IMG/VR virus record: IMGVR_UViG_2548876940_000011 | Length of the DNA: 39,560 nt | Reading direction: 5' to 3' (one strand) | DNA from: a virus | Lineage: Duplodnaviria > Heunggongvirae > Uroviricota > Caudoviricetes | Translations under genes and position numbers: made by a program | Notes under the pieces: model-generated | What the model saw: the letters and a program-made list of their open reading frames with translations, nothing else | Databases searched by the model: none | What the model was told of the DNA's origin: nothing | Shown here: one piece after another, positions 1-39,560 of the stretch | Numbering within the stretch: position 1 is the stretch's first letter | How the letters are laid out: the number at the start of each line of letters is the position of its first letter

Positions 1-199
1 TCTGCCGCCTGCCGGGCTGACTCCGATGCCTCCCCTGCTGAAGTGTCAGCATTTGCCGCGCTCGCTTCCGCCTGACTGACTGATATGCCGGCATTCCTCG
101 CGGACGTCTCTGCTTCTCCGGCATTCTTCTTCGCCTCCTCTGCGTGACGCGCCACCTCTTCCACCATCAGTTCAAAACGACGCAGTGCCTCCGGACGGA
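1..199 (-). pseudogene. stf: Distal part of a lambdoid side-tail-fibre (Stf-like) gene, separated from its 5-prime part by the prophage insertion; continues beyond the window start
   Basis: Minus-strand frame open across 1..197, reading RPEALRRFELMVEEVARHAEEAKKNAGEAETSARNAGISVSQAEASAANADTSAGEASESARQAA; joins in frame with the fragment at 39083..39385 once the insertion and one repeat copy are removed. Confidence 0.7.
195..199. repeat. Left copy of 5-bp target-site duplication ACGGA
   Basis: ACGGA immediately precedes the element end TGTAACC at 200 and recurs at 39083..39087; removing the element and one copy restores ...GAT GAC GTC CGT CCG GAG... (EDDVRPE) in the stf frame. Confidence 0.6.
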
Positions 200-380
200 T
201 GTAACCAGGTGAATCATTTGATACCGACAAGGGTTTTAGTGAAAGGAGGTGAAATCACCTGTAAGATGCTGAAATAAAACAGGTGATGTATACTTCGGAC
301 GGAAAACTCTTTTTGATACCGACTGCTCAACAAATAGTCAAAAGATCAAAAAACGGCGACACATTTGATACTGCTAATTT
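200..380. repeat. Left end (attL-like) with three candidate transposase-binding repeats
   Basis: TTTGATACCGAC at about 217..228 and 312..323, TTTGATACTGC at about 364..374; the same motif occurs inverted at the right end. Confidence 0.6.
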
Positions 381-555
381 ACCCTTAAAATCTTCTTCAA
401 AACATCTTCAAACTGCCAAAATGCTCACATAATCGATCTAACTATAATCAGTATGATAATCATCATGAATTACTATTCAATAGCGTGATTATCTTGGGAT
501 GAGTCATATGATCTCTATATGTATTTACAGCACCACCTCATGATAGCGATGGCGC

Positions 556-1167
556 TTAACCAACAACATTTTTCTTTACTGTCACTGCCCCTGATTCCTG
601 GGTGGCGTTATTGCTCGAGTTGTACTTCTCAATAACGCGCAAAATCTCTTTGTCTGTTTCTTCACTTCCCGCCATTCCTATCTTTATTGCATTTTTTAGT
701 ACGGGACGTAATGGCAAGGCATCAATGATGCTTTCTACCGCATCCTGGCTGATTGTAGATGTATTCATTGCTGCCAGCCTGACAAGGTTGTTAGTACCTT
801 CTCGCCTGATGAATGTAAGGATTAATTGCTTCTCTTGGGGGCTTAGAGAGCTAAGCGCCTGATCAATACCCGAACCCGAATCGCAATTTTTTTCGATTTT
901 TCCGCATTCATCTTCGTTCTTGCCTGTGGCCAACCATTCGAGTGAACAATTACAGGCTTTAGCTATTAAGGCCAGTTTATCCAAAGGAGGGAAGTTTTTC
1001 CCCTTCCTGTAATTTCTTACTGTGGCTTCAGATAGTCCACAAAGGGTCGCCAGTTCGACGTTTGTCATGTTTCCCATAGCCATAGCTAAGCGTTCTGAAA
1101 ATCGGTTTATTCCTTCCATATCAATAAACCGTTCCGCACTGGATACGGTTTTTTCTGCCTTATCCAT
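556..1167 (-). CDS. Prophage repressor, XRE-type helix-turn-helix (occupies the Mu c position)
   Basis: 203 aa; HTH-like segment NVELATLCGLSEATVRNYRKGKNFPPLDKLALIAKACNCSLEWL; divergent from ner-A-B; AT-rich like Mu c. Confidence 0.75.
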   Translation of the reverse strand: MDKAEKTVSSAERFIDMEGINRFSERLAMAMGNMTNVELATLCGLSEATVRNYRKGKNFPPLDKLALIAKACNCSLEWLATGKNEDECGKIEKNCDSGSGIDQALSSLSPQEKQLILTFIRREGTNNLVRLAAMNTSTISQDAVESIIDALPLRPVLKNAIKIGMAGSEETDKEILRVIEKYNSSNNATQESGAVTVKKNVVG

Positions 1168-1323
1168 ATAACCCCCTATAAAACAAAGAAATTATCGGCA
1201 TCGCATTTAATTTCGATATGCTCGCAAAAAACTGTTTATATCGAATTATTTTGCGATTATGATTTACCTAAATCGATAACCGGTTTTGATTATCGGTTCA
1301 GGTAAACATGAGAGGATCACACA
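1168..1323. promoter_or_regulatory. Divergent early control region between repressor and ner (operators and early/repressor promoters expected)
   Basis: 156-bp AT-rich intergenic region with recurring ATCGATA / TTATCGG-like elements between divergent genes; functional assignment is by analogy to the Mu O1-O3 region. Confidence 0.5.
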
Positions 1324-1590
1324 ATGAGGGTATCCAGACAAGCATCGAATAATTTGTTTGTTCGAGAGGGGTGTGACTGGTCTGCTAAAGCGGTATATGC
1401 AGCCCTTGAAAACAAAGGCACAGACCTCCCTGAACTGGAAAGGGAGTTAGGATTAAAAAGCGGATCAATGCGCAATGTGTTTTACCGCCAGTGCCGTAAA
1501 TACGAAGCCGCCATCGCCGAAAAAATAGGGGTTGAACCTGCTGTAATCTGGCCCAGCAGATACCAGGTGGACGCCAGAGAAGTGGCTTGA
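1324..1590 (+). CDS. ner: Ner-like DNA-binding early regulator (Ner/Nlp family)
   Basis: 88 aa; C-terminal EPAVIWPSRYQ matches the Ner family signature; lies directly upstream of the transposase. Confidence 0.85.
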   Translation: MRVSRQASNNLFVREGCDWSAKAVYAALENKGTDLPELERELGLKSGSMRNVFYRQCRKYEAAIAEKIGVEPAVIWPSRYQVDAREVA

Positions 1591-1600
1591 TGGGGGATGT

Positions 1601-3691
1601 ATGTGGGTAACAGCAAAAGAATGTGTTGGTCTTCCTGATTTACCAATGATGGAACATAACATTCGCCATCGACTCACAAAAGCAGCTGCGGGAAATGCAG
1701 CCATGTTACGCAAACGTAAGGGGACAAAAGCAATCGAATTTAATATCGATTGTTTGCCTTCTGGCGCGCAACAAGTATTGCGTGAACGTTATGCCCTTCA
1801 ACTGATGACGCAAAAAGCTGATGAATCACCGGCTCCGGTGGTGACAAAGGCCAGACGCTCATCTGCCGTGGTTGATGCGGTGGAGGCATATCGCGGATCA
1901 CCACAACTGATGCTCGAACGCCTCAATGCCCTGACTGAAAACCAGCGCCAGGTGGCTGATGCACGAATCGCGATCGTCAGCGAAGTTCTGAAAGTCGCGC
2001 AACAACCTGGTTTCAGCTGTGCGAAGGCTATCCGGTTTATCGTTGACAACCTGGCACGTTCGCAACTGGACGAGCGCATTGTGGCAATGGTTGAGACGGC
2101 GAACGCCAAAAAGGGAAACAGCCGTGCGTTGAGTGAAATCACGCTGAAACGCTGGATTGCAGCCTTTAACAAGGCGCAGAACGCCGCTGAACGCCTGCTT
2201 TTGCTGGCACCTGGTAAGCGCCAGGAAATAAAAGCCGAAGATATTAACTGGCTGCCCGAATTTCTGGCGCAGTATCGCCAGTCAAACGGCCGACCAATGA
2301 CCGAGGCTTACGAGGATTTTGTCGCTGAATGGCAGCACCGGCACGCTGATGAGCCTTATATGCTCGATATCATGCCGTCTTATGACACCATTCGCCGCGC
2401 AATGAAGAAACTGCCGGAAGTGGTGAAACAAAAAGGCCGGGTGACCGGCAGTGAATACCGCCAGCTTGAGGGATTCACGCGCCGCGACTGGTCCAGAATG
2501 CCGGTGAATTATGTCTGGATTGGTGACGGTCACGGCATGAAGCTGAAATGCGCACACCCGGTTCACGGTCGGCCATTTGCACCGGAAGTGACCTTTGTTA
2601 TCGACGGTGGCACGCGCTTTGTGGTGGGCTGGAGCCTTGACCTGGCTGAAAATGTTTTCGCCGTAGCCGGTGCCATACAGCACGGCATTCGCCATCACGG
2701 CAAACCGTTTCTGTATTACTCGGATAACGGCTCCGGGGAAACCGCCGACATCCTGGATAAGGAGGTTGTGGGGATACTGCCGCGACTGGGGATTAATCAC
2801 CCGACCGGGATTGCCGGTAATCCGCAGGGACGAGGCATTATCGAACGGCTTAACCGCACATTACCGATGCGCATAGCCCGTAAATACCGCACCTATTTCG
2901 GGAAAGGTGCAGATCGCGAGACGTTACGCAAAACCAACCGCGATTTACGCTCGGCATTTACTGCCCTGCAACAGGGCAAACGGCTGAACGCCCGGCAGCA
3001 GTCAGCGATGCGTGATTTACCGTCCTGGTCTGAACTGATTGATGCCATTCGTGACGGTGTTGAGTGGTACAACAACCGGCCGCACGATGAATTACCGGTG
3101 AAGCCGAACGGCAAGCATTACAGCCCGGCGGAGTTCAGAAAAAAACGCCTGGCGGAAGAGGACACGGAAATTGAATGGCTGTCCGATGTTGAGCTGCGGG
3201 ATATGTTCCGGCCGATGGTGGAACGCCCTGTAAGACGCTGTGAAATACGCTGGCTGAATAATATTTACTACGCGCCCGAGCTGCGTGACGAGCATGGTCG
3301 TAAGGTGCTTATCAGCTATGACATTCATGATGCCGAACGAATTACCGTACGTCGCCTGGATGGCAGCGTGATTTGCGAGGCGGTATGGGACGGCAATAAA
3401 CGCGAAGCCTTCCCGATCAGCGCGGAATACCACAAACAGCAGCAGCGCCTTAAAGGCATGCGTAAACGCGCAGAGGAAAAAATCCGTGATGCCGAGGATG
3501 AGATTGTCAACGTGCTGGAGCACAAGCCACAGGAGCCGTGGCTGGAAAATATATACCGCCCTGTGGGTAATACGGTGATCGTTCAGCAACCGGTCGCTGA
3601 CGATGAACCTGATGAAGAATACGAGCGTAATTTCCAGCGGGGATTGCAGCTGCTTGAAGCGAAATTAAAAGAAAATGACCCTCTGGCCTGA
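1601..3691 (+). CDS. Mu A-type DDE transposase
   Basis: 696 aa ORF immediately after ner and before the B-like ATPase; size and position match MuA. Confidence 0.9.
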   Translation: MWVTAKECVGLPDLPMMEHNIRHRLTKAAAGNAAMLRKRKGTKAIEFNIDCLPSGAQQVLRERYALQLMTQKADESPAPVVTKARRSSAVVDAVEAYRGSPQLMLERLNALTENQRQVADARIAIVSEVLKVAQQPGFSCAKAIRFIVDNLARSQLDERIVAMVETANAKKGNSRALSEITLKRWIAAFNKAQNAAERLLLLAPGKRQEIKAEDINWLPEFLAQYRQSNGRPMTEAYEDFVAEWQHRHADEPYMLDIMPSYDTIRRAMKKLPEVVKQKGRVTGSEYRQLEGFTRRDWSRMPVNYVWIGDGHGMKLKCAHPVHGRPFAPEVTFVIDGGTRFVVGWSLDLAENVFAVAGAIQHGIRHHGKPFLYYSDNGSGETADILDKEVVGILPRLGINHPTGIAGNPQGRGIIERLNRTLPMRIARKYRTYFGKGADRETLRKTNRDLRSAFTALQQGKRLNARQQSAMRDLPSWSELIDAIRDGVEWYNNRPHDELPVKPNGKHYSPAEFRKKRLAEEDTEIEWLSDVELRDMFRPMVERPVRRCEIRWLNNIYYAPELRDEHGRKVLISYDIHDAERITVRRLDGSVICEAVWDGNKREAFPISAEYHKQQQRLKGMRKRAEEKIRDAEDEIVNVLEHKPQEPWLENIYRPVGNTVIVQQPVADDEPDEEYERNFQRGLQLLEAKLKENDPLA

Positions 3692-3766
3692 AATAAAAAA
3701 ATAACCCGAGCGGCGACTCAGGTTATTTGATTAAACAAAGGAACTACACAAACGCGAGGTAATAAT

Positions 3767-4699
3767 ATGACCGATATAAACGATGTAATCAAGACCATTG
3801 ATGAACTTATTGATGGCGGCGTGCTGACGCAGTATGCCATCGCCAGAGAGGCGGGAATTTCCGACGGCACATTATCGGCTTTCCGCAAGGGGAAATATAA
3901 AGGCGATAACGCCGCTGTGGCTGCTTCCCTGCGCTCCTGGTATGAGAACTGGAATAAACAAAGCGCACTGCCGGAACCGCCGCAGTTTGTGGAAACTCAG
4001 ACAGTCCAGGAGCTGCGCGCACTGTTTCAGGCGGTTCGCCTGATGGGCTGTATTAACGTTATTGTGGGCGTACCGGGTGTGGGTAAAACGGCCACTGCCC
4101 GTAATTACTGCCAGGAGCAACCAAACACCTGGATGATCACCCTGTCACCCGCGCACTCCAGCGTCACGGAGTGTCTGCTGGAGCTGGCCGATGCGCTGGG
4201 GATTGATTACACCCGCGCGAACAAAGGGGCATTATCCCGCGCCATCCGCCGTCGCCTGATGGGAACGCGTGGACTGGTGATTGTGGATGAGGCGGATCAT
4301 CTTGGTATTGACGGTCTGGAGCAACTCCGGGCAATTCAGGACGCCACGGGGATCGGGATGGTGCTTATTGGTAACCCGCGCGGATTGTTTAAAGGTGGAC
4401 GCCGCGCCTTTGATGATTTATCGCGCCTGTTCAGCCGTCTTGCCCGTACAAAACAACTTCGCAAGGCCAAAAAGGCGGATGTGCTGGCCATTGCCAGGGC
4501 ATGGGGTATCAGTGGTGAGGCCGAGCTGGCTGTCATGCAGGCTATCGCTGAAAAGCCGGGAGCGTTACGCGTTCTGACACATACGCTTAACCAGGCGTGG
4601 CTCACCGCCAGCGGTGAAGGCGCGGCGCTGACAGAAAAACATATTAATGCGGCCTTTAAAGAGGTTTATACCAACCCTGAATTACTCTCACAGGTGTGA
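3767..4699 (+). CDS. Mu B-type transposition ATPase (AAA+ target DNA activator)
   Basis: 310 aa; Walker A motif GVPGVGKT; Walker B-like VIVDEAD; directly downstream of the transposase. Confidence 0.9.
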   Translation: MTDINDVIKTIDELIDGGVLTQYAIAREAGISDGTLSAFRKGKYKGDNAAVAASLRSWYENWNKQSALPEPPQFVETQTVQELRALFQAVRLMGCINVIVGVPGVGKTATARNYCQEQPNTWMITLSPAHSSVTECLLELADALGIDYTRANKGALSRAIRRRLMGTRGLVIVDEADHLGIDGLEQLRAIQDATGIGMVLIGNPRGLFKGGRRAFDDLSRLFSRLARTKQLRKAKKADVLAIARAWGISGEAELAVMQAIAEKPGALRVLTHTLNQAWLTASGEGAALTEKHINAAFKEVYTNPELLSQV

Positions 4700-4701
4700 T
4701 T

Positions 4702-4923
4702 ATGGCGGTATTTAATATTCCTGATATTTACGGACGCTTTTACCTGGTTAATTTCGATAACGTGAAGGTGATTTCACTGGCCGAAAATAAAGAATGTGGC
4801 GATTTACTTTTTGAATTTAATGACCGCACACGAATGGTGATATCTGCCGGACTTGATCGCGAAGGTGCGACAGAAGTTTACAGCGGAATATGCCGTTCTG
4901 TTGGTGCGAAACAAGTCAGCTAA
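4702..4923 (+). CDS. Hypothetical small early protein (in the position of Mu kil)
   Basis: ORF 4696..4923; ATG at 4702 follows AGGTG; overlaps the B stop. Confidence 0.5.
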   Translation: MAVFNIPDIYGRFYLVNFDNVKVISLAENKECGDLLFEFNDRTRMVISAGLDREGATEVYSGICRSVGAKQVS

Positions 4924-4935
4924 ATGAGGTGTTAT

Positions 4936-5190
4936 ATGAATATGCAATCCTGCGGTAACAAAATGAATTTATTCGACTCCCTGAACAGCGCGCGCCGTCT
5001 GACCGAACTTGCCGGTGCGGTACTGGAACGCAGTAAGCGCTATCCGCAACGTTTTGCACTGAAAACCACGCCGCCGGTAGGCAACGTGCAGGGAACCGGT
5101 GAAATTGAAATCACCATACAGACCAACGGCCTGCGCCGCCGTGTGAAGGCCACCCGCATCAGCGGCTGCACGGTTTACTGGGAGGTGTGA
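4936..5190 (+). CDS. Hypothetical early protein
   Basis: ORF 4924..5190; in-frame ATG at 4936 or 4942 after GAGGTG; start uncertain. Confidence 0.45.
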   Translation: MNMQSCGNKMNLFDSLNSARRLTELAGAVLERSKRYPQRFALKTTPPVGNVQGTGEIEITIQTNGLRRRVKATRISGCTVYWEV

Positions 5191-5191
5191 G

Positions 5192-5473
5192 GTGAAACGA
5201 AATCTCATTGCATGGGCGTGGTCGAGTGGTCTTATTGAGTTTGGTTACGTCCTGCCGGAAGGTGCATTGCCGATAGTTGCCGGAAAGCCTGCCACGGTAC
5301 GGCATGTGATTGAGGTTATGGCGCGTCATGGACGTGATGAACAGGAGCAGTTACTGGTTCCGGGGATACCGGAAGCGGTGACGGAGGAAGAAGCCTTTAA
5401 TGCCATGATTCGGTTCTGCCGTGAGGTCAGACGCCGGGTCAGTTATCCAAACAGAACGAGGACCAGAGGATGA
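5192..5473 (+). CDS. Hypothetical early protein (GTG start)
   Basis: 93 aa ORF; GTG preceded by GGAGGTGTGAG; tightly packed with neighbours. Confidence 0.4.
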   Translation: MKRNLIAWAWSSGLIEFGYVLPEGALPIVAGKPATVRHVIEVMARHGRDEQEQLLVPGIPEAVTEEEAFNAMIRFCREVRRRVSYPNRTRTRG

Positions 5474-5742
5474 GTAAAGTCGTACACATTATTTTCGAAT
5501 ATAAGGAGCACGTTATCCATAAAAACGCTGATGGAACAGTGCGCATGGGGGTAAGTCTGGACATACGTTCAACCGGGATAAAGCAGAAAGGTGATGGACC
5601 CGCCATGATTTTTGGGGTGGTTATGCTCGCGGAAAGCAGAAACTTCGCAGAGCTTGTGGCAATGAAAGCCAGTGCATTCATGAAAGACAGGGGCATGGCT
5701 TCCGGGGTTATTAACGGTAATGAATTTAATCAGCAGGGGTAA
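5470..5742 (+). CDS. Hypothetical small early protein, paralogue A
   Basis: 90 aa, begins MSKVVHIIFEYKEHV; 4-bp overlap with the upstream ORF. Confidence 0.45.
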   Translation: MSKVVHIIFEYKEHVIHKNADGTVRMGVSLDIRSTGIKQKGDGPAMIFGVVMLAESRNFAELVAMKASAFMKDRGMASGVINGNEFNQQG

Positions 5743-5746
5743 TTCC

Positions 5747-6040
5747 ATGAGCAAAGTACGCGTTATTTTTGAATTTAACCACGTAATGCATGAAGTAAAG
5801 CCAGCCGGTAATGATAGTCAGGAAATCACGGAGGGGGTTACTGCCACTGTAAAAATCGAACGTGATACGGAGAACAGACCGACAGGCCCATGTGATGTTT
5901 ATGCGCAAATTCTTAAATATCACAGCCCCACAATTATTCAGTTTCTGACAGATGAACTTCAGGGTTCCATGCAGGCTCTGGGGGTGAAAAGCAGCATTGA
6001 GCGCCGCTCCTTGCAGAACGCACCAGATACATTGCAATAA
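5747..6040 (+). CDS. Hypothetical small early protein, paralogue B
   Basis: ORF 5720..6040; internal ATG at 5747 gives MSKVRVIFEFNHV, similar to the N-terminus of the preceding ORF; RBS-like AGGGG upstream. Confidence 0.45.
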   Translation: MSKVRVIFEFNHVMHEVKPAGNDSQEITEGVTATVKIERDTENRPTGPCDVYAQILKYHSPTIIQFLTDELQGSMQALGVKSSIERRSLQNAPDTLQ

Positions 6041-6051
6041 GGAAAAACAAA

Positions 6052-6582
6052 ATGGCAAAACGCGTTACAAAATTAAAGGCTGTAGCCGAGGCCGCACCGC
6101 AGACCCGCGAAGAAGTCAGCCGCGATATCCGCACCCTGGGCGATATTCAGCGAGAGGCGCTGCGCCTGGAAACGGCGATGAATGATGAAGTGGCAGAAAT
6201 CACCGCCCGTTATACGCCGCAGATTGAAAATCTTAAAAAGCAAATCAAAGTGCTTTTTAAAGGGATTCAGGACTGGTGTAAAACCAACCGTGATGAGCTG
6301 ACGAACGGCGGCAAAACCAAAACTGCCAATCTGACCACCGGAACGGTGTCATGGCGGCTGGGAACGCCATCATGCAGCGTCAGCCGTGATGTGGAAGGTG
6401 TGATTGACACGCTGCGCCGTATGGGGCTTGAGCGATTCATCCGCACGAAAGAGGAAGTGAACAAGGAAGCCGTCCTGGCGGAGCCGGATGCGGTGAAAGG
6501 CATTGCCGGTATAAAGGTGAATAAAGGCGCTGAAAGTTTTTATGTCGAGCCTTTTGAACAGGATGCCGGACTGAATAAATAA
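6052..6582 (+). CDS. gam: Gam, Ku-like host-nuclease inhibitor that binds DNA ends
   Basis: 176 aa; segments LGDIQREALRLETAMND, NRDELTNGGKTKTANL, FIRTKEEVNKEA match Mu Gam as recalled from memory. Confidence 0.9.
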   Translation: MAKRVTKLKAVAEAAPQTREEVSRDIRTLGDIQREALRLETAMNDEVAEITARYTPQIENLKKQIKVLFKGIQDWCKTNRDELTNGGKTKTANLTTGTVSWRLGTPSCSVSRDVEGVIDTLRRMGLERFIRTKEEVNKEAVLAEPDAVKGIAGIKVNKGAESFYVEPFEQDAGLNK

Positions 6583-6679
6583 CACCGCATTAATTATTTA
6601 AATATCACTTCATTTTAATTATGGCGCTCGCGTCAGGGGACTGCTTGCGCCTGAAAGCTGAAAATAAGGAATCGGAAAT

Positions 6680-7222
6680 ATGGCATATTTTTATTTCAAA
6701 TTAGACCGTGTGCAGACAAATAAATATTTCACCAAATATCAACAGGCTGTTTTACCGCTACGCAACAGTATTCTTCGGACATTACTGAAAGATACAGGCG
6801 CTGCCGGATTGCGCTTAAAGCCGTTCGCCATGGACAGAATCAGTGAGTTTTATTTTGCCGGTGCTCTGCCTGCGGGCTGGCGTAAGCGCGATGATGTGGC
6901 TTTTATCGGTGGCGGACAGTGCTTTATAGCCAGACCTGATGAGTCATGCCCTGAAGGACCGGCGATTGCCGCAATGATTGAAGCCGCTGAACGCGAGTTA
7001 AGAAAGCGTCCTGATTTCCTTGTCTGGCTCTGTGAAAAGCTGGGGGTAATGAGAATCCCCTCCATGTTTAACACGGACTCCTGGTGGACCCCTTCGTTCT
7101 CCCGTGATGCTCTGTGCGTGGTGTTTAAAGTGGGCGCTTATGGCAGGGAAATAAACGGATGTATTCCTGAAGAATGCCAGGAAATTAAACATTCTGAATA
7201 TGTGGCGCTGACGGAGGAATAA
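6680..7222 (+). CDS. Hypothetical early protein
   Basis: 180 aa ORF; first of a tightly coupled run of four similar-sized ORFs; no motif recognised. Confidence 0.55.
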   Translation: MAYFYFKLDRVQTNKYFTKYQQAVLPLRNSILRTLLKDTGAAGLRLKPFAMDRISEFYFAGALPAGWRKRDDVAFIGGGQCFIARPDESCPEGPAIAAMIEAAERELRKRPDFLVWLCEKLGVMRIPSMFNTDSWWTPSFSRDALCVVFKVGAYGREINGCIPEECQEIKHSEYVALTEE

Positions 7223-7225
7223 TTC

Positions 7226-7759
7226 ATGATTGATGCAAAAGTGCTTGAAGGGGTTAAAAACTGGCTGAGTATTTACGGGCGTCTGACCTGCGGCGTACTG
7301 GCTGAAAAAATGAATATGCCGCCATCCTCCATGGTTTATTTTCTGCGTGATGCGGTTGATGCCGGGGTGCTGACGGAATGTAACGGTTTTTATGATATTC
7401 CGCGTCCCCGCCCGGTGCAGCCGGTTCGTCGCAAATGCAGACAGGAATCTGCGGCTGATGATGTTCAGTGGTGCAGCTTCAGAAAATCCCTGCCATGGAT
7501 TGAGGGGCATGATATTCCGTCGATGGCGTGGGAATTTGCTCAGGGCGTTCTGACCTGTGAAACCGTTTATGTGGTGGCTGAAGTTGATGAGCAGGCCATG
7601 AAAGAAGGCGTGCCCCAGTTTGTGATGGCGTATATCGACATTCGCCTGGGTGTCATCATCTGCGGTTTAAGCGGCTGGAATATCACCGCGCGTGTTCTGC
7701 GCTACCTGATTGTTGACCGGACAGCAGCGCCTGCCGGGATATCTGCGGAGGTGGCGTAA
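7226..7759 (+). CDS. Hypothetical early protein, possible N-terminal winged-helix
   Basis: 177 aa; starts 4 bp after the previous stop. Confidence 0.55.
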   Translation: MIDAKVLEGVKNWLSIYGRLTCGVLAEKMNMPPSSMVYFLRDAVDAGVLTECNGFYDIPRPRPVQPVRRKCRQESAADDVQWCSFRKSLPWIEGHDIPSMAWEFAQGVLTCETVYVVAEVDEQAMKEGVPQFVMAYIDIRLGVIICGLSGWNITARVLRYLIVDRTAAPAGISAEVA

Positions 7760-8274
7760 TGTTCTTTAAAACATCAAACCCTTCCGCGCTGGCTGCGTGG
7801 CAAAAATACCAGCAGGACTGCCAGACGGTAAAAGATGAGGCGAAACGCCTTGAGGCCGTGCTGAATGTTGCGTGCCGGTCGGTATTTGAATTCAGTATCA
7901 GTGGTTTTTGTTTTAAGGGACTGCGTTTTACGGAGGACAAATATCCTTTTCATCGCGACTTATGGCGAAAACCGACTGCGTCGAATGGCTGGAGCTGCAC
8001 ACCGCGCACATCACGTATCCCTAAAGCCCTGCGTGTTGCCTCTGATGAACTGAACAGTCTGTGGCGTGAATATTCGCCCGTCACGTATGCCAGAACCGAT
8101 GCCCTGTTGTTCTGGCTGGGTATTGACTTCTCAGCAATATTGTATGGTCCCGTGAACTGGTTCTGCGTTGACAATGTGATTTATCTTCAGTGCGAAGATG
8201 ATTCCGCAAAACGGAAAATGACCGAAATTCTGTCTGATGAGTTTTATGCTGCCGAAAAGCGAGTCAGGGGGTGA
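7759..8274 (+). CDS. Hypothetical early protein
   Basis: 171 aa; start overlaps the previous stop (TAATG). Confidence 0.55.
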   Translation: MFFKTSNPSALAAWQKYQQDCQTVKDEAKRLEAVLNVACRSVFEFSISGFCFKGLRFTEDKYPFHRDLWRKPTASNGWSCTPRTSRIPKALRVASDELNSLWREYSPVTYARTDALLFWLGIDFSAILYGPVNWFCVDNVIYLQCEDDSAKRKMTEILSDEFYAAEKRVRG

Positions 8275-8277
8275 TGT

Positions 8278-8829
8278 ATGATGATTTTACAACACATGGG
8301 GCGAAAAGGTCGTACACCCGCTCATGTCCGCGCGTGGACACCTGAAGAAGATGCGCTACTGATTGCGCTTTATTCATCCACCCCGGTTAAGGATATTGCT
8401 GCCAGAATAAAAAGAACTGTCTGGGCTGTATATAACCGGACTGGTGTATTGCGCAGTTCATACCCGGAGTTACTGAAATATAAACACCCAAGATTTACAC
8501 CTGATGAAGATAAGTTTATTCGAAAAAATGCCAGAACAATGACCTGCCAGCAAATGGGAGAATATCTCGGACGTAATAAAGATTCTGTCAGATGTCGGGC
8601 AGGAATGATTGGTGCTGGATTAACAAAGTGCGGAGAGTTACGCCCCGGCACGCGCATATCTGATGATGATGTACGTCTTATACGTGCGCTGCGTGATTCC
8701 GATTACCCACGCCGTCTGTCATTCCGGGAAATTGGCGAAAAGTTTGGAATATCTGAACATTCTGCTCACGCAGTTTATTACCGTCGCCGGACTGCCGAGG
8801 ACGCTGTATTACGGGAGTTAACGCCATGA
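8278..8829 (+). CDS. Putative DNA-binding protein with three tandem Myb/SANT-like repeats
   Basis: 183 aa; three ~50-aa repeats (WTPEEDALLIALY..., FTPDEDKFIRKNA..., ISDDDVRLIRALR...) each shaped like a helix-turn-helix unit. Confidence 0.5.
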   Translation: MMILQHMGRKGRTPAHVRAWTPEEDALLIALYSSTPVKDIAARIKRTVWAVYNRTGVLRSSYPELLKYKHPRFTPDEDKFIRKNARTMTCQQMGEYLGRNKDSVRCRAGMIGAGLTKCGELRPGTRISDDDVRLIRALRDSDYPRRLSFREIGEKFGISEHSAHAVYYRRRTAEDAVLRELTP

Positions 8830-9155
8830 TAACGACCTTATTTGTTGAATCAGATGAACCTCTTGTGTGTGCCGCCGGAATGCCGCTCTGTGGCGGAACG
8901 CTGACCGGTGTTTATTTCGGGGATTTACGCGGTTATCCCTGGCATTCACTGAATGATGCTTTCCCACCTGATATGGAGGCTGTCGTGCTGATTGTTCAGT
9001 ATGGTCACCGTCAGGAGCTGCGCATCGGCCATATGGGGTATGAAGGCTTTTTTGTTGATGAAGAAACCGGAGCCTGCCTTGAAGATGAAGACGGACAGGT
9101 GACGCACTGGTGTCATATTTCGGCTTTACCGGAATTACGGGAGGTGAATGCGTGA
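8826..9155 (+). CDS. Hypothetical early protein
   Basis: 109 aa; 4-bp overlap with the upstream ORF. Confidence 0.5.
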   Translation: MITTLFVESDEPLVCAAGMPLCGGTLTGVYFGDLRGYPWHSLNDAFPPDMEAVVLIVQYGHRQELRIGHMGYEGFFVDEETGACLEDEDGQVTHWCHISALPELREVNA

Positions 9156-9502
9156 GAAGTTATATTGATAATGAAAAGCTGGAGACAATAAGCGACTGTC
9201 TTAGCTTGCTGGCAAAAATCAAAGAAACTATTGAAGAGATTAAATTTCAGCTTGAATACGCACCATGTGGCGATGATGCATGGCGTAATGCTGCCAGAAA
9301 AGCACTGGCTGTCTTTCAGAAACAACGCCGGGCTGTTGAATACCGCCTTGCTGTATTGCGCCAGGAGGAAAAGGAAAGAAATATAAGACGTCATGAACGC
9401 GTTAATGATTTCCTTGTTCGTGAATTAAAAGAGCGGGTGCCGGAGTCGGTATTTTTTGAATGTGAGGCTATAGCCCGTAGCAAAGCACTGGAAACAGATT
9501 AA
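9152..9502 (+). CDS. Hypothetical coiled-coil protein (GTG start)
   Basis: ORF 9110..9502; in-frame GTG at 9152 follows GGGAGGTG and overlaps the upstream stop; start of AT-rich block. Confidence 0.4.
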   Translation: MRSYIDNEKLETISDCLSLLAKIKETIEEIKFQLEYAPCGDDAWRNAARKALAVFQKQRRAVEYRLAVLRQEEKERNIRRHERVNDFLVRELKERVPESVFFECEAIARSKALETD

Positions 9503-9517
9503 GCAGGCAGGTGAATA

Positions 9518-9826
9518 ATGAGTATTGAATTAAGATCGTCTTATGAATATCGCAAAATCCTTATCGCCGGAGGCATGAAACCGGAAGATGCAGAGCAATT
9601 CGTTTCTTTTATGGATAAAGAATGTGACAAGCGGGATATGCCAGAAATTATTATGGATGACATGATTCTGGATTCAGCCGTGGCGTTAAGTCCGTTATGG
9701 ATTGTGCATACTCTTGCGGAAATAGCTAAAAGAAGTGACAAGCAGGCGGCTGTCGCCGCCCTGCGATTACTGGCTGAATTAAGTTGTTCAGTCAATCCCA
9801 ATACGTTCTTTGACGAACCTGGTTAA
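9518..9826 (+). CDS. Hypothetical protein
   Basis: 102 aa; RBS-like GCAGG upstream; AT-rich; 3-prime end overlaps the convergent minus-strand gene. Confidence 0.5.
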   Translation: MSIELRSSYEYRKILIAGGMKPEDAEQFVSFMDKECDKRDMPEIIMDDMILDSAVALSPLWIVHTLAEIAKRSDKQAAVAALRLLAELSCSVNPNTFFDEPG

Positions 9827-10198
9827 CATTGATTTGGTAACTTCTTTGATTAGATCAAATGGTGCGTCTGTAAACTCCTTTTTGATTCTTTCAAGGATTG
9901 GTTTTTTTCTCAGGGCGTTAGCTAAATCATGCCCCTGCTGGGTAAGCATAATGGGCGTGTTTCTGAAACCAACGCCCAGAGAATGGAAAAAGAAACCAAT
10001 ATATTTGGGTGTTTCTGACTGCATATCACCATTAACAATTGAGCCATTATCAGCGAGAAGCATAAGATGAAAAACTTTTTTATCCTTTTCCTCTCCTTCT
10101 GCCTCAGCCATGCCCAGATCCTGTAGTGTAAGGAAAGGTGTTTCAGCATCCTGAAAAGTTGTGAGAATACTTAATACTTCATCGTAATCTATTTTCAT
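9788..10198 (-). CDS. Hypothetical protein on the opposite strand inside the early operon (moron-like)
   Basis: 136 aa; markedly AT-rich by eye relative to flanking genes; convergent 39-bp overlap with 9518..9826. Confidence 0.55.
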   Translation of the reverse strand: MKIDYDEVLSILTTFQDAETPFLTLQDLGMAEAEGEEKDKKVFHLMLLADNGSIVNGDMQSETPKYIGFFFHSLGVGFRNTPIMLTQQGHDLANALRKKPILERIKKEFTDAPFDLIKEVTKSMLTRFVKERIGID

Positions 10199-10262
10199 AT
10201 CGATACCTTTAGTTTTATCCGGGCGGCGTTGCCATGCCGCCTGTTGTTACGGAGACACGATA

Positions 10263-10775
10263 ATGAATCGCGCTTCCCTGATTACCTTAATACATGTCGC
10301 AAAACGCGATCTACAGCTTGACCATGAGACCTACACATCCGTACTACTGGCAGCCACCGGCAAACCCAGTTGCCGGGATATGTCACCGGATGAGTTATCC
10401 CGCGTGCTGGATGTTTTCAAAAAACGCGGTTTTAAAGTGCGTCAGAAGCCGGTTAACCGGGCCTTAAAACCGGGGACGGTGACCGCCAAAATTCGCGCCA
10501 TCTGGAAAGTGATGCACCGGCAGGGCTTTATCGCTGATGGCGGGGAAAACGCCATTAACCGCTGGGTGAAATCGCAGACGGCCGCGCAGAACGGCGGTGA
10601 AGGTGTGGCTAACTGGCAGTGGCTGGAGCAACACCCCGCACTGGCCTCTGATGTGCTGGAGCGTCTCAAACGCTGGCACCGCCGCAAAATGCTGGATGTG
10701 CTGGGGATGTCAGCGCGTACAGTGATAAGTTATGAGCGCGTTTGCAGGCTGTATGAAAAATCATTCCCCCGTTAA
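10263..10775 (+). CDS. Mu gp16/GemA-like early regulatory protein
   Basis: 170 aa directly upstream of Mor, as in Mu; assignment by position and general resemblance. Confidence 0.65.
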   Translation: MNRASLITLIHVAKRDLQLDHETYTSVLLAATGKPSCRDMSPDELSRVLDVFKKRGFKVRQKPVNRALKPGTVTAKIRAIWKVMHRQGFIADGGENAINRWVKSQTAAQNGGEGVANWQWLEQHPALASDVLERLKRWHRRKMLDVLGMSARTVISYERVCRLYEKSFPR

Positions 10776-10845
10776 CTCCAAATCCCGCCACAGCGCGGGA
10801 TTTTTATTTTAAACTTGCCCTGTGTAATGATGACCGGAGGCGGGT

Positions 10846-11268
10846 ATGGCTGAAACACAGATGAGCATGTTTGGTGACAGCGAACAGCTGCACGCGCTGA
10901 TTGACCGTCTGGATGATATTCCTGATGATGAGCTGAAAAAGAACTGGCCCGGCACGCTGCGGGACCTGGTTGATGTGATCAGTGCTGAACTGCACCGTCA
11001 GGGGATTGAACCTGCTCAGGCGGGAATGCTTGCCCGTAAAGTTGCGGCCGCACAGGCCGGGTACATGGGCGGGCGTGGTTATTATCTCCCGGTCGGTGAA
11101 TCCCTTTTCACCGAACTGCGCAATAATGAGATTTTTTCCCGCTGGAGCCAGGGCGAAAAAATTGAAACCCTGCGCCGCCACTACCAGATGTCAGAGACGC
11201 AGATTTACTCCGTTATCCGTAACCAGCGCCGCCTGCATCAGGAACGCACGCAGCCCCGGCTTTTCTGA
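10846..11268 (+). CDS. mor: Mor/C-family transcriptional activator of middle/late genes
   Basis: 140 aa; acidic N-terminus (MFGDSEQLHALIDRLDDIPDDEL) and C-terminal HTH (LRRHYQMSETQIYSVIRNQRR) typical of Mor/C; placed just before the lysis genes. Confidence 0.8.
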   Translation: MAETQMSMFGDSEQLHALIDRLDDIPDDELKKNWPGTLRDLVDVISAELHRQGIEPAQAGMLARKVAAAQAGYMGGRGYYLPVGESLFTELRNNEIFSRWSQGEKIETLRRHYQMSETQIYSVIRNQRRLHQERTQPRLF

Positions 11269-11339
11269 TATTCCGCAAATCCTGCCCACTTTTTCCCACG
11301 GTTACGCTGACTCAGAGAACACCATGAGACAGCGTAACA
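11269..11339 (+). promoter_or_regulatory. Probable activator-dependent promoter for the lysis/late operon
   Basis: 71-bp gap between Mor and the endolysin; no promoter elements confidently read. Confidence 0.3.
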
Positions 11340-11840
11340 ATGCCAAAACTCCCCGCACCCCTGCGTAAAAAGCTGATTGCCCTTGTTCTGGCCGGAGCCG
11401 GGACGTTCACCATTGCCACGCACTACACCGGCTACTGGGAAGGGAAAGAAAACACCACGTACATTGATCCCACCGGCACCCCCACCATCTGTTACGGCCA
11501 TACCGGCCCGGATGTGAAACCGGGGATGACAAAAACTGATGAAGAGTGTCTGGAGCTGCTGGAAAAGGACATGAAATGGGCCTTTGCGGCTATCGATCGT
11601 CATGTTCAGGTGCCGCTTACCCGTGGTCAGACGGTGGCGCTGGCCTCCTGGATTTTCTGGGCCGGTGAAACGAACTTTCGCAACTCCACGCTCCTGCGCC
11701 TTATCAATGCCGGGCAGATGCCCGCGTCCTGTAAGCAGTATATCCGCTGGATTTATTCAAAGGGGGTGAAACTCCCCGGTCTTGAGGCCCGCCGTTCGGC
11801 GGATGAATGGTTATGTCGTTACGACTTGCCGAAAGTCTGA
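11340..11840 (+). CDS. SAR endolysin, T4-lysozyme-like (GH24)
   Basis: 166 aa; Gly/Ala-rich signal-anchor LIALVLAGAGTFTIATHY; catalytic E-x8-D-x5-T spacing in WEGKENTTYIDPTGTPT. Confidence 0.85.
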   Translation: MPKLPAPLRKKLIALVLAGAGTFTIATHYTGYWEGKENTTYIDPTGTPTICYGHTGPDVKPGMTKTDEECLELLEKDMKWAFAAIDRHVQVPLTRGQTVALASWIFWAGETNFRNSTLLRLINAGQMPASCKQYIRWIYSKGVKLPGLEARRSADEWLCRYDLPKV

Positions 11841-11952
11841 ACCGTTTCTGGCGACCGCTCATGATTGCGCTGCTGTGTGCTGTTGTGGTGCTGCGGGGTG
11901 TGCTGTGGCTGCGGTGAATAATCCCTTACCAGCCCTGATTGCCGGAGGCTGT

Positions 11953-12303
11953 ATGGCGGCGCTGGGGGTGATGAGTGTGCTGGCTGCCGTGGTATGGGGA
12001 ATGCACCAGAAGACGCAGCGCCTTGAGGACAATAATCATATGCTTGTGCGTGAACGGGACGAAGCCCGTCTGGTGCTGGCAAACCAGCAACGCACCCTGC
12101 AACTCATTTCACAAATCAGTAAGGCGGCCACGAATGAAAAACAGCAGAACATGCAGCACAGCGAGGAACAGCAGAGCATTGTCCGCCGGTCGCTGGCAAC
12201 GGTGCCTGCGGCCGCTGTTCCTGTGCCTGATGATGTGGCTGACCGGGTGCGGCGGGCCGTCTGTGAAATACGTGCCGGTGAAGCCGGTGCCGATCCCCGC
12301 TGA
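11953..12303 (+). CDS. Inner-membrane spanin (Rz-like)
   Basis: ORF 11782..12303; internal ATG at 11953 after GGAGG gives TM helix MAALGVMSVLAAVVWG followed by coiled-coil; start uncertain. Confidence 0.55.
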   Translation: MAALGVMSVLAAVVWGMHQKTQRLEDNNHMLVRERDEARLVLANQQRTLQLISQISKAATNEKQQNMQHSEEQQSIVRRSLATVPAAAVPVPDDVADRVRRAVCEIRAGEAGADPR

Positions 12304-12505
12304 ATGGCTGGCTGACTGTCTGGTCCCTTCTGTGCCGCAGCCGTTCACGTTTGGCGCATCGGTCACTTACAACCTGCAACTGCTGGCGGTGATTAAGAAC
12401 TGCAACGTGGACAAGGCCAGCATCCGCCGTCTGGAGGTACGGCGACAGCATGAATTTACTGATATGGCCGGAACGTCTGCTGTTCCGGCAGGAAAGACGA
12501 AGTAA
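12230..12505 (+). CDS. Outer-membrane lipoprotein spanin (Rz1-like), overlapping the i-spanin 3-prime end in the +1 frame
   Basis: ORF 11975..12505; Met at 12230 starts MMWLTGCGG with lipobox LTGC; Pro-rich mature part. Confidence 0.6.
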   Translation: MMWLTGCGGPSVKYVPVKPVPIPAEWLADCLVPSVPQPFTFGASVTYNLQLLAVIKNCNVDKASIRRLEVRRQHEFTDMAGTSAVPAGKTK

Positions 12506-12515
12506 GGAAAAAGGT

Positions 12516-12743
12516 ATGGATGATTCAGATTGTGCTCAGGCAGTCATGGAGCGGGCAACAGAACGCGCCCTTTGTGACCGGCTGACACGTAAGTGCCGGG
12601 TGGAGGATACTCCGGGCAGGCGTGTATGCGCAGACTGCGGGGGTGACATTCCGGCCGCCCGTCTGGTTGCCGTGCCGGATGCCATCCGTTGTGTGAACTG
12701 CCAGAGCATCATGGAGGCCGGTCATGTGGATCAGCATCGTTAA
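12516..12743 (+). CDS. TraR/DksA-family C4 zinc-finger protein
   Basis: ORF 12450..12743; ATG at 12516 after AAGGAAAAAGG; CxxC...CxxC in CADCGGDIPAARL...CVNCQ. Confidence 0.7.
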   Translation: MDDSDCAQAVMERATERALCDRLTRKCRVEDTPGRRVCADCGGDIPAARLVAVPDAIRCVNCQSIMEAGHVDQHR

Positions 12744-13035
12744 AGATTATGTCGTGCCGATCCTGTCGGCAACGGCCACGGCCGGGGGGATCTTTATGGC
12801 GCTGATGCGCAAAACCTTTGTCCCCCGCGAGGCCTTTGAAAAACTCTCCGACCGGGTTGAGCGGGTGGAGAGCCGGATTTCCGGCCTGCCCACGCAGCAG
12901 GAGGTGAACAGACTCAATATCGAAATCACCACCCTGCGCGGTGAGCTTAAGGCCACCAATGCCACCCTAAAATCCGTCTCCCACCAGAACGAACTGCTGC
13001 TGGAGCAGGCTGTAAGGAAAAAACACAATGAGTGA
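12724..13035 (+). CDS. Small membrane protein with coiled-coil tail
   Basis: 103 aa; one N-terminal TM segment (VVPILSATATAGGIFMALM) then coiled-coil; follows the lysis genes. Confidence 0.55.
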   Translation: MWISIVKDYVVPILSATATAGGIFMALMRKTFVPREAFEKLSDRVERVESRISGLPTQQEVNRLNIEITTLRGELKATNATLKSVSHQNELLLEQAVRKKHNE

Positions 13036-13318
13036 TTTCATTACTGAAGATCAGCGTCTTGTCATTCTGCGGTCGCTGGCGGATTACAACGGCGAACTGG
13101 GCGAATCCGTGCTTCAGGACTGCCTGGATGATTACGGCCACCGCGTGTCCCGCGACACCGTGCATACCCATATTGCCTGGCTTGCCGAGCAGGGACTGGT
13201 GCGTAAGCGCACGCTTGTTAACGGTTATTTCATCGCTGAACTGACCGGCCGGGGTCAGGATGTGGCGGAAGGCCGCGCCACCGTTCCGGGTGTGAAGAAA
13301 CCACGCGCAAGGGGGTAA
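13028..13318 (+). CDS. Hypothetical protein, possible winged-helix fold
   Basis: 96 aa; overlaps upstream stop; directly upstream of the gp27-like gene. Confidence 0.55.
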   Translation: MSDFITEDQRLVILRSLADYNGELGESVLQDCLDDYGHRVSRDTVHTHIAWLAEQGLVRKRTLVNGYFIAELTGRGQDVAEGRATVPGVKKPRARG

Positions 13319-13320
13319 CG

Positions 13321-13902
13321 ATGGATAAGCCAACGCGTGGCCGTGTACGCAAGGTGGATTTGCTCCCCGACAGCATCCGTAAGCCGCTGCTGGAAATACT
13401 GCGTGAAAAACGCCTGACGCAGGTCCAGATCCGCGAGGAAATCAACCGCCTGATCCGTGAGGCGGGTCTGCCGGAAGAGCAGCAGCTTTCACCGGCGGCC
13501 ATCAGCCGGGAGGCCTCCCGTAATGAGCTGATTGCCCGTAACCTGCGTGATTTACGCGAGCAGACAAAAGCCATGATGGCCGAACTGGGGGACAAGCCGA
13601 CCGGTGAAACCACGGCACTGATTCTGGAAATGTCCCGCGCCCTGATGTACCGCCGTCTGCGTGCTGCCACCGAATCCCTGAACAGCGACAGCGATGTGGA
13701 TATGCGCCTTATTAAGGACATCCTCCTGTCGGCACAGCATGCGGAAAGTGCCGCCGAGCGCAGCATTAAGCGTGAAAAAGAAATCCGGGCCGCATTTGCT
13801 GAAGAGATGGCGAACGCCGTCACCGACGAGTTGCGCGGCGTGGATGGCATGAGCGAGCAGATAGAATTCCGTATCAGGCAGATGCTGCTTGGTAAGGCGT
13901 AG
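13321..13902 (+). CDS. Mu gp27-like protein (putative small terminase / DNA-recognition subunit)
   Basis: 193 aa immediately upstream of the large terminase; basic N-terminus with HTH-like segment. Confidence 0.6.
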   Translation: MDKPTRGRVRKVDLLPDSIRKPLLEILREKRLTQVQIREEINRLIREAGLPEEQQLSPAAISREASRNELIARNLRDLREQTKAMMAELGDKPTGETTALILEMSRALMYRRLRAATESLNSDSDVDMRLIKDILLSAQHAESAAERSIKREKEIRAAFAEEMANAVTDELRGVDGMSEQIEFRIRQMLLGKA

Positions 13903-13912
13903 GAGGTGAATC

Positions 13913-14161
13913 GTGGTAACAGATAACCGCTCACTGATGAGTAGTGCTCATCAGAAGGCATTCAGTCTTGCAACACAGTTACCTCCTGAAACCATAAAAG
14001 CGTGTCGTGAGTTGACTGAACTCAGCATTGCCGGGGAAATATCCCTGGAACAACTGCATTCGCTGCTGGCAGAGGCTGTCACTGATGAGTTGAGTGGCGT
14101 GGACGTGATGACTGAAGAGCTTGAGTTCCGAATCAAAAGCATTCTGACAGGTAAAGCCTGA
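13913..14161 (+). CDS. Hypothetical protein resembling the C-terminus of the preceding gp27-like protein
   Basis: 82 aa, GTG start after AGGAGGTG; C-terminus AVTDELSGVDVMTEELEFRIKSILTGKA versus AVTDELRGVDGMSEQIEFRIRQMLLGKA in 13321..13902. Confidence 0.4.
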   Translation: MVTDNRSLMSSAHQKAFSLATQLPPETIKACRELTELSIAGEISLEQLHSLLAEAVTDELSGVDVMTEELEFRIKSILTGKA

Positions 14162-15825
14162 TGAACAAAGCCAAAGAAACGTCTCCTTCACTGATACAAA
14201 TGACGCCTCCCCGCAAAATTGATCTGTCCGGTGAAAAAGCCCTGCTGGGCGTGGATGTGCCGGACAGACTTGATTTGCCCGGTGATATGCCGGTGTTTCT
14301 GGATTATCAGGCCCGCTGGTTTGAGGATGAAAGTCAGGTCTGCATTGCGGAAAAATCCCGCCGCACCGGTCTTACCTGGGCGGAAGCCGGGCGTAACGTC
14401 ATTACTGCTGCAAAACCGAAGCGTCGTGGTGGCCGCAATGTGTTTTATGTGGGATCAAAGCAGGAGATGGCGCTGGAATATATTTCTGCCTGCGCCCTGT
14501 TCTCCCGCGCCTTTAACCAGCTGGCGGATGCTGATGTGTATGAGCAGACCTTCTGGGATCGGGATAAAAAAGAAGAAATTCTGACCTACATGATCCGCTT
14601 TCCGAACAGTGGATTCAAAATTCAGGCACTGTCTTCCCGTCCGTCAAACCTGCGCGGCCTTCAGGGGGATGTGGTGATTGATGAAGCCGCGTTCCACGAG
14701 TCACTGGATGAGCTTCTCAAGGCGGCAATGGCGCTCACTATGTGGGGCGCGCGCGTGCGTATTATCTCCACGCATAACGGCGTCGATAATCTGTTTAATC
14801 AGTACATTCAGGAAGCCCGCGAGGGGCGCAAGGATTACAGCGTCCACCGCATAACCCTGGATGATGCCATTGCGGACGGGCTGTACCGTCGTATCTGTTA
14901 CGTCACCGATCAGGAATGGTCACCGGAAAGCGAGCAGAAATGGCGTGATGATCTCTACAAAAACGCCCCGACCCGTGAGGATGCCGACGAGGAATACGGC
15001 TGTATCCCGAAAAAATCCGGCGGTGCCTATATTCCTCACGCGCTTATTGAAATGGCGATGATCCGCGACATCCCGATTCTGACGTTTGAAGCCCCGGACA
15101 ACTTCATCAGCCGTGCCGCATGGCTGCGTGAATCGGAAGTTTTAACCTGGTGTGAAGAACATTTAAAACCGCTTTTAGAGAAATTAAATCCCCGTTCCCG
15201 CTTCAGCTTCGGGGAAGACTTTGCCCGCACCGGTGACCTGTCCTGCTTTGTGCTGCTGGAAATCACCGAATCCCTGGCAAAGCGCGAGGTGTTTCGCGTG
15301 GAGCTGCGCAACCTGCCGTATGCCCAGCAGGAACAGGTGATGATGTACATCCTGACCCGCGTTCCGGCGCTGGTCGGTGCGGCGTTCGACGCCACCGGTA
15401 ACGGCGGCTATCTGGCAGAGGCCGCACTGCTGGCCTTTGGCCCGGACATCATCGACTGCGTGATGTTGTCGCCGAAGTGGTACGGCGAGTGGATGCCAAA
15501 ACTGAAAGCCGAGTTTGAAGATCAGAATATCCTCGTCGCCCGCCATCAGACCACGCTTGATGATTTGCGCCATGTGAAGGTAGTGAATGGTATCCCGCAA
15601 ATCGACAAGGGGCGCACGAAGGACCAGAACGCAACGGCTGCGAACGCCCGCCGCCATGGTGATTTTGCCGTGGCGCTCTGTATGGCAAACCGGGCGTCAT
15701 ACATGGAGGGCTTCATCCTGGATGAATCAGCCTGTCAGGCGCTACCGGAGCGGTCGCGGGCAATGGAGGGCGGTTATCGTGATGACGATGAGGCATATCA
15801 TGAATTTGATCGGGGGGGCTGGTAG
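14161..15825 (+). CDS. Terminase large subunit (Mu gp28-like)
   Basis: 554 aa; start overlaps upstream stop; directly precedes the portal; call by size and synteny. Confidence 0.8.
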   Translation: MNKAKETSPSLIQMTPPRKIDLSGEKALLGVDVPDRLDLPGDMPVFLDYQARWFEDESQVCIAEKSRRTGLTWAEAGRNVITAAKPKRRGGRNVFYVGSKQEMALEYISACALFSRAFNQLADADVYEQTFWDRDKKEEILTYMIRFPNSGFKIQALSSRPSNLRGLQGDVVIDEAAFHESLDELLKAAMALTMWGARVRIISTHNGVDNLFNQYIQEAREGRKDYSVHRITLDDAIADGLYRRICYVTDQEWSPESEQKWRDDLYKNAPTREDADEEYGCIPKKSGGAYIPHALIEMAMIRDIPILTFEAPDNFISRAAWLRESEVLTWCEEHLKPLLEKLNPRSRFSFGEDFARTGDLSCFVLLEITESLAKREVFRVELRNLPYAQQEQVMMYILTRVPALVGAAFDATGNGGYLAEAALLAFGPDIIDCVMLSPKWYGEWMPKLKAEFEDQNILVARHQTTLDDLRHVKVVNGIPQIDKGRTKDQNATAANARRHGDFAVALCMANRASYMEGFILDESACQALPERSRAMEGGYRDDDEAYHEFDRGGW

Positions 15826-17414
15826 TGGGACGCATCATTGATACTGACGGAAAACCTTTCTCCTTTGACCCGGAGATGCAGAGTGCCGCGCTGGATATTC
15901 CGCAGATTGCCAGCCGTTATATTGAACATCCGGCTTCGGGTATCACCCCGAACCGGGCGGCGCAGTGCCTTCGCGGGGCTGAACGTGGCGATCTGATTGC
16001 CCAGTCCGATCTGGCCGCTGATATTGAAGAAAAGGACACCCACCTTTTTGCGGAGCTGGGCAAGCGACGTCTTGCCATTCAGGGGGTGCCATGGAGTATT
16101 GAGCCGCCACCGAACGCCAGCGCGAATGAGAAAAAGGACGCGGAAATGCTCGACGAATATCTGCATTCCGCAGACTGGTTTGATGCCATGCTGTTTGACG
16201 CCACGGATGCCATCCTGAAGGGCTATTCCTGCATGGAAATTGAGCACGGGATGCTCGGTAAAATGCACATCATCCGCGCCATCCGCTGGCGTGACAGCGG
16301 GCATTTCTGCCTTAACCCGGATGATTTGAGCGAACTGCGGCTGCGTGACGGCAGCCATTCCGGGGTGGCGTTTCAGCCCTTTGGCTGGATAGTGCATCAG
16401 TCGCGTTCACGCACCGGTTACGGTGGTGCAACCGGGCTTGTCCGGACGCTTATCTGGCCGTTCATTTTCAAAAACTATTCCGTGCGCGATCTGGCGGAAT
16501 TTCTGGAGGTGTACGGCCTGCCGATGAAGGTCGGGAAATACCCGTCCGGGGCAACACCGGAGCAGAAAAGTGCCCTGATGCGGGCGGTGATGGATATCGG
16601 GCGACGTACAGGCGGGATCATCCCGGCCGGGATGTCGCTGGAGTTTCAGGCGGCAGCGAACGGTCAGGCCGATCCGTTTGAAACCATGATTTCGTGGGGG
16701 GAGCGTTCCATCTCCAAAGCAATACTCGGCGGCACGCTGACCACGGAAGCCGGAGACAAAGGCGCGCGCTCACTGGGTGAGGTACATAACGAGGTGCGCC
16801 GGGAAATCAGGGATTCTGATTTACGACAGCTGGCTGCAACCCTGAACCGCGATCTGGTGTATCCGCTGTACGCCCTGAACACCACGCACACTATTGATAT
16901 CCGCCGTCTGCCACGTATCTGCTTCCAGACAAAAGAACCAGGTGATATCACCAAAATCACCAGTGCGGTGATGCAGCTCAGTACGGGGATGGATATTTCT
17001 GATCCCTGGATACGTGAGCAGACCGGTATTCCGCAGCCCACGCCCGGTGAAGCCATATTCCGTGTCCGTCAGAGTGGCAATGAACCGGCTCAGACCGACA
17101 GGGAAACACCACCGGAAAAACAGGAAAAAACAGAGCAGACGGCGCTGTCAGCCAGACTGCCGGAAGCGAAAAGCACGCCGCGTGATGAACTGGATGATAT
17201 GGGGGACGCGGTGCCTGCCCGCCGCTTACAGGAGGCCATCGACCCGGTACTGGAGCCGGTCATTGATGCCATCAGAACGCGGGGGCTGGCGGATGCGCTG
17301 GCAGACCTGCCTGCCCTTTATCGTGAAATGGATGATTCCCGCCTGATGACGCTGCTCAGTGATGCCATGTTTGCTGCGGAAATGAAGGGGATGCTGGATG
17401 ACACAGGGGATTGA
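15825..17414 (+). CDS. Portal protein (Mu gp29/H-like)
   Basis: 529 aa; GTG start overlapping the terminase stop; acidic C-terminus; position between terminase and F. Confidence 0.8.
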   Translation: MGRIIDTDGKPFSFDPEMQSAALDIPQIASRYIEHPASGITPNRAAQCLRGAERGDLIAQSDLAADIEEKDTHLFAELGKRRLAIQGVPWSIEPPPNASANEKKDAEMLDEYLHSADWFDAMLFDATDAILKGYSCMEIEHGMLGKMHIIRAIRWRDSGHFCLNPDDLSELRLRDGSHSGVAFQPFGWIVHQSRSRTGYGGATGLVRTLIWPFIFKNYSVRDLAEFLEVYGLPMKVGKYPSGATPEQKSALMRAVMDIGRRTGGIIPAGMSLEFQAAANGQADPFETMISWGERSISKAILGGTLTTEAGDKGARSLGEVHNEVRREIRDSDLRQLAATLNRDLVYPLYALNTTHTIDIRRLPRICFQTKEPGDITKITSAVMQLSTGMDISDPWIREQTGIPQPTPGEAIFRVRQSGNEPAQTDRETPPEKQEKTEQTALSARLPEAKSTPRDELDDMGDAVPARRLQEAIDPVLEPVIDAIRTRGLADALADLPALYREMDDSRLMTLLSDAMFAAEMKGMLDDTGD

Positions 17415-18729
17415 TTTAGGTTATGCCGCCACGCTTCCCTCAAAAGAGGCGGTAGCATACTTCCGTGTCAAAGGGGCGCATATCAGCTGGAACTGGTTCG
17501 AAACAGCCGCGGATGTTCATGCCCGCTCATTCACGGCAGCAAAAGCGGCACGCCTGGATGTGGTGACCACGTTACAGGCCGAAGTGCAGCGGGCCATTGA
17601 TGAGGGAATTTCACAGAAAGCATTTATCCGCACGCTGACGCCACGCCTGCAAAAGCTGGGATGGTGGGGAAAGCAGATTGTGGTGGACAGCGACGGTAAC
17701 GCGGAAGAAGTGCAACTGGGCAGTCCCCGTCGTCTGGCGCTGATTTACAACGTGAACACCCGGGTGGCTTACAATGCCGGGCGTTACACGCAGATGATGA
17801 ACAACACGGACACGCATCCGTTCTGGCAGTATGTGGCGGTCATGGACAGCCGTACCCGCCCGTCGCATTCCGCCCTTAACGGTCTGGTATTCCGCTATGA
17901 CGATCCGTTCTGGAAAACACACTACCCACCTAATGGCTGGAACTGCCGCTGCCGTGTGCGGCCATTGTCTCAGGCTCGTCTGGATGCAATGGGGTTATCC
18001 GTTTCATCCGGTGAGGATCATCTCTCCACCCGCAATGTTGAGGCTGGCGTGGATAAACAGACCGGAGAAGTCAGAGAAATGCCGGTGACCACATATTCAG
18101 ATGGCACCAGAACCATGACACCGGATGTGGGCTGGTCATATAACCCCGGCTCGGCAGCGTTCGGCACAGACCAGGCGCTGATCCGCAAACTGATCGAGGT
18201 GAAAAGCCCGGCGTTACGGGAAATGGTGGTTCAGGAGATGAACAACAGCCCGGAGCGGCAGCTGGCGTTCCGCATCTGGGCAAAAAACATCATGCAGACC
18301 CAGCGAGGTGGTAACGATATCCGCACGCTGGGCTTTATGACTGAAAGCATTGCGCAGGCAGTGGAAAGCCGGACGGGAACGCCACCGGCCCGCCTGCTGG
18401 CGATGAGCGGTAAAAATGTGCTCCATGCAGACAGTGTGAAACATCAGAATGACGGCATCGCCCTGATGCCAGAGGACTTCGGGCGCTTACCGGCAATGCT
18501 GGCAAAGCCAAAAGCGGTGCTGTGGGACAAACGGCACAAAAATCTGATGTATATCGTGGAAAATAAGGATGGCAGTGTGCAGATTGCCGTTAATGCACCG
18601 TACAGTCTGAAACGTCAGCCCGACAAACTGGATGTGATTGTGAATGCTTACCGAGTTATCAATATGGATAAGCTGAAATCGGATATCCGGGGCGGAATGC
18701 TTGAGGTGCTGGAAGGACAAATTGATTAA
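17398..18729 (+). CDS. Head morphogenesis protein (Mu F-like)
   Basis: 443 aa; conserved block DSRTRPSHSALNGLVFRYDDPFWKTHYPPNGWNCRCR typical of Mu F / SPP1 gp7 family. Confidence 0.85.
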   Translation: MTQGIDLGYAATLPSKEAVAYFRVKGAHISWNWFETAADVHARSFTAAKAARLDVVTTLQAEVQRAIDEGISQKAFIRTLTPRLQKLGWWGKQIVVDSDGNAEEVQLGSPRRLALIYNVNTRVAYNAGRYTQMMNNTDTHPFWQYVAVMDSRTRPSHSALNGLVFRYDDPFWKTHYPPNGWNCRCRVRPLSQARLDAMGLSVSSGEDHLSTRNVEAGVDKQTGEVREMPVTTYSDGTRTMTPDVGWSYNPGSAAFGTDQALIRKLIEVKSPALREMVVQEMNNSPERQLAFRIWAKNIMQTQRGGNDIRTLGFMTESIAQAVESRTGTPPARLLAMSGKNVLHADSVKHQNDGIALMPEDFGRLPAMLAKPKAVLWDKRHKNLMYIVENKDGSVQIAVNAPYSLKRQPDKLDVIVNAYRVINMDKLKSDIRGGMLEVLEGQID

Positions 18730-18850
18730 CGGTCAGTGGCGGGGGTCGAACCCGCATACATGATCCACCCGGAGGCAGGCACCGACTTTACCAGTTAAGC
18801 GTACACTGACCGCCTGTTTATTTTATATTCATCCTTTATGCGGAGGCAAT

Positions 18851-19324
18851 ATGTCATCCATTGATGCCGCTGTCGTTGTTGACGTTACGCGTCTCCAGCG
18901 GGTGTTTGCCCGGCTTCAGTTTGTGGGCGGCGGAAAAGACCTGGCCCGCAGTGTGGCGGAGAGTCTTCTGTCATCGTCAGAAATGGCGTTTGAACAGGAA
19001 AAAGAGCCGGACGGCGAACGCTGGCATGACTGGTCAGATCCTTACCGCAAGTGGCGTACCCGTAAGGGATACACGCCCGGCAAAATCCTGACACTGAACG
19101 GCGATCTGGCCCGCCGCCTGACCACGGATTATGGCGATACCTGGGCGCTGATTGGATCAAATGAACCTTATGCGGCCATTCATCAGTGGGGTGGCCTGCC
19201 TGGTATGCCACCGGGACCGGCGGCCATTGGCGCACGTCCGTATATGGGCTTTGCTCAGGTGGCAGAACAGGAGATCATGGACGAAATCAGAAAACGCTTT
19301 AAAAAGGCCACAGAAACGCCGTAA
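18851..19324 (+). CDS. Virion morphogenesis protein (Mu G-like)
   Basis: 157 aa between F and the protease/scaffold gene; call by position and size. Confidence 0.7.
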   Translation: MSSIDAAVVVDVTRLQRVFARLQFVGGGKDLARSVAESLLSSSEMAFEQEKEPDGERWHDWSDPYRKWRTRKGYTPGKILTLNGDLARRLTTDYGDTWALIGSNEPYAAIHQWGGLPGMPPGPAAIGARPYMGFAQVAEQEIMDEIRKRFKKATETP

Positions 19325-19501
19325 TGGTTTAAGGTATACAAACGCATTGCCTTACCCTCTTCAGGCGCGTGTCGTGATTTTCTAACCTGTATTTAACGGG
19401 CTTTAAAATCTGCGTGAAGCGCCTTTCTCATTTTTCCCCTGTCAGCACTTTCTGAAGTCCCGCAAAACCGGCCCCGAAAAACACCGGCTTATGCTGCCGG
19501 A
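19325..19501 (+). promoter_or_regulatory. G-I intergenic region: probable late promoter for the head operon; candidate central gyrase site
   Basis: 177-bp non-coding gap close to the midpoint of the element; in Mu the equivalent gap carries the I promoter and the strong gyrase site. Confidence 0.3.
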
Positions 19502-20626
19502 ATGAAGACGAAAAACACGCCCAAACTTGCTTATGCCATTCTGAATGCCATCAGCCTGTCCGCAGACGGGGACGGTGACTGGTGTCAGATCATGCCAGCC
19601 GGTCGGGTAAAGGCCCGTGACGGTCGCCCGGAAAAACCGGCGGAAGGCTGGCTGATTAACCATGCGGCCGTTGAGCGTATGGTATCCCGGGTTGTGGCGC
19701 TCAATCAGCCGGTAAAAATTGACTACAACCACCAGACCCTGATTAAGGGGCATCCGGCACCGGCTGCCGGTTTTGTCATGGCCTCACCGGAAAACTTCCG
19801 CTTCAGTGAAGAGCGGGGTTTTGAAGTGCGTCCGGACTGGAACCCTCCGGCCATTGAACACCTGCGCAATAACGAATTTCCCTGGTTTTCCCCGGTGATT
19901 GGTTATGACGAAATCACCGGTGAACCTGTTGAGCTTCGGATGCTGGCTATTACCGGTGACCCCGGTCTGACTGGCATGAATCCTGTCGCCGCACTGTCGG
20001 CGGATGACCTTTATAACGCCTTAAACCCTCCTTTAAAGGACACCTCCATGAATGAGCAATTACGCCAGTTGCTGACGGCGCTCGGTCTGACCGTGGCCGA
20101 CGGTGACGAATTTACACCGGAACTGGGCACGGCGGCGCTGTCTGCCCTTACCGGGATCAAAACCCGTGCGGATGCGCACGACACCCTGAAAACGCAGGTT
20201 GCCAGCCTGTCGGCAGAGCTGGAAACCGCAAAAGGCACACCAACTGGCGGCACTATTGATCTGACGAAATACGTGCCCGTTGAGACGTATAACGCCCTGC
20301 GTACCGAATATGTCGCGTTGTCGGCACAACACGGCAGCACCACGCTGGAGCAGTTGCTGGATAAGGCCGAGTCCGAAGGACGCATTTTCAAAAGCGAACG
20401 CGGATACATGGAAGGACTCGGACAACAGATTGGTGTTGCGGCACTTTCTGCACAGCTTGACGCCCGCCAGCCGGTTGCGGCTCTGACCACTCTTCAGACC
20501 GACACCGTAACCGTGCCGGATAAAAAGACCGCCACCGCTGCGCTGTCGGCTGAAGATATCGCCGCCGCCCATCTGCTGGGTAAAACCGAAGCCGAGTTCC
20601 TGAAAATGAAAGAGGAAATGCAATAA
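19502..20626 (+). CDS. Head protease / scaffold (Mu I-like)
   Basis: 374 aa immediately upstream of the major capsid gene; Ala/Thr-rich C-terminal half. Confidence 0.8.
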   Translation: MKTKNTPKLAYAILNAISLSADGDGDWCQIMPAGRVKARDGRPEKPAEGWLINHAAVERMVSRVVALNQPVKIDYNHQTLIKGHPAPAAGFVMASPENFRFSEERGFEVRPDWNPPAIEHLRNNEFPWFSPVIGYDEITGEPVELRMLAITGDPGLTGMNPVAALSADDLYNALNPPLKDTSMNEQLRQLLTALGLTVADGDEFTPELGTAALSALTGIKTRADAHDTLKTQVASLSAELETAKGTPTGGTIDLTKYVPVETYNALRTEYVALSAQHGSTTLEQLLDKAESEGRIFKSERGYMEGLGQQIGVAALSAQLDARQPVAALTTLQTDTVTVPDKKTATAALSAEDIAAAHLLGKTEAEFLKMKEEMQ

Positions 20627-21573
20627 TGCCTACCCCGATCACACCGGCGATGATCACCGCCCTGATGACGGGCTACCGTTCTGATTTTCAGGCCGGGATG
20701 TCCATGGCTCCGTCTCAGTACCAGAAAATTGCGATGACCGTACCGTCCACGTCGAAATCCAACACCTACGGCTGGCTGGGGCAGTTCCCGCAGTTCCGTG
20801 AGTGGATCGGCTCCCGCGTCATCGAGAAGATGAAAGCCTATGGCTACGCCATCGTGAACAAAACCTTTGAAGGCACCGTTGCCATTAGCCGCGATGACTT
20901 TGAAGACGACAATCTTGGCATCTACTCCCCGTTGTTCCAGGAGATGGGGCGCGCTGCGGCGGCACAACCGGATGAACTGGTCTTTGCTGCACTGCGTGAT
21001 GGTCTGAATGCGGCCTGCTATGACGGCCAGAACTTCTTTGATACCGAACACCCTGTTTACCCCAAAGTGGATGGCTCCGGTGATGCACAGATGGTCAGCA
21101 ATATGTTTGTGGCAAAAACCGGCTCTGTCGGTGCACAGGCGGATTACAGCGGCCCGGCCTGGTATCTGCTTGACTGCTCCCGCGCGGTAAAACCGCTGAT
21201 TTATCAGGATCGCCGCAAGGCCGAACTGGTTGCCCAGACAAAAGTCGATGAAGGCCGTGCGTTTACTGATAACGAGTTTGTGTTCGGTGCTTCCGCCCGT
21301 CGCAATGTGGGCTACGGCTTCTGGCAGATGGCCTACATGATGCAGTCACCGCTGACGCTGGATGCGCTGTGGCACGGCTGGTCAGCCATGCGTGACTTTA
21401 AGGCTGACGGTGGCCGCAAACTCGGCATCAAACCCACCCATATTGTTGTCCCCACCTCGCTGGAAAAACAGGCGGTGCAGCTGCTGGAGCGCGAGCTGTT
21501 CGCGGACGGTAACACCACCGTCTCTAACGAGATGAAGGGCAAGCTGGAGCTGGTTGTCGCGGATTATCTGTAA
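20626..21573 (+). CDS. Major capsid protein (Mu T-like)
   Basis: 315 aa; start overlaps protease stop; position and size. Confidence 0.8.
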   Translation: MPTPITPAMITALMTGYRSDFQAGMSMAPSQYQKIAMTVPSTSKSNTYGWLGQFPQFREWIGSRVIEKMKAYGYAIVNKTFEGTVAISRDDFEDDNLGIYSPLFQEMGRAAAAQPDELVFAALRDGLNAACYDGQNFFDTEHPVYPKVDGSGDAQMVSNMFVAKTGSVGAQADYSGPAWYLLDCSRAVKPLIYQDRRKAELVAQTKVDEGRAFTDNEFVFGASARRNVGYGFWQMAYMMQSPLTLDALWHGWSAMRDFKADGGRKLGIKPTHIVVPTSLEKQAVQLLERELFADGNTTVSNEMKGKLELVVADYL

Positions 21574-21616
21574 ACGGTGAGCCGGGCTTACGGCCCGGCC
21601 CCTGCGGAGGGCAAAT

Positions 21617-21970
21617 ATGAATGAACATCACACTGTGGCAGCAACAGATGATTCAGGCCTTCAGGTCAGTGGTGACAGTCCTGTCACGGTACTGGCAGAA
21701 GTGCGTTGCAGTCGTGCGCAGTTTCGTCGTGCGGGGTTCCTGTTCATGCGGGGACGCCAGCAGGTTGACGTCACCCCGGAGCAGCTTGCCCGACTGGAAG
21801 CGGAGCCATGCCTCACTGTACGAATACTACAGACGCCTGGTGATGATGCGGGAGCCGTGGCGGGTGTGGTTCATGCAGAGACCGGTGCAGATTTAGCCGA
21901 AGCCGGACAGGATGCTCCCCGGAAAAAGACCGGCAATAACGCCAGACAGGCGAAAAAGGCTCGCGCATGA
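21617..21970 (+). CDS. Hypothetical head protein (Mu gp35 position)
   Basis: 117 aa; RBS GGAGGG upstream; stop overlaps next start (ATGA); basic C-terminus. Confidence 0.5.
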   Translation: MNEHHTVAATDDSGLQVSGDSPVTVLAEVRCSRAQFRRAGFLFMRGRQQVDVTPEQLARLEAEPCLTVRILQTPGDDAGAVAGVVHAETGADLAEAGQDAPRKKTGNNARQAKKARA

Positions 21971-22386
21971 ATTACGCCACCGAAACCGATATGCGGGCAC
22001 GTTACCGCGAGGATTTGCTCAGGCCATTACTGGCCGTGCCCCGTTCGGATGAGCCGGACACACGCAAGCTGAACCGGGCACTGACGGACGCGTCTGCCCT
22101 TATCGACAGTTACCTGTCTGCCCGTTACACGCTGCCGCTGGCGGTGGTTCCGGCGGTCCTTGTTCAGCATTGCTGCACGATTGCCTTTTATTACCTGTGC
22201 GATCAGCGGGCATCCGATCAGGCGCGTGACCGTTACCGTGAGGCGCTGGCCTGGCTGAAAGATGTCATGAACGGTAACGTGCCGGTCGGCGTGGATACAG
22301 ACGGTGCGGCCCCTGAATCCGGGGATTTACCGCAGGTGCAGCCTGATGCGGCGGTGTTCGGGCGCAACCAGAAGGGCTTTATATGA
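21967..22386 (+). CDS. Mu J-like head-tail joining protein
   Basis: 139 aa; translationally coupled; synteny between capsid and sheath. Confidence 0.65.
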   Translation: MNYATETDMRARYREDLLRPLLAVPRSDEPDTRKLNRALTDASALIDSYLSARYTLPLAVVPAVLVQHCCTIAFYYLCDQRASDQARDRYREALAWLKDVMNGNVPVGVDTDGAAPESGDLPQVQPDAAVFGRNQKGFI

Positions 22387-22946
22387 TTACGGAAACCGAG
22401 CAAGCGTACATCGCCCGTATCCGTGAGTATTTCGGGAATGAACTGGTGTCTGTTGACACACATCCCGGCGACTGGAGCGACAGCGTACTGCGTACCATGC
22501 TGATTAACGCCCCGGCTATCTATGTTGCCTGGCTGGGTGCCGGTGAAGGGCGTACCCGTGGGCGTCTGGTCAGTCACTGGGTGTTCTACGTCATCGGCGA
22601 CATGCTCAATGGCCGTGAGGTCAGCCGTCCCGGGCTTTATCAGATTGTGGCCCGCCTGATTACCTTGCTGGACGGCTTCAGAGCAGAAAAAACCTCACCG
22701 CTTTACTTTGAAAAGGCGGTCAACGGTTACACCGAAACGCAGGCAGGCAGCGGTGCCGTGATGTACGCCCTGTATTTCTCATGCGAGGAAATGATCGACC
22801 CGCTGACGGATATCAGCTCGCTGGATGATTTCCTGCGCCATTACGAAACCTTTACCGAACCGGAAGGCACGCCGGAGTTTAAGGCACACATCCGTCTGCC
22901 TGGTGCAACTGCCGCCGGTGAAAACGCCGGACCGTCAGAGGAATAA
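22383..22946 (+). CDS. Mu K-like head-tail joining / tail terminator protein
   Basis: 187 aa; overlapping start; synteny. Confidence 0.65.
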   Translation: MITETEQAYIARIREYFGNELVSVDTHPGDWSDSVLRTMLINAPAIYVAWLGAGEGRTRGRLVSHWVFYVIGDMLNGREVSRPGLYQIVARLITLLDGFRAEKTSPLYFEKAVNGYTETQAGSGAVMYALYFSCEEMIDPLTDISSLDDFLRHYETFTEPEGTPEFKAHIRLPGATAAGENAGPSEE

Positions 22947-22949
22947 CAG

Positions 22950-23228
22950 ATGACAACCATTTTTATTAAACCTGCGCCGGGATGCCTGATTCGCGATCCC
23001 GACACGATGACTCCGCTCTCACAGGACGGTGAAGAGAAACCCTTCACTCCGTTCTGGTGCCGCCGTCTTAATGATGGTGACGTCATTGTGGTGGATAAAA
23101 CGGAGGAGCCTGCCCCGGCTGCCACAACAGGTAATACCGGCGCGGCGGCAAAACCAGCGGGAGCGGCAGCAGAAAAAACTGCGGCGGTGGCTGAAAAAAC
23201 CGCAGCATCAGATAAGGGGACGTCCTGA
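22950..23228 (+). CDS. Hypothetical small protein upstream of the sheath gene
   Basis: 92 aa; Ala/Lys-rich C-terminus. Confidence 0.55.
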   Translation: MTTIFIKPAPGCLIRDPDTMTPLSQDGEEKPFTPFWCRRLNDGDVIVVDKTEEPAPAATTGNTGAAAKPAGAAAEKTAAVAEKTAASDKGTS

Positions 23229-24730
23229 TGATTAACTTTGATTATATCGGCGATAACAATCGCATTCCGCTGGTACAGATTGAAATCAATAATTCAATGG
23301 CCGTGACCGGCACTCCACCACAGCGTCAGGCGGTACTGTTGTTTGGTCAGGCTGCAATGAAAGACACCACCATTCAGGGGCGCGGTCAGCTTGATGTACC
23401 AGTACGTATTACCCGAGCTTCACAAGCAAGAGAACTCTGGGGGCGAGGTTCCATGATTGCACTGATGGTAGAGGAATTTATCGCCATTAACCCTGACACA
23501 GAGTTATATGCCATTGCACAGGGGGCTGGAACAGGTCAGTCCAGGGCATGCGTGATGAATATCATTGGAACAGCATTGGCAGACGGGGTGTTAAGTGTTT
23601 ACATCGGCGGTCGCCGTTACCTCCTGCCCGTCAGTAAGGGGAAAAAAGGTAAAGAGCTTGTGGAAGAGCTGGCTAAGGTCATTAACGCTGACACTGATGC
23701 GCCATTCACTGCTATCGCAGCTGAAGTCAGTGGTGATAATGCTGAAGGACTTAAAGGCAGCATGGGGGTTAACGCCCGCTTTATCGGTGAATGCTCAGCT
23801 CATGATTTACGGGTGAACTATTATGACGGTGAAACTACACCGGCCGGTCTTACGCTGGAGCTCGTCGCGCCAACACAGAAGGCAACAAACCCCGATATCA
23901 CCCGTAGCGTCTCAGGGATGGGGAATCGTCAGTACAACTACATCGTCATGCCCTATAAGGATGCGGCAAATCTCAAAATTCTGGCGGATGAACTGCTGAA
24001 ACGCTGGGGACCGGTAAAAATGTCGGACGGTATGGTCTGGATGGCGCATACCGGCACCTTCGGTACGGCAACCAGTTTTGGTGAATCCCGTAATGACTTC
24101 CTGTTTACCTGCACTTCTATTCCTAAAGCACCAGAGCCGGATTATGTCTGGGCTGCCTCCATTTGTGCGGTCTGTGCGCCCTCCCTGTCAACGGATCCGG
24201 CCCGACCATTACAGACACTGGCGCTGCCTGCCCGTATGGCACCTGAAGCACCGGATCGTCTGACGCGGGAAGAGCGAAACAGCCTGCTTTATACCGGCAT
24301 GTCCACGGTGACCGTTGCGGCCGCTGATGTGGTGCAGATTGAACGTCAGGTGACGATGTACCGTCAGAATGCATACGGCGAAAGCGATCCCAGCTATCTG
24401 GATGTAGAAACCATCTACACCCTGTCATATCTGCGTTATTCCCTGCGCACCTTTATCACGCAGCGTTTCCCGCGCCACAAACTGGCCGATAACGGTACTC
24501 CCGTCCGGCCCGGTCAGAATATCGTGACGCCGGAGATTATGACGCTCCAGCTGATTGCACTGGGGGAAGAATGGGTGGAACTCGGGCTGGTCGAAAATCT
24601 GGACACCTTTAAAAAGAATCTGCTCGTGGAGCGCAACACAAAAGACCGTAACCGTCTGGATGTGATGTGTACACCGGATCTGGTTAACCAGTTCCGCTTC
24701 ATGGCCGCGCAGATCCGTTTCATTTTGTGA
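23228..24730 (+). CDS. Contractile tail sheath protein (Mu L-like)
   Basis: 500 aa followed directly by a ~120-aa tube gene. Confidence 0.85.
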   Translation: MINFDYIGDNNRIPLVQIEINNSMAVTGTPPQRQAVLLFGQAAMKDTTIQGRGQLDVPVRITRASQARELWGRGSMIALMVEEFIAINPDTELYAIAQGAGTGQSRACVMNIIGTALADGVLSVYIGGRRYLLPVSKGKKGKELVEELAKVINADTDAPFTAIAAEVSGDNAEGLKGSMGVNARFIGECSAHDLRVNYYDGETTPAGLTLELVAPTQKATNPDITRSVSGMGNRQYNYIVMPYKDAANLKILADELLKRWGPVKMSDGMVWMAHTGTFGTATSFGESRNDFLFTCTSIPKAPEPDYVWAASICAVCAPSLSTDPARPLQTLALPARMAPEAPDRLTREERNSLLYTGMSTVTVAAADVVQIERQVTMYRQNAYGESDPSYLDVETIYTLSYLRYSLRTFITQRFPRHKLADNGTPVRPGQNIVTPEIMTLQLIALGEEWVELGLVENLDTFKKNLLVERNTKDRNRLDVMCTPDLVNQFRFMAAQIRFIL

Positions 24731-24738
24731 GGTAAGGC

Positions 24739-25104
24739 ATGAGCGGAAAACAGCATCAGGGCACGGCCACCATCCGTGTGAACGGACAGGAGTACGCCAC
24801 CCTTGAGGGAGCCACGTTCTCCCCGTCCGGCTTTGAGCGTGAAGTGGTGAAAGGCGCGAAAGTCTATGGCTATCGTGAGAAACCCCGTGAGGCGACGCTG
24901 GACTGTAAATTTCCGGCTGGCGGAGAAGGTTCACCGGCTGCCGATGAAATCAACACCTGGACTGCGGTCACGATTGAGTTCGTGGCCGATACCGGTGAAG
25001 TCCATATGATGACGAAGGCTTGGAGCAGTGAACCGGCCTCGCTTGACGGTGGCGGTGATATCTCCGCGAAGTTCGCCAGCGCCACCAGTACCCGTGTCCA
25101 GTAA
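24739..25104 (+). CDS. Tail tube protein (Mu M-like)
   Basis: 121 aa immediately after the sheath gene. Confidence 0.8.
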   Translation: MSGKQHQGTATIRVNGQEYATLEGATFSPSGFEREVVKGAKVYGYREKPREATLDCKFPAGGEGSPAADEINTWTAVTIEFVADTGEVHMMTKAWSSEPASLDGGGDISAKFASATSTRVQ

Positions 25105-25118
25105 TCAGGAAAAATGCA

Positions 25119-25598
25119 ATGACCACACGTAAGAAAAAAACGGCGGTTTCTGACGAGGCCGTGATGGAGGCTATCCGGGATGCACTTGAAGACGGCGATC
25201 CCCGCACCGCCGGGCTGGCTGAACAGCTGGCGAACGGCTATGTGGATCTGCTCGACGGTCTGCCGTTCGGGGAATCCCGTGAATACCGCGTCACCTTCCG
25301 CGAACTGACGGCGAAAGACAGCATTGACGCGGAAACCGAGGCCGAGCGTCTTATGGAAACCCGAAATGGCGGCCCGGTTCTGATAGCCTCGCCGGCACTG
25401 CGCGGCATTGCACTGCTGCGCCGTCAGATTGCCGCTGTTGGCCAGATTGAGGGGCCATTGTCTCCGCGTCAGATCGGACAGCTCAGCGAGCGCGATCTCT
25501 CCCGTCTGATGGCGGCGGTAAGCCTGCTTGATTCCGCGATGGCAGGAAAGCTGGTCGCTGAACGGGGGCGACCAGATGCAGTGCCGGGATCAGATTGA
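25119..25598 (+). CDS. Tail assembly chaperone candidate
   Basis: 159 aa acidic protein between tube and tape-measure genes. Confidence 0.6.
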   Translation: MTTRKKKTAVSDEAVMEAIRDALEDGDPRTAGLAEQLANGYVDLLDGLPFGESREYRVTFRELTAKDSIDAETEAERLMETRNGGPVLIASPALRGIALLRRQIAAVGQIEGPLSPRQIGQLSERDLSRLMAAVSLLDSAMAGKLVAERGRPDAVPGSD

Positions 25599-25722
25599 AG
25601 AAGCCGCAATTGTGCTGGGGATGGTGACAAAAAGCGGCCCGGAGTGGGCGCTTAACCTCCCTTTATCGCAGCTTTACCGGCACTGCCGACAGACCGAAAA
25701 AATTCTCAGAACGAAGCAGTAA
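25528..25722 (+). CDS. Overlapping +1-frame ORF, candidate frameshift extension of the chaperone
   Basis: 64-aa ORF overlaps the last 71 nt of 25119..25598 in the +1 frame and ends 4 nt before the tape-measure start; G-run AACGGGGGCGAC in the overlap. Confidence 0.4.
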   Translation: MIPRWQESWSLNGGDQMQCRDQIEEAAIVLGMVTKSGPEWALNLPLSQLYRHCRQTEKILRTKQ

Positions 25723-25725
25723 CCC

Positions 25726-27783
25726 ATGGCAAAAAACCTGAAAGCCTCCCTGATTGTCGATTTACTCGGCAATATTTCCGCCAAATCCCGCCAGTGGTCA
25801 CAGGAGCTGGGGGCGTTCTCCCGTTCCGGCAGGACAGGCCTGGGTGGTCTTGGAAATGCAGCCCGCCGGGCCGGTCAGGAAACAGAACTTGTCGGCTCCC
25901 GTATGCAGCGAACGCTTGCCGGTGTTCGTGGCAGCATCCGCACGGTAACGTCAGATTTTGACCGCCTGCAGGGCAGCATTACCGGCACCATCGGGCAGAT
26001 AAGCAACCTTTACGGGATGCTGGCGGGAGGGGCTGCGGTCTACGGTTTTAATAAAGCCTTTATCCGCCCGGCCGCAGAGATGGAGAACTATATTCTGCGT
26101 CTCAACGCCATTAATCATGGCGATACGGCAAAAACGGAAGCAGTGAAAGCCTGGGCAGTACAGAACGCCAAAGACACCACCTGGGGGCTGGCGGGGGTTA
26201 TGCAGGAATACGCCTCCAGTCGCGGGTTTGGCATGAGTGACAGGGAAGCCCGTCGCTTTATTACCATGCTTCAGGATCAGGGCGGCTATCACGGCTGGTC
26301 ACTGTCAGATGCACAGGGTGCGTCCCTGCAACTCAAACAGATGTTTGCCCGCCAGAGTATCCAGGCAGCGGACGCCAATATTCTGACCGGATACGGGATT
26401 AACGTTTACCAGTTACTGGCCGATAAGCTGGGCGTAAACCAGAAGATCATCCGTGAGAAAGGCGAAAAAGGAAAACTGGGGCCGGACAGCATTCGCCTGT
26501 TATTTCAGGTGATGGCCGAACAGGCAAAAGGTGCCCAGAAAAACGCTATGAATTCCTGGACGGGAATGACGTCCATGATGGGCGACGTCTGGGACGGATT
26601 TGCCCGCGAGGTGATGGCAAAGGGACCGTTTGACAGCCTGAAAAAGAGCCTGAAAGGCTTCCTGGATTATGCCGATGCGGCACAGAAAAGCGGCTTACAG
26701 GATAAGCTGGCCACACAGACGGCCTCAGCTCTGAATCAGGGATTTGAGTATGCCAGAGACGCTGCGACCGGCTTTTACCGGGTCATTCAGAAAGTCAGGG
26801 AAACGCTTCAGGCACTGCGCGACGCCGGTTATGGCGATGCGCTGGATCGCATTGGTCAGGGTGCGCAGACCGCCGCAAAGTACCTGATGTATATGTATCT
26901 CGCCTCCCGTGCGCTGAAGGTGCTCAGGTTTGCGGGGACGGGGGCATTACGTCTCGGCGCAACCCCCTTACGCTATGGCATGGCGATGACCTCCGTGCTG
27001 ACGTCGCCCTTCCGCAAACCGCAGACCACTGTACCGGGAACGCAGCCCGGACGCGCTGGCCGGTTCCTGAATTTCCTTACCGGGGTAAATCCGGCTGCCG
27101 TTCAGCCCGTGCTGGTCACCAACTGGCCTGCGGGTGGCCTGGCCTCAGGTGGCGGGGATGTGGTGGTCAGCGGTGACGGCAAAACCGTGCGCGGCCGTAA
27201 AAAACGCGGCCCCGGACGTGGACGGGGTGTCACGACCGTCGTGACTGCCGGTGAGCAACTGGCGGAGAGTGCCGGTAAACAGGGCTTCTTCGGTCGTATG
27301 ATGAGCCGTGCCGGTGGTCTGCTAACGGCGGCCGGAAACCGCATGGGGCTGGGGCGTTTTGCCGGGCTGTTCCGTGGTGCCGGTCGGCTGGGTGGTGGTG
27401 CCCTGTGGGCCGGTGCCATGGCGGCTCCTGTACTGCTGGACAGCAGCGCCAGTGCAGCCGATAAAGCCGGTGCCGTGGGTTCCCTTGCCGGAAGTATCGC
27501 CGGTGGCGCGCTGGGGGCGGCTGCTGGTCCGGTCGGGGTTGCCATTGGTTCCACGGTGGGCAGCTATCTCGGTGATTATCTGGGGGGCTGGCTGACGCAG
27601 GCCTGGCAGAAACTGCGTGGCGGCAGTGACGAAAACGGCGGACAGGCCACCGCGAAAACCGCCGCACGGGTGGAGCTTGTGGCCCCTGAAGGCTGGCGGG
27701 CGCGCAGTATTGATGTGGATGATACCGCACAGCATGGCCTGGATGTGAACGTCTGGAACGGAGGGAACTATGGCCTCTACTGA
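25726..27783 (+). CDS. Tail tape-measure protein (Mu N-like)
   Basis: 685 aa; Gly/Ala-rich C-terminal half; position after tube/chaperone. Confidence 0.85.
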   Translation: MAKNLKASLIVDLLGNISAKSRQWSQELGAFSRSGRTGLGGLGNAARRAGQETELVGSRMQRTLAGVRGSIRTVTSDFDRLQGSITGTIGQISNLYGMLAGGAAVYGFNKAFIRPAAEMENYILRLNAINHGDTAKTEAVKAWAVQNAKDTTWGLAGVMQEYASSRGFGMSDREARRFITMLQDQGGYHGWSLSDAQGASLQLKQMFARQSIQAADANILTGYGINVYQLLADKLGVNQKIIREKGEKGKLGPDSIRLLFQVMAEQAKGAQKNAMNSWTGMTSMMGDVWDGFAREVMAKGPFDSLKKSLKGFLDYADAAQKSGLQDKLATQTASALNQGFEYARDAATGFYRVIQKVRETLQALRDAGYGDALDRIGQGAQTAAKYLMYMYLASRALKVLRFAGTGALRLGATPLRYGMAMTSVLTSPFRKPQTTVPGTQPGRAGRFLNFLTGVNPAAVQPVLVTNWPAGGLASGGGDVVVSGDGKTVRGRKKRGPGRGRGVTTVVTAGEQLAESAGKQGFFGRMMSRAGGLLTAAGNRMGLGRFAGLFRGAGRLGGGALWAGAMAAPVLLDSSASAADKAGAVGSLAGSIAGGALGAAAGPVGVAIGSTVGSYLGDYLGGWLTQAWQKLRGGSDENGGQATAKTAARVELVAPEGWRARSIDVDDTAQHGLDVNVWNGGNYGLY

Positions 27784-29128
27784 CACGCCGGGGCGTGGCT
27801 CCTTTCGTGGCGTACCGTTCCTGGTTTATCAGGAGCAGCGGGAACGGGGCGGACGTAACATTGTGCGCCGTGAATACCCACTGCGTGAAAGCGGCGGTGC
27901 GGATGATCTGGGGCCAAAACTCCCGGAGTTCACATTCACGGTTCTGGTGACCGGAGACGATCTTCAGACACAGCGAAGCCGCCTGCGTGATGCGCTGCGT
28001 GCACCCGGTGCCGGTGAACTGATGCACCCGGATTACGGCACGTTAAACGTGCTGATAAACAGCTTTGAAAGCCGTTATAACGCCAGCGAGCAGGGAACGG
28101 TTGAGTTCACGATCAACGTGATCCCCGCCAGTGACGATACCGCCCCTGCGGTGGCAGAAGATACGGCAGCTGCGCTGGAGCAGAAAAGCGGCTCAGCAAT
28201 GAATCAGCTGTTTAACACGCTTTCAGACGGCTGGACGGTGATTTCAGACGGTCTGCATGATGTACAGGCCATGACCGACACCATCAGCGATAAGATTGAT
28301 GCACTGGAGAATGCCGTTTCGGGGATGGGGATTGTGCAGGATATCAGTGCCTTTACGGCCAGTTTTACTGCCCTGAAAGGCAATGCCGCCGCCCTGATTA
28401 ATGCGCCCCGTCGCATGGCTGAATCGCTGGCCGGAATGTTTGCCGTGCTGACCGGGCTGCCCGACGATCCTTCCCTGTCTCTGACCGGAAAAGCCGGAAC
28501 GCCGTCCGGCAGCCTGACCACAAACCGTGACAGCATAGCAGAGCAGGCCATGCCGCAGCTGTACCGCACACTTTCCTCCCTGCGTTACACCCTCAGCGAA
28601 CAGGATGATCCACAGCGCCTGATTGGCCTGACGCCTGCGGCACAGAAAAATATCCGTCTGCTGCGGAGCGTGATGCAGAGTGCAACCCTGGTGTCGCAGG
28701 CACAGACGCTCGGAAAACTGCTGGATCAGGTCATCCGGCAGAATACGACGCACGTTCAGGATACTGACCGTTCGGGCGGACTGACCTGGCTGGAAAGTTC
28801 TGCTGATGTGCAGCGTATCAACCGGGATTTGAGCGATGCCATGGAACAACAGGTGCTGGATCTGTCCGCACAGGGCTATACCGGGACTGCCCTTGCATTA
28901 CGTGATGCAGGGCTTGCGCTGACAGAAGATTTAACCACACGGAGCGTGCATCTTCCCGGTGCTTTTCAGGTCATGGTTCGCACCACCGAACCGGCACTGG
29001 TCACGCTGTACCGTGCCACCGGCAACAGCAGTCGCTGGCAGTATTTTGTCCGCAGAAACAATATCCCCGATCCGGTTTTTGTTCCGGGTGGCCGCAGCGT
29101 GGAGGTGATCAGTGAGCAGCAGGATTGA
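27770..29128 (+). CDS. Mu P-like baseplate / DNA-circularisation-family protein
   Basis: 452 aa; overlaps tape-measure end. Confidence 0.75.
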   Translation: MASTDTPGRGSFRGVPFLVYQEQRERGGRNIVRREYPLRESGGADDLGPKLPEFTFTVLVTGDDLQTQRSRLRDALRAPGAGELMHPDYGTLNVLINSFESRYNASEQGTVEFTINVIPASDDTAPAVAEDTAAALEQKSGSAMNQLFNTLSDGWTVISDGLHDVQAMTDTISDKIDALENAVSGMGIVQDISAFTASFTALKGNAAALINAPRRMAESLAGMFAVLTGLPDDPSLSLTGKAGTPSGSLTTNRDSIAEQAMPQLYRTLSSLRYTLSEQDDPQRLIGLTPAAQKNIRLLRSVMQSATLVSQAQTLGKLLDQVIRQNTTHVQDTDRSGGLTWLESSADVQRINRDLSDAMEQQVLDLSAQGYTGTALALRDAGLALTEDLTTRSVHLPGAFQVMVRTTEPALVTLYRATGNSSRWQYFVRRNNIPDPVFVPGGRSVEVISEQQD

Positions 29129-30236
29129 ACTGTATATCGGTGGCAGTATTTTTTCCGGCTGGCTGACGGTCAGCGTCCGTCGCTCGCTGGAGCATCTGGC
29201 CGGGTCGTTTGAACTGGGGCTGATGCTGCCCGGTGAGCGCATCCCCTCAGCCCTGCGAACCGGTCAGTCCCTGACGCTCAGAATTAACGGGCAGACGGTC
29301 ATCAGTGGCTGGCTGGATCAGGTCAGTCAGCGGATCAGTGCAACCCGTCATCAGATCAGCATCAGCGGTCGGGATAAAACCGGCGACCTGGTGGACTGTG
29401 CCGCCATCCATCCCGGCAGCCAGTGGCGCAACCGGACGCTGGCACAGATTGCCGCAGATTTATGTGCGCCCTTCGGGATAGCCGTGCGCTGGCAGGTTAA
29501 CGACGACACGGCTGCACGCCCCTTCAGCTCTTTTACGCTGGAAAACTCAGAAACCGTGGCGGATGCGCTGACCCGTGCTGCCCGGCATCGCGGGGTGCTG
29601 GTGACCAGTAATGCTGACGGCGATCTGGTGTTCACCCAGGCAGGAAGCCAGCAGACGGACAGACTGGTGCTGGGAGATAACCTGCTTGATGCCGATTACA
29701 ACACGGACTGGCGAGGACGATACAGCGAATACCGTGTCCGGGGACACGGGCGCGGTGGTGGCAAACGGGGAGACAGCGAATCCGCCGCCCGTCTGGCAGC
29801 ACCTGTGGGCGTCATCAGTGATGAGCAGATCGGCCGCTACCGGCCGAAAATCATCCTCGCCGATCAACAGACAGACACCACCGGTGCACGGCAGCGTGCC
29901 CTGCGTGAAATGCGCCGTGCGATTGCCCGTTCAGAACGGTTTTCTGCCACCGTGCGTGGCTGGTTCCGGGATGATGGCCGGTTATGGGATGTCAATCTGC
30001 TGACCGGTGTTTCAGCCCTGCGTTTCGGTATAGAACAGACTGAACTGCTGGTCTGTCAGGTAGAGTTTTTACTTGATGAACATAACGGGGAAGTCACCCG
30101 GCTGGTACTGGCACCGCGTGACGGCTTTATCGTTCCGGCAGAGCCGGACAGTAAGGGCCGGGGTGGTTCCGGTGACGATGTTGATGCCTTTATTCGCCAG
30201 CAGATGAAAAAACAGGGGATCAGCTTTGATGAATGA
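29112..30236 (+). CDS. Mu Q-like baseplate hub protein
   Basis: 374 aa; overlapping start. Confidence 0.75.
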   Translation: MSSRIELYIGGSIFSGWLTVSVRRSLEHLAGSFELGLMLPGERIPSALRTGQSLTLRINGQTVISGWLDQVSQRISATRHQISISGRDKTGDLVDCAAIHPGSQWRNRTLAQIAADLCAPFGIAVRWQVNDDTAARPFSSFTLENSETVADALTRAARHRGVLVTSNADGDLVFTQAGSQQTDRLVLGDNLLDADYNTDWRGRYSEYRVRGHGRGGGKRGDSESAARLAAPVGVISDEQIGRYRPKIILADQQTDTTGARQRALREMRRAIARSERFSATVRGWFRDDGRLWDVNLLTGVSALRFGIEQTELLVCQVEFLLDEHNGEVTRLVLAPRDGFIVPAEPDSKGRGGSGDDVDAFIRQQMKKQGISFDE

Positions 30237-30840
30237 TGAAGTGTTCAGCCGCCTGATTGCCCCGGTAACGCGCGGTATTCGCCTGTTGTTTGGCCGGGGC
30301 GTTCTGACCGGCACACATGACGAACTGAAAATGCAGAATGTGCAGCTCACCGGCATGGACGGCGAAACCTTTGATGATGTGGAGCGTCCCCAGCAGTACG
30401 GGCAGATCAGCGTTCCCCTGCCGGGTGCGGAAACCTTTTTTGCCTGTCTGGGCGGACAGCGGGATCAGACTGTGGTGCTTGTGGTGGAAGACCGGCGCAG
30501 CCGCCCGACCGGACTCACAGCCGGAGATACGGGGGTGTATCACCATGAGGGGCACCGGATACGGTTAACAAAGGATGGTCGCATTATTGTGACATGCAAA
30601 ATGCTGGAGATTTACGCCGATGAGGGGATGCGGGTGGATACGCCGGAGGCCACCTTTACGGGCAATGTGACGGTGGATAAAAACCTGCATGTTAAGGGTA
30701 ATTTCGTGCTTGATGGTACAGGTAAATCAGACGGGCTGTTCACGATGTCTGATGCCGTTATTGCCGGGATCACCTATTCCGGCCATGTGCATCAGGATAA
30801 CGGCAAAGGCAGTAAGACAGGAGCGCCGGAGAATGGCTGA
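30226..30840 (+). CDS. Baseplate assembly / spike protein V-like
   Basis: 204 aa; overlapping start. Confidence 0.7.
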   Translation: MMNDEVFSRLIAPVTRGIRLLFGRGVLTGTHDELKMQNVQLTGMDGETFDDVERPQQYGQISVPLPGAETFFACLGGQRDQTVVLVVEDRRSRPTGLTAGDTGVYHHEGHRIRLTKDGRIIVTCKMLEIYADEGMRVDTPEATFTGNVTVDKNLHVKGNFVLDGTGKSDGLFTMSDAVIAGITYSGHVHQDNGKGSKTGAPENG

Positions 30841-31270
30841 TATTGCAATTGTATGGGATCAGGGGTGCGGTTCGCTGCAACTGAACGGTGCCGACCTGCT
30901 GACGGATGACAGTCTGCTGACGGCCGTTCTGATTTCGCTGTTTACTGACCGCCGGGCGCTGGCATCGGATGAAATCCCTGACGGTACGCGTGACCGCCGG
31001 GGATGGTGGGGAGACAGTTTTCGCCCGCGTCCCATTGGCTCCCGTCTGTGGTTTCTCCGCCGGGAAAAAACGCTGGCCTCCGTGATAAGCCGTGCCCGTG
31101 CCTATGCGGATGAGGCGCTGGGCTGGCTCAGTCAGGATGGCGTGGCGTCATCCGTGGTCTGTCATGCAGAACGTGTGGGGCACGCGCGGCTGGCGCTTTC
31201 GGTGCGCATAACCCTGCCTGATGGTTCAGTGAGGCCCATGATTTTTTATGCTGATCTTAAGGGGGAGTAA
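30833..31270 (+). CDS. Baseplate wedge protein (Mu W / GP25-like)
   Basis: ORF 30689..31270; in-frame ATG at 30833 overlaps the V stop (ATGGCTGA), giving MADIAIVWDQG, 145 aa. Confidence 0.7.
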   Translation: MADIAIVWDQGCGSLQLNGADLLTDDSLLTAVLISLFTDRRALASDEIPDGTRDRRGWWGDSFRPRPIGSRLWFLRREKTLASVISRARAYADEALGWLSQDGVASSVVCHAERVGHARLALSVRITLPDGSVRPMIFYADLKGE

Positions 31271-32352
31271 TGCCTTATCAGCCTTTACCGCTGGCACAGT
31301 TAATCACGCAGACACAGCAGGATATCAGCCAGCGCCTGCCCGGCTCGCAGCCGGGTGTGAATGAAACCACCCTGAATGCCATTGCTTACGCTCAGGCAGG
31401 GTTATCTGCTCAGGAGCATGAGCATCTGGCCTGGATTGCGCGTCAGATCATCCCGACCGAAGCCGATGAAGCCGAACTGCTGAAACACTGTGCATTCTGG
31501 GGCGTCATGCGTAAGCCTGCCTCTCGGGGGGACGGGCCGGTTCAGCTGATGCTGACCACGGATGCGGGGATCAAGGAAGGTGTGCTTCTCCAGCGAAGTG
31601 ATGGCGTGGTTTACCGTATCACCACCTCACTGACCGGTAAGGCCGGTACGCTGAATGTCAGTGTGGAAGCCGAAAGTGCCGGTCGTGCGGGGAATGCCCC
31701 GGCAGGGACAAAACTGACATTTATCACACCGCAGGCGGGGATCAACCAGACGGCCACGGTGACAGGAACGGGGATCACCGGTGGTGCGGATGTGGAAACC
31801 GTGCCGGAGCTGCTTTCCCGTCTGGTTTTCCGGGTGCAGAATCCACCGTCCGGCGGCACGCAGTATGATTTTGAACGCTGGGCGCGTGAAGTGCCGGGCG
31901 TGACGCGGGCATGGTGCCGCCCGGAATGGCCGCAGGCGGGCAGCGTGGGGGTAACGTTTGTTCAGGATAATAACCCGGATATTTTCCCCGGTGACGGTGA
32001 TGTTCAGCGGGTGGCGGATTATATCCGCAGTCATGATGATCCGGCGACCGGCCAGCCTGTCGGACAGCCTCTGGGGCCGACGGTGACCGTGTTTAAACTG
32101 ACCAATAAGCCGGTGCCCTTCAGCATCAGGATCATCCCGAAAACACCGGAGAATCAGGCGGCCGTAAAACAGGCGCTGACCGACCTGTTATACAACGAAT
32201 CCCGGCCCGGCGGTCTGGTTCTGCCGTCGTCTTTCTGGCGTGCTGTGGCGGGGGTGAAAAATCTGGAGGATTTTGAAGTGCGCAGTCCGCTGACGTCAGT
32301 TCAGGCGGGAGACAGTGAGCTGCTGACGGTGGGAGAAATCACATGGCTGTAA
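31270..32352 (+). CDS. Baseplate J-like wedge protein (Mu gp47-like)
   Basis: 360 aa; overlapping start. Confidence 0.8.
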   Translation: MPYQPLPLAQLITQTQQDISQRLPGSQPGVNETTLNAIAYAQAGLSAQEHEHLAWIARQIIPTEADEAELLKHCAFWGVMRKPASRGDGPVQLMLTTDAGIKEGVLLQRSDGVVYRITTSLTGKAGTLNVSVEAESAGRAGNAPAGTKLTFITPQAGINQTATVTGTGITGGADVETVPELLSRLVFRVQNPPSGGTQYDFERWAREVPGVTRAWCRPEWPQAGSVGVTFVQDNNPDIFPGDGDVQRVADYIRSHDDPATGQPVGQPLGPTVTVFKLTNKPVPFSIRIIPKTPENQAAVKQALTDLLYNESRPGGLVLPSSFWRAVAGVKNLEDFEVRSPLTSVQAGDSELLTVGEITWL

Positions 32353-32903
32353 CCCTGACCCCACATCAGCGCGCCCTGTTGCAGTTACTGCCTGACGGGC
32401 TGGCATGGGACAAGCGTCCGTCATCCGTACTGGCATCATTATGTCTGGGCCTCAGTCATTCGACAGCGCGTGTATCCTGGACGGGTAAACAGCTGCTTGC
32501 CGAGCGTTTCCCTGACACGTCGCGCCTGCTGCTGGAAGACTGGGAGCGTTATCTCGGGCTTCCCGAGTGTGATATGGCCGGAGCCACCCTCACGGAGCGA
32601 CAGCGTTATGCCGGCAATAAATACCGGATGAAGCCCTCGCTGAACCGTGAATTTTATATCCGGTTTGCGGCGGAGTTTGGTTATCAGATTGACATTCAGC
32701 CCTCACCGGATTCGCAGTGGGTCAGTATTGTCACGATTAACAGTGAAACCGGCTACCGGAATATGAATGTGCTGGATGATATTCTCACGCCGCTGCGTAT
32801 TTATGAAGGCGGTGCGCTGGAATGTATTCTGAACCGTTATAAGCCTGCATGGCAGACGTTTATTTACGTTTATGCAAACAGCCATGAAGAGGAGACTATT
32901 TAA
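32343..32903 (+). CDS. Tail protein (Mu gp48-like)
   Basis: 186 aa; overlaps both neighbours. Confidence 0.7.
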   Translation: MAVTLTPHQRALLQLLPDGLAWDKRPSSVLASLCLGLSHSTARVSWTGKQLLAERFPDTSRLLLEDWERYLGLPECDMAGATLTERQRYAGNKYRMKPSLNREFYIRFAAEFGYQIDIQPSPDSQWVSIVTINSETGYRNMNVLDDILTPLRIYEGGALECILNRYKPAWQTFIYVYANSHEEETI

Positions 32904-33814
32904 TGTTTCATGTTGATAATAATTCCGGCGTGGCGAATATGCCTGCGCTGGCACCGGCGCAGAGTAATACCACCACCTGGTTTACCGAAGGTGACGGACA
33001 AAAAGGTATCAGCTGGATTGGTCAGGACTGGCTGAATATTCTCCAGGCCGAACTGCTGAATATTCTGGCTGAAGCCAGTATTCAGCCGGATAAGGCGCAG
33101 TTAAACCAGCTTACGCTGTCCATTAAAGCCATTATCGCTGCGAATGCCTTTTCCCGGAAAAATAACCTGAAAGAAATTGCTGATGCCGGTGCGGAGGCCC
33201 AGCGTCTGGCCCGTGGTTATCTTGGTCTGGGGACGCTTGCCATAAAAAACAGTCTTGGTCCCGGTGACGTTAATGCCCTGGCGAAGGATCAGAATCTCGC
33301 CGACCTGGAGAATAAGGGAACCGCCCGTAATAATCTGGATGTTTACAGCAAAAGCGAAGGTGATAACCGTTACCTGCGCAGGGAGCAGAACGGCGCAGAC
33401 ATTCCGGATAAAGGGGCTTTTATCGATAACGTCGGTTTACGGGAAACGGTGAATAAGGCGGCGAATGCTCTGCCATCGGACGGCACCGCCGTTGCCGCGA
33501 ATAAACTCTCCACCCCAAGAAATATTAATGGCGTTCCTTTTGACGGGACGCAGGACATATACATTACCTCCGGTATGACTGAAGCTACTGCTGATAACAA
33601 ATACGTTAGCAACGTTCAGCTTGGTGCCCAGAGTTACCATTCACCCGGAGGTAATGAAATGTCCTGGAGTTATGGTGCACCTTCTGGTTGTATGCTTTCA
33701 GGTATTAACGTGCAGGATACCGGGAAAAGTTCAGCCGATAATATCGGAGGCGTTTATTACCGTCCGGTGCAGATATATATCGGTAATGCCTGGCGCACAG
33801 TTTCATCCGTCTGA
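32903..33814 (+). CDS. Tail fibre protein (Mu S-like), constant N-terminal part plus short variable C-terminal part
   Basis: 303 aa; fibre-repeat-like NINGVPFDGTQDIYITS; internal gix-like site at 33420..33445. Confidence 0.8.
   Translation: MFHVDNNSGVANMPALAPAQSNTTTWFTEGDGQKGISWIGQDWLNILQAELLNILAEASIQPDKAQLNQLTLSIKAIIAANAFSRKNNLKEIADAGAEAQRLARGYLGLGTLAIKNSLGPGDVNALAKDQNLADLENKGTARNNLDVYSKSEGDNRYLRREQNGADIPDKGAFIDNVGLRETVNKAANALPSDGTAVAANKLSTPRNINGVPFDGTQDIYITSGMTEATADNKYVSNVQLGAQSYHSPGGNEMSWSYGAPSGCMLSGINVQDTGKSSADNIGGVYYRPVQIYIGNAWRTVSSV
33420..33445. other. gix-like DNA-invertase crossover site inside the tail-fibre gene
   Basis: TTATCGATAACGTCGGTTTACGGGAA; reverse complement TTCCCGTAAACCGACGTTATCGATAA matches the recalled Mu gix consensus TTCCTGTAAACCGAGGTTTTGGATAA at about 23 of 26 positions. 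Confidence 0.55.
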
Positions 33815-33848
33815 TTAAAGGAAAAGGGTGCGATAAGCACCCTTTATG

Positions 33849-34370
33849 TTATTCAGGCTTCTCCGGCCATTTAATGGCGTCAAATTCAGCTTTGTTTTTA
33901 ATCGCTGGTAGTTCCATTTTTTTCACCTGACTGATGTATTTCATCCATCGTGTAAGCGCAGCTCTGTTTTCATCACTAATCGTGCCCAGCTGTAACTCAG
34001 TTCTCCAGTCATTAATCTTTTCATATGCCTGATTAAGATATGACTGGCGCAGTGCTTCCGCTTTTTTGGTATAGTTAACCGGGAGTTGTGAGATGACACC
34101 ATTATCAAACTTCCAGTTACCTGAAATATCAGTACCTTCAGGTAATTCGTCTGTCTCAACAACGGAAAAACCCGCAGGATACAGCGCCGAAGCATCCTGT
34201 GATATTGAGCAGATAACACCGCTGTCAGGGGTTATGCAAAGTTTATATTTTTTGGTGAATAATGGCAGGGACTCATAGAAATCCTTACCATCTTCACTTT
34301 GAAAATACTGTACATCATTACCAAAGGGTTTTTGTTCCGGGTAATATCGGTTAACATTAATCAGTTGCAT
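33849..34370 (-). CDS. Tail-fibre assembly chaperone (Tfa / Mu U-like), opposite strand to the fibre gene
   Basis: ORF 33849..34421; from Met at 34370 reads MQLINVNRYYPEQ...; ISQDASALYPAGFSVVET and C-terminal DWRTELQLGTISDENRAALTRWMKYISQV are typical of Tfa (compare recalled P2 G: ITRDASTLNPEGFSVVEV). Confidence 0.75.
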   Translation of the reverse strand: MQLINVNRYYPEQKPFGNDVQYFQSEDGKDFYESLPLFTKKYKLCITPDSGVICSISQDASALYPAGFSVVETDELPEGTDISGNWKFDNGVISQLPVNYTKKAEALRQSYLNQAYEKINDWRTELQLGTISDENRAALTRWMKYISQVKKMELPAIKNKAEFDAIKWPEKPE

Positions 34371-34674
34371 AAACATCACCATGTAAATCAATGATAAAAA
34401 CAGGAATAATAATATCGCCATATACAGGCAAGGGGTTTCTGAAATAACGCATATTTTCAGATGCTGACCGCAGCGTCATGAATCGTTAAATCAATTATAA
34501 GCCGGTAATATGCGGTTATCGTATTGGCCTGTCCATCCTTTGTCGTTATGTTCCTGCCTAACCGGCTCCGTCACAAAAAGTACCGTGATGCTTTTTTTGA
34601 ATTTCCGCAAAACACATATTTATCAGCGGTTGTTATTCTGACTCTGTTTAATTCAGAAACAGGCAGAAAAGACG

Positions 34675-39560: not shown

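Follow-up and report, generated by a model that had tools for sequence, protein, structure and literature searches.

What do the five closely packed genes that follow gam in this 39,560-nucleotide phage sequence (hereafter the window; IMG/VR record IMGVR_UViG_2548876940_000011) do for the phage, and do they act together? The block, whose genes are here called O1 to O5, occupies the centre of the stretch between gam and gemA in a Mu-like E. coli prophage, within its "semi-essential" early operon (Table 1). Knowledge of this region in Mu dates back to the 1980s, and most of its genes are without an assigned function. Our answer, to which we give a probability of about 0.7, is that the block is not a five-gene system but one core gene (O2) with exchangeable accessory genes (O1, O3, O4 and O5), the products of which would be non-enzymatic binders.

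Table 1. Features between gam and gemA in the window (positions refer to the window unless given as residues).
Feature	Position	Strand	Length	Remarks
gam (Mu Gam homolog)	6052-6582	+		conserved upstream boundary of the variable segment
gam-O1 non-coding spacer	6583-6679	+	97 nt	AT-rich tract, interrupted GC hairpin, then O1 Shine-Dalgarno
Spacer hairpin	6623-6651			GGCGC..GCGTC AGGG GACtGC..GCGCC
O1	6680-7222	+	180 aa	DUF5420-like, probable distant gp12 paralog; absent from Mu itself
Antisense ORF	6998-7510	-	170 aa	taken as chance
O2	7226-7759	+	177 aa	homolog of Mu gp11
O3	7759-8274	+	171 aa	homolog of Mu gp12
O4	8278-8829	+	183 aa	pI 10.0
O4 repeats (predicted)	residues about 12-62, 66-118, 119-176			three tandem Myb/SANT-like helix-turn-helix units
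O5	8826-9155	+	109 aa	pI 4.3
O6	9152-9502	+	116 aa	GTG start (PGAP) overlaps O5 stop
O7	9518-9826	+	102 aa	early accessory gene, 36% identity to SfMu gp14
DUF2513-like gene	9788-10198	-		opposite strand, embedded in early operon; PGAP name DUF2513
Second conserved GC hairpin	10222-10241			ahead of gemA; common to Mu and SfMu
gemA homolog	10263-10775	+		conserved downstream boundary
Terminator-like hairpin	10780-10803			strong; after gemA (terminator scan)

An ORF check finds all five reading frames on the + strand with the limits and lengths (109-183 aa) given in the earlier note, and they are genuine protein-coding genes. A Shine-Dalgarno-like motif of the GGAG type lies upstream of every start, a prophage of E. 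coli JKHS016 with 99.9% identity carries these five CDS in its PGAP annotation, and the frames stay open against three E. coli copies, with dN/dS values of 0.33-0.46 for O1, 0.10-0.15 for O2, 0.15-0.28 for O3, 0.14-0.24 for O4 and 0.14-0.18 for O5. It could be argued that some of the five are chance open frames in a GC-balanced region, and chance ORFs do occur here, as the long antisense ORF illustrates; that ORF is considered to be chance because the + strand frames show purifying selection. However, purifying selection is seen on all five genes, every one is assigned to a PHROG family by a strong match, homologs with 35-68% identity are found in other phages, and the AF2 models of O1 and O3 are confident. 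We regard the chance-frame explanation as practically negligible.

The close spacing that had been described is borne out, with successive junctions of +3, -1, +3 and -4 nt from O1 to O5. Judging from this layout, ribosomes probably pass from gene to gene along the block (translational coupling), and the same layout suggests that the block belongs to one long early transcript. The earlier note treated the five genes as one unit, but they are not, because the putatively coupled run extends to either side of them and because gp11, the family of O2, belongs to the near-universal core of the segment and is not accessory. Tight packing is not peculiar to O1-O5: junctions measure -4 to +15 nt from B (3767) through O7 (9826), and the junction between O5 and O6 is -4 nt. 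As the GTG start of O6 overlaps the O5 stop, the run continues beyond O5.

Nor do the genes stand directly after gam (Pfam Phage_Mu_Gam, 7e-42; 57% identity to Mu Gam; dN/dS 0.06-0.08), since a conserved non-coding spacer of 97 nt separates gam from O1. The spacer is 67-74% identical to the gam|gp11 spacer of Mu, compared with 19% for the A|B spacer. Its exact motif occurs in 79 IMG/VR contigs, in which the upstream gene, where identifiable, is gam in all cases but one and the first gene downstream varies; the motif also precedes O1 in 32 of the 32 protein-retrieved loci that have upstream sequence. One relative (L039) has a single compensatory CG-to-UA change in the hairpin, the folding z-score is only -1.0, which is not unusual, and an Rfam search of the spacer gave no match. 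Two candidate functions were rejected. A hidden small gene is not present, because a frame-shifting 1-nt indel distinguishes the sequence types, and the hairpin is not an intrinsic terminator, because it lacks a T-run and has no match in the terminator scan. The conserved hairpin spacer probably marks the upstream limit of the exchange of gene sets between phages.

The distinction between core and accessory genes comes from a comparison of 46 gam-gemA intervals. The gp11 gene is present in 43 of the 46, the gp12 family (to which O3 belongs) in 28, O4 in 20, O5 in 11, the DUF2513-like gene in eight and O6 in six, and these frequencies are rough because the IMG/VR sample is redundant, almost wholly enterobacterial and partly pattern-retrieved. 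The proposal that the block is accessory is thus correct in part: O1, O3, O4 and O5 behave as dispensable genes, as indicated by presence and absence among close relatives and by allele replacement of O4, whereas O2 is core.

O2 is the core gene of the gam-gemA segment and is nearly always present. It is 68% identical to Mu gp11 over its full length of 177 aa (E 3.5e-80; phrog_1949), and its residues 90-167 cover the whole 78-position Pfam model Gp11_C (PF25754; 136.3 bits against a cutoff of 27, E 4.5e-40). Mu gp11 (Mu_11, formerly E10-E12) is of the same size and occupies the same gam-gp12 segment, with no structural difference from O2; the difference between the phages is that an additional gene, O1, sits between gam and gp11 in the one studied here. 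The position of gp11 between gam and gp12 or gemA is the same in Mu, SfMu, Yersinia phages and IMG/VR contigs, and gp11 was seen in Mu-like phages only (16 records). Matches of HTH_10, HTH_20 and HTH_CodY to O2 residues 18-49, every one of them sub-threshold, point to O2 as a probable DNA-binding protein of the winged-helix type, whose C-terminal domain is specific to the family.

O3 shares 52% identity with Mu gp12 over 168 of its 171 aa (E 9.7e-63; phrog_2314, 1.5e-80), and PF26885 is a precomputed domain on all 76 of the 76 O3 homologs found. Like O3, Mu gp12 (Mu_12, formerly E13) lies directly behind gp11, its start codon overlapping the gp11 stop, and the two proteins share an N-terminal FFKT motif and a C-terminal EILSDEF motif, although they have diverged more than the gp11 pair. 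Optional in Mu-like phages, the gp12 family also reaches Klebsiella, Vibrio, Acinetobacter and Pseudomonas phages without gp11; a scan of genome contigs with the gp12 alignment found Citrobacter braakii only and has little bearing on this breadth.

O1 scores 12 bits (E 0.18) against DUF5420 (PF17457), under the gathering cutoff of 26 bits, and four of seven O1 relatives give sub-threshold collinear matches, the best at 15.6 bits and none reaching 26. The collinear matches of the O1 family are to the C-terminal half, the DUF5420 model is of equal length (184), and relatives with 37-41% identity to O1 carry the name DUF5420 in RefSeq. When the O1 and gp12 profiles are compared (hhalign), the alignment is collinear over 133-151 columns with E 0.012-0.013 and a probability of only 3-4%. 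The global score has a z of 4.1 against shuffles, of which one in 150 was equally good, while the local score was equalled by one in 200 shuffles and nearly by the reversed profile. A BFVD fold search returned viral proteins of the same fold, all without names, and therefore no function is transferable; PDB sequence and profile searches with O1, O2 and O3 gave noise only (e.g., MIF for gp11). O1 is most likely a distant gp12 paralog, predicted to have the same alpha/beta fold on a ferredoxin/RRM-like core. No catalytic-looking residue set is kept across the O1 and O3 families, and the two families have as common invariants one Lys, two Glu and positions with hydrophobic or aromatic residues.

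The conservation of gp11 bears on a different explanation, in which gp11, with or without gp12 or O1, would be the "arm" function of Mu, a non-essential booster of replication, and would help replication or transposition, with DNA or the replication and repair proteins of the host as its target. In the older literature, arm lies between gam and gem; within this interval gp11 forms the conserved core and has HTH-like signals, and O1 and gp12 are never found without gp11 among the 46 intervals. However, gp12-like proteins occur without gp11 in non-transposable phages, gp11 stands alone in nine of the 46 intervals of this rough sample, and the literature searched yielded no assignment of arm to a particular ORF. 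The same two occurrences led us to reject the idea that gp11 always needs O1 or gp12 as a partner. A helper role of this kind is possible but rather unlikely in our judgment.

O4 is a mobile accessory gene, and its strongly basic product is predicted to bind DNA. It scores 25.2 bits against Pfam Myb_DNA-binding, where the cutoff is 24.4 and the best stretch is only residues 19-33; it has sub-threshold matches to HTH_AsnC-type, HTH_10 and Myb_DNA-bind_6, belongs to phrog_323 (5.8e-52; "transcriptional regulator, D5-like"), and is named by PGAP, depending on the genome, as SANT/Myb-like, AsnC family or DNA-binding. The three putative repeat segments align with a common pattern, with a repeat-versus-repeat self-BLAST of only E 0.14. 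O4 resembles tandem Myb/SANT or paired HTH modules in being basic and in its putative repeats of ~50 residues with a W/F-T/S-P-E/D-E-D ... R pattern, but it differs from them in having three such putative repeats while lacking a catalytic or effector domain. Its PDB profile matches, which include the two-HTH proteins 2lvs_A (the best natural match, 4.7e-4) and Mos1 transposase (N-terminal HTH pair, 0.015) as well as Myb proteins, are all weak. There are two O4 alleles in the lineage, with dS of 0.67-0.74 as against 0.05-0.26 for the neighbouring genes. Homologs in the range of 34-41% identity include one early-region gene of Shae_phiSM, a P2-like Citrobacter phage, and others from IMG/VR contigs, many of about 35 kb.

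The sharing of this putative DNA-binding protein with temperate P2-like phages would also fit a scenario in which the genes are of the moron type and benefit the lysogen when expressed from the prophage, for example through superinfection exclusion or through host regulation by the HTH proteins. Low-level transcription of the early and semi-essential region has been reported in Mu lysogens (PMC3820752). Unlike typical morons, however, the five genes lack a separate promoter or terminator and run in the same direction as the early operon, and the sole opposite-strand gene here, the DUF2513-like ORF, is outside the block. We consider this scenario quite improbable.

O5 (phrog_6925, 3.5e-51) belongs to a very narrow family, with only 16 matches at E<=1e-3 among 1.84 billion representatives. 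O5 itself has no Pfam match at E<=10, DUF551 included, and two of seven O5 relatives match DUF551 (PF04448), with a best E of 0.025. The relatives have in common with DUF551 a W..L..P ... VTHW..P pattern, which we take to be DUF551-like, whereas O5 differs from this small phage domain by an extra N-terminal part of about 35 residues; the O5 family may at best be called DUF551-like. In O157-type copies, O5 is six codons shorter at its end (a 103-aa form).

The earlier note recognised no family among the five proteins, a view that the Gp11_C domain of O2, the gp12 homology of O3, the Myb/SANT and HTH signals of O4 and the PHROG assignments overturn. It was right, on the other hand, that these are early-operon genes without an established function. 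They are not a set of housekeeping early proteins known from Mu, because only O2 and O3 match Mu proteins, which are themselves uncharacterised. With counterparts of gp11 and gp12 and three genes that come and go, none having a known function, the block is therefore ordinary for a Mu-like phage; the functions of the Mu semi-essential genes are described as "largely unknown" (PMC3820752).

In the reading that we prefer, a core gene with exchangeable companions, O2 and O4 would bind DNA, while the partners of O1, O3 and O5 would be protein or nucleic acid, given that no catalytic-looking residue set persists across the O1 and O3 families. Coding status, homologies, presence and absence, predicted folds and operon layout were read directly, and to these we add non-enzymatic binding by inference, the suggestion of binders rather than enzymes coming from missing motifs. 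Made early in lytic growth, the proteins might adjust host or phage DNA transactions or counter functions of the host or of competitors.

A stronger version of the last idea is that the block is an island for anti-defence or host takeover, in which O1, O3, O4 and O5 would each neutralise a particular defence or competitor beside the RecBCD-blocking Gam. Expression early and right behind gam would suit such a role, as would the presence/absence polymorphism with its many architectures, the replacement of O4 alleles and the sharing of O4 with a P2-like phage, the tandem O1 paralogs of L039, the gp12-like genes that have spread to the early regions of unrelated phages, and the small, acidic nature of O5. 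However, no PADLOC defence-system model matches O1-O5 at E<=1, and NCBIfam and PADLOC scans of O1-O8 gave nothing usable. The sequence and fold searches described above gave no match to a characterised anti-defence protein (anti-restriction, Acr, Acb, Tad, Gad and others). Positive selection is not evident, because dN/dS is 0.1-0.46, and gp11 is near-universal and strongly constrained. The literature on DUF5420, PF25754/PF26885, Mu gp11/gp12, arm and the accessory or anti-defence genes of Mu-like phages contained nothing specific that we could find, experimental data included. Overall, we think a dedicated anti-defence or host-takeover island rather unlikely.

The analysis sorts the segment into testable parts, with gp11 kept almost everywhere and O4 and O5 as swappable extras, and gp12 and the DUF5420-like gene appear to encode two variants of a single fold with no solved relative. 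Prophages found in nature that differ only in the presence of O1 or O5 or in the O4 allele can serve directly as strains for comparison. Should one of the proteins block a host defence or boost transposition, the result would extend to phage Mu and, in the case of gp12, also to several unrelated phage groups. A more speculative view, which we hold to be unlikely, is that O1 and gp12 constitute one superfamily of phage early proteins without a solved fold, present in Mu-like, Lastavirus, Vibrio, Acinetobacter and Pseudomonas phages as exchangeable effectors against the host, and that the hairpin behind gam has a function as RNA or DNA, whether in processing or stability or as a recombination boundary, at the upstream edge of cassette swapping.

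Finally, we note some features of the downstream genes. The phrog_6158 match of O6 starts at residue 15 of the longer ORF, the match of the DUF2513-like gene to Pfam DUF2513 (6.6e-5) is under the cutoff, and gemA, which closes the segment, is 47% identical to Mu GemA (Pfam GemA, 6.3e-28).

The best-supported reading of the block formed by the five studied ORFs (O1 to O5, 2.6 kb) is that it is an ordinary example of the region between gam and gemA in the semi-essential early operon of a Mu-type phage. Under this reading, gp11 (the Mu gene homologous to O2) would be the core gene, exchangeable accessory genes would surround it, and all would be early products of the Pe transcript. Mu's semi-essential genes have been described as 'largely unknown' and as weakly transcribed even in lysogens (PMC3820752).

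Positions of features in the left part of the window
Feature	Position	Strand	Remarks
Repressor	556-1167	-	ORF list, Mu-type left end
ner	1324-1590		ORF list, Mu-type left end
Transposase, 696 aa	1601-3691		ORF list
B-type ATPase	3767-4699		then five small ORFs up to gam
gam	6052-6582	+	Pfam Gam, 7e-42
gam-O1 spacer	6583-6679		97 nt; AT-rich tract, interrupted GC hairpin at 6623-6651
O1	6680-7222	+	180 aa, ORF list
Antisense ORF	6998-7510	-	170 aa; overlaps O1 and O2
O2 (gp11 homolog)	7226-7759	+	177 aa, ORF list
O3 (gp12 homolog)	7759-8274	+	171 aa, ORF list
O4	8278-8829	+	183 aa, ORF list
O5	8826-9155	+	109 aa, ORF list
O6	9152-9502		GTG start at 9152, overlaps O5 stop
O7	9518-9826		
Three small ORFs in the ORF list			between O5 and gemA
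DUF2513-like gene	9788-10198	-	overlaps O7 end
Second GC hairpin	10222-10241		GGCGG..CCGCC
gemA	10263-10775	+	Pfam GemA, 6e-28
Terminator-like hairpin	10780-10803		9-bp stem and T-run
Mor/C-type activator	10846-11268		then a lysozyme gene

O1 to O5 are real genes. The earlier note placed five ORFs of 109-183 aa here, and the ORF list agrees in both positions and lengths; PGAP annotates the same five CDS in E. coli JKHS016, whose chromosomal prophage is 99.9% identical to the block, and in three diverged copies. Their reality follows from the open reading frames of all five in the diverged copies and from the dN/dS values against them (O1, 0.33-0.46; O2, 0.10-0.15; O3, 0.15-0.28; O4, 0.14-0.24; O5, 0.14-0.18; for comparison gam, 0.06-0.08). 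The antisense ORF is probably a chance ORF, because the plus-strand frames are under purifying selection. Of 5426 complete E. coli genomes, 233 contain the block, O157:H7 strains among them, mostly at 90-95% identity, and its near relatives in the phage collection are 'inserted Mu-like phage' regions (two Stx-converting phages). Its genes carry annotations as hypothetical proteins in hundreds of genomes and are nothing unusual in a phage of this kind. Three points stand out: the probable superfamily of O1 and gp12, whose fold lacks a solved relative, the split between core and accessory genes, and the conserved hairpin at the upstream edge.

The tight packing that had been reported for the five genes is present (junctions of +3, -1, +3 and -4 nt, with a GGAG-type motif upstream of every start codon) but is not particular to them. 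From B to O7 the junctions measure -4, 0, +1, -4, +4, +11, 97 (the spacer), +3, -1, +3, -4, -4 and +15 nt, and O7 carries on the presumably coupled run after O6. Because tight packing characterises the operon as a whole and O6 overlaps O5, the number five is an arbitrary slice. Nor does O1 lie directly after gam as had been thought, the spacer separating the two. The terminator and promoter scan gave no promoter-like or terminator-like site on the plus strand from gam to O5; the first strong terminator-like hairpin follows gemA and precedes the activator gene. The activator is 40% identical to Mu C versus 28% to Mu Mor. The DUF2513-like gene, which lies within the early operon on the opposite strand and occurs in 8 of 46 intervals, could be a prophage-expressed moron. 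Identity to Mu is mosaic: the transposase shares only 22% identity with MuA, compared with 48% for B, 57% for Gam and 68% for gp11.

Retrieval from IMG/VR by protein and motif yielded 46 distinct intervals from gam to gemA, 1.0-3.7 kb long and falling into 31 architectures. The description of all five as accessory genes of unknown function suits four of them; O2 (gp11) is a core gene, present in 43 intervals, compared with 28 for gp12, 25 for O1, 20 for O4, 11 for O5, 6 for O6 and 24 for O7. The block is therefore one core gene plus four exchangeable genes. O1 or gp12 never occurs without gp11 in the 46 intervals; a dependence of gp11 on either partner is ruled out by nine intervals in which gp11 stands alone. 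At L047 and ten other IMG/VR loci of the same lineage, a 14-codon mini-ORF (MKYVYIVINNVVGK) takes the place of O1 directly before gp11, after the spacer element, and the O2-O8 set is otherwise kept. Another locus, the divergent contig L039 (IMGVR_UViG_2663762818_000004), carries two tandem O1 paralogs, at 5001-5546 (37% identity to O1) and ~5558-6100 (31%); gp11, gp12 and an O5 homolog (83%) come next, and no gam match was detected upstream. Many relatives that are ~90-95% identical in neighbouring genes lack O5 and O6, so that O4 leads directly to O7. This pattern of gene turnover would fit an anti-defence role for the accessory genes, as the earlier note proposed, yet we consider such a role unlikely; O1 to O5 gave no match to NCBIfam or PADLOC models.

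The view that none of the five belongs to a recognisable family was mistaken for O2, O3 and O4. O2 is 68% identical to Mu gp11 over its full length and matches Pfam Gp11_C (136 bits, cutoff 27) and phrog_1949. Its N-terminal 60 residues are highly conserved, and three sub-threshold HTH matches, all on residues 18-49, suggest a winged helix there. The conservation of gp11 is compatible with its being the old 'arm' function, which boosts Mu replication, but our literature search found no mapping of 'arm', and we regard this role as unlikely, to about the same degree as the anti-defence role. The same search found no mention of DUF5420, PF25754 or PF26885, and no function for Mu gp11 or gp12. O3 is 52% identical to Mu gp12 (E 1e-62). 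Each of the 76 O3 relatives found comes with a precomputed assignment to Pfam PF26885, a family that the local Pfam copy used for scanning O3 does not include. In SfMu (NC_027382), the gp12 homolog (7442-7943) is split by a frameshift and is without annotation in the RefSeq record. Only Mu-like phages have gp11 (16 records); gp12-like proteins of 25-29% identity over the full length also occur in another transposable phage, of Klebsiella, in Lastavirus, and in phages of Vibrio, Acinetobacter and Pseudomonas. In the three contexts examined (the Klebsiella phage, Lastavirus LASTA and a Vibrio phage), the gp12-like genes lie among early or replication genes and gp11 is absent.

O1 lacks a Mu counterpart. 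It shares 41% identity with an SfMu protein annotated as DUF5420 and 36-38% with proteins of Yersinia Mu-like phages, where its relatives, as in SfMu, always lie between gam and gp11. On the Pfam DUF5420 model the hits of O1 and of relatives are collinear but score 12-15.6 bits, and none attains the cutoff of 26. Confident AlphaFold2 models were built from alignments of 45 (O1) and 46 (O3) relatives, with pLDDT 91.2 and pTM 0.83 for O1 and pLDDT 93.1 and pTM 0.83 for O3, whose other four models scored 70-85. Both models run in the order strand, long helix, beta-hairpin, helix, short helix, beta-hairpin, strand and C-terminal helix, O1 having an extra hairpin (residues 67-86) at the site of a loop in O3. 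A BFVD search with O1 retrieved three unnamed viral proteins of equal size (TM 0.70-0.75, 17-18% identity). Profile alignment of O1 with gp12 is collinear over 133-151 columns (E ~0.012, probability 3-4%). In global mode the score is 4.1 SD above column-shuffled controls, 1 of 150 being as good; in local mode it is reached by 1 of 200 shuffles, and a reversed profile scores nearly as high. Coinciding invariants are K7/K4, W67/W69, P86/P82, L107/L98, G122/G121, F149/Y142, E168-I169/E156-I157, E173/E161 and A176/A165. From sequence and predicted structure, O1 and gp12 are probably, if not provably, distant paralogs with a fold that has no solved relative. Because the shared invariants include no catalytic-looking residue set, we favour a binding over an enzymatic role.

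O4 is strongly basic (pI 10.0) and appears to consist of three repeats of ~50 residues each with a Myb/SANT-like pattern. It belongs to phrog_323 ('transcriptional regulator, D5-like'), with profile matches to 2lvs_A, a protein with two HTHs (4.7e-4), and to the paired HTHs of Mos1 transposase (0.015). Two alleles exist, 95-100% and 70-75% identical; dS is 0.67-0.74 for O4 versus 0.05-0.26 in neighbouring genes, an excess that shows replacement of O4 by recombination. Homologs sharing 34-41% identity with O4 are present in the early region of a P2-like Citrobacter phage, Shae_phiSM, and in IMG/VR contigs, many of ~35 kb. Mu gp9 (E8; 5494-5781 in Mu) has many sub-threshold HTH matches, and its SfMu counterpart bears the same label as O4's PHROG family; Mu gp9 and the O4 repeats show no detectable direct similarity. 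O5, a small acidic protein (pI 4.3), belongs to a tiny family (16 matches at E<=1e-3 among 1.84 billion representatives). It may resemble DUF551, to which two of seven O5 relatives have weak matches.

The gam-O1 spacer is 67-74% identical to the Mu gam-gp11 spacer, which puts its conservation level with that of the flanking genes (gam 64%, gp11 69%), compared with ~19% for the A-B spacer. Its motif was found in exact form in 79 IMG/VR contigs; with a single exception, every upstream gene that could be identified there is gam, while the next gene downstream may be one of three O1 subtypes, gp11, or an unrelated ORF of 80-233 aa. The motif is also present in 32 of 32 loci that were retrieved via the O1 protein and extend far enough upstream. 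A coding function is ruled out by a 1-nt indel between sequence types. We record the spacer as a putative conserved boundary element at the upstream edge of the segment. A structured RNA is thinly indicated by one covarying pair: the hairpin of the divergent L039 reads GGCGT...ACGCC instead of GGCGC...GCGCC, a single compensatory change. Variation in the inner stem is mostly via G-U wobbles; the folding z-score is -1.0, and neither an Rfam match nor a T-run was found. The second GC hairpin lies directly upstream of the gemA Shine-Dalgarno sequence and is common to Mu and SfMu; in Mu it falls inside the stretch annotated as the semi-early promoter.

Follow-up and report, generated by a model that had tools for sequence, protein, structure and literature searches.

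A predicted triple helix-turn-helix DNA-binding protein in the early region of a Mu-like prophage of Escherichia coli

The gene at positions 8278..8829 (+ strand) of the DNA analysed here encodes a small, basic protein that is probably a monomeric, sequence-specific dsDNA-binding protein, likely an accessory regulator or site-marker in early lytic development. Its correct description is "two Myb/GcrA-like repeats plus one generic HTH" (helix-turn-helix). Phage Myb-like/HTH proteins form a very large class that is annotated already, and the protein is a real but fairly ordinary, uncharacterised member of it; only its recognition-helix dimorphism and the methyltransferase synteny of its homologues are mildly surprising. 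To our knowledge, most genes of the semi-essential early region of phage Mu are still without a known function. One gene of such a region can now be described as a fixed, intact, predicted triple-HTH DNA reader, related to Mu gp9, in an E. coli lineage that includes O157:H7 prophages.

The gene and its place in the early operon

The window, i.e., the whole stretch of 39,560 nucleotides analysed (IMG/VR record IMGVR_UViG_2548876940_000011), corresponds to an essentially complete Mu-like E. coli prophage. Prophages in three complete E. coli genomes match the surroundings of the target gene with 100% identity, and the same region is 88-89% identical to stretches labelled "inserted Bacteriophage Mu-like phage" in two Stx-phage records. 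In an identical prophage copy, the PGAP annotation runs from a repressor, a Ner-like HTH protein, the Mu transposase, a MuB-like ATPase and small ORFs to Gam, and continues with three hypothetical genes, the target, more hypotheticals, gp16/GemA, Mor, lysozyme and the late genes.

The ORF is complete (ATG at 8278, stop TGA at 8827-8829, 183 aa, WP_000973019.1-type). PGAP calls the same gene in the identical E. coli prophages, and the coordinates given in the earlier note were exact. A Shine-Dalgarno-like AGGGGG, as read from the sequence, lies 6 nt upstream of the start codon (8266..8271, +). The two upstream neighbours are homologues of Mu gp11 (7226-7759, +; Pfam Gp11_C) and Mu gp12 (7759-8274, +; PHROG 2314 is common to the ORF and Mu gp12). 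The stop of the latter at 8272-8274 is placed 3 nt before the target ATG, which indicates tight gene packing in one operon. On the other side, the ATG of a 109-aa ORF (8826..9155, +; PHROG 6925) overlaps the target stop (ATGA), which implies translational coupling.

The landmarks of the region were taken from the PGAP annotation of the identical copy. The host-nuclease inhibitor Gam (6052..6582, +) marks the left side of the semi-essential early region, and gp16/GemA (10263-10775, +) and Mor (10846-11268, +) mark the right side of the early operon. No promoter-like or terminator-like sites were found flanking the target on the + strand, and the nearest convincing terminator-like hairpin (10780-10803) lies past gemA. 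Because the flanks are without a promoter or terminator of their own and the genes are tightly packed, the target gene appears to be part of a Mu-type early operon between gam and gemA/mor, as judged by the operon structure and by existing knowledge of Mu. Its earlier designation as an early protein agrees with this placement. Compared with the gene order of phage Mu (gp9-gam-gp11-gp12-gp13-gp14-(gp15)-gemA-mor), the gp11 and gp12 homologues upstream put the target in the gp13/gp14 slot of the semi-essential early region.

Three further features of this region were recorded. The hairpin at 10780-10803, a 9-bp stem followed by a T-run, has a strong intrinsic-terminator look; it is located between the gemA stop and the mor start and hence inside what should be a single early transcript. 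Upstream of gam, where Mu has gp9, the slot is filled by an ORF unrelated to Mu gp9 (5720-6040; PHROG 2230). A 136-aa ORF on the opposite strand lies within the early operon (9788-10198, -; weak DUF2513 match; PHROG 585). It looks like an inserted moron, because some related prophages have an exact copy (100% identity) and others do not have it at all. For its expression, it would presumably depend on a separate promoter, and its position is that of the reverse-oriented gp15 in Mu.

Three predicted modules

An AlphaFold2 model of the protein (mean pLDDT 78.8, domain cores 86-93, pTM 0.42) resembles beads on a string, with three three-helix bundles, a C-terminal helix and linkers of low confidence. 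At a pTM of 0.42, the mutual arrangement of the modules is not predicted. Helices were predicted at residues 22-32, 37-44 and 48-58, at 75-84, 90-97 and 101-111, at 129-140, 149-156 and 160-169, and at 173-181 for the C-terminal helix.

All segments of the gene are given on the + strand. The protein begins with a conserved, basic N-terminal arm (aa 1-19, 8278..8334; consensus M.LKPMG.PG..PAHVRA) with a pLDDT below 50. Repeat 1 (R1, aa 20-58, 8335..8451) starts with WTPEED and Repeat 2 (R2, aa 73-111, 8494..8610) with FTPDED; both are Myb/GcrA-like three-helix HTH units, joined by a variable, basic linker 1 (aa 59-72, 8452..8493). Linker 2 (aa 112-126, 8611..8655), which contains K117 and G119, invariant in the family alignment, leads to Repeat 3 (R3, aa 127-169, 8656..8784), a generic tri-helical HTH with a longer loop between its first two helices (H1-H2) and an invariant D129. 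A conserved C-terminal helix (aa 170-183, 8785..8826; consensus R.TA.DA..RE.LP) completes the protein.

The units start at W20, F73 and I127, a spacing of 53 and 54 residues. The earlier note had described an acidic turn after an aromatic residue in each repeat. This was found in R1 (W20-TPEED) and R2 (F73-TPDED), whereas R3 starts with I127-SDDD in this protein, a position where most homologues have Tyr. Self-similarity was marginal in the single sequence: compared with 2000 shuffles, Smith-Waterman alignment gave p=0.018 for R1/R2, p=0.054 for R2/R3 and p=0.57 for R1/R3. The signal was clear with profiles. For this purpose, a family alignment of 30 homologues was cut into the three units, which were compared by hhalign. 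Scores of 73.8 (98.9%), 31.0 (90.6%) and 28.7 (86%) were obtained for R1/R2, R2/R3 and R1/R3, respectively. In the column-shuffled nulls (150 per pair; mean ~9, sd ~2, max 17), the observed score was reached by 0/150 in any pair. The regular spacing, the profile scores above all shuffles and the three predicted bundles bear out the proposal of three tandem HTH units of ~50 aa. Neither of the two outcomes that the earlier note had named as refuting, a predicted structure devoid of HTH units or a repeat similarity no higher than that of shuffled controls, came about.

The protein has a pI of 10.0 and a net charge of +13 (K+R 35 vs D+E 22), with basic arms and linkers. The DNA-binding role proposed in the earlier note would fit this composition. 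A pI of 10 points to a DNA binder and not a DNA mimic, and a role as DNA mimic or decoy was rejected on charge (pI 10.0, net +13).

Domain class of the modules

With their ~50-aa three-helix bundles, in which helices 2 and 3 form the predicted HTH, the units fit the Myb/SANT build. PF00249 (Myb_DNA-binding) scored 25.2 bits on the target against a cut-off of 24.4, with a match limited to residues 19-33, and PF13921 scored 17.5 bits, under its cut-off of 22.9. The family profile matched c-Myb R2R3 in register (residues 18-105 vs c-Myb 60-149; whole-sequence E 8.9e-5, best aligned stretch alone E 0.016). The target shares with c-Myb R2R3 (PF00249, PF13921) the ~50-aa three-helix units, the W/F-T-x-E-E-D start, the tandem order and the ~53-aa spacing. 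Among the three tryptophan positions canonical for Myb, the first alone is occupied by an aromatic residue (W20, F73), R3 beginning with I127, and the c-Myb alignment revealed no Trp at the second or third Trp position in R1 or R2. The target differs from eukaryotic Myb in having the first of the three tryptophans only, a third unit that is not Myb-type and a marginal Pfam score, and in belonging to a prokaryotic virus.

The N-terminus of GcrA matched R1 and R2 in hhalign at 89% and 95%, respectively (numbering of the query consistent with PMC5887438), and the target has a GcrA-type N-terminal three-helix DNA-binding domain. GcrA (Caulobacter; PDB 5yiu; PF07750) has one such module, the target three. 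Where GcrA has a C-terminal domain that interacts with sigma-70 region 2, the target has the third HTH. The Pfam GcrA profile gave no match to the target even at E<=10. A GcrA-type m6A reader was rejected: the m6A pocket of GcrA consists of R33, N34, I37 and G38 (PMC5887438), and these residues are not conserved in the target, where the positions are V48/W49/Y52/N53 in R1 and K101/D102/R105/C106 in R2.

R3 is different. Its topology is three-helix as in R1 and R2, with the longer H1-H2 loop, and among 25 R3 homologues Pfam matches were to Sigma70_r4 in 14, to AsnC-type HTH in 10 and to Myb_DNA-bind_6 in only 2. Its best PDB sequence matches were a designed HTH repeat and CENP-B, and a protein search with R3 alone returned three short fragments only. 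The earlier description of three Myb/SANT-like repeats therefore holds for R1 and R2 but not for R3, given its mostly Sigma70_r4 and AsnC-type matches.

An AsnC/Lrp regulator was rejected as well, since the model is all-helical, strandless and without a RAM domain, and the HTH_AsnC-type match is sub-threshold (19.8 bits vs a cut-off of 27). The automated name 'AsnC family protein' is a misnomer, not justified by the domain content. RefSeq names for this gene family in E. coli include 'SANT/Myb-like DNA-binding domain-containing protein', 'AsnC family protein', 'DNA-binding protein', 'HTH domain protein' and 'hypothetical protein'.

Instead of reading DNA, the protein might act mainly through contacts with other proteins, e.g., RNA polymerase/sigma-70 or a host nucleoid protein, by way of SANT-like HTH surfaces or terminal docking motifs. 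The sequestration of a host factor suggested in the earlier note is part of this explanation. Eukaryotic SANT domains of this fold can bind proteins instead of DNA, which counts against the DNA-reader model, as do the marginal Pfam Myb match (15 residues) and the presence of the first Myb tryptophan only. Protein-binding SANT domains are typically acidic, whereas the target is basic; its charge of +13 and its basic linkers favour nucleic-acid binding. Both the N-terminal arm and the C-terminal helix are conserved without an obvious DNA role, and GcrA, the best structural match, acts bound to sigma-70 (PMC5887438), but the target has neither the sigma-interacting domain of GcrA nor a Pfam GcrA match. 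We consider an action mainly by protein contacts very unlikely. Neither sequestration of a host factor nor mimicry found support, a strongly basic HTH protein not being a DNA mimic.

Retention and two alleles in E. coli

In a survey of 5426 complete E. coli genomes, the MuB gene was present in 233 genomes (277 places), the gp11-gp12 block in 233 (275 places) and the target in 232 (273 places), always at full length. The target is a fixed gene of this prophage lineage, in contrast to the ORFs right after it, which come and go between prophages.

Identity to the gene of the window is bimodal: 29 records share at least 90%, and 204 records, including O157:H7 strains, share 77-80%. The genes on either side share 90-99%. 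A dS of 0.56 separates the two alleles, vs 0.05-0.25 in the flanking genes, and the alleles are therefore older than the genes around them. They diverge within the gene (residues ~41-170), both gene ends being conserved. Nucleotide identity is lowest in the recognition helices of R2 (57%) and R3 (53%). The R2 recognition helix (101-111) is an allelic hot spot, and that of R3 (160-169) is the segment most divergent between the two alleles. Amino acids differ at 18 of the 32 positions of the third helices (H3) and at 1 of the 33 positions of the first helices (H1), and dN/dS is 0.88 in H3 and 0.10 in H1+H2. In the wider family, the third helices are again the most variable structured elements.

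This pattern is as expected if helix 3 sets a switched specificity. It would also fit a protein-protein surface in an arms race, as the explanation by protein contacts would have it. A cis target that co-varies with the allele type was not found in the left 13 kb of the prophage, where only the target gene itself co-segregates, and no candidate binding site emerged; both results count against the DNA-reader model. The two alleles with their diversified recognition helices give a concrete and cheap experimental handle.

Relatives of the protein

The protein belongs to a populous family. PHROG 323 ('transcriptional regulator, D5-like') matches residues 5-182 (E 5.8e-52), and PGAP already names the gene "SANT/Myb-like DNA-binding domain-containing protein". 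An exhaustive profile search yielded 8653 representative clusters at a cut-off of E<=1e-3, of which 88 reached E<=1e-30. Among the best 150 of the 8653 clusters, ~22 have the single-stretch architecture of the target (~170-216 aa), and the rest are mostly long proteins in which the R1R2-type unit is matched in 3 to 11 stretches. The contigs that encode these multi-repeat relatives are compact, prokaryotic and metagenomic. In BFVD, many uncharacterised phage proteins share the multi-HTH build of the target; among them are several endonucleases and a "Myb-like domain-containing protein" from phage Goslar.

Several of the long proteins were striking in themselves. P0024, P0027, P0028 and P0031 carry 4-11 tandem WTxEED...LGRS..AV..RA..LG units and represent a very large prokaryotic protein set; some such proteins, of 600-760 aa, consist of little else than repeats. 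P0024 combines a ResIII/Helicase_C helicase with ~ten near-identical WTQEED-type repeats (seven Pfam Myb stretches; 140 bits for Myb_DNA-binding), and P0027 passes the Pfam GcrA threshold. A shorter paralogue of the family (L004, 7193-7627; 144 aa, 28% identity, HTH_23/Sigma70_r4_2) lies two genes downstream of a homologue in the same operon.

The relative in phage Mu is gp9 (E8; NP_050613.1), named 'transcriptional regulator, D5-like' in RefSeq and likewise matched by PHROG 323 (E 5.2e-29). Residues 4-95 of gp9 align with target residues 65-167, i.e., R2, linker and R3 (hhalign 98.4%, E 5e-15). Like the target, gp9 is encoded in the semi-essential early region and is uncharacterised. It differs in having two modules in 99 aa and in its position upstream of gam (NC_000929 483-782), whereas the target has an extra N-terminal Myb-like repeat and is placed after gp12. 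A tblastn search found no full-length target homologue in Mu, D108 or SfMu. The target looks like a two-module protein of the gp9 type that gained a duplicated N-terminal Myb-like unit. No functional study of any family member, Mu gp9 included, was found in the literature. In view of PHROG 323, the 8653 clusters, the look-alikes in BFVD, Mu gp9 and the existing PGAP name, the opinion that tandem Myb repeats are unusual in phage early proteins had to be abandoned.

R1R2-type double repeats also form the N-terminal half of the mycobacteriophage HNH_3 endonuclease Thibault gp103, with 35% identity over target residues 12-118; unlike gp103, the target is without a nuclease domain. The R1R2-like part of gp103 is presumably its DNA-targeting part, and its presence in an HNH_3 endonuclease suggests that the module is a portable DNA-recognition device. 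The match to gp103, weak PHROG matches to endonuclease families and the phage endonucleases among the BFVD structural neighbours raise the question of whether the target is a nuclease-less descendant of the DNA-binding domain of a homing endonuclease, either a selfish remnant or domesticated to occupy, and thereby protect, a homing site. However, the nuclease-less 3-HTH architecture is conserved in Mu-like, P2-like and other phages (~22 representative clusters at 50% identity), purifying selection on the scaffold is strong (dN/dS 0.10), and the gene is fixed in its prophage lineage. Conserved architecture, purifying selection and fixation argue for an independent function, with which an ancient origin from such a domain is compatible; as an account of the present protein, the descent from a homing endonuclease is quite unlikely.

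The gp103 gene itself (Thibault, L037 2000-4130), an HNH_3 gene with N-terminal Myb-like repeats, is flanked by small ORFs annotated as DNA methylase fragments. In Bombitas (L036 2004-3431), the same stretch is annotated as one 475-aa methyltransferase, of which the C5 methylase Pfam domain covers residues 4-179 only. The stretch appears to contain an inserted homing endonuclease or intein with inconsistent annotation. A true fusion to mycobacteriophage methyltransferases was rejected, since the Thibault match is an HNH_3 endonuclease gene between methylase-annotated fragments.

Genomic company in other phages

In the P2-like phages L019-L024 and L027/L028, the homologue directly follows a D12 Dam methyltransferase and precedes replication gene A. 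Its neighbours in L026 are Dam/DUF4406 on one side and a C5 methyltransferase on the other, and in L029 a C5 methyltransferase is one gene away. In the P2-like L021 (7060-9544), a Dam methyltransferase, the triple-HTH homologue and a PAPS-reductase-family gene follow each other in this order and are linked by stop/start overlaps. In other phages, homologues lie in early operons beside Tad2-like (anti-Thoeris) genes (L004, 7659-8567; L030, 5233-5838 and 9273-9596). A homologue was also found in another transposable-phage lineage. The repeated occurrence of homologues next to Tad2-like genes and orphan methyltransferases is a hint of a connection with counter-defence.

Accordingly, the protein might be a regulator or helper of counter-defence or DNA-modification modules: an Aca-like autoregulator, a control-protein-like factor, or a targeting or occluding partner of an orphan methyltransferase or of Mom. 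DNA binding would be kept, and the job would be to tune or direct the protection of phage DNA. The Dam, C5 methyltransferase, PAPS-reductase-family and Tad2-like neighbours listed above speak for such a role, and the prophage of the window has a Mom homologue. On the other hand, there is no adjacent methyltransferase in the Mu-like lineage, the Mom homologue being 30 kb from the target, and the P2-like phage Shae_phiSM has the homologue without a methyltransferase. The adjacency may be coincidental, because the slot before gene A is a general accessory-gene slot. Neither the residues of the GcrA m6A pocket (PMC5887438), which are not conserved, nor the apparent methylase fusions of mycobacteriophages, which come down to an HNH endonuclease gene between methylase-annotated fragments, lend a hand. 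The association with DNA-modification and counter-defence genes is suggestive and may simply reflect common accessory-gene slots; we regard the role as a helper of such modules as unlikely.

Two observations concern the neighbourhoods themselves. The Dam/homologue/PAPS-reductase group of L021 is situated just upstream of replication gene A, with an ASCH-domain gene further upstream. In L030, an Acb2/Tad1-hairpin gene lies near the homologue, and a Phage_Mu_Gp12 homologue is also present, outside any Mu context.

Proposed mode of action

The gene, its operon position, the modelled fold, the kinship of the repeats, the charge and the patterns of conservation and of the alleles come directly from the analysis. 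For the favoured reading as a dsDNA-binding protein, we infer DNA binding itself, the monomeric reading of a site by several modules and the regulatory role. The three small three-helix HTH modules would be strung on flexible basic linkers, and the third helix of each module would enter the major groove. Additional contacts to the backbone or the minor groove may be made by the basic N-terminal arm and the linkers. Jointly, the modules would recognise a single long, asymmetric site in the manner of c-Myb R2R3 and Cbp1/Cbp2. The most likely role of the protein is that of an accessory regulator or a marker of sites in early lytic development. The three recognition helices would set its DNA specificity, which would differ between the two allelic classes.

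Cbp1 and Cbp2 are tandem HTH repeats with a basic linker and bind DNA repeats (PMC3597662). Like the target, Cbp1 (three HTH repeats) and Cbp2 (two; PDB 2lvs) are small and basic and consist only of tandem imperfect HTH units and basic linkers. Cbp2 was the second-best PDB sequence match (residues 29-114, E 3.5e-3, both domains in register) and the top Foldseek match. They are archaeal chromosomal proteins that bind CRISPR repeats, and nothing found here points to orthology with the phage protein or to a common target.

A bolder proposal is that of an exchangeable DNA-specificity reader, whose two deep alleles, different almost exclusively in the three recognition helices, would recognise different sites and which would work with the DNA-modification enzymes of the phage (Dam/Dcm in P2-like phages, Mom here). 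For instance, such a reader might steer, gate or sense modification, or it might shield sites from host restriction. If true, it would represent a new kind of phage counter-defence specificity factor and not a plain transcription regulator; we consider it improbable.

Other features of the window

The Mom-family DNA-modification gene (38023-38955; Pfam Mom, 260 bits) is located at the right end of the prophage, and the listed ORF (310 aa) probably begins too early. ARAGORN found no tRNA in the entire window; in an O157:H7 Mu-like prophage (L038), PGAP annotates a 'tRNA-OTHER' at 29779-29866, between the head-morphogenesis and virion-morphogenesis genes. A tail-fibre assembly gene (33849-34421, -; Caudo_TAP) lies next to a gene for a 684-aa protein with a SASA sialate-O-acetylesterase-like domain and DUF6645 (34675-36729, +). 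The two genes may constitute a host-range or invertible region that encodes a tail protein acting on glycans.

Follow-up and report, generated by a model that had tools for sequence, protein, structure and literature searches.

Low-level early transcription has been described in lysogens of phage Mu (PMC3820752), and the gem gene is reported to modulate host functions in lysogens (Paolozzi and Ghelardini 1992, as cited in PMC3820752). Directly upstream of gemA the Mu genome (NC_000929) carries a minus-strand gene, Mup15, which codes for the 88 aa protein gp15 and overlaps gp14 by 62 nt. Genes on opposing strands are described in other temperate phages, where STMMW_20121 of ST64B is an antisense, independently transcribed prophage locus (PMC7067206), and olg1/ORF10 of phage Fc02 are exclusion genes that overlap on opposite strands (PMC9936078). 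Our literature searches on DUF2513, Mup15 and the gem operon returned nothing on Mu gp15 or on orfC, the gene that is the subject of this study, and the literature searched did not treat the DUF2513 family.

The DNA analysed here is a stretch of 39,560 nucleotides, referred to as the window, and is a Mu-like prophage of an E. coli chromosome. An initial annotation had drawn attention to three ORFs, here named orfA, orfB and orfC, which it described as an AT-rich island of horizontally acquired cargo lying ahead of gemA and mor, with the third ORF opposing the early operon. We have compared this locus with its relatives in other phages and prophages, predicted the structure of the orfC product and searched the flanking DNA for transcription signals.

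The prophage and its AT-rich block

The early genes of the prophage code for a Ner-like HTH protein, Mu transposase, an AAA ATPase and Gam, among others, together with gemA (PF06252) and Mor (PF08765), and lysis and structural genes are also present. The element is rearranged and probably defective, which makes the present-day function of the block in this strain uncertain. The E. coli chromosome JKHS016 matches the block at 99.8% identity and has an identical ORF annotation in RefSeq.

All three ORFs are found where the initial annotation had placed them (Table 1), and the AT-rich character of the block is borne out by a windowed calculation. The G+C content of 9152-10262 is 42.0% (orfA 42.7%, orfB 42.7%, orfC 38.9%) against 53.5% for the window, and the block ranks in the lowest 1.4% when every window of 1111 bp is compared. 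Comparable or deeper AT troughs occur elsewhere in the window, at 201-1400, ~34000-34400 and ~37400-37800. An Rfam scan of 8800-11400 gave no family inside or beside the block.

Table 1. Features of the block and its borders, in window coordinates
Feature	Position	Strand	Description
orfA	9152-9502	+	116 aa; phrog_6158, E 1e-54; early-region gene
orfB	9518-9826	+	102 aa, helical; phrog_1988, E 1e-38; last 21 codons in exchanged cassette
Hairpin 1	9727-9763	-	Stem 9745-9750/9755-9760, loop GACA, T-rich tail TGCTTGTCACTTCTTTT; in orfB codons for DKQAAVAAL
Exchanged cassette	9763-10243	.	orfB tail, orfC and hairpin 2; right edge 10243 against E. coli SCU-106, 10289 against O157-type relatives
orfB/orfC overlap	9788-9826	.	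39 nt; both C-termini coded here, on opposite strands
orfC	9788-10198	-	136 aa; DUF2513/YjcQ group; predicted MarR/PadR-like winged-helix fold; probable DNA-binding protein
orfC Shine-Dalgarno	10206-10210	-	AAAGG, 7 nt before ATG; read from sequence
Hairpin 2	10220-10249	+	Core stem 10222-10227/10236-10241, then TGTTGTTA; abuts gemA Shine-Dalgarno
gemA Shine-Dalgarno	10251-10254	+	GGAG
gemA (gp16 family)	10263-10775	+	PF06252, E 6e-28; divergent neighbour of orfC
Weak candidate orfC promoter	10284-10313	-	TAGATC-18 nt-TAAGGT; PWM 4.9, within background; gemA codons 8-17; speculative

A single cassette is exchanged before gemA

The proposed three-ORF island is AT-rich throughout but was not acquired as a single unit, as orfA and residues 1-81 of orfB are common to O157-type prophages. 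BLASTN aligns 8805-9762 with the common O157-type Mu-like prophages at 93.5% identity, and homology breaks at 9762. Within this homology block orfA is 94% identical to its O157-type homologue; the gene is part of the AT-rich stretch and falls outside the exchanged cassette. For two relatives (L004 and L007) homology stops at 9762 and restarts at 10290, and for a third (L005) it restarts at 10244. These breakpoints confine the exchange to the orfB tail, orfC and the spacer; orfA, and orfB up to codon 81, are ordinary early genes.

The cassette is optional. The whole block is found in just 6 of the 232 E. coli genomes that gave a match, and the same slot is filled by a pair of forward ORFs in O157 and STEC299 types, by a different backward gene of 79 aa in SCU-106, and by one forward ORF in M3, where a backward gene is found between gemA and mor instead. 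The backward gene has been cleanly deleted in two relatives (L057 and L087); the natural deletion in L057 spans 9847-10204 and removes orfC with retention of orfB and of the hairpin before gemA. At least one further relative carries a frameshifted orfC (L018, with L059 on the same contig). The backward-gene slot before gemA is a long-standing one that phage Mu also possesses. We considered in addition whether Mu gp15 might be related to the 79-aa gene that points backward in SCU-106, but BLASTP gave no significant similarity and the idea was dropped.

Our set of orfC homologues comprises 41 IMG/VR loci and 3 metagenome contigs. In many Mu-like phages, homologues with 45-54% identity lie backwards immediately before gemA, at a gap of 30-71 nt, and in two lineages (L043 and L050) orfC is instead found between gemA and mor. 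Among 13 loci mapped gene by gene, orfC is in most the sole gene opposing the local operon. Outside the Mu-like context it lies just downstream of, and on the same strand as, a gene for a CI/LexA-like repressor (L033) or an Arc-like protein (L032 and L046). This co-orientation with CI-like and Arc-like repressor genes in other phages suggests that orfC is probably expressed during lysogeny. A scan of genome contigs places a homologue at one locus at least, in Edwardsiella anguillarum. Every homologue examined is lower in G+C than its flanks, and AT-richness is therefore a trait of the gene family rather than a mark of recent import. The description of the block as horizontally acquired cargo holds in part: the minus-strand gene is optional, exchangeable and AT-rich, but a recent pick-up is contradicted by homologues that occupy the equivalent position, similarly oriented and with the 39-nt overlap, in many Mu-like phages.

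OrfC as a divergent DUF2513 protein with a predicted winged-helix fold

An exhaustive profile search recovered an orfC family of 256 representatives of ~135 aa that align over their full length, and dN/dS in informative pairs is 0.08-0.2. orfC is a real gene under purifying selection. The window protein scores 23.6 bits against DUF2513 (PF10711; E 6.6e-05, model positions 1-96 of 100), which falls below the Pfam gathering cut-off of 29.6 bits for this family. PF10711 is matched by 54 of the 76 aligned OrfC relatives (best E 9e-15), one relative also matches YjcQ (PF09639), and RefSeq names WP_000687317.1 a 'DUF2513 domain-containing protein'. On these profile matches OrfC is, transitively via its relatives, a divergent member of DUF2513.

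An AF2 model of OrfC built from the 76-sequence alignment has a pLDDT of 97.1. In the model an N-terminal helix leads into a winged helix-turn-helix that includes a beta wing, and three helices make up the C-terminal part; all 136 residues belong to a winged-helix fold with MarR/PadR-like architecture. Identity to MarR and PadR structures is 13-20%, with a TM-score of only 0.4-0.45 over the full length, and the MarR, MarR_2 and PadR Pfam models gave no OrfC match at E up to 0.1. A BFVD fold search with OrfC returned generic winged helices and YjcQ only, and PDB sequence searches with orfC and with its profile gave noise. OrfC, with such a fold, is most likely a dimeric DNA-binding protein. For orfB there was no meaningful Pfam match, and a PDB search with the orfB profile gave noise. 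The remote-homology searches and structure prediction that the initial annotation had proposed for the block place OrfC as a winged helix in the DUF2513/YjcQ group and leave orfB with neither a Pfam nor a PDB relative.

Convergent pairing of orfB and orfC

The convergent overlap of about 39 bp noted from the outset is exactly 39 nt, and the arrangement it creates is widely conserved. When orfC homologues are clustered into lineages at 90% identity, an orfB-family gene, detected with an HMM of orfB relatives, is convergent with orfC in 15 of the 18 lineages. The overlap is 39 nt long in six lineages and 30, 18, 15 or 0 to -3 nt in the others. Some loci (L044 and L047-L049) have the orfB-orfC pair flanked by a gpV-like spike gene and a Baseplate_J gene, and there the partners were detected in the local ORF set by the window orfB alone (phmmer E 1e-5 to 1e-3). 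The reverse association is weaker. Only ~40% of 58 orfB loci (on ~57 contigs) have orfC, and those that do not hold O157-type ORFs, gp14 and gp15, or gemA directly. Conservation of the tail-to-tail pair suggests that orfB and orfC act together. This constant partner is the one unusual trait of an otherwise ordinary phage accessory gene.

Transcription signals around orfC

It had been proposed that orfC must be driven from 10199..10262, the short region before gemA. This is not supported, since that region contains only a hairpin and the Shine-Dalgarno sequences of orfC and gemA, and neither a consensus promoter scan nor a sigma-70 PWM finds a promoter-like site in it. Extending the sigma-70 PWM over the 260 nt upstream of orfC gave nothing above background, either in the window or at other gemA-adjacent loci. 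The orfC-gemA spacer is 64 bp in the window and 30 nt in some relatives. The weak candidate promoter listed in Table 1 recurs (as TAGATC-18-TAAnnT) at the same position in L020, L026, L008, SCU-106 and Mu, but it does so within conserved gemA coding sequence. At two loci with long spacers (L048 and L043), strong sigma-70-like sites are present 41-72 nt upstream of orfC.

The GC hairpin reported before gemA is confirmed as GGCGGC-GTTGCCAT-GCCGCC at 10222-10241. Extended to 10220-10243 and read on the + strand, this hairpin 2 has a predicted energy of about -17.6 kcal/mol in the centroid, where the hairpin alone forms. The hairpin is retained in phage Mu, SCU-106, L008, L020 and L026, whose backward genes are unrelated. 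Pairing is kept in 95% of cells, with one compensatory pair, and the G.U pairs are valid on the + strand only. A canonical T-run follows the stem, again on the + strand only, in four of six lineages (L008, L020, L026 and SCU-106; for example TCTTTTTTGG). The window copy has a good stem and an interrupted or degenerate tail, TGTTGTTA, and the terminator scan made no call there. The same scan places a second strong terminator, at 10780-10803, before mor. Hairpin 2 is still present where the backward gene has been deleted (L057 and L087), so we assign it to gemA rather than to orfC and reject the view that it is part of an orfC cassette. Our reading is that hairpin 2 may act as a leaky terminator or attenuator of early transcription entering gemA-mor.

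A second hairpin lies on the other side of orfC. The stem-loop of hairpin 1 is within orfB codons for AAVAAL, ~27 nt past the orfC stop, and both the hairpin and its TTTATC/TTTTTATC tails are also found in relatives. Across a set of 20 distinct sequences pairing is preserved in 95% of cells, and covariation is seen in the stem pair that joins two alanine wobble bases (GC 9, AU 5, GU 2, UG 1). Its position and tail make hairpin 1 a suggestive candidate for the intrinsic terminator of a putative orfC transcript. The assignment is held at that level because four of the six pairs are fixed by alanine codons of the conserved Ala-Ala-Val-Ala-Ala of orfB and because the hairpin exists in relatives that lack orfC. 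The latter also weakens any reading of hairpin 1 as specific to orfC.

Discussion

Our results provide a model, in which we place somewhat better than even confidence, of orfC as an optional 'moron'-type gene that occupies a conserved backward slot upstream of gemA, codes for a winged-helix DNA-binding protein, is expressed from the prophage and has its terminator within orfB. Its presence varies at a fixed site, and its G+C content is 38.9% against 53.5% for the window, as is typical of a moron. In the lysogen, the early promoter would be repressed and orfC would be transcribed leftward from a weak promoter. This promoter is probably located within the opening codons of gemA, because the 64-bp spacer contains no promoter-like site. 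Translation would proceed from the AAAGG ribosome-binding site, and the transcript would end at the hairpin and T-rich tail in the 3' part of orfB. On induction, early transcription would run through orfB and then antisense across the whole of orfC. This passage would be expected to switch orfC off through collision of polymerases and RNA pairing, and early transcription would continue past the leaky terminator-like hairpin to gemA and mor.

A more ambitious reading, which we regard as unlikely, makes OrfB the antagonist of OrfC. OrfC would be a repressor-like or exclusion factor made by the prophage, lytic OrfB would neutralise it and thereby confer self-immunity, and the overlap would keep expression of the two genes mutually exclusive. 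The general form of this proposal is equally doubtful: orfB and a DUF2513 gene would constitute a mobile convergent toggle, in which a winged helix made by the dormant prophage alone restrains the DNA of incoming relatives or of its own phage until small helical OrfB, made only once the lytic operon is active, switches it off, with the overlap and the buried terminator enforcing either/or expression. The asymmetry of the pairing is consistent with this, as orfC is hardly ever found without a convergent orfB-family gene whereas orfB is often alone. So are the joint movement of the pair into the baseplate operon and the gemA-mor spacer, and the conservation of overlap length. However, pairing may simply reflect shared history or the location of the orfC terminator within orfB, orfC does occur without orfB beside repressor genes (L032-L034 and L051), and orfB has no recognisable domain. 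If true, the toggle would amount to a novel type of module for prophage immunity or exclusion, one with self-immunity built in, and DUF2513 would gain a function.

The initial annotation had favoured a superinfection-exclusion, abortive-infection or toxin-like defence gene, and in that general form we find the proposal improbable. An antisense, AT-rich and variably present gene is typical of prophage defence morons, and precedents exist in the opposite-strand overlapping exclusion genes of the B3-like phage Fc02 (PMC9936078) and in antisense, independently transcribed prophage loci that have been discussed as accessory genes (PMC7067206). Against this, PADLOC gave no match for orfA or orfC and only noise for orfB (E about 0.07), NCBIfam gave no match for orfB or orfC, and the family goes unmentioned in the defence literature searched. 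OrfC is a plain winged helix devoid of any enzymatic, membrane or toxin domain. A toxin-antitoxin pair is likewise not what is found, with orfB and orfC convergent rather than co-transcribed, and orfB lacking a toxin domain and often standing alone. The toxin and abortive-infection parts of the suggestion find no support, and superinfection exclusion is retained as a possible role.

A core regulatory role for orfC in the early-to-middle switch is in our view quite improbable. In that scheme the protein, the antisense transcription or both would set, jointly with hairpin 2, the amount of early transcription that gets through to gemA and mor. The location is suggestive, with orfC adjoining gemA in most Mu-like loci or lying between gemA and mor (L043 and L050), a terminator-like hairpin right before the gemA Shine-Dalgarno and the second strong terminator before mor. 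A core role is nevertheless unlikely because close relatives do without orfC: the gene is deleted, frameshifted, replaced or absent in phages that keep gemA and mor. In addition, hairpin 2 outlasts the backward gene, which makes it a feature of gemA rather than of orfC, and orfC is also found in baseplate and repressor-module contexts. Finally, the small size of orfC and the lack of a detected promoter might point to a chance antisense ORF in an AT-rich spacer, but this is scarcely credible and is rejected in view of purifying selection (dN/dS 0.08-0.2), a family of 256 representatives, a very confident fold (pLDDT 97.1) and a good Shine-Dalgarno sequence.

The moron-type reading of orfC corrects the picture of one acquired three-gene island to that of a single exchanged cassette. 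It also identifies in Mu-like phages, Mu included, a fixed slot for backward accessory genes before gemA, beside a conserved terminator-like hairpin. The uncharacterised DUF2513 family gains a predicted MarR/PadR-like winged-helix fold, a likely time of expression in lysogeny, and a constant partner in phrog_1988. Should the partnership be functional, it would offer a compact and easily tested model of a dormancy factor that is disarmed on induction; should it not be, orfC would be another accessory gene without a known role.

Of the described systems, Mu gp15 (Mup15, NP_050619) is closest in position. It occupies the same slot in the same orientation and overlaps an upstream early gene convergently, and the GC hairpin that precedes the gemA Shine-Dalgarno in the window is found in Mu as well. 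The two proteins nevertheless share no sequence similarity, differ in length (88 aa against 136 aa for OrfC) and have different partners, gp14 in Mu in place of an orfB-family gene. By profile, OrfC falls in the same family as the prophage winged-helix proteins of DUF2513 (PF10711) and YjcQ (PF09639), from which it is distinguished by a further helix at the C-terminus (residues 114-133), outside the 100 positions of the Pfam model. The OrfC model resembles MarR/PadR regulators in its N-terminal helix, its winged helix-turn-helix and its C-terminal helices, which may form a dimer interface, although sequence-level membership is absent in that no MarR or PadR Pfam model matches. Like classical morons and prophage accessory loci, orfC is optional, deviates in base composition, runs against the lytic operon, overlaps a gene on the opposite strand and is followed by a candidate terminator of its own. 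It differs from them in that the cassette is ancient within Mu-like phages and has a constant convergent partner.

Organisation around gemA

In the window gemA stops at 10775 and mor starts at 10846; the spacer that separates them contains a canonical intrinsic terminator (see table), which looks bidirectional because of an A-run upstream of it. In E. coli M3 and in the related locus L078, a gene of 113 aa directed backward against the early operon lies directly downstream of gemA, and in M3 it is placed between gemA and mor. This gene defines a second backward-gene slot downstream of gemA that is empty in the window, where mor is preceded by two plus-strand hairpins.

On the other side of gemA, lineages with a 30-nt spacer between the divergent orfC and gemA (L023-L025, L035-L042 and L092-L094) carry a small inverted repeat, TCTCAT-tccttaat-ATGAGA, in place of hairpin 2, the terminator-like stem-loop directly before gemA. 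One arm of this repeat takes in the gemA Shine-Dalgarno and its loop contains the complement of the orfC Shine-Dalgarno, which hints that translation of the two divergent genes is under coupled control in these lineages.

Coordinates of features in the window and in related loci
Feature	Location	Strand	Description
JAB (RadC-like) gene fragments (two)	window 258-371 and 32326-32694		one each side of the element
Canonical intrinsic terminator	window 10780-10803	+	AAATCCCGC-cacagc-GCGGGATTT, then TTATTTTAAA
orfB-family gene, 107 aa	L084-L091, locus coordinates 2962-3285		between gp13 and gp14

Mosaicism, integrity and location of the prophage

Mosaicism extends to the rest of the early accessory region (8800-9762), outside the exchanged cassette, and its breakpoints fall at gene boundaries. 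Within this region, E. coli SCU-106 and M3 are homologous to the window as far as 9143, and STEC299 only over 8800-8835 and 9504-9762. The gene at 8826-9155 and orfA are thus themselves exchanged as cassettes in some relatives.

As annotated in RefSeq for the near-identical locus of JKHS016, the structural region (15825-25336) is rearranged, with a portal gene (DUF935) lacking its C-terminus, an inversion of about 17295-23290, a tape-measure gene in two pieces on opposite strands and a protease gene lacking its N-terminus. The prophage in the window is probably defective.

Antirestriction, DUF932 and DUF987 genes lie near the JAB (RadC-like) fragments that flank the element. This setting suggests that the Mu-like prophage transposed into a gene of a CP4-type island. 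The AT-rich block of the initial annotation (9152-10262) is equalled or exceeded in depth by troughs at 201-1400, the repressor/early-promoter region, and at about 34000-34400 and about 37400-37800, both in the flanking island outside the prophage; the minimum is 33.6% G+C near 37631.

Comparison with phage Mu

Close relatives of phage Mu in IMG/VR (L084-L091) carry an orfB-family gene that Mu itself lacks. In one Mu-type phage, L087, the backward gene gp15 is cleanly deleted and the hairpin is retained. The gemA and mor genes of Mu overlap, leaving no spacer; in the window they are separated by a spacer with a terminator.

Follow-up and report, generated by a model that had tools for sequence, protein, structure and literature searches.

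A tRNA-shaped, non-decoding RNA gene beside the predicted RNase domain of head protein F in Mu-like phages

An RNA gene in the F-G spacer of a Mu-like prophage

The window analysed here, a stretch of 39,560 nucleotides, is a complete Mu-like prophage of Escherichia coli, and its insertion site is a fimbrial usher gene. Between gene F, which encodes a head protein of the Mu gp30 family, and gene G, which encodes a virion morphogenesis or neck protein, lies an RNA gene that is antisense to both and is placed directly past the stop codon of F (Table 1). The closing helix at the 3′ end of the RNA is one base from that stop codon, and the Shine-Dalgarno sequence of G is located at 18842-18846. A single copy was found in the window, where the model that we built for the family (R1) scores 86 bits. 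We found no credible open reading frame in the F-G spacer, which contains only mechanical open reading frames of 20-32 amino acids, and the arm lengths of relatives of the RNA differ by non-multiples of three. On the minus strand, RefSeq labels identical copies ‘tRNA-OTHER’; of 5,426 complete E. coli genomes, 174 carry the element, O157:H7 strains among them.

Table 1. Features of the F-G region, in positions of the window
Feature	Positions	Strand	Remarks
Gene F (Mu gp30 family, 443 amino acids)	17398-18729	+	Phage_Mu_F at residues 58-187; MuF-C at residues 347-429
Codons H343-A-D-S346-V-K-H349 of F	18424-18444	+	From the alignment, the 80-locus table and close pairs
Exchangeable cassette (last ~77 codons of F, RNA gene, promoter)	18500-18860		Comparison with locus L147
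Codon N416 of F (I/V-N-A-Y-R strand)	18643-18645	+	Second residue lost together with the RNA gene
tRNA-shaped, non-decoding RNA gene	18730-18812	-	Closing helix to closing helix; Rfam/RefSeq core 18731-18810
Closing helix, 3′ strand	18730-18738	-	No CCA encoded
T arm, GCGGG-UUCGACC-CCCGC (stem GCGGG/CCCGC)	18739-18755	-	Rfam alignment
Hairpin replacing the anticodon arm	18760-18782	-	Folds
D arm, stem GCUU/AAGU, loop AACUGGUA, invariant GG	18785-18800	-	Rfam alignment
Closing (acceptor-like) helix, 5′ strand	18804-18812	-	Pairs with 18730-18738; 9 bp versus 7 bp in tRNA
Sigma-70-like promoter of the RNA gene	18820-18849	-	Consensus scan
Gene G (virion morphogenesis or neck protein)	18851-19324	+	Downstream border of the RNA slot

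A cloverleaf in which the anticodon arm is replaced

Read from 18812 to 18730, the minus strand forms a tRNA-like cloverleaf in which the first strand of the closing helix is followed by U-A-C, the D arm, a hairpin, a short variable stretch, the T arm and the second strand of the closing helix. A preliminary description of this DNA had reported pairing across about 80 nt between GGTCAGTG and CACTGACC; both are present, at 18731-18738 and 18804-18811, and the inverted repeat, which is perfect, extends over 9 nt (18730-18738 with 18804-18812). The T arm that it had read on the minus strand, GCGGG-TTCGACC-CCCGC, was found at 18755-18739, and the extra 5′ G that it had seen on the acceptor stem belongs to an additional pair (-1:73), which 40 of 46 homologues can form, in 5 pair types. 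It had failed to find convincing D and anticodon arms, which is correct for the anticodon arm, where a UCCG hairpin is found instead, and incorrect for the D arm, which occupies 18800-18785 and carries the equivalents of G18-G19 in the Rfam alignment. The replacement hairpin consists of a 3-bp base (G.U, U-A, G-C), an internal loop and a 5-bp stem (CUGCC-UCCG-GGUGG) that is capped by the UCCG tetraloop at 18773-18770, and has neither a 7-nt loop nor an anticodon.

The RNA shares with canonical tRNAs the order of the cloverleaf arms, U8-A9, the GG of the D loop, the UUCGA of the T loop, a short variable region and a 5-bp T stem stacked on an acceptor-type helix. As had been said before, it is nevertheless not a canonical tRNA: it has no 7-nt anticodon loop and no anticodon, the arm being lengthened and tetraloop-capped, and no CCA is encoded. 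Furthermore, -1:73 and -2:74 are paired, within a closing helix that is around 8-12 bp long in the family. Because the closing helix is long and the CCA is missing, tRNA-type end maturation is not to be assumed for this RNA. A histidine identity (G-1:C73) was considered and rejected; the pair is found in most copies in the F-G slot, yet varies family-wide (G-C 17, A-U 11, U-A 8), and -1:73 seems to be structural and not an identity element. The G3:U70 pair is absent.

ARAGORN identified no tRNA in the window or in any locus of the family, and Rfam searches with default filters or of the whole window returned no match. The covariance-model check that the preliminary description had proposed is, with default filters, a false negative: RF00005 matches at 18731-18810 on the minus strand with 31.0 bits (gathering score of 29, E = 9.4e-5), skipping the anticodon arm (24 nt), although this match appears only with lax filters on the 351-nt region 18600-18950. 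With RF00005, relatives score 26.4-31 bits, whereas genuine phage tRNAs reached 42-68 bits when searched alongside them. The entire RNA family escapes default tRNA and Rfam scans.

Folding of the single sequence gave z-scores of -1.67 for the minus strand and -1.04 for the plus strand, neither of which is significant. The single sequence is by itself unconvincing, and the case that the fold is beyond chance comes from comparison.

Covariation across relatives

Approximately 46 distinct relatives were collected by pattern and protein-anchored scans of public viral and metagenome contigs. In an alignment of 46 sequences, fitted to a model that holds 16 core pairs and with counts that therefore lean towards structure, 87% of cells are paired (69% in shuffles) and the covariation score is 0.529, compared with 0.194 in shuffles, none of 500 of which scored as high, and 0.12-0.18 when partners were slid. 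Across these 46 homologues, pairing reaches 95% in the 8-bp closing helix, where six pairs covary, 100% in the D stem, where all three inner pairs covary, and 99% in the T stem, which shows exchanges of G-C to A-U and of C-G to U-A. The -2:74 pair is formed in 36 of the 46, with five pair types; such extension pairs lie outside the alignment model. An earlier alignment of 24 sequences showed covariation likewise, and RNAalifold recovered the same helices independently from a MAFFT alignment. The tRNA elbow (GG of the D arm and UUCGA of the T loop) is invariant or nearly so, while both of its stems covary. The arm that replaces the anticodon arm varies greatly in sequence and length among relatives, yet is always a hairpin. 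Its cap is often UUCG, UCCG, GUAA or GCAA, and some relatives have a different cap or a longer hairpin at this point.

All arms covary across phages in which the flanking genes are 41-70% identical, and the RNA is 96-97% identical to that of phages in which the DNA of F and G is 67-70% identical. In E. coli, a G-to-A change in the T loop (UUCGA to UUCAA) in one lineage is the sole variation within the 80 nt, whereas the flanks vary. The preliminary description had offered three options for the element: a tRNA remnant, a processing signal or a structured RNA. The first does not agree with arms that all covary or with 80 nt that are nearly invariant in E. coli while their flanks vary. The second, as a processing signal of the F-G mRNA, is not supported, since the tRNA-like fold lies on the strand antisense to that mRNA, where a conserved promoter serves it, and a tRNA-like mRNA processing signal of the t-element or mascRNA type was rejected on the same grounds, the fold being antisense to the F-G late mRNA. 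The third was the right one.

Cells with G-U outnumber those with A-C by 20 to 6, which is mildly one-sided as a test of the strand, and both strands have similar fold energies; the strand assignment rests on the loop motifs and the promoter, not on this test. As judged from sequence comparison, the element is a selected, non-decoding RNA gene and not a remnant, because covariation is strong across the ~46 homologues and a conserved promoter is placed at the helix.

Promoter and surrounding signals

The sigma-70-like promoter comprises a -35 hexamer (TTGCCT, 18849-18844), a spacer of 18 nt and a -10 hexamer (TAAAAT, 18825-18820), and the predicted start, at about 18813-18811, coincides with the first paired bases of the closing helix. 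The -35 hexamer overlaps the Shine-Dalgarno sequence of G on the opposite strand. In stand-alone copies of the RNA gene, as well as in the first copy of each tandem array, the -10 hexamer ends 7-9 nt before the closing helix. Stand-alone copies share the same hexamers and spacing and differ in the sequence of the spacer, and no promoter precedes the internal members of tandem arrays. In two divergent stand-alone copies (L063 and L074), clear hexamers are lacking. The window has no terminator between the RNA and F, and Leminorella-type and other loci (L006, L024, L111 and L207) have an intrinsic terminator after the RNA and before the coding sequence of F.

The variable arm was also considered as an antisense determinant, and this was rejected as the matches in the same phage or island were only chance 10-11-mers. 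In the window, the arm has 8 nt of complementarity to the region of the Shine-Dalgarno sequence of G (CGGAGGCA, 18770-18777 and 18841-18848), which is not conserved in relatives. On the plus strand, the element and the stretch that immediately precedes the Shine-Dalgarno sequence of G form an imperfect inverted repeat.

Distribution in phages and islands

The main home of the RNA is the antisense F-G slot of Mu-like phages with F proteins that are 41-67% identical to that of the window; an isolated phage, Pasteurella phage Pmp9, carries it. The RNA is absent from Mu, D108, SfMu, Shewanella MuM16-1, and Pseudomonas VW-6B and Komp_PAO1_1. In Mu, gp30 (F) and G overlap by 4 nt and leave no room for it, and D108 and SfMu are arranged like Mu (tblastn). 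A BLAST search of 87 nt against isolated phage genomes found the element only in two Stx phages that contain an inserted Mu-like phage; the further matches covered the T arm alone and were to tRNA-Met.

Two or three differing copies also occur in tandem at the end of an integrative island of approximately 8 kb, inserted in mdtP or beside ligB, with genes for an integrase, AlpA, Ash, an Icd-like protein, a RepA helicase, SSB, PerC and Mor. These arrays are not antisense to anything, and no MuF or PBECR gene was found on the satellite-like island. One island copy is annotated as ‘tRNA-Tyr’ in RefSeq, owing to a 6-nt loop (UGUACA). In an environmental contig, the RNA is found beside a tRNA-Gly gene.

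The MuF-C domain of F

F matches Pfam PF04233 (Phage_Mu_F) with 104 bits and PF18819 (MuF_C) with 28.3 bits, the latter just above the cut-off of 27.6. In an AlphaFold model of residues 319-443 (pLDDT of 69.6), a helix precedes four strands. Foldseek returned no significant match for this C-terminal model, the best RNase-like match being MqsR (E = 1.3), and a sequence search of the PDB with a profile of the C terminus of F found no relative, only a spurious match to NHL repeats. The BECR fold class includes the tRNA anticodon nucleases colicin D and colicin E5. MuF-C has been predicted to be a BECR-fold RNase domain of phages (PBECR), and characterised BECR RNases often cleave tRNA or rRNA (PMC5512222). 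The domain of Mu gp30 was described as catalytically inactive, with orthologues that look like active RNases; F is a head protein that is thought to be injected, and a role in RNA binding was predicted even for the inactive Mu domain (PMC5512222).

Four residues of this region follow the RNA gene, a connection that the preliminary description had not made and that is our principal result. H343, S346, H349 and N416 are present in all 21 aligned F proteins with an adjoining RNA, and are absent in Mu and in the locus L062; these two have neither the RNA nor equivalents of the four residues.

The RNA gene and the F motif are kept and lost together

Using N-terminal F motifs, and thus blind to the RNA, we fetched 80 Mu-like loci and scored each for the RNA (model R1) and for the H..S..H and N motif. 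Both were present in 52 loci and both were scored absent in 25; the motif without the RNA was scored in 3 (L205, L210 and L212), and the RNA without the motif in none. Among the 25 is L207, which keeps H..S..H and the Asn, failed the second pattern and was first scored as ‘neither’. In all four of these loci the F-G spacer, 101-586 nt in length, holds an antisense structured RNA with its own -10 element: divergent tRNA-like RNAs in L212 and L207, and in L205 and L210 a four-way junction with a covarying closing helix and no UUCGA T loop. In the corrected count, a structured antisense RNA is found in 56 of 56 loci with an intact motif (H-x-x-S-x-x-H and Asn) and in 0 of 24 loci that lack it, Mu included. 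The distance between F and G is -14 to +18 nt in 23 of the 24 RNA-less loci, the exception being L200 (291 nt).

When the pattern is placed on a neighbour-joining tree built from the first 318 residues of F, at least 10 changes are needed, with ‘present’ at the root, so that the RNA and the motif have been lost together at least 10 times independently. Three pairs of close relatives indicate where the protein changes. L194 has the RNA and L203 does not; their C termini are 84% identical and HADSQKH has become DASSPTS. For L175 (RNA) and L180 (none), with C termini that are 66% identical, H is replaced by Q and N by T, and for L185 (RNA) and L200 (none), at 77% identity, H is replaced by D and N by S. 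Judging by these alignments, the losses strike the motif, and close relatives differ mainly at these residues.

Identity between the window and the locus L147 is mostly more than 90% over 16400-18500 and over 18860-20300, although it falls to 83% in a few segments of 60 nt, and is 62-72% over 18500-18860. As this block of low identity lies between much more similar flanks, the end of F, the RNA gene and its promoter were exchanged as one piece. The link between the type of RNA and the C-terminal helix of F could reflect mere physical closeness.

Proposed role of the RNA

The RNA is most likely an RNA ‘antidote’ or partner of the predicted F RNase, because it is kept only where the neighbouring F has an intact predicted RNase domain. 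In a more specific form, which we put forward tentatively, the stand-alone RNA gene and the MuF-C RNase of F may constitute a toxin-immunity-like cassette, in which the RNA would act as an uncleavable mimic of a tRNA. Retaining the elbow and an extended acceptor-type helix, the RNA would be unable to decode because its anticodon loop is sealed into a stable hairpin. Its own promoter, which is of the sigma-70 and constitutive type and antisense to the late operon, would allow it to be made in the lysogen and in early infection, before F. It could then bind the F RNase as a mimic of the tRNA substrate with the cleavage site sealed, and the bound RNase would do no damage to a cell that produces or harbours the phage, rather as immunity proteins keep colicin D and colicin E5 in check. 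The arrays of two or three RNAs on satellite-like islands would be orphan immunity genes that could protect cells from the RNases of incoming phages, and the cassette would be swapped as a unit in the manner of polymorphic toxin modules. Some open-loop variants (UGUA, in island copies) resemble GUN-anticodon tRNAs, a hint at the targeted tRNA that we treat as a lead only. The four-way junctions of L205 and L210, without UUCGA, raise the prospect that strict tRNA mimicry may not be required.

Co-loss fits a role as cofactor, cargo or substrate equally well as immunity. An RNA that serves the F RNase as a cofactor, guide, cargo or dedicated substrate rather than as an inhibitor—for example, one that MuF-C binds, that enters the head with F and is delivered with the DNA, or that directs or activates the RNase—would be expected to show the same co-occurrence, co-loss and cassette exchange, and the presumed injection of F and the RNA binding predicted even for the inactive domain of Mu (PMC5512222) are in keeping with it. 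We nonetheless consider this unlikely: the orphan arrays on islands without a MuF or PBECR gene fit immunity better, the sealed and highly stable arm looks designed against cutting, and the promoter is constitutive in type, not late, so that the RNA would precede F. The promoter also faces F, and in the window no terminator intervenes, as would suit a type I-like antisense control in which transcription into the 3′ end of F lowers leaky expression of F and the fold stabilises the 5′ end of the transcript; co-loss with the toxin motif would again be expected. This is improbable, given that a terminator precedes the coding sequence of F in the Leminorella-type and other loci named above, that the satellite arrays are antisense to nothing, that the search for targets of the variable arm gave only chance matches, and that a 5′ cap would call for neither the conservation of the elbow nor four covarying helices.

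A general decoy or sponge for host or rival factors that target tRNA (anticodon nucleases, acceptor-end toxins or processing enzymes), unrelated to F, has a precedent in phage tRNAs with altered anticodon stem-loops that defeat tRNA-cleaving defences (PMC11455837), and would accommodate the copies on satellite-like islands and beside tRNA-Gly in the environmental contig. It leaves unexplained why the RNA and the F motif go together without exception, why the position after F is fixed and why the cassette is exchanged jointly, and seems quite improbable; we had first favoured an unlinked ‘moron’ decoy and gave it up as the leading explanation when the connection with the F motif became apparent. 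We give very little credence to a decaying, functionless phage tRNA gene or to a structure or processing signal of the plus-strand mRNA between F and G. The borderline Rfam score, the negative ARAGORN result, a complementary strand of about equal stability, a G-U to A-C ratio of only 20 to 6 and the imperfect inverted repeat to the region before the Shine-Dalgarno sequence of G would agree with one or the other; yet the covariation is strong, the sequence is near-invariant in E. coli, stable tetraloop caps are kept on the variable arm, tRNA consensus loops and a promoter occur on the minus strand only, and the RNA is retained down to ~41% identity of F and lost only together with the F motif.

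Relationship to known systems

If the RNA is an immunity factor of F, its nearest counterparts are found among toxins and their inhibitors. The immunity proteins of colicin D and colicin E5 occupy the substrate site and resemble the anticodon arm of a tRNA. The fold class is the same as that proposed for MuF-C and the substrate is tRNA, but there a protein imitates RNA, whereas here a tRNA-derived RNA would be the inhibitor. In type III toxin-antitoxin systems such as ToxIN, an RNA directly neutralises an adjacent endoRNase; the antitoxin consists of short pseudoknot repeats, excised by the toxin itself and encoded upstream of it on the same strand, and the toxin is not part of a virion protein. 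Compared by architecture, the tandem units of the satellite arrays are similar, as would be an RNA that neutralises the adjacent RNase, whereas the RNA described here forms a single cloverleaf, is encoded on the opposite strand and lies downstream of the gene for a virion protein, and the toxin fold is different.

MuF toxin-immunity modules (PMC5576092, PMC5512222) likewise have a toxin-type C terminus on a MuF head protein with a partner immediately downstream; 89% of MuF toxin genes are followed directly by a small immunity open reading frame (PMC5576092). The resemblance extends to the swapping of the C-terminal domain and partner as a cassette, the loss of the partner with an inactive domain and the presence of orphan partners elsewhere. 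Every partner described in those modules is a small protein, unlike the opposite-strand RNA gene with its own promoter found here.

The C4 RNA of P1 and P7 and the CI RNA of P4 are also small RNAs of phages or satellites with an acceptor-like helix, and are processed by RNase P. They differ in having no equivalent of the T loop (PMC5499578), which is present here, and in acting by antisense pairing through their loops; no Rfam match to C4 was obtained at E values of up to 10, and the search for targets of the variable arm found none beyond chance. The tRNA-Lys of T5, which acts against PARIS (PMC11455837), is similarly a phage-borne relative of tRNA with a changed anticodon stem-loop that is not cut, but it is a working tRNA that restores translation, whereas the RNA here is non-decoding. 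A tRNA-like domain of the tmRNA, YrlA or Y-RNA type was rejected, as no such model matches in the window and the arm order is that of tRNA (D before T, both ends of the RNA lying in the acceptor-type helix).

Implications for Mu-like phages

Our full-text searches of the literature turned up no account of this RNA family, of how it is conserved or of its link with the F RNase domain, although its existence has been recorded as ‘tRNA-OTHER’. It is possible, and no stronger claim is intended, that a BECR-fold RNase delivered by the virion has as its immunity factor an RNA of tRNA descent with a sealed anticodon arm, in a cassette widespread in Mu-like phages. If so, this would be an RNA immunity factor for an effector of the polymorphic-toxin type, of which we found no case in the literature, and a natural RNA that imitates tRNA to block a tRNase. 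It would also explain one recurrent ‘tRNA-OTHER’ call of RefSeq in E. coli, as well as why classical Mu, in which the domain is inactive, has no RNA. Prophages and satellite-like islands could then confer cross-immunity, and the poorly understood C terminus of F in the Mu family would acquire a testable role, that of an active RNase carried by the virion.

Repeats in and beside the tRNA-like gene and other prophage features

On the plus strand, an inverted repeat links the T-stem and variable region of the tRNA-like RNA gene to the stretch immediately 5′ of the Shine–Dalgarno sequence of head gene G, and it could fold near the G ribosome-binding site in the late mRNA. Two copies of the 8-mer CGGAGGCA lie on the same strand, so that the RNA's hairpin arm (UGCCUCCG) is complementary to the Shine–Dalgarno region of G. 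This match is probably due to chance, because it is not conserved in relatives.

Further downstream, a gap of 177 nt (window 19325-19501) separates G from the protease gene I. The corresponding interval of the phage Mu genome includes a gyrase cut site, annotated at NC_000929 17879-17880. The prophage also has accessory cargo, namely a DUF6645 gene together with several small DUF genes, located between its invertase and its com/mom region.

Positions of features in the window and in comparison loci (L numbers)
Feature	Sequence	Position	Strand
Inverted repeat, 13 nt, 85% complementary	window	18752-18764 with 18831-18843	
8-mer CGGAGGCA	window	18770-18777 and 18841-18848	+
DUF6645 gene (684 aa) and several small DUF genes	L093 (window)	35779-37833 (about 35497-37551)	
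Four-way-junction RNA, F–G slot	L205	about 3829-3960	minus
Four-way-junction RNA, F–G slot	L210	about 3829-3950	minus
103-nt spacer after F	L136, Rhizobium phage RR1-B	1999-2101	
Annotated RNA-directed DNA polymerase gene region	L131, Shewanella phage MuM16-1	4416-4727	
tRNA-cluster feature	L015, metagenomic phage contig	2487-2565	
Family member and genuine tRNA-Gly(CCC)	L070, environmental contig	4561-4634 and 6354-6433	
Integrative island, ~8 kb	L097, E. coli STEC17-183, NZ_CP075652.1	33646-41643	

Other occupants of the slot downstream of F

Two environmental Mu-like contigs (L205 and L210) have a conserved RNA between head genes F and G that is distinct from the tRNA-like RNA. Both copies share the core ACCGCUGGAAAUUAGACGGCGAGCCAG...GGUGAUGGUGGACAGCCGGCCACC, a covarying closing helix and their own -10 element, and lack a UUCGA T loop. 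This RNA may represent a second family, equivalent in role to the tRNA-like RNA. In Rhizobium phage RR1-B, F is longer (486 aa) with an unrelated C terminus, and the spacer 3′ of it contains GC-rich hairpins and does not match the model of the tRNA-like family (R1). RR1-B may combine a different C-terminal domain with a different partner; alternatively, the hairpins may simply be terminators. The Mu-like Shewanella phage MuM16-1 has neither the RNA nor the F motif (H..S..H plus Asn); shortly 3′ of G, it carries a regulator and a gene annotated as an RNA-directed DNA polymerase.

Related sequences beyond Mu-like head modules

Three large metagenomic phage contigs (L012, L015 and L027) share the T-arm sequence of the element and encode tRNA clusters. 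Among these are tRNA-Ile(UAU) genes of unusual length (78-93 nt), and one of the ARAGORN predictions has a four-base anticodon (tgtt). In L027, there are also two weak matches, one YrlA-like (27.6 bits) and the other tmRNA-like (18.4 bits), each far below its own threshold. On the environmental contig L070, 1.7 kb separates a family member from a genuine tRNA-Gly(CCC). In the neighbourhood of the family member lie an antitoxin-like gene and genes for an M50 peptidase and a FIST protein, rather than a Mu-like head module.

Tandem tRNA-like genes (two or three, differing from one another) also form the end of an integrative island in E. coli STEC17-183 that is inserted within mdtP, or adjacent to yicG/ligB in other contigs. 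The same island type is present in L080, L087 and L089. The island encodes an integrase, AlpA, Ash, Icd-like genes, DUF4222, a RepA helicase, SSB, PerC and a Mor-family activator; this last gene suggests that the island may exploit Mu-like helper phages.

Follow-up and report, generated by a model that had tools for sequence, protein, structure and literature searches.

In phage P2, the pair gpE / gpE+E' is produced by means of a −1 frameshift. For phage Mu, Xu, Hendrix and Duda reportedly described a programmed frameshift that affects the tail assembly chaperone and has the direction −2 (Mol Cell 2004). Reviews and genome papers also give the Mu shift as −2. In phage lambda, according to one review, a short chaperone is accompanied by a rarer form that is extended at the C-terminus, and neither of them is found in the virion. 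The other well-known case of −2 shifting is that of the arterivirus protein nsp2TF, which takes place at the site G GUU UUU. Arteriviruses are eukaryotic RNA viruses, and the tandem slippage occurs on a U-rich heptamer and needs a trans-acting protein complex. According to the review, a two-base backward shift reaches the +1 frame and that the product contains one residue more than that of a +1 shift, and in this respect the arterivirus case is like the one considered here; it is unrelated to it in sequence or in the function of the product.

In this work we analyzed the region between the tail tube and the tape measure genes of a virus record of 39,560 nucleotides (IMGVR_UViG_2548876940_000011); this whole stretch of DNA is referred to as the window. 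A prediction made from the letters of the window had placed there a candidate programmed frameshift at the end of the tail assembly chaperone gene. From the comparison with Mu and with other relatives we conclude, with a probability of roughly 0.88, that the site is the ortholog of the programmed −2 ribosomal frameshift of Mu gene 41 / FS-gp41, and that it would yield a 201-aa fusion protein beside the 159-aa chaperone.

The prophage and the reading frames of the chaperone locus

The window is a complete Mu-like transposable prophage of E. coli, in which a CI-type repressor, the MuA transposase, MuB and a Mom-family protein are encoded. Over the kilobase tested, it is 100% identical to the complete chromosome of E. 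coli S1-CAM-01-A, and related copies of the prophage are present in 230 of 5426 complete E. coli genomes. As in Mu, the gene for the Mom-family protein (PF25680, E 1.6e-77; 38023-38955, plus strand) is found close to the right end. A further region, 32903-36729, recalls the invertible G segment of Mu by the opposed orientation of its genes: a plus-strand ORF of 303 aa, for which no Pfam match was obtained, is immediately succeeded by a minus-strand gene (33849-34421) for a tail-fibre assembly protein (Caudo_TAP), and next comes the gene of a protein of 684 aa in which a SASA carbohydrate-esterase domain and DUF6645 were recognized.

The genes encoding the sheath, tube, chaperone, tape measure, DNA_circ_N and gpP proteins are arranged in the order of Mu, and the features of this region are collected in Table 1.

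Table 1. Positions in the window of the tail genes and of the elements of the putative shift site
Feature	Positions	Strand	Remarks
Tail sheath gene	23228-24730	+	Phage_sheath_1
Tail tube gene, directly upstream of the chaperone gene	24739-25104	+	Pfam Tail_tube PF10618, E 1.4e-29; order as Mu gene 40
Tail assembly chaperone gene	25119-25598	+	Zero-frame product of 159 aa; ortholog of Mu gp41
Putative shift site CGG GGG CGA	25563-25571	+	G5 run at 25564-25568
P-site codon GGG of the putative shift site	25566-25568	+	
A-site codon CGA of the putative shift site	25569-25571	+	
Family-invariant core G GGG CGA	25565-25571	+	
+1-frame extension after the proposed −2 slip	25567-25722	+	51 codons (GGC...CAG) and TAA; ortholog of the C-terminal part of Mu FS-gp41
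Predicted frameshift product, full span	25119-25722	+	201 aa; junction ...LVAERG/GDQMQCR...; built by analogy with Mu
48-aa ORF from internal ATG	25576-25722	+	Separate 'hypothetical protein' in some RefSeq genomes
Tape measure protein gene	25726-27783	+	Pfam TMP_3 PF20155, E 2.1e-17; order as Mu gene 42
DNA_circ_N protein gene	27770-29128	+	
gpP-like baseplate protein gene	29112-30236	+	

As the original prediction stated, a 64-aa ORF that lies in the +1 frame relative to the chaperone (25528-25722) overlaps the last 71 nt of the chaperone gene and terminates just before the tape measure gene, given that its TAA occupies 25720-25722 and the ATG of the next gene is found at 25726, 3 nt after this stop. 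The +1 frame is open from 25522 to 25722, its first canonical start is the TTG at 25528, and the overlap amounts to 77 nt if it is counted from the first sense codon at 25522. The G-run that had been noted in the overlap, CGGGGGCG, is located at 25563-25570. Stops at 25559 and 25625 close the −1 frame, and no in-register heptamer of the X_XXY_YYZ type was found in the chaperone gene (25119-25598); only a +1 or a −2 shift can thus connect the two frames, and a −1 frameshift of the lambda type was rejected on these grounds. The length of the open +1 frame is unremarkable by itself: from the stop density, 66 open codons are expected by chance with P of about 0.07, and among 402 open stretches counted in the +1 frames of the genes in the window, 26 reach or exceed this length. 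It is the homology, the purifying selection and the conserved site that raise this feature above chance.

The codon CGA represents 4.9% of the Arg codons in the genes of the window. Near the start of the chaperone gene, codons 5-8 (AAG AAA AAA ACG) include a run of seven A (25134-25140, plus strand); it is probably just part of a Lys-rich N-terminus, and both other frames close there within about 10 codons.

The chaperone and the extension differ in their annotation state. In RefSeq, the 159-aa protein is named 'phage tail assembly protein' (WP_000213223.1), and NZ_CP145714.1, the genome identical to the window, has no feature in the plus-strand stretch 25599-25725. The annotation of strain M3 contains a 'hypothetical protein' of 48 aa (WP_001149937.1, present on 116 contigs) that begins at the ATG equivalent to 25576. 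A ribosomal-slippage CDS is annotated in no record of this prophage lineage, which sets it apart from Mu, and an exact-sequence look-up of the 201-aa fusion product of the window in a collection of 15 billion proteins gave no match.

Relationship to phage Mu and to known frameshifted loci

The 159-aa chaperone matches the Pfam family Gp41_Mu (PF23746; E 1.2e-32, 112.7 bits vs a cut-off of 27) and phrog_508, 'tail assembly chaperone' (E 2.7e-44), and with Mu gp41 it has 50% identity (E 3e-35). The +1-frame extension shows 54% identity with the extension of Mu (E 2e-23) and matches phrog_12783 from end to end (E 1.6e-38). In the GenBank record of Mu (AF083977.1), the chaperone is entered as Mu_41, and at the homologous place there is a two-piece CDS, Mu_56, whose note reads 'verified -2 translational frameshift in PMID 15469818'. 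The Mu site is ...CAA GAA CGG GGG CGA GTG... and that of the window ...GCT GAA CGG GGG CGA CCA...; the 12 nt in common, GAACGGGGGCGA (GAA CGG GGG CGA, 25560-25571), are identical in the window, in Mu, in D108 and in a Mu-like element inserted in Stx phages, and in Mu and the window they are placed alike relative to the C-terminus of the chaperone. The arrangement of chaperone and extended chaperone anticipated by the original prediction was therefore recognized here as orthologous to Mu 41 / FS-gp41, with a site identical over 12 nt, and the unusual direction of the shift is already the textbook exception of Mu.

The direction in Mu was also approached through the products. Both the −2 and the +1 products were built from Mu DNA, and each was submitted to an exact-sequence look-up. 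The −2 product (188 aa, junction QERG/GEWL) corresponds exactly to Swiss-Prot P0DJY4, named "Probable tail assembly protein FS-gp41", and to UIW09302.1, and P0DJY4 carries the extra Gly of the −2 junction; the +1 product was not present in the 15-billion-protein collection.

Mu and the window have in common the gene order (sheath, tube, chaperone, extension, tape measure), the Gp41_Mu family, the identical 12-nt site in the same register, and a +1-frame extension of 51 codons with a stop just before the start of the tape measure gene. In contrast, the chaperone of the window is only about 50% identical and has 15 extra residues at its N-terminus; its zero-frame tail past the site comprises 9 codons vs 7 in Mu; the ATG that it has three codons past the site is CTG in Mu; a 9-bp hairpin surrounds the site in the window only; and the fusion product of the window's lineage, unlike that of Mu, is annotated nowhere.

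The other phage systems are more distant. P2 gpE / gpE+E' also belongs to a contractile-tail phage and has the same gene position, and the window chaperone gives a sub-threshold match to the Pfam family Phage_TAC_7 (PF10109, 'E, or 41 or 14'; E 8.4e-5, 23 bits vs a cut-off of 25); the shift of P2 is, however, −1 according to the GenBank note of Mu_41. Likewise, lambda gpG / gpGT is encoded in the same place, between the major tail protein and the tape measure genes, but lambda has a non-contractile tail, no sequence similarity with the window locus, and a −1 shift at G GGA AAG, a heptamer of the X_XXY_YYZ type that the window does not have.

By analogy with Mu, the following sequence of events may be proposed. 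Most ribosomes would translate 25119-25598 and release the 159-aa chaperone. A minority would pause with tRNA-Gly on the GGG codon in the P site and the rare, slow CGA codon in the empty A site; the tRNA-Gly would then slip two bases back onto GGG 25564-25566, and decoding would restart at GGC 25567 in the +1 frame, to continue for 51 codons up to the TAA. The product would be a protein of 201 aa that consists of the body of the chaperone and a helical C-terminal extension (...VAERG-GDQMQCRDQIEE...). Following the analogy with lambda gpG / gpGT, the part common to both forms would bind the tape measure protein and the extension would recruit tail-tube subunits, with translation itself setting a fixed, low ratio of the long to the short form. 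The sequence comparisons show the anatomy of the locus, its orthology to Mu, the identity of the site, the coding constraint on the +1 frame and the invariance of the core throughout the family; that the prophage shifts at all, in which direction and how often, that CGA causes the pause, and what the two proteins do are inferences.

Additional signals were sought around the site. RNAalifold, applied to 20 diverse relatives, predicted 0 pairs of conserved RNA structure, and the 89 nt downstream of the site fold no better than shuffled sequences (z −1.09 in the window and −0.61 in Mu). The window gave no match in an Rfam scan, and no tRNA was found in it. The shift site falls within the loop and the 3' arm of a perfect 9-bp hairpin formed by CUGGUCGCU and GGCGACCAG (25551-25559 with 25567-25575, plus strand); as a signal this hairpin was discarded, given that it occurs in the window only and that neither Mu nor the relatives with 85-90% identity have it. 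An AGGA at 25544-25547, considered as an upstream Shine-Dalgarno-like stimulator, is absent in Mu and was also rejected. For the 201-aa product, a single-sequence AlphaFold2 model reached a mean pLDDT of 51.6, too poor for a fold search, and a PDB sequence search with the fusion product returned no matches.

The sheath gene of the window contains a second in-register copy of the same G5 plus CGA motif, TGG GGG CGA, at 23438-23446 (plus strand). To shift at this position would be wasteful; a −2 slip would terminate after four codons (GEVP*), and Mu gpL does not conserve the motif. Thus either the nine nucleotides do not by themselves suffice to cause a shift, or the translation of the sheath is aborted at this point in a small share of cases.

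Conservation of the site and coding constraint on the extension

For the comparative analysis, loci were gathered from phage records, from one genome locus obtained with a single-protein query, and from 93 viral-contig loci obtained with an alignment-based scan. After the removal of duplicates, 69 distinct loci were left, and 68 of these were informative (L077 was set apart). They span phages of Escherichia, Citrobacter, Pasteurella, Klebsiella, Shewanella, Vibrio and Alteromonadaceae, with the reference Mu included. The core G GGG CGA was found in register in all 68, and in all of them the +1 frame extends for 48-52 codons from the site to the tape measure gene; the comparison with relatives, suggested together with the original prediction, thus bears out both the site and its frame relation. 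In an ungapped comparison of 81 nt among 50 distinct segments, the 7 nt of G GGG CGA were the sole invariant stretch. A full run of five Gs, GGGGGCGA in the register NGG GGG CGA, close to where the chaperone frame ends, is present in 59 loci.

Two positions of the core are informative as to what is being conserved. The G before the GGG codon is always kept, though the codon of which it forms the third position encodes R, K, S or Q depending on the lineage. Similarly, the C of CGA is never replaced by A, though with AGA the chaperone frame would still read Arg and the extension frame Gly. Both observations point to selection on nucleotides rather than on proteins. The first one also gives modest support to a −2 shift, since re-pairing on N-G-G needs this G and a +1 slip does not, in an argument that derives from only about four independent codon changes.

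The remaining nine relatives have only four Gs and retain the full extension in the +1 frame. These sites read AAG GGG CGA (L004, L015 and L044-L047), CAG GGG CGA (L051) or TCG GGG CGA (L084 and L085), and the set includes the sister clade of this prophage, of the Citrobacter braakii type, with a chaperone 75% identical to that of the window. After a −2 slip these relatives would mispair at the first codon position, which suggests that perfect re-pairing on five Gs is not essential to the family.

Two assemblies show a different condition. In L077 (IMG/VR 2758568005_000002, approximately 1545-1560) and L106 (Logan ERR1010218, a contig of 65 kb, 1904-1915) the site reads CGG GGC GAG, with one G fewer, and the chaperone and the extension are fused in frame in a protein of 187 aa (junction ERG/EWL). 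In L077 there is a second indel later in the extension, and the reading with one G fewer points in this locus to a sequencing error or to decay. For the two assemblies together, a homopolymer error of sequencing or a genuine mutant that makes the fused form only may be the cause.

The constraint on the extension was evaluated in 14 unique sequences of the window's clade, whose chaperones are 75-100% identical. Past the stop codon of the chaperone, the variable sites are distributed as 10/5/27 over positions 1/2/3 of the +1-frame codons. When the window was compared with relatives 85-90% identical, the ratio of synonymous to nonsynonymous codon changes in the +1 frame ranged from 9:2 to 12:2, and the same changes read in the other two frames gave 0-1 synonymous to 9-13 nonsynonymous. 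The excess of third-position changes and the synonymous bias show purifying selection on the +1 frame past the chaperone stop and indicate that the extension is translated in this frame.

The start codons of the extension follow another pattern. At the codon equivalent to 25576 there is an ATG in 22 of the 68 loci and a TTG or GTG in 10 more (32 together), the other 36 have no canonical start at that codon, and Mu has CTG. In 29 loci the open +1 frame contains no ATG, GTG or TTG ahead of the site. The extension thus has no conserved start codon of its own, in contrast to the site and the frame relation, which are kept; a downstream ORF with its own start and an unconserved overlap, the finding that would have spoken against a programmed shift, was not what the relatives revealed.

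Alternative readings and significance

The closest competitor of the −2 shift is a +1 frameshift at the same site, in which tRNA-Gly would slide from GGG 25566-25568 forward by one base onto GGC while CGA is decoded slowly, to give a fusion of 200 aa, one Gly shorter, with the junction ...VAERG/DQMQ... The arithmetic of the frames permits +1 as well as −2, and in the nine relatives with four Gs the −2 re-pairing (on AGG or CGG) is no better than the +1 re-pairing (on GGC), since two of three positions pair either way. Nonetheless, the annotation of the Mu ortholog gives the −2 shift as verified and the curated Mu product has the extra Gly, reviews list Mu as −2, and the invariant G upstream of the GGG codon, kept across amino-acid changes, is not needed for a forward slip. 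For the window we therefore consider a +1 shift quite unlikely. The original prediction had admitted +1 or −2 in place of the usual −1; the exclusion of −1 stands, and of the other two directions it is −2 that is favored by the homology with Mu and the pattern of conservation, at the expense of +1.

It could also be argued that no recoding takes place and that the extension is a separate small gene of 48 aa, translated from ATG 25576 with the G-run as a Shine-Dalgarno-like element. In the window, GGGGG precedes this ATG with a spacing of 7 nt, WP_001149937.1 is listed as a 'hypothetical protein' in some RefSeq strains and is found on 116 contigs, and nearly half of the relatives (32/68) have ATG, TTG or GTG at that codon. 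Mu, however, has CTG there and still makes the fusion, more than half of the relatives (36/68) lack a canonical start at the codon, and 29/68 lack any such start in the part of the open +1 frame that precedes the site. Moreover, conservation among the relatives extends to the 7-nt core, to the register that it has relative to the chaperone and to the residues GG(D/E) encoded upstream of the ATG position; a separate gene would need no fixed register with the gene upstream, so that an independent start cannot explain the conserved register and site. As a substitute for the shift, this reading is very unlikely.

Less likely still is transcriptional slippage, by which the RNA polymerase would drop one G or add two in the G5 run and a normal ribosome would read the edited mRNA. 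The site is indeed a homopolymer, and the L077 and L106 assemblies, with four Gs and an in-frame fusion, show that the run is prone to indels, be it in biology or in sequencing; both are, however, DNA assemblies and not transcripts. Productive transcriptional slippage in bacteria normally requires runs of about 7-9 or more A or T. In comparison, five Gs, or four in nine relatives, make a very short run, the invariant CGA would have no role, and the Mu event is described as translational. Finally, a chance open frame (P about 0.07 by stop density alone for its 66 codons), or a single gene split by a sequencing or assembly indel, we regard as already refuted by the comparative data, given the two-frame arrangement in 68 distinct loci from several genera with the reference Mu among them, the purifying selection in the +1 frame, and the 100% identity of the window with a complete E. 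coli chromosome.

The points that count against the −2 reading are the relatives with four Gs, the motif in the sheath gene, the absence of a conserved RNA structure and the small number of independent codon changes behind the argument from the invariant third-position G. One may think of a slip driven by CGA that tolerates a first-position mismatch, or of a +1 shift in some of the lineages and, separately, of a free 48-aa domain produced from ATG 25576 with the G-run acting as a Shine-Dalgarno-like element; this is a speculative extension that we hold to be rather unlikely.

The Mu-type −2 frameshift has been known since 2004 and is now entered in Swiss-Prot as well as in the reference record of Mu, and this general picture is unchanged by our results. 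What is lacking for this lineage is just its annotation, and the variants with four Gs, together with the sheath motif, constitute a loose end of some mechanistic value. If the sites with four Gs still shift, the Mu-type event would not be a simple −2 re-pairing on a run of five Gs, and if the free 48-aa extension is also made in the window, three products would come from one locus. The comparative table (an invariant core of 7 nt, with five Gs in 59 and four in 9 of the 68 relatives) adds a little to this picture and might serve as a guide for mutational studies of how −2 shifting works in bacteria. The main import concerns annotation: the two pieces could be joined as a ribosomal-slippage CDS, as is now the case for Mu (Mu_56).

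Follow-up and report, generated by a model that had tools for sequence, protein, structure and literature searches.

Among the closest described counterparts of the locus discussed here is the G segment of bacteriophage Mu, an invertible host-range switch served by the Gin recombinase and gix crossover sites, of the serine-invertase type to which the P1 C and e14 P switches also belong. The Mu genes run in the order baseplate, S, invertible segment, gin and, further on, com and mom; the fibre protein S has 504 residues, and there are two fibre assembly genes, U and U'. A Fis-dependent enhancer lies within the 5' part of gin. Laboratory gin-minus phages locked in the G(+) state, which are engineered or selected mutants, illustrate that loss of the invertase fixes one fibre type and its host range and leaves the phage viable. 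The locking of such switches, natural or in the laboratory, is familiar.

A second system is SfMu, a Mu-like phage of Shigella, for which two kinds of lysate gave the same host range; its authors suggest that a 1-bp change in one inverted repeat impairs G inversion (PMC4406740). The tip of SfMu gp52 is 59% identical to the variable fibre tip (Sv) of our locus, but gin, the two sites, the two tips and both tail-fibre assembly (tfa) genes are all retained in SfMu, and any freezing there would be a point change and not a deletion. A third is prophage Sp18 of E. coli O157:H7 Sakai (ECs_4989-4992), which shares about 94% nucleotide identity with our locus over gp48 and the constant part of the fibre gene (Sc), and presents the order fibre, convergent tfa, alternative tip (S'v), DNA-invertase and DUF6645 gene. 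Unlike our locus, Sp18 retains S'v, the right-hand site and the invertase, and both of its sites have the central dinucleotide TT in place of TC. A literature search found no account of an invertible segment with a single tfa, or of Sp18-like prophages without gin.

The DNA analysed here, called the window throughout, is a viral stretch of 39,560 nucleotides (IMG/VR record IMGVR_UViG_2548876940_000011). Its fibre locus is a relic of the Mu G/Gin-gix switch in the Sp18-like version, an ordinary decay product that involves no new mechanism. We hold with considerable confidence that the switch was lost by a single 870-bp deletion, and that the window preserves a fossil switch of the Mu G-segment type, locked in one position. 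The locus differs from Mu in having one crossover site, no gin and no alternative tip, and from the laboratory gin-minus phages in having arisen by a natural deletion, in a lineage present in several E. coli strains. Features are collected in Table 1.

Table 1. Coordinates, in the window, of the prophage, the fibre locus and the remains of the switch
Feature	Position	Strand	Basis or remark
Sp18-like Mu-like transposable prophage	200..39083 (ends approximate)	+	Pfam matches and limits of homology
Tail-fibre gene, 303 aa	32903..33814	+	Mu S homologue, PDB 5yvq_A, E 9e-49
Sc, constant fibre part	32903..33419	+	5' of the crossover site
Former left arm of the long inverted repeat	33415..33579	+	In relatives repeated, inverted, at the start of S'v
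gixL-type crossover site TTATCGATAACG-TC-GGTTTACGGGAA, now an orphan without partner	33420..33445		Match to Mu gix and to the left site of relatives
Sv, variable fibre tip, locked ON	33446..33814	+	3' of the crossover site
GC-rich hairpin separating the stop codons of the fibre gene and tfa, which converge	33823..33845		Terminator scan
tfa, 173 aa, the sole tail-fibre assembly gene	33849..34370 (longest ORF to 34421)	-	Caudo_TAP and Mu U; convergent with fibre gene
Conserved block upstream of tfa (S'v-to-tfa spacer of relatives), dyad CTGAAAATA/TTATTTCAG	34371..34456	-	94% identity to O157 copies
S'v 3' stub, 66 nt, decayed	34457..34522	-	Collinear with L006 4511..4582, where the S'v coding sequence ends
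Sigma-70-like TGGACA-17-CATATT, lying across the junction and directed towards tfa	34507..34535	-	Hypothetical only
Deletion junction	34522..34523		870 bp absent relative to STEC299 (L006 4583..5452)
gin 3' stub, 66 nt, about the last 21 codons	34523..34588	+	tblastn and translation
Esterase cargo gene (SASA and DUF6645)	34675..36729	+	Pfam; adjoins the switch, outside it

The prophage and its relatives with a full switch

Most of the window is occupied by a Mu-like prophage whose gene set looks whole, including repressor, Ner-like, MuA, MuB, GemA, portal, gpT, sheath, tape measure, baseplate, fibre, Com and Mom genes. Pfam matches were obtained for a CI-type repressor, a Ner-like HTH, baseplate J/gp47, gp48, Mu-transpos_C, Phage-MuB_C, Portal_Mu, Mu-like_gpT and Mom. 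Homology to other E. coli genomes ceases at about 200 and 39083, beyond which the host flanks vary by genome, and a direct repeat of ACGGA (195-199 and 39083-39087) brackets the element. With MuA and MuB, a Mu-type portal and head, Com and Mom, and insertion at unrelated host sites, it belongs with the Sp18-like transposable phages. Positions 10170..39083 share 99.9% identity with a prophage of E. coli S1-CAM-01-A, in which no recombinase is annotated; the left part and the flanks differ between the two, and the window is therefore another copy. Matches to the gp48-Sc region occur in 230 of 5426 complete E. coli genomes, Sakai O157:H7 with Sp18 among them.

Five relatives retain the full switch (HH35, STEC299, DETEC-S792, 2012EL-2448 and Sakai Sp18), and all share one gene order: fibre (+), tfa (-), S'v (-), a recombinase of 186-190 aa (+) and the DUF6645 gene. 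The S'v gene in such gin+ relatives appears as an N-terminally incomplete "tail protein" on the minus strand, and the recombinase is 76% identical to Mu Gin. The succession of baseplate, fibre, segment, gin and, further on, com and mom agrees with that of Mu. There are, however, differences from Mu even in these intact loci, which have one tfa where Mu has U and U', short fibres (293-303 aa against 504) and a cargo block between gin and com. Every gin+ locus examined contains an inverted repeat of 145-184 bp; the left site forms one of its inner ends, and an inverted right site, for example TTCCTGAAAACC-TC-GGTTTACGGGAA, forms the other. The central dinucleotide is TT at both Sakai sites and TC at both sites in the other copies, a paired change of the kind expected of functional crossover sites.

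The segment was found in both orientations. Strands and coordinates of the constant region and of the segment were compared, annotated loci included, and 18 of the 20 gin+ copies examined lie in the window's orientation. The two flipped copies are in FWSEC0008 and in the second prophage of CI5; there tfa follows the fibre gene and is co-oriented with it, and a segment 85-93% identical to the Sv tip of the window sits in the OFF position. The comparison with related Mu-like prophages that the first-pass annotation had recommended thus turned up an identical left site, an inverted partner and a Gin-like recombinase in the gin+ relatives. Its central proposal of a frozen host-range switch is well borne out, since the complete layout, gixL-Sv> <tfa <S'v-gixR followed by gin, is found in relatives of 90-98% nucleotide identity, with both orientations among them.

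The orphan crossover site

Two regions of the fibre protein can be placed on Mu S. Residues 1-198 align with Mu S 1-191, and tip residues 228-302 align with Mu S 434-503, the C-terminus of the protein in the S-U complex (entry 5yvq). Between constant part and tip lies the near-consensus crossover site that had been picked out by the first-pass annotation, and this observation is confirmed. Its sequence, TTATCGATAACGTCGGTTTACGGGAA, agrees in 22 of 26 bases with Mu gix (the two G-segment boundaries, both taken from AF083977, are each TTATCCAAAACCTCGGTTTACAGGAA), it falls on the same codons of the homologous S gene (F-I-Q-N-L-G-L-Q-E in Mu S, F-I-D-N-V-G-L-R-E in the window), and it agrees in every base with the left site of close gin+ relatives, including the Sakai Sp18 family.

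A search for the exact gix pattern with up to 3 mismatches gave no match, since the site has 4, and a half-site weight matrix was used instead, built on 5 distinct real sites from Mu and seven relatives. The orphan site scores 29.8 bits and the runner-up in the window 15.4, against best scores per shuffled window with a mean of 12.1 and a maximum of 17.5 (30 shuffles). The site is therefore real, and there is no second one. The scan also answers the first-pass proposal of a systematic search for a second, inverted gix-like site, as nothing in the window rises above the shuffles.

The repeat arm to which the site belonged can likewise be traced. The former left arm matches the minus strand of a relative's locus (L001 3924..3761) at 89.7% and the STEC299 locus (L006 4885..4723) at 86%, and the window has no inverted repeat that pairs with the site. 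Scans of the switch region with Rfam and for tRNAs gave no matches.

It might be argued that the gix-like sequence is conserved fibre coding sequence and nothing else, the lineage never having had a switch and its simple arrangement being ancestral. The site does encode the conserved FIDNVGLRE, and protein constraint alone could keep it. However, a decayed 3' end, of S'v on one side and of gin on the other, adjoins a clean junction (see below), which already refutes this idea, and the flanks are 90-99.5% identical to gin+ relatives; we see virtually no chance that it is right.

A single deletion removed the rest of the switch

Alignment to the STEC299 locus (L006) locates the loss. Window 32900..34522 is collinear with L006 2955..4582 (90.8%) and window 34522..34800 with L006 5453..5724 (90.7%). 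Lost in the gap of 870 bp were the 5' three quarters of S'v, the right-hand site (gixR), the promoter region of gin and its codons 1-169, and the inverted arm of about 165 bp went with them. Also deleted is the region homologous to the enhancer-bearing 5' part of Mu gin. Microhomology at the junction amounts to at most 1 base, and the event was therefore an illegitimate deletion and not a site-specific one.

Both sides of the junction carry the end of a broken gene. The S'v stub reads ...TITAYYR and is frameshifted thereafter, where the intact version reads ...TVTAYYRPIQYLINGSWRTAGST-stop. The gin stub translates as IGLSILCRYVPA-stop-PAPSQKVP-stop, with an in-frame TAA at 34559..34561, where relatives have IGLSTLYRYFPASPAPSPKVP-stop. 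These remnants qualify two statements of the first-pass annotation. It had reported no gin-like recombinase, and indeed a tblastn search of the window with a relative's Gin found no invertase gene, only the 3' stub near 34523..34585; the 66-nt stub itself had been missed. It had also reported no alternative fibre segment, and intact S'v is absent, but 66 frameshifted nucleotides of its 3' end survive in the window. The idea that the second fibre and the invertase had been replaced by cargo has to be given up in favour of a plain 870-bp deletion: the DUF6645/SASA esterase gene occupies the corresponding position in all gin+ relatives, to the right of their gin, and therefore replaced nothing. 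No point against the deletion itself was noted.

The ancestral layout was Sc-[gixL-Sv> <tfa <S'v-gixR]-gin, which the one deletion just described cut short. Left with a single site and lacking the invertase, the segment cannot invert, and the Sc-Sv fibre is the sole form that the phage makes. By analogy with Mu G(+), the locked tip may be the E. coli-infecting state, because 18 of 20 gin+ copies share its orientation. If the locked tip does infect E. coli, loss of the alternative tip would have been cheap in that host.

An assembler confused by the inverted repeat, as assemblers can be, might have collapsed it and lost the segment. The junction lies away from the repeat, however, and recurs identically in at least 7 independent complete genomes with 0-9% divergence around it, which makes such an artefact extraordinarily improbable.

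There is also the suggestion, again from the first-pass annotation, that the switch depends on an invertase supplied in trans. On such a reading it still works, and a Gin/Pin/Cin-type enzyme of another prophage would pair the orphan site with a degenerate partner, for example near 34551 or 36790. The orphan site is itself intact, and some hosts do carry a gin+ sister prophage (CI5). The two partners, on the other hand, do not withstand inspection. The first, TTCCTGCCTAACC near 34551, is coding sequence of the gin stub, namely the codons V-P-A-stop-P (within R-Y-V-P-A-stop). The second is not among the 12 best matrix scores, and the stretch 34522..37400, which contains it, recurs at 99.5% identity in a gin+ relative that has its real partner site at another place. 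The best remaining score in the window stays below the shuffle maximum, the inverted arm and the 5' part of gin (enhancer-bearing in Mu) are gone along with the partner site, and segment inversion was not seen among the five frozen loci examined, all of which have the same orientation; it is in gin+ relatives alone that the segment is met both ways round. That an invertase acting in trans could invert it is not credible, and we regard a switch that still works in this manner as very unlikely.

A single tfa, antisense to the fibre gene

The statement that the only tfa lies convergently on the minus strand after the fibre stop proved correct. The product matches Pfam Caudo_TAP with 74.1 bits (cut-off 22.1) and Mu U with E 8e-16 (5yvq_B, 31% identity), and tblastn found no second tfa in the window. 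A terminator scan picks out the hairpin between the two convergent genes on the plus strand of the window and, in L006, its counterpart on the minus strand; it is likely a bidirectional terminator. The ATG at 34421, which would give tfa a hydrophobic in-frame extension, was rejected as the real start: the codon is ATA in loci L003 and L007, and Mu U lacks any comparable extension.

Throughout the Sp18-like family one tfa is provided for two tips, and it is co-oriented with S'v alone. The gene is usually antisense to the expressed fibre. The first 100 or so residues of Tfa, among them the stretch alignable with Mu U, are near-invariant among copies with different Sv and S'v tips. The Sv tip is 54-59% identical to the tips of SfMu gp52 and of P2-like H proteins, each of which is directly trailed by a co-oriented tfa.

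In the frozen state the single convergent tfa might still serve the Sv tip if it has its own promoter, which would lie within the 150 bp retained ahead of the gene. Upstream of tfa, a 96-bp block keeps 94% identity even to O157 copies in which tfa itself has dropped to 67%, a degree of conservation that suggests a regulatory element. No likeness to the com/mom upstream region was seen by eye, and a search for a late-promoter motif shared between the block and the rest of the window gave at best 4 mismatches in 22 bases. The sigma-70-like sequence at the junction is one of 3 such hits in a scan of the region for which shuffles predict 2.9, giving it no statistical support, and intact L006, where the number of hits likewise equals that in shuffles, has no minus-strand sigma-70 hit upstream of tfa.

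Is the gene still in use, or is it a dead passenger that has not yet decayed, the Sv tip folding without Tfa or with the Tfa of another prophage? The passenger status would suit a gene that runs antisense to late transcription and for which no significant promoter was found. The only recent changes in tfa within frozen sub-lineages, 3 non-synonymous and 0 synonymous, would also fit relaxed selection. Against this, tfa is intact in all five frozen loci examined and the stubs beside it have acquired stops and frameshifts; the antisense layout is the majority state in gin+ relatives; and homologous tips elsewhere are paired with a Tfa. We consider a dead passenger possible, though the less probable case. 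Between frozen copies dN/dS in tfa is 0.11-0.16, a value confounded by recombination or allele exchange (divergence is about 10% in tfa and about 3% in the adjacent stub region), and for that reason it was dropped as a test of function in the frozen state. Our view is that tfa is probably still needed; the claim that it is still used is a weak one.

A more elaborate proposal would make the frozen lineage a selected specialisation. Two tips would share one Tfa that is expressed whatever the orientation of the segment, and the deletion would both lock the E. coli-infecting tip and create a junction promoter, TGGACA-17-CATATT (34535..34507, minus), driving antisense tfa. We think this improbable.

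Frozen copies in other genomes

The junction is not peculiar to the window. It is identical in five frozen loci (the window, JE86-ST02, M18, M3 and CI5), and matches spanning it at full length were found in S1-CAM-01-A, JE86-ST05 (in two places), M18, M1 and CI5; a copy truncated by IS1, in strain 600029, retains it as well. All told, at least 7 complete E. coli genomes have the same junction, at differing insertion sites. Frozen copies interrupt bcsA, an hsdR-like gene and an xdhA-like gene, and another adjoins citF. The JE86 strains hold two copies, and CI5 has one frozen prophage and one intact, gin+ sister. Two different Sv tips, of 303 and 293 aa, are represented among the frozen copies.

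Given a shared junction at different insertion sites, the frozen phage probably stayed mobile, that is, it probably kept transposing or infecting after the deletion. That said, CI5 holds a frozen and an intact copy, and because of this some share of the spread could be due to homologous recombination between co-resident Mu-like prophages, and not to infection.

Implications for the Sp18-like family

In annotation terms, this prophage has a fixed fibre type, and its unpaired gix-type site and the stubs of S'v and gin are best recorded as relics. For phage biology, the lineage offers a natural example of a phage abandoning host-range bet-hedging, through one deletion event now seen in at least 7 genomes. 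The more useful lead, if a modest one, is the family as a whole: Sp18-like segments, found in about 230 of 5426 complete E. coli genomes, make do with a single tfa for their two tips, which bears on how the Tfa chaperone is expressed and on its specificity.

The single tail-fibre assembly gene and its upstream region

Each invertible segment in the Sp18-like prophages L001, L003, L004, L006, L007, L012 and L013 carries only one tfa, co-oriented with the alternative fibre tip S'v, whereas Mu and SfMu have one tfa for each tip. In the family members that keep the full switch (gin+), tfa was antisense to the expressed fibre gene in 18 of the 20 assemblies examined.

The block lying upstream of tfa shares 94% identity with the O157 copies, while tfa itself is only 67% identical to the tfa of those copies. 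Within the block is a dyad, CTGAAAATA-N4-TTATTTCAG, as well as an in-frame, 17-codon hydrophobic extension whose ATG is not conserved. This block may be a regulatory element.

Coordinates of features in the window and related prophages
Feature	Location	Strand	Remarks
96-bp block upstream of tfa	window 34371..34456	minus	
Sigma-70-like TGGACA-17-CATATT	window 34507..34535	minus	directed toward tfa
Cargo block	window 34675..37346		between former gin and com/mom
Sp18 crossover sites	L012 6581..6606 and ~7945..7970		central dinucleotide TT in both
IS1 and truncated copy, strain 600029	L005 2248..3349		copy starts at window-equivalent 34452
ISKpn26, S1-CAM-01-A	L015 10435..11415		absent from the window; compared with window ~9204..10170

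The deletion junction and other prophage copies

The -35 element of the sigma-70-like sequence is supplied by the gin stub and the -10 by the S'v stub, and the sequence was therefore created by the deletion; statistical support for it is absent. The same S'v/gin deletion junction is retained by a truncated prophage copy in strain 600029, which adjoins IS1 and is located within a lambdoid prophage remnant. Apart from an ISKpn26 in its early region, the S1-CAM-01-A prophage is 99.9% identical to the window; its left 10 kb is a mosaic relative to the window, at 85-99% identity.

Crossover sites

Both crossover sites have TC as their central dinucleotide in other family members, as opposed to the TT of Sp18, a difference that is a change made in pair at the crossover position. 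The orphan site of the window (33420..33445) differs by one non-synonymous change in each of two frozen copies (those bearing the deletion): GTC is replaced by ATC in M18, and GAA by GAT in CI5. These substitutions fit relaxed constraint on the DNA site, two being too few for a test.

The cargo block

To the right of the former gin lies a gene for a SASA carbohydrate esterase of 684 aa that includes DUF6645, followed by small genes for DUF1378 and DUF826. Relatives that are gin+ carry this block as well (Sakai ECs_4993-4995 among them). Over part of its length, the esterase gene matches genes of P2-like phages at 76% identity. The block appears to be a moron block that other temperate phages share.
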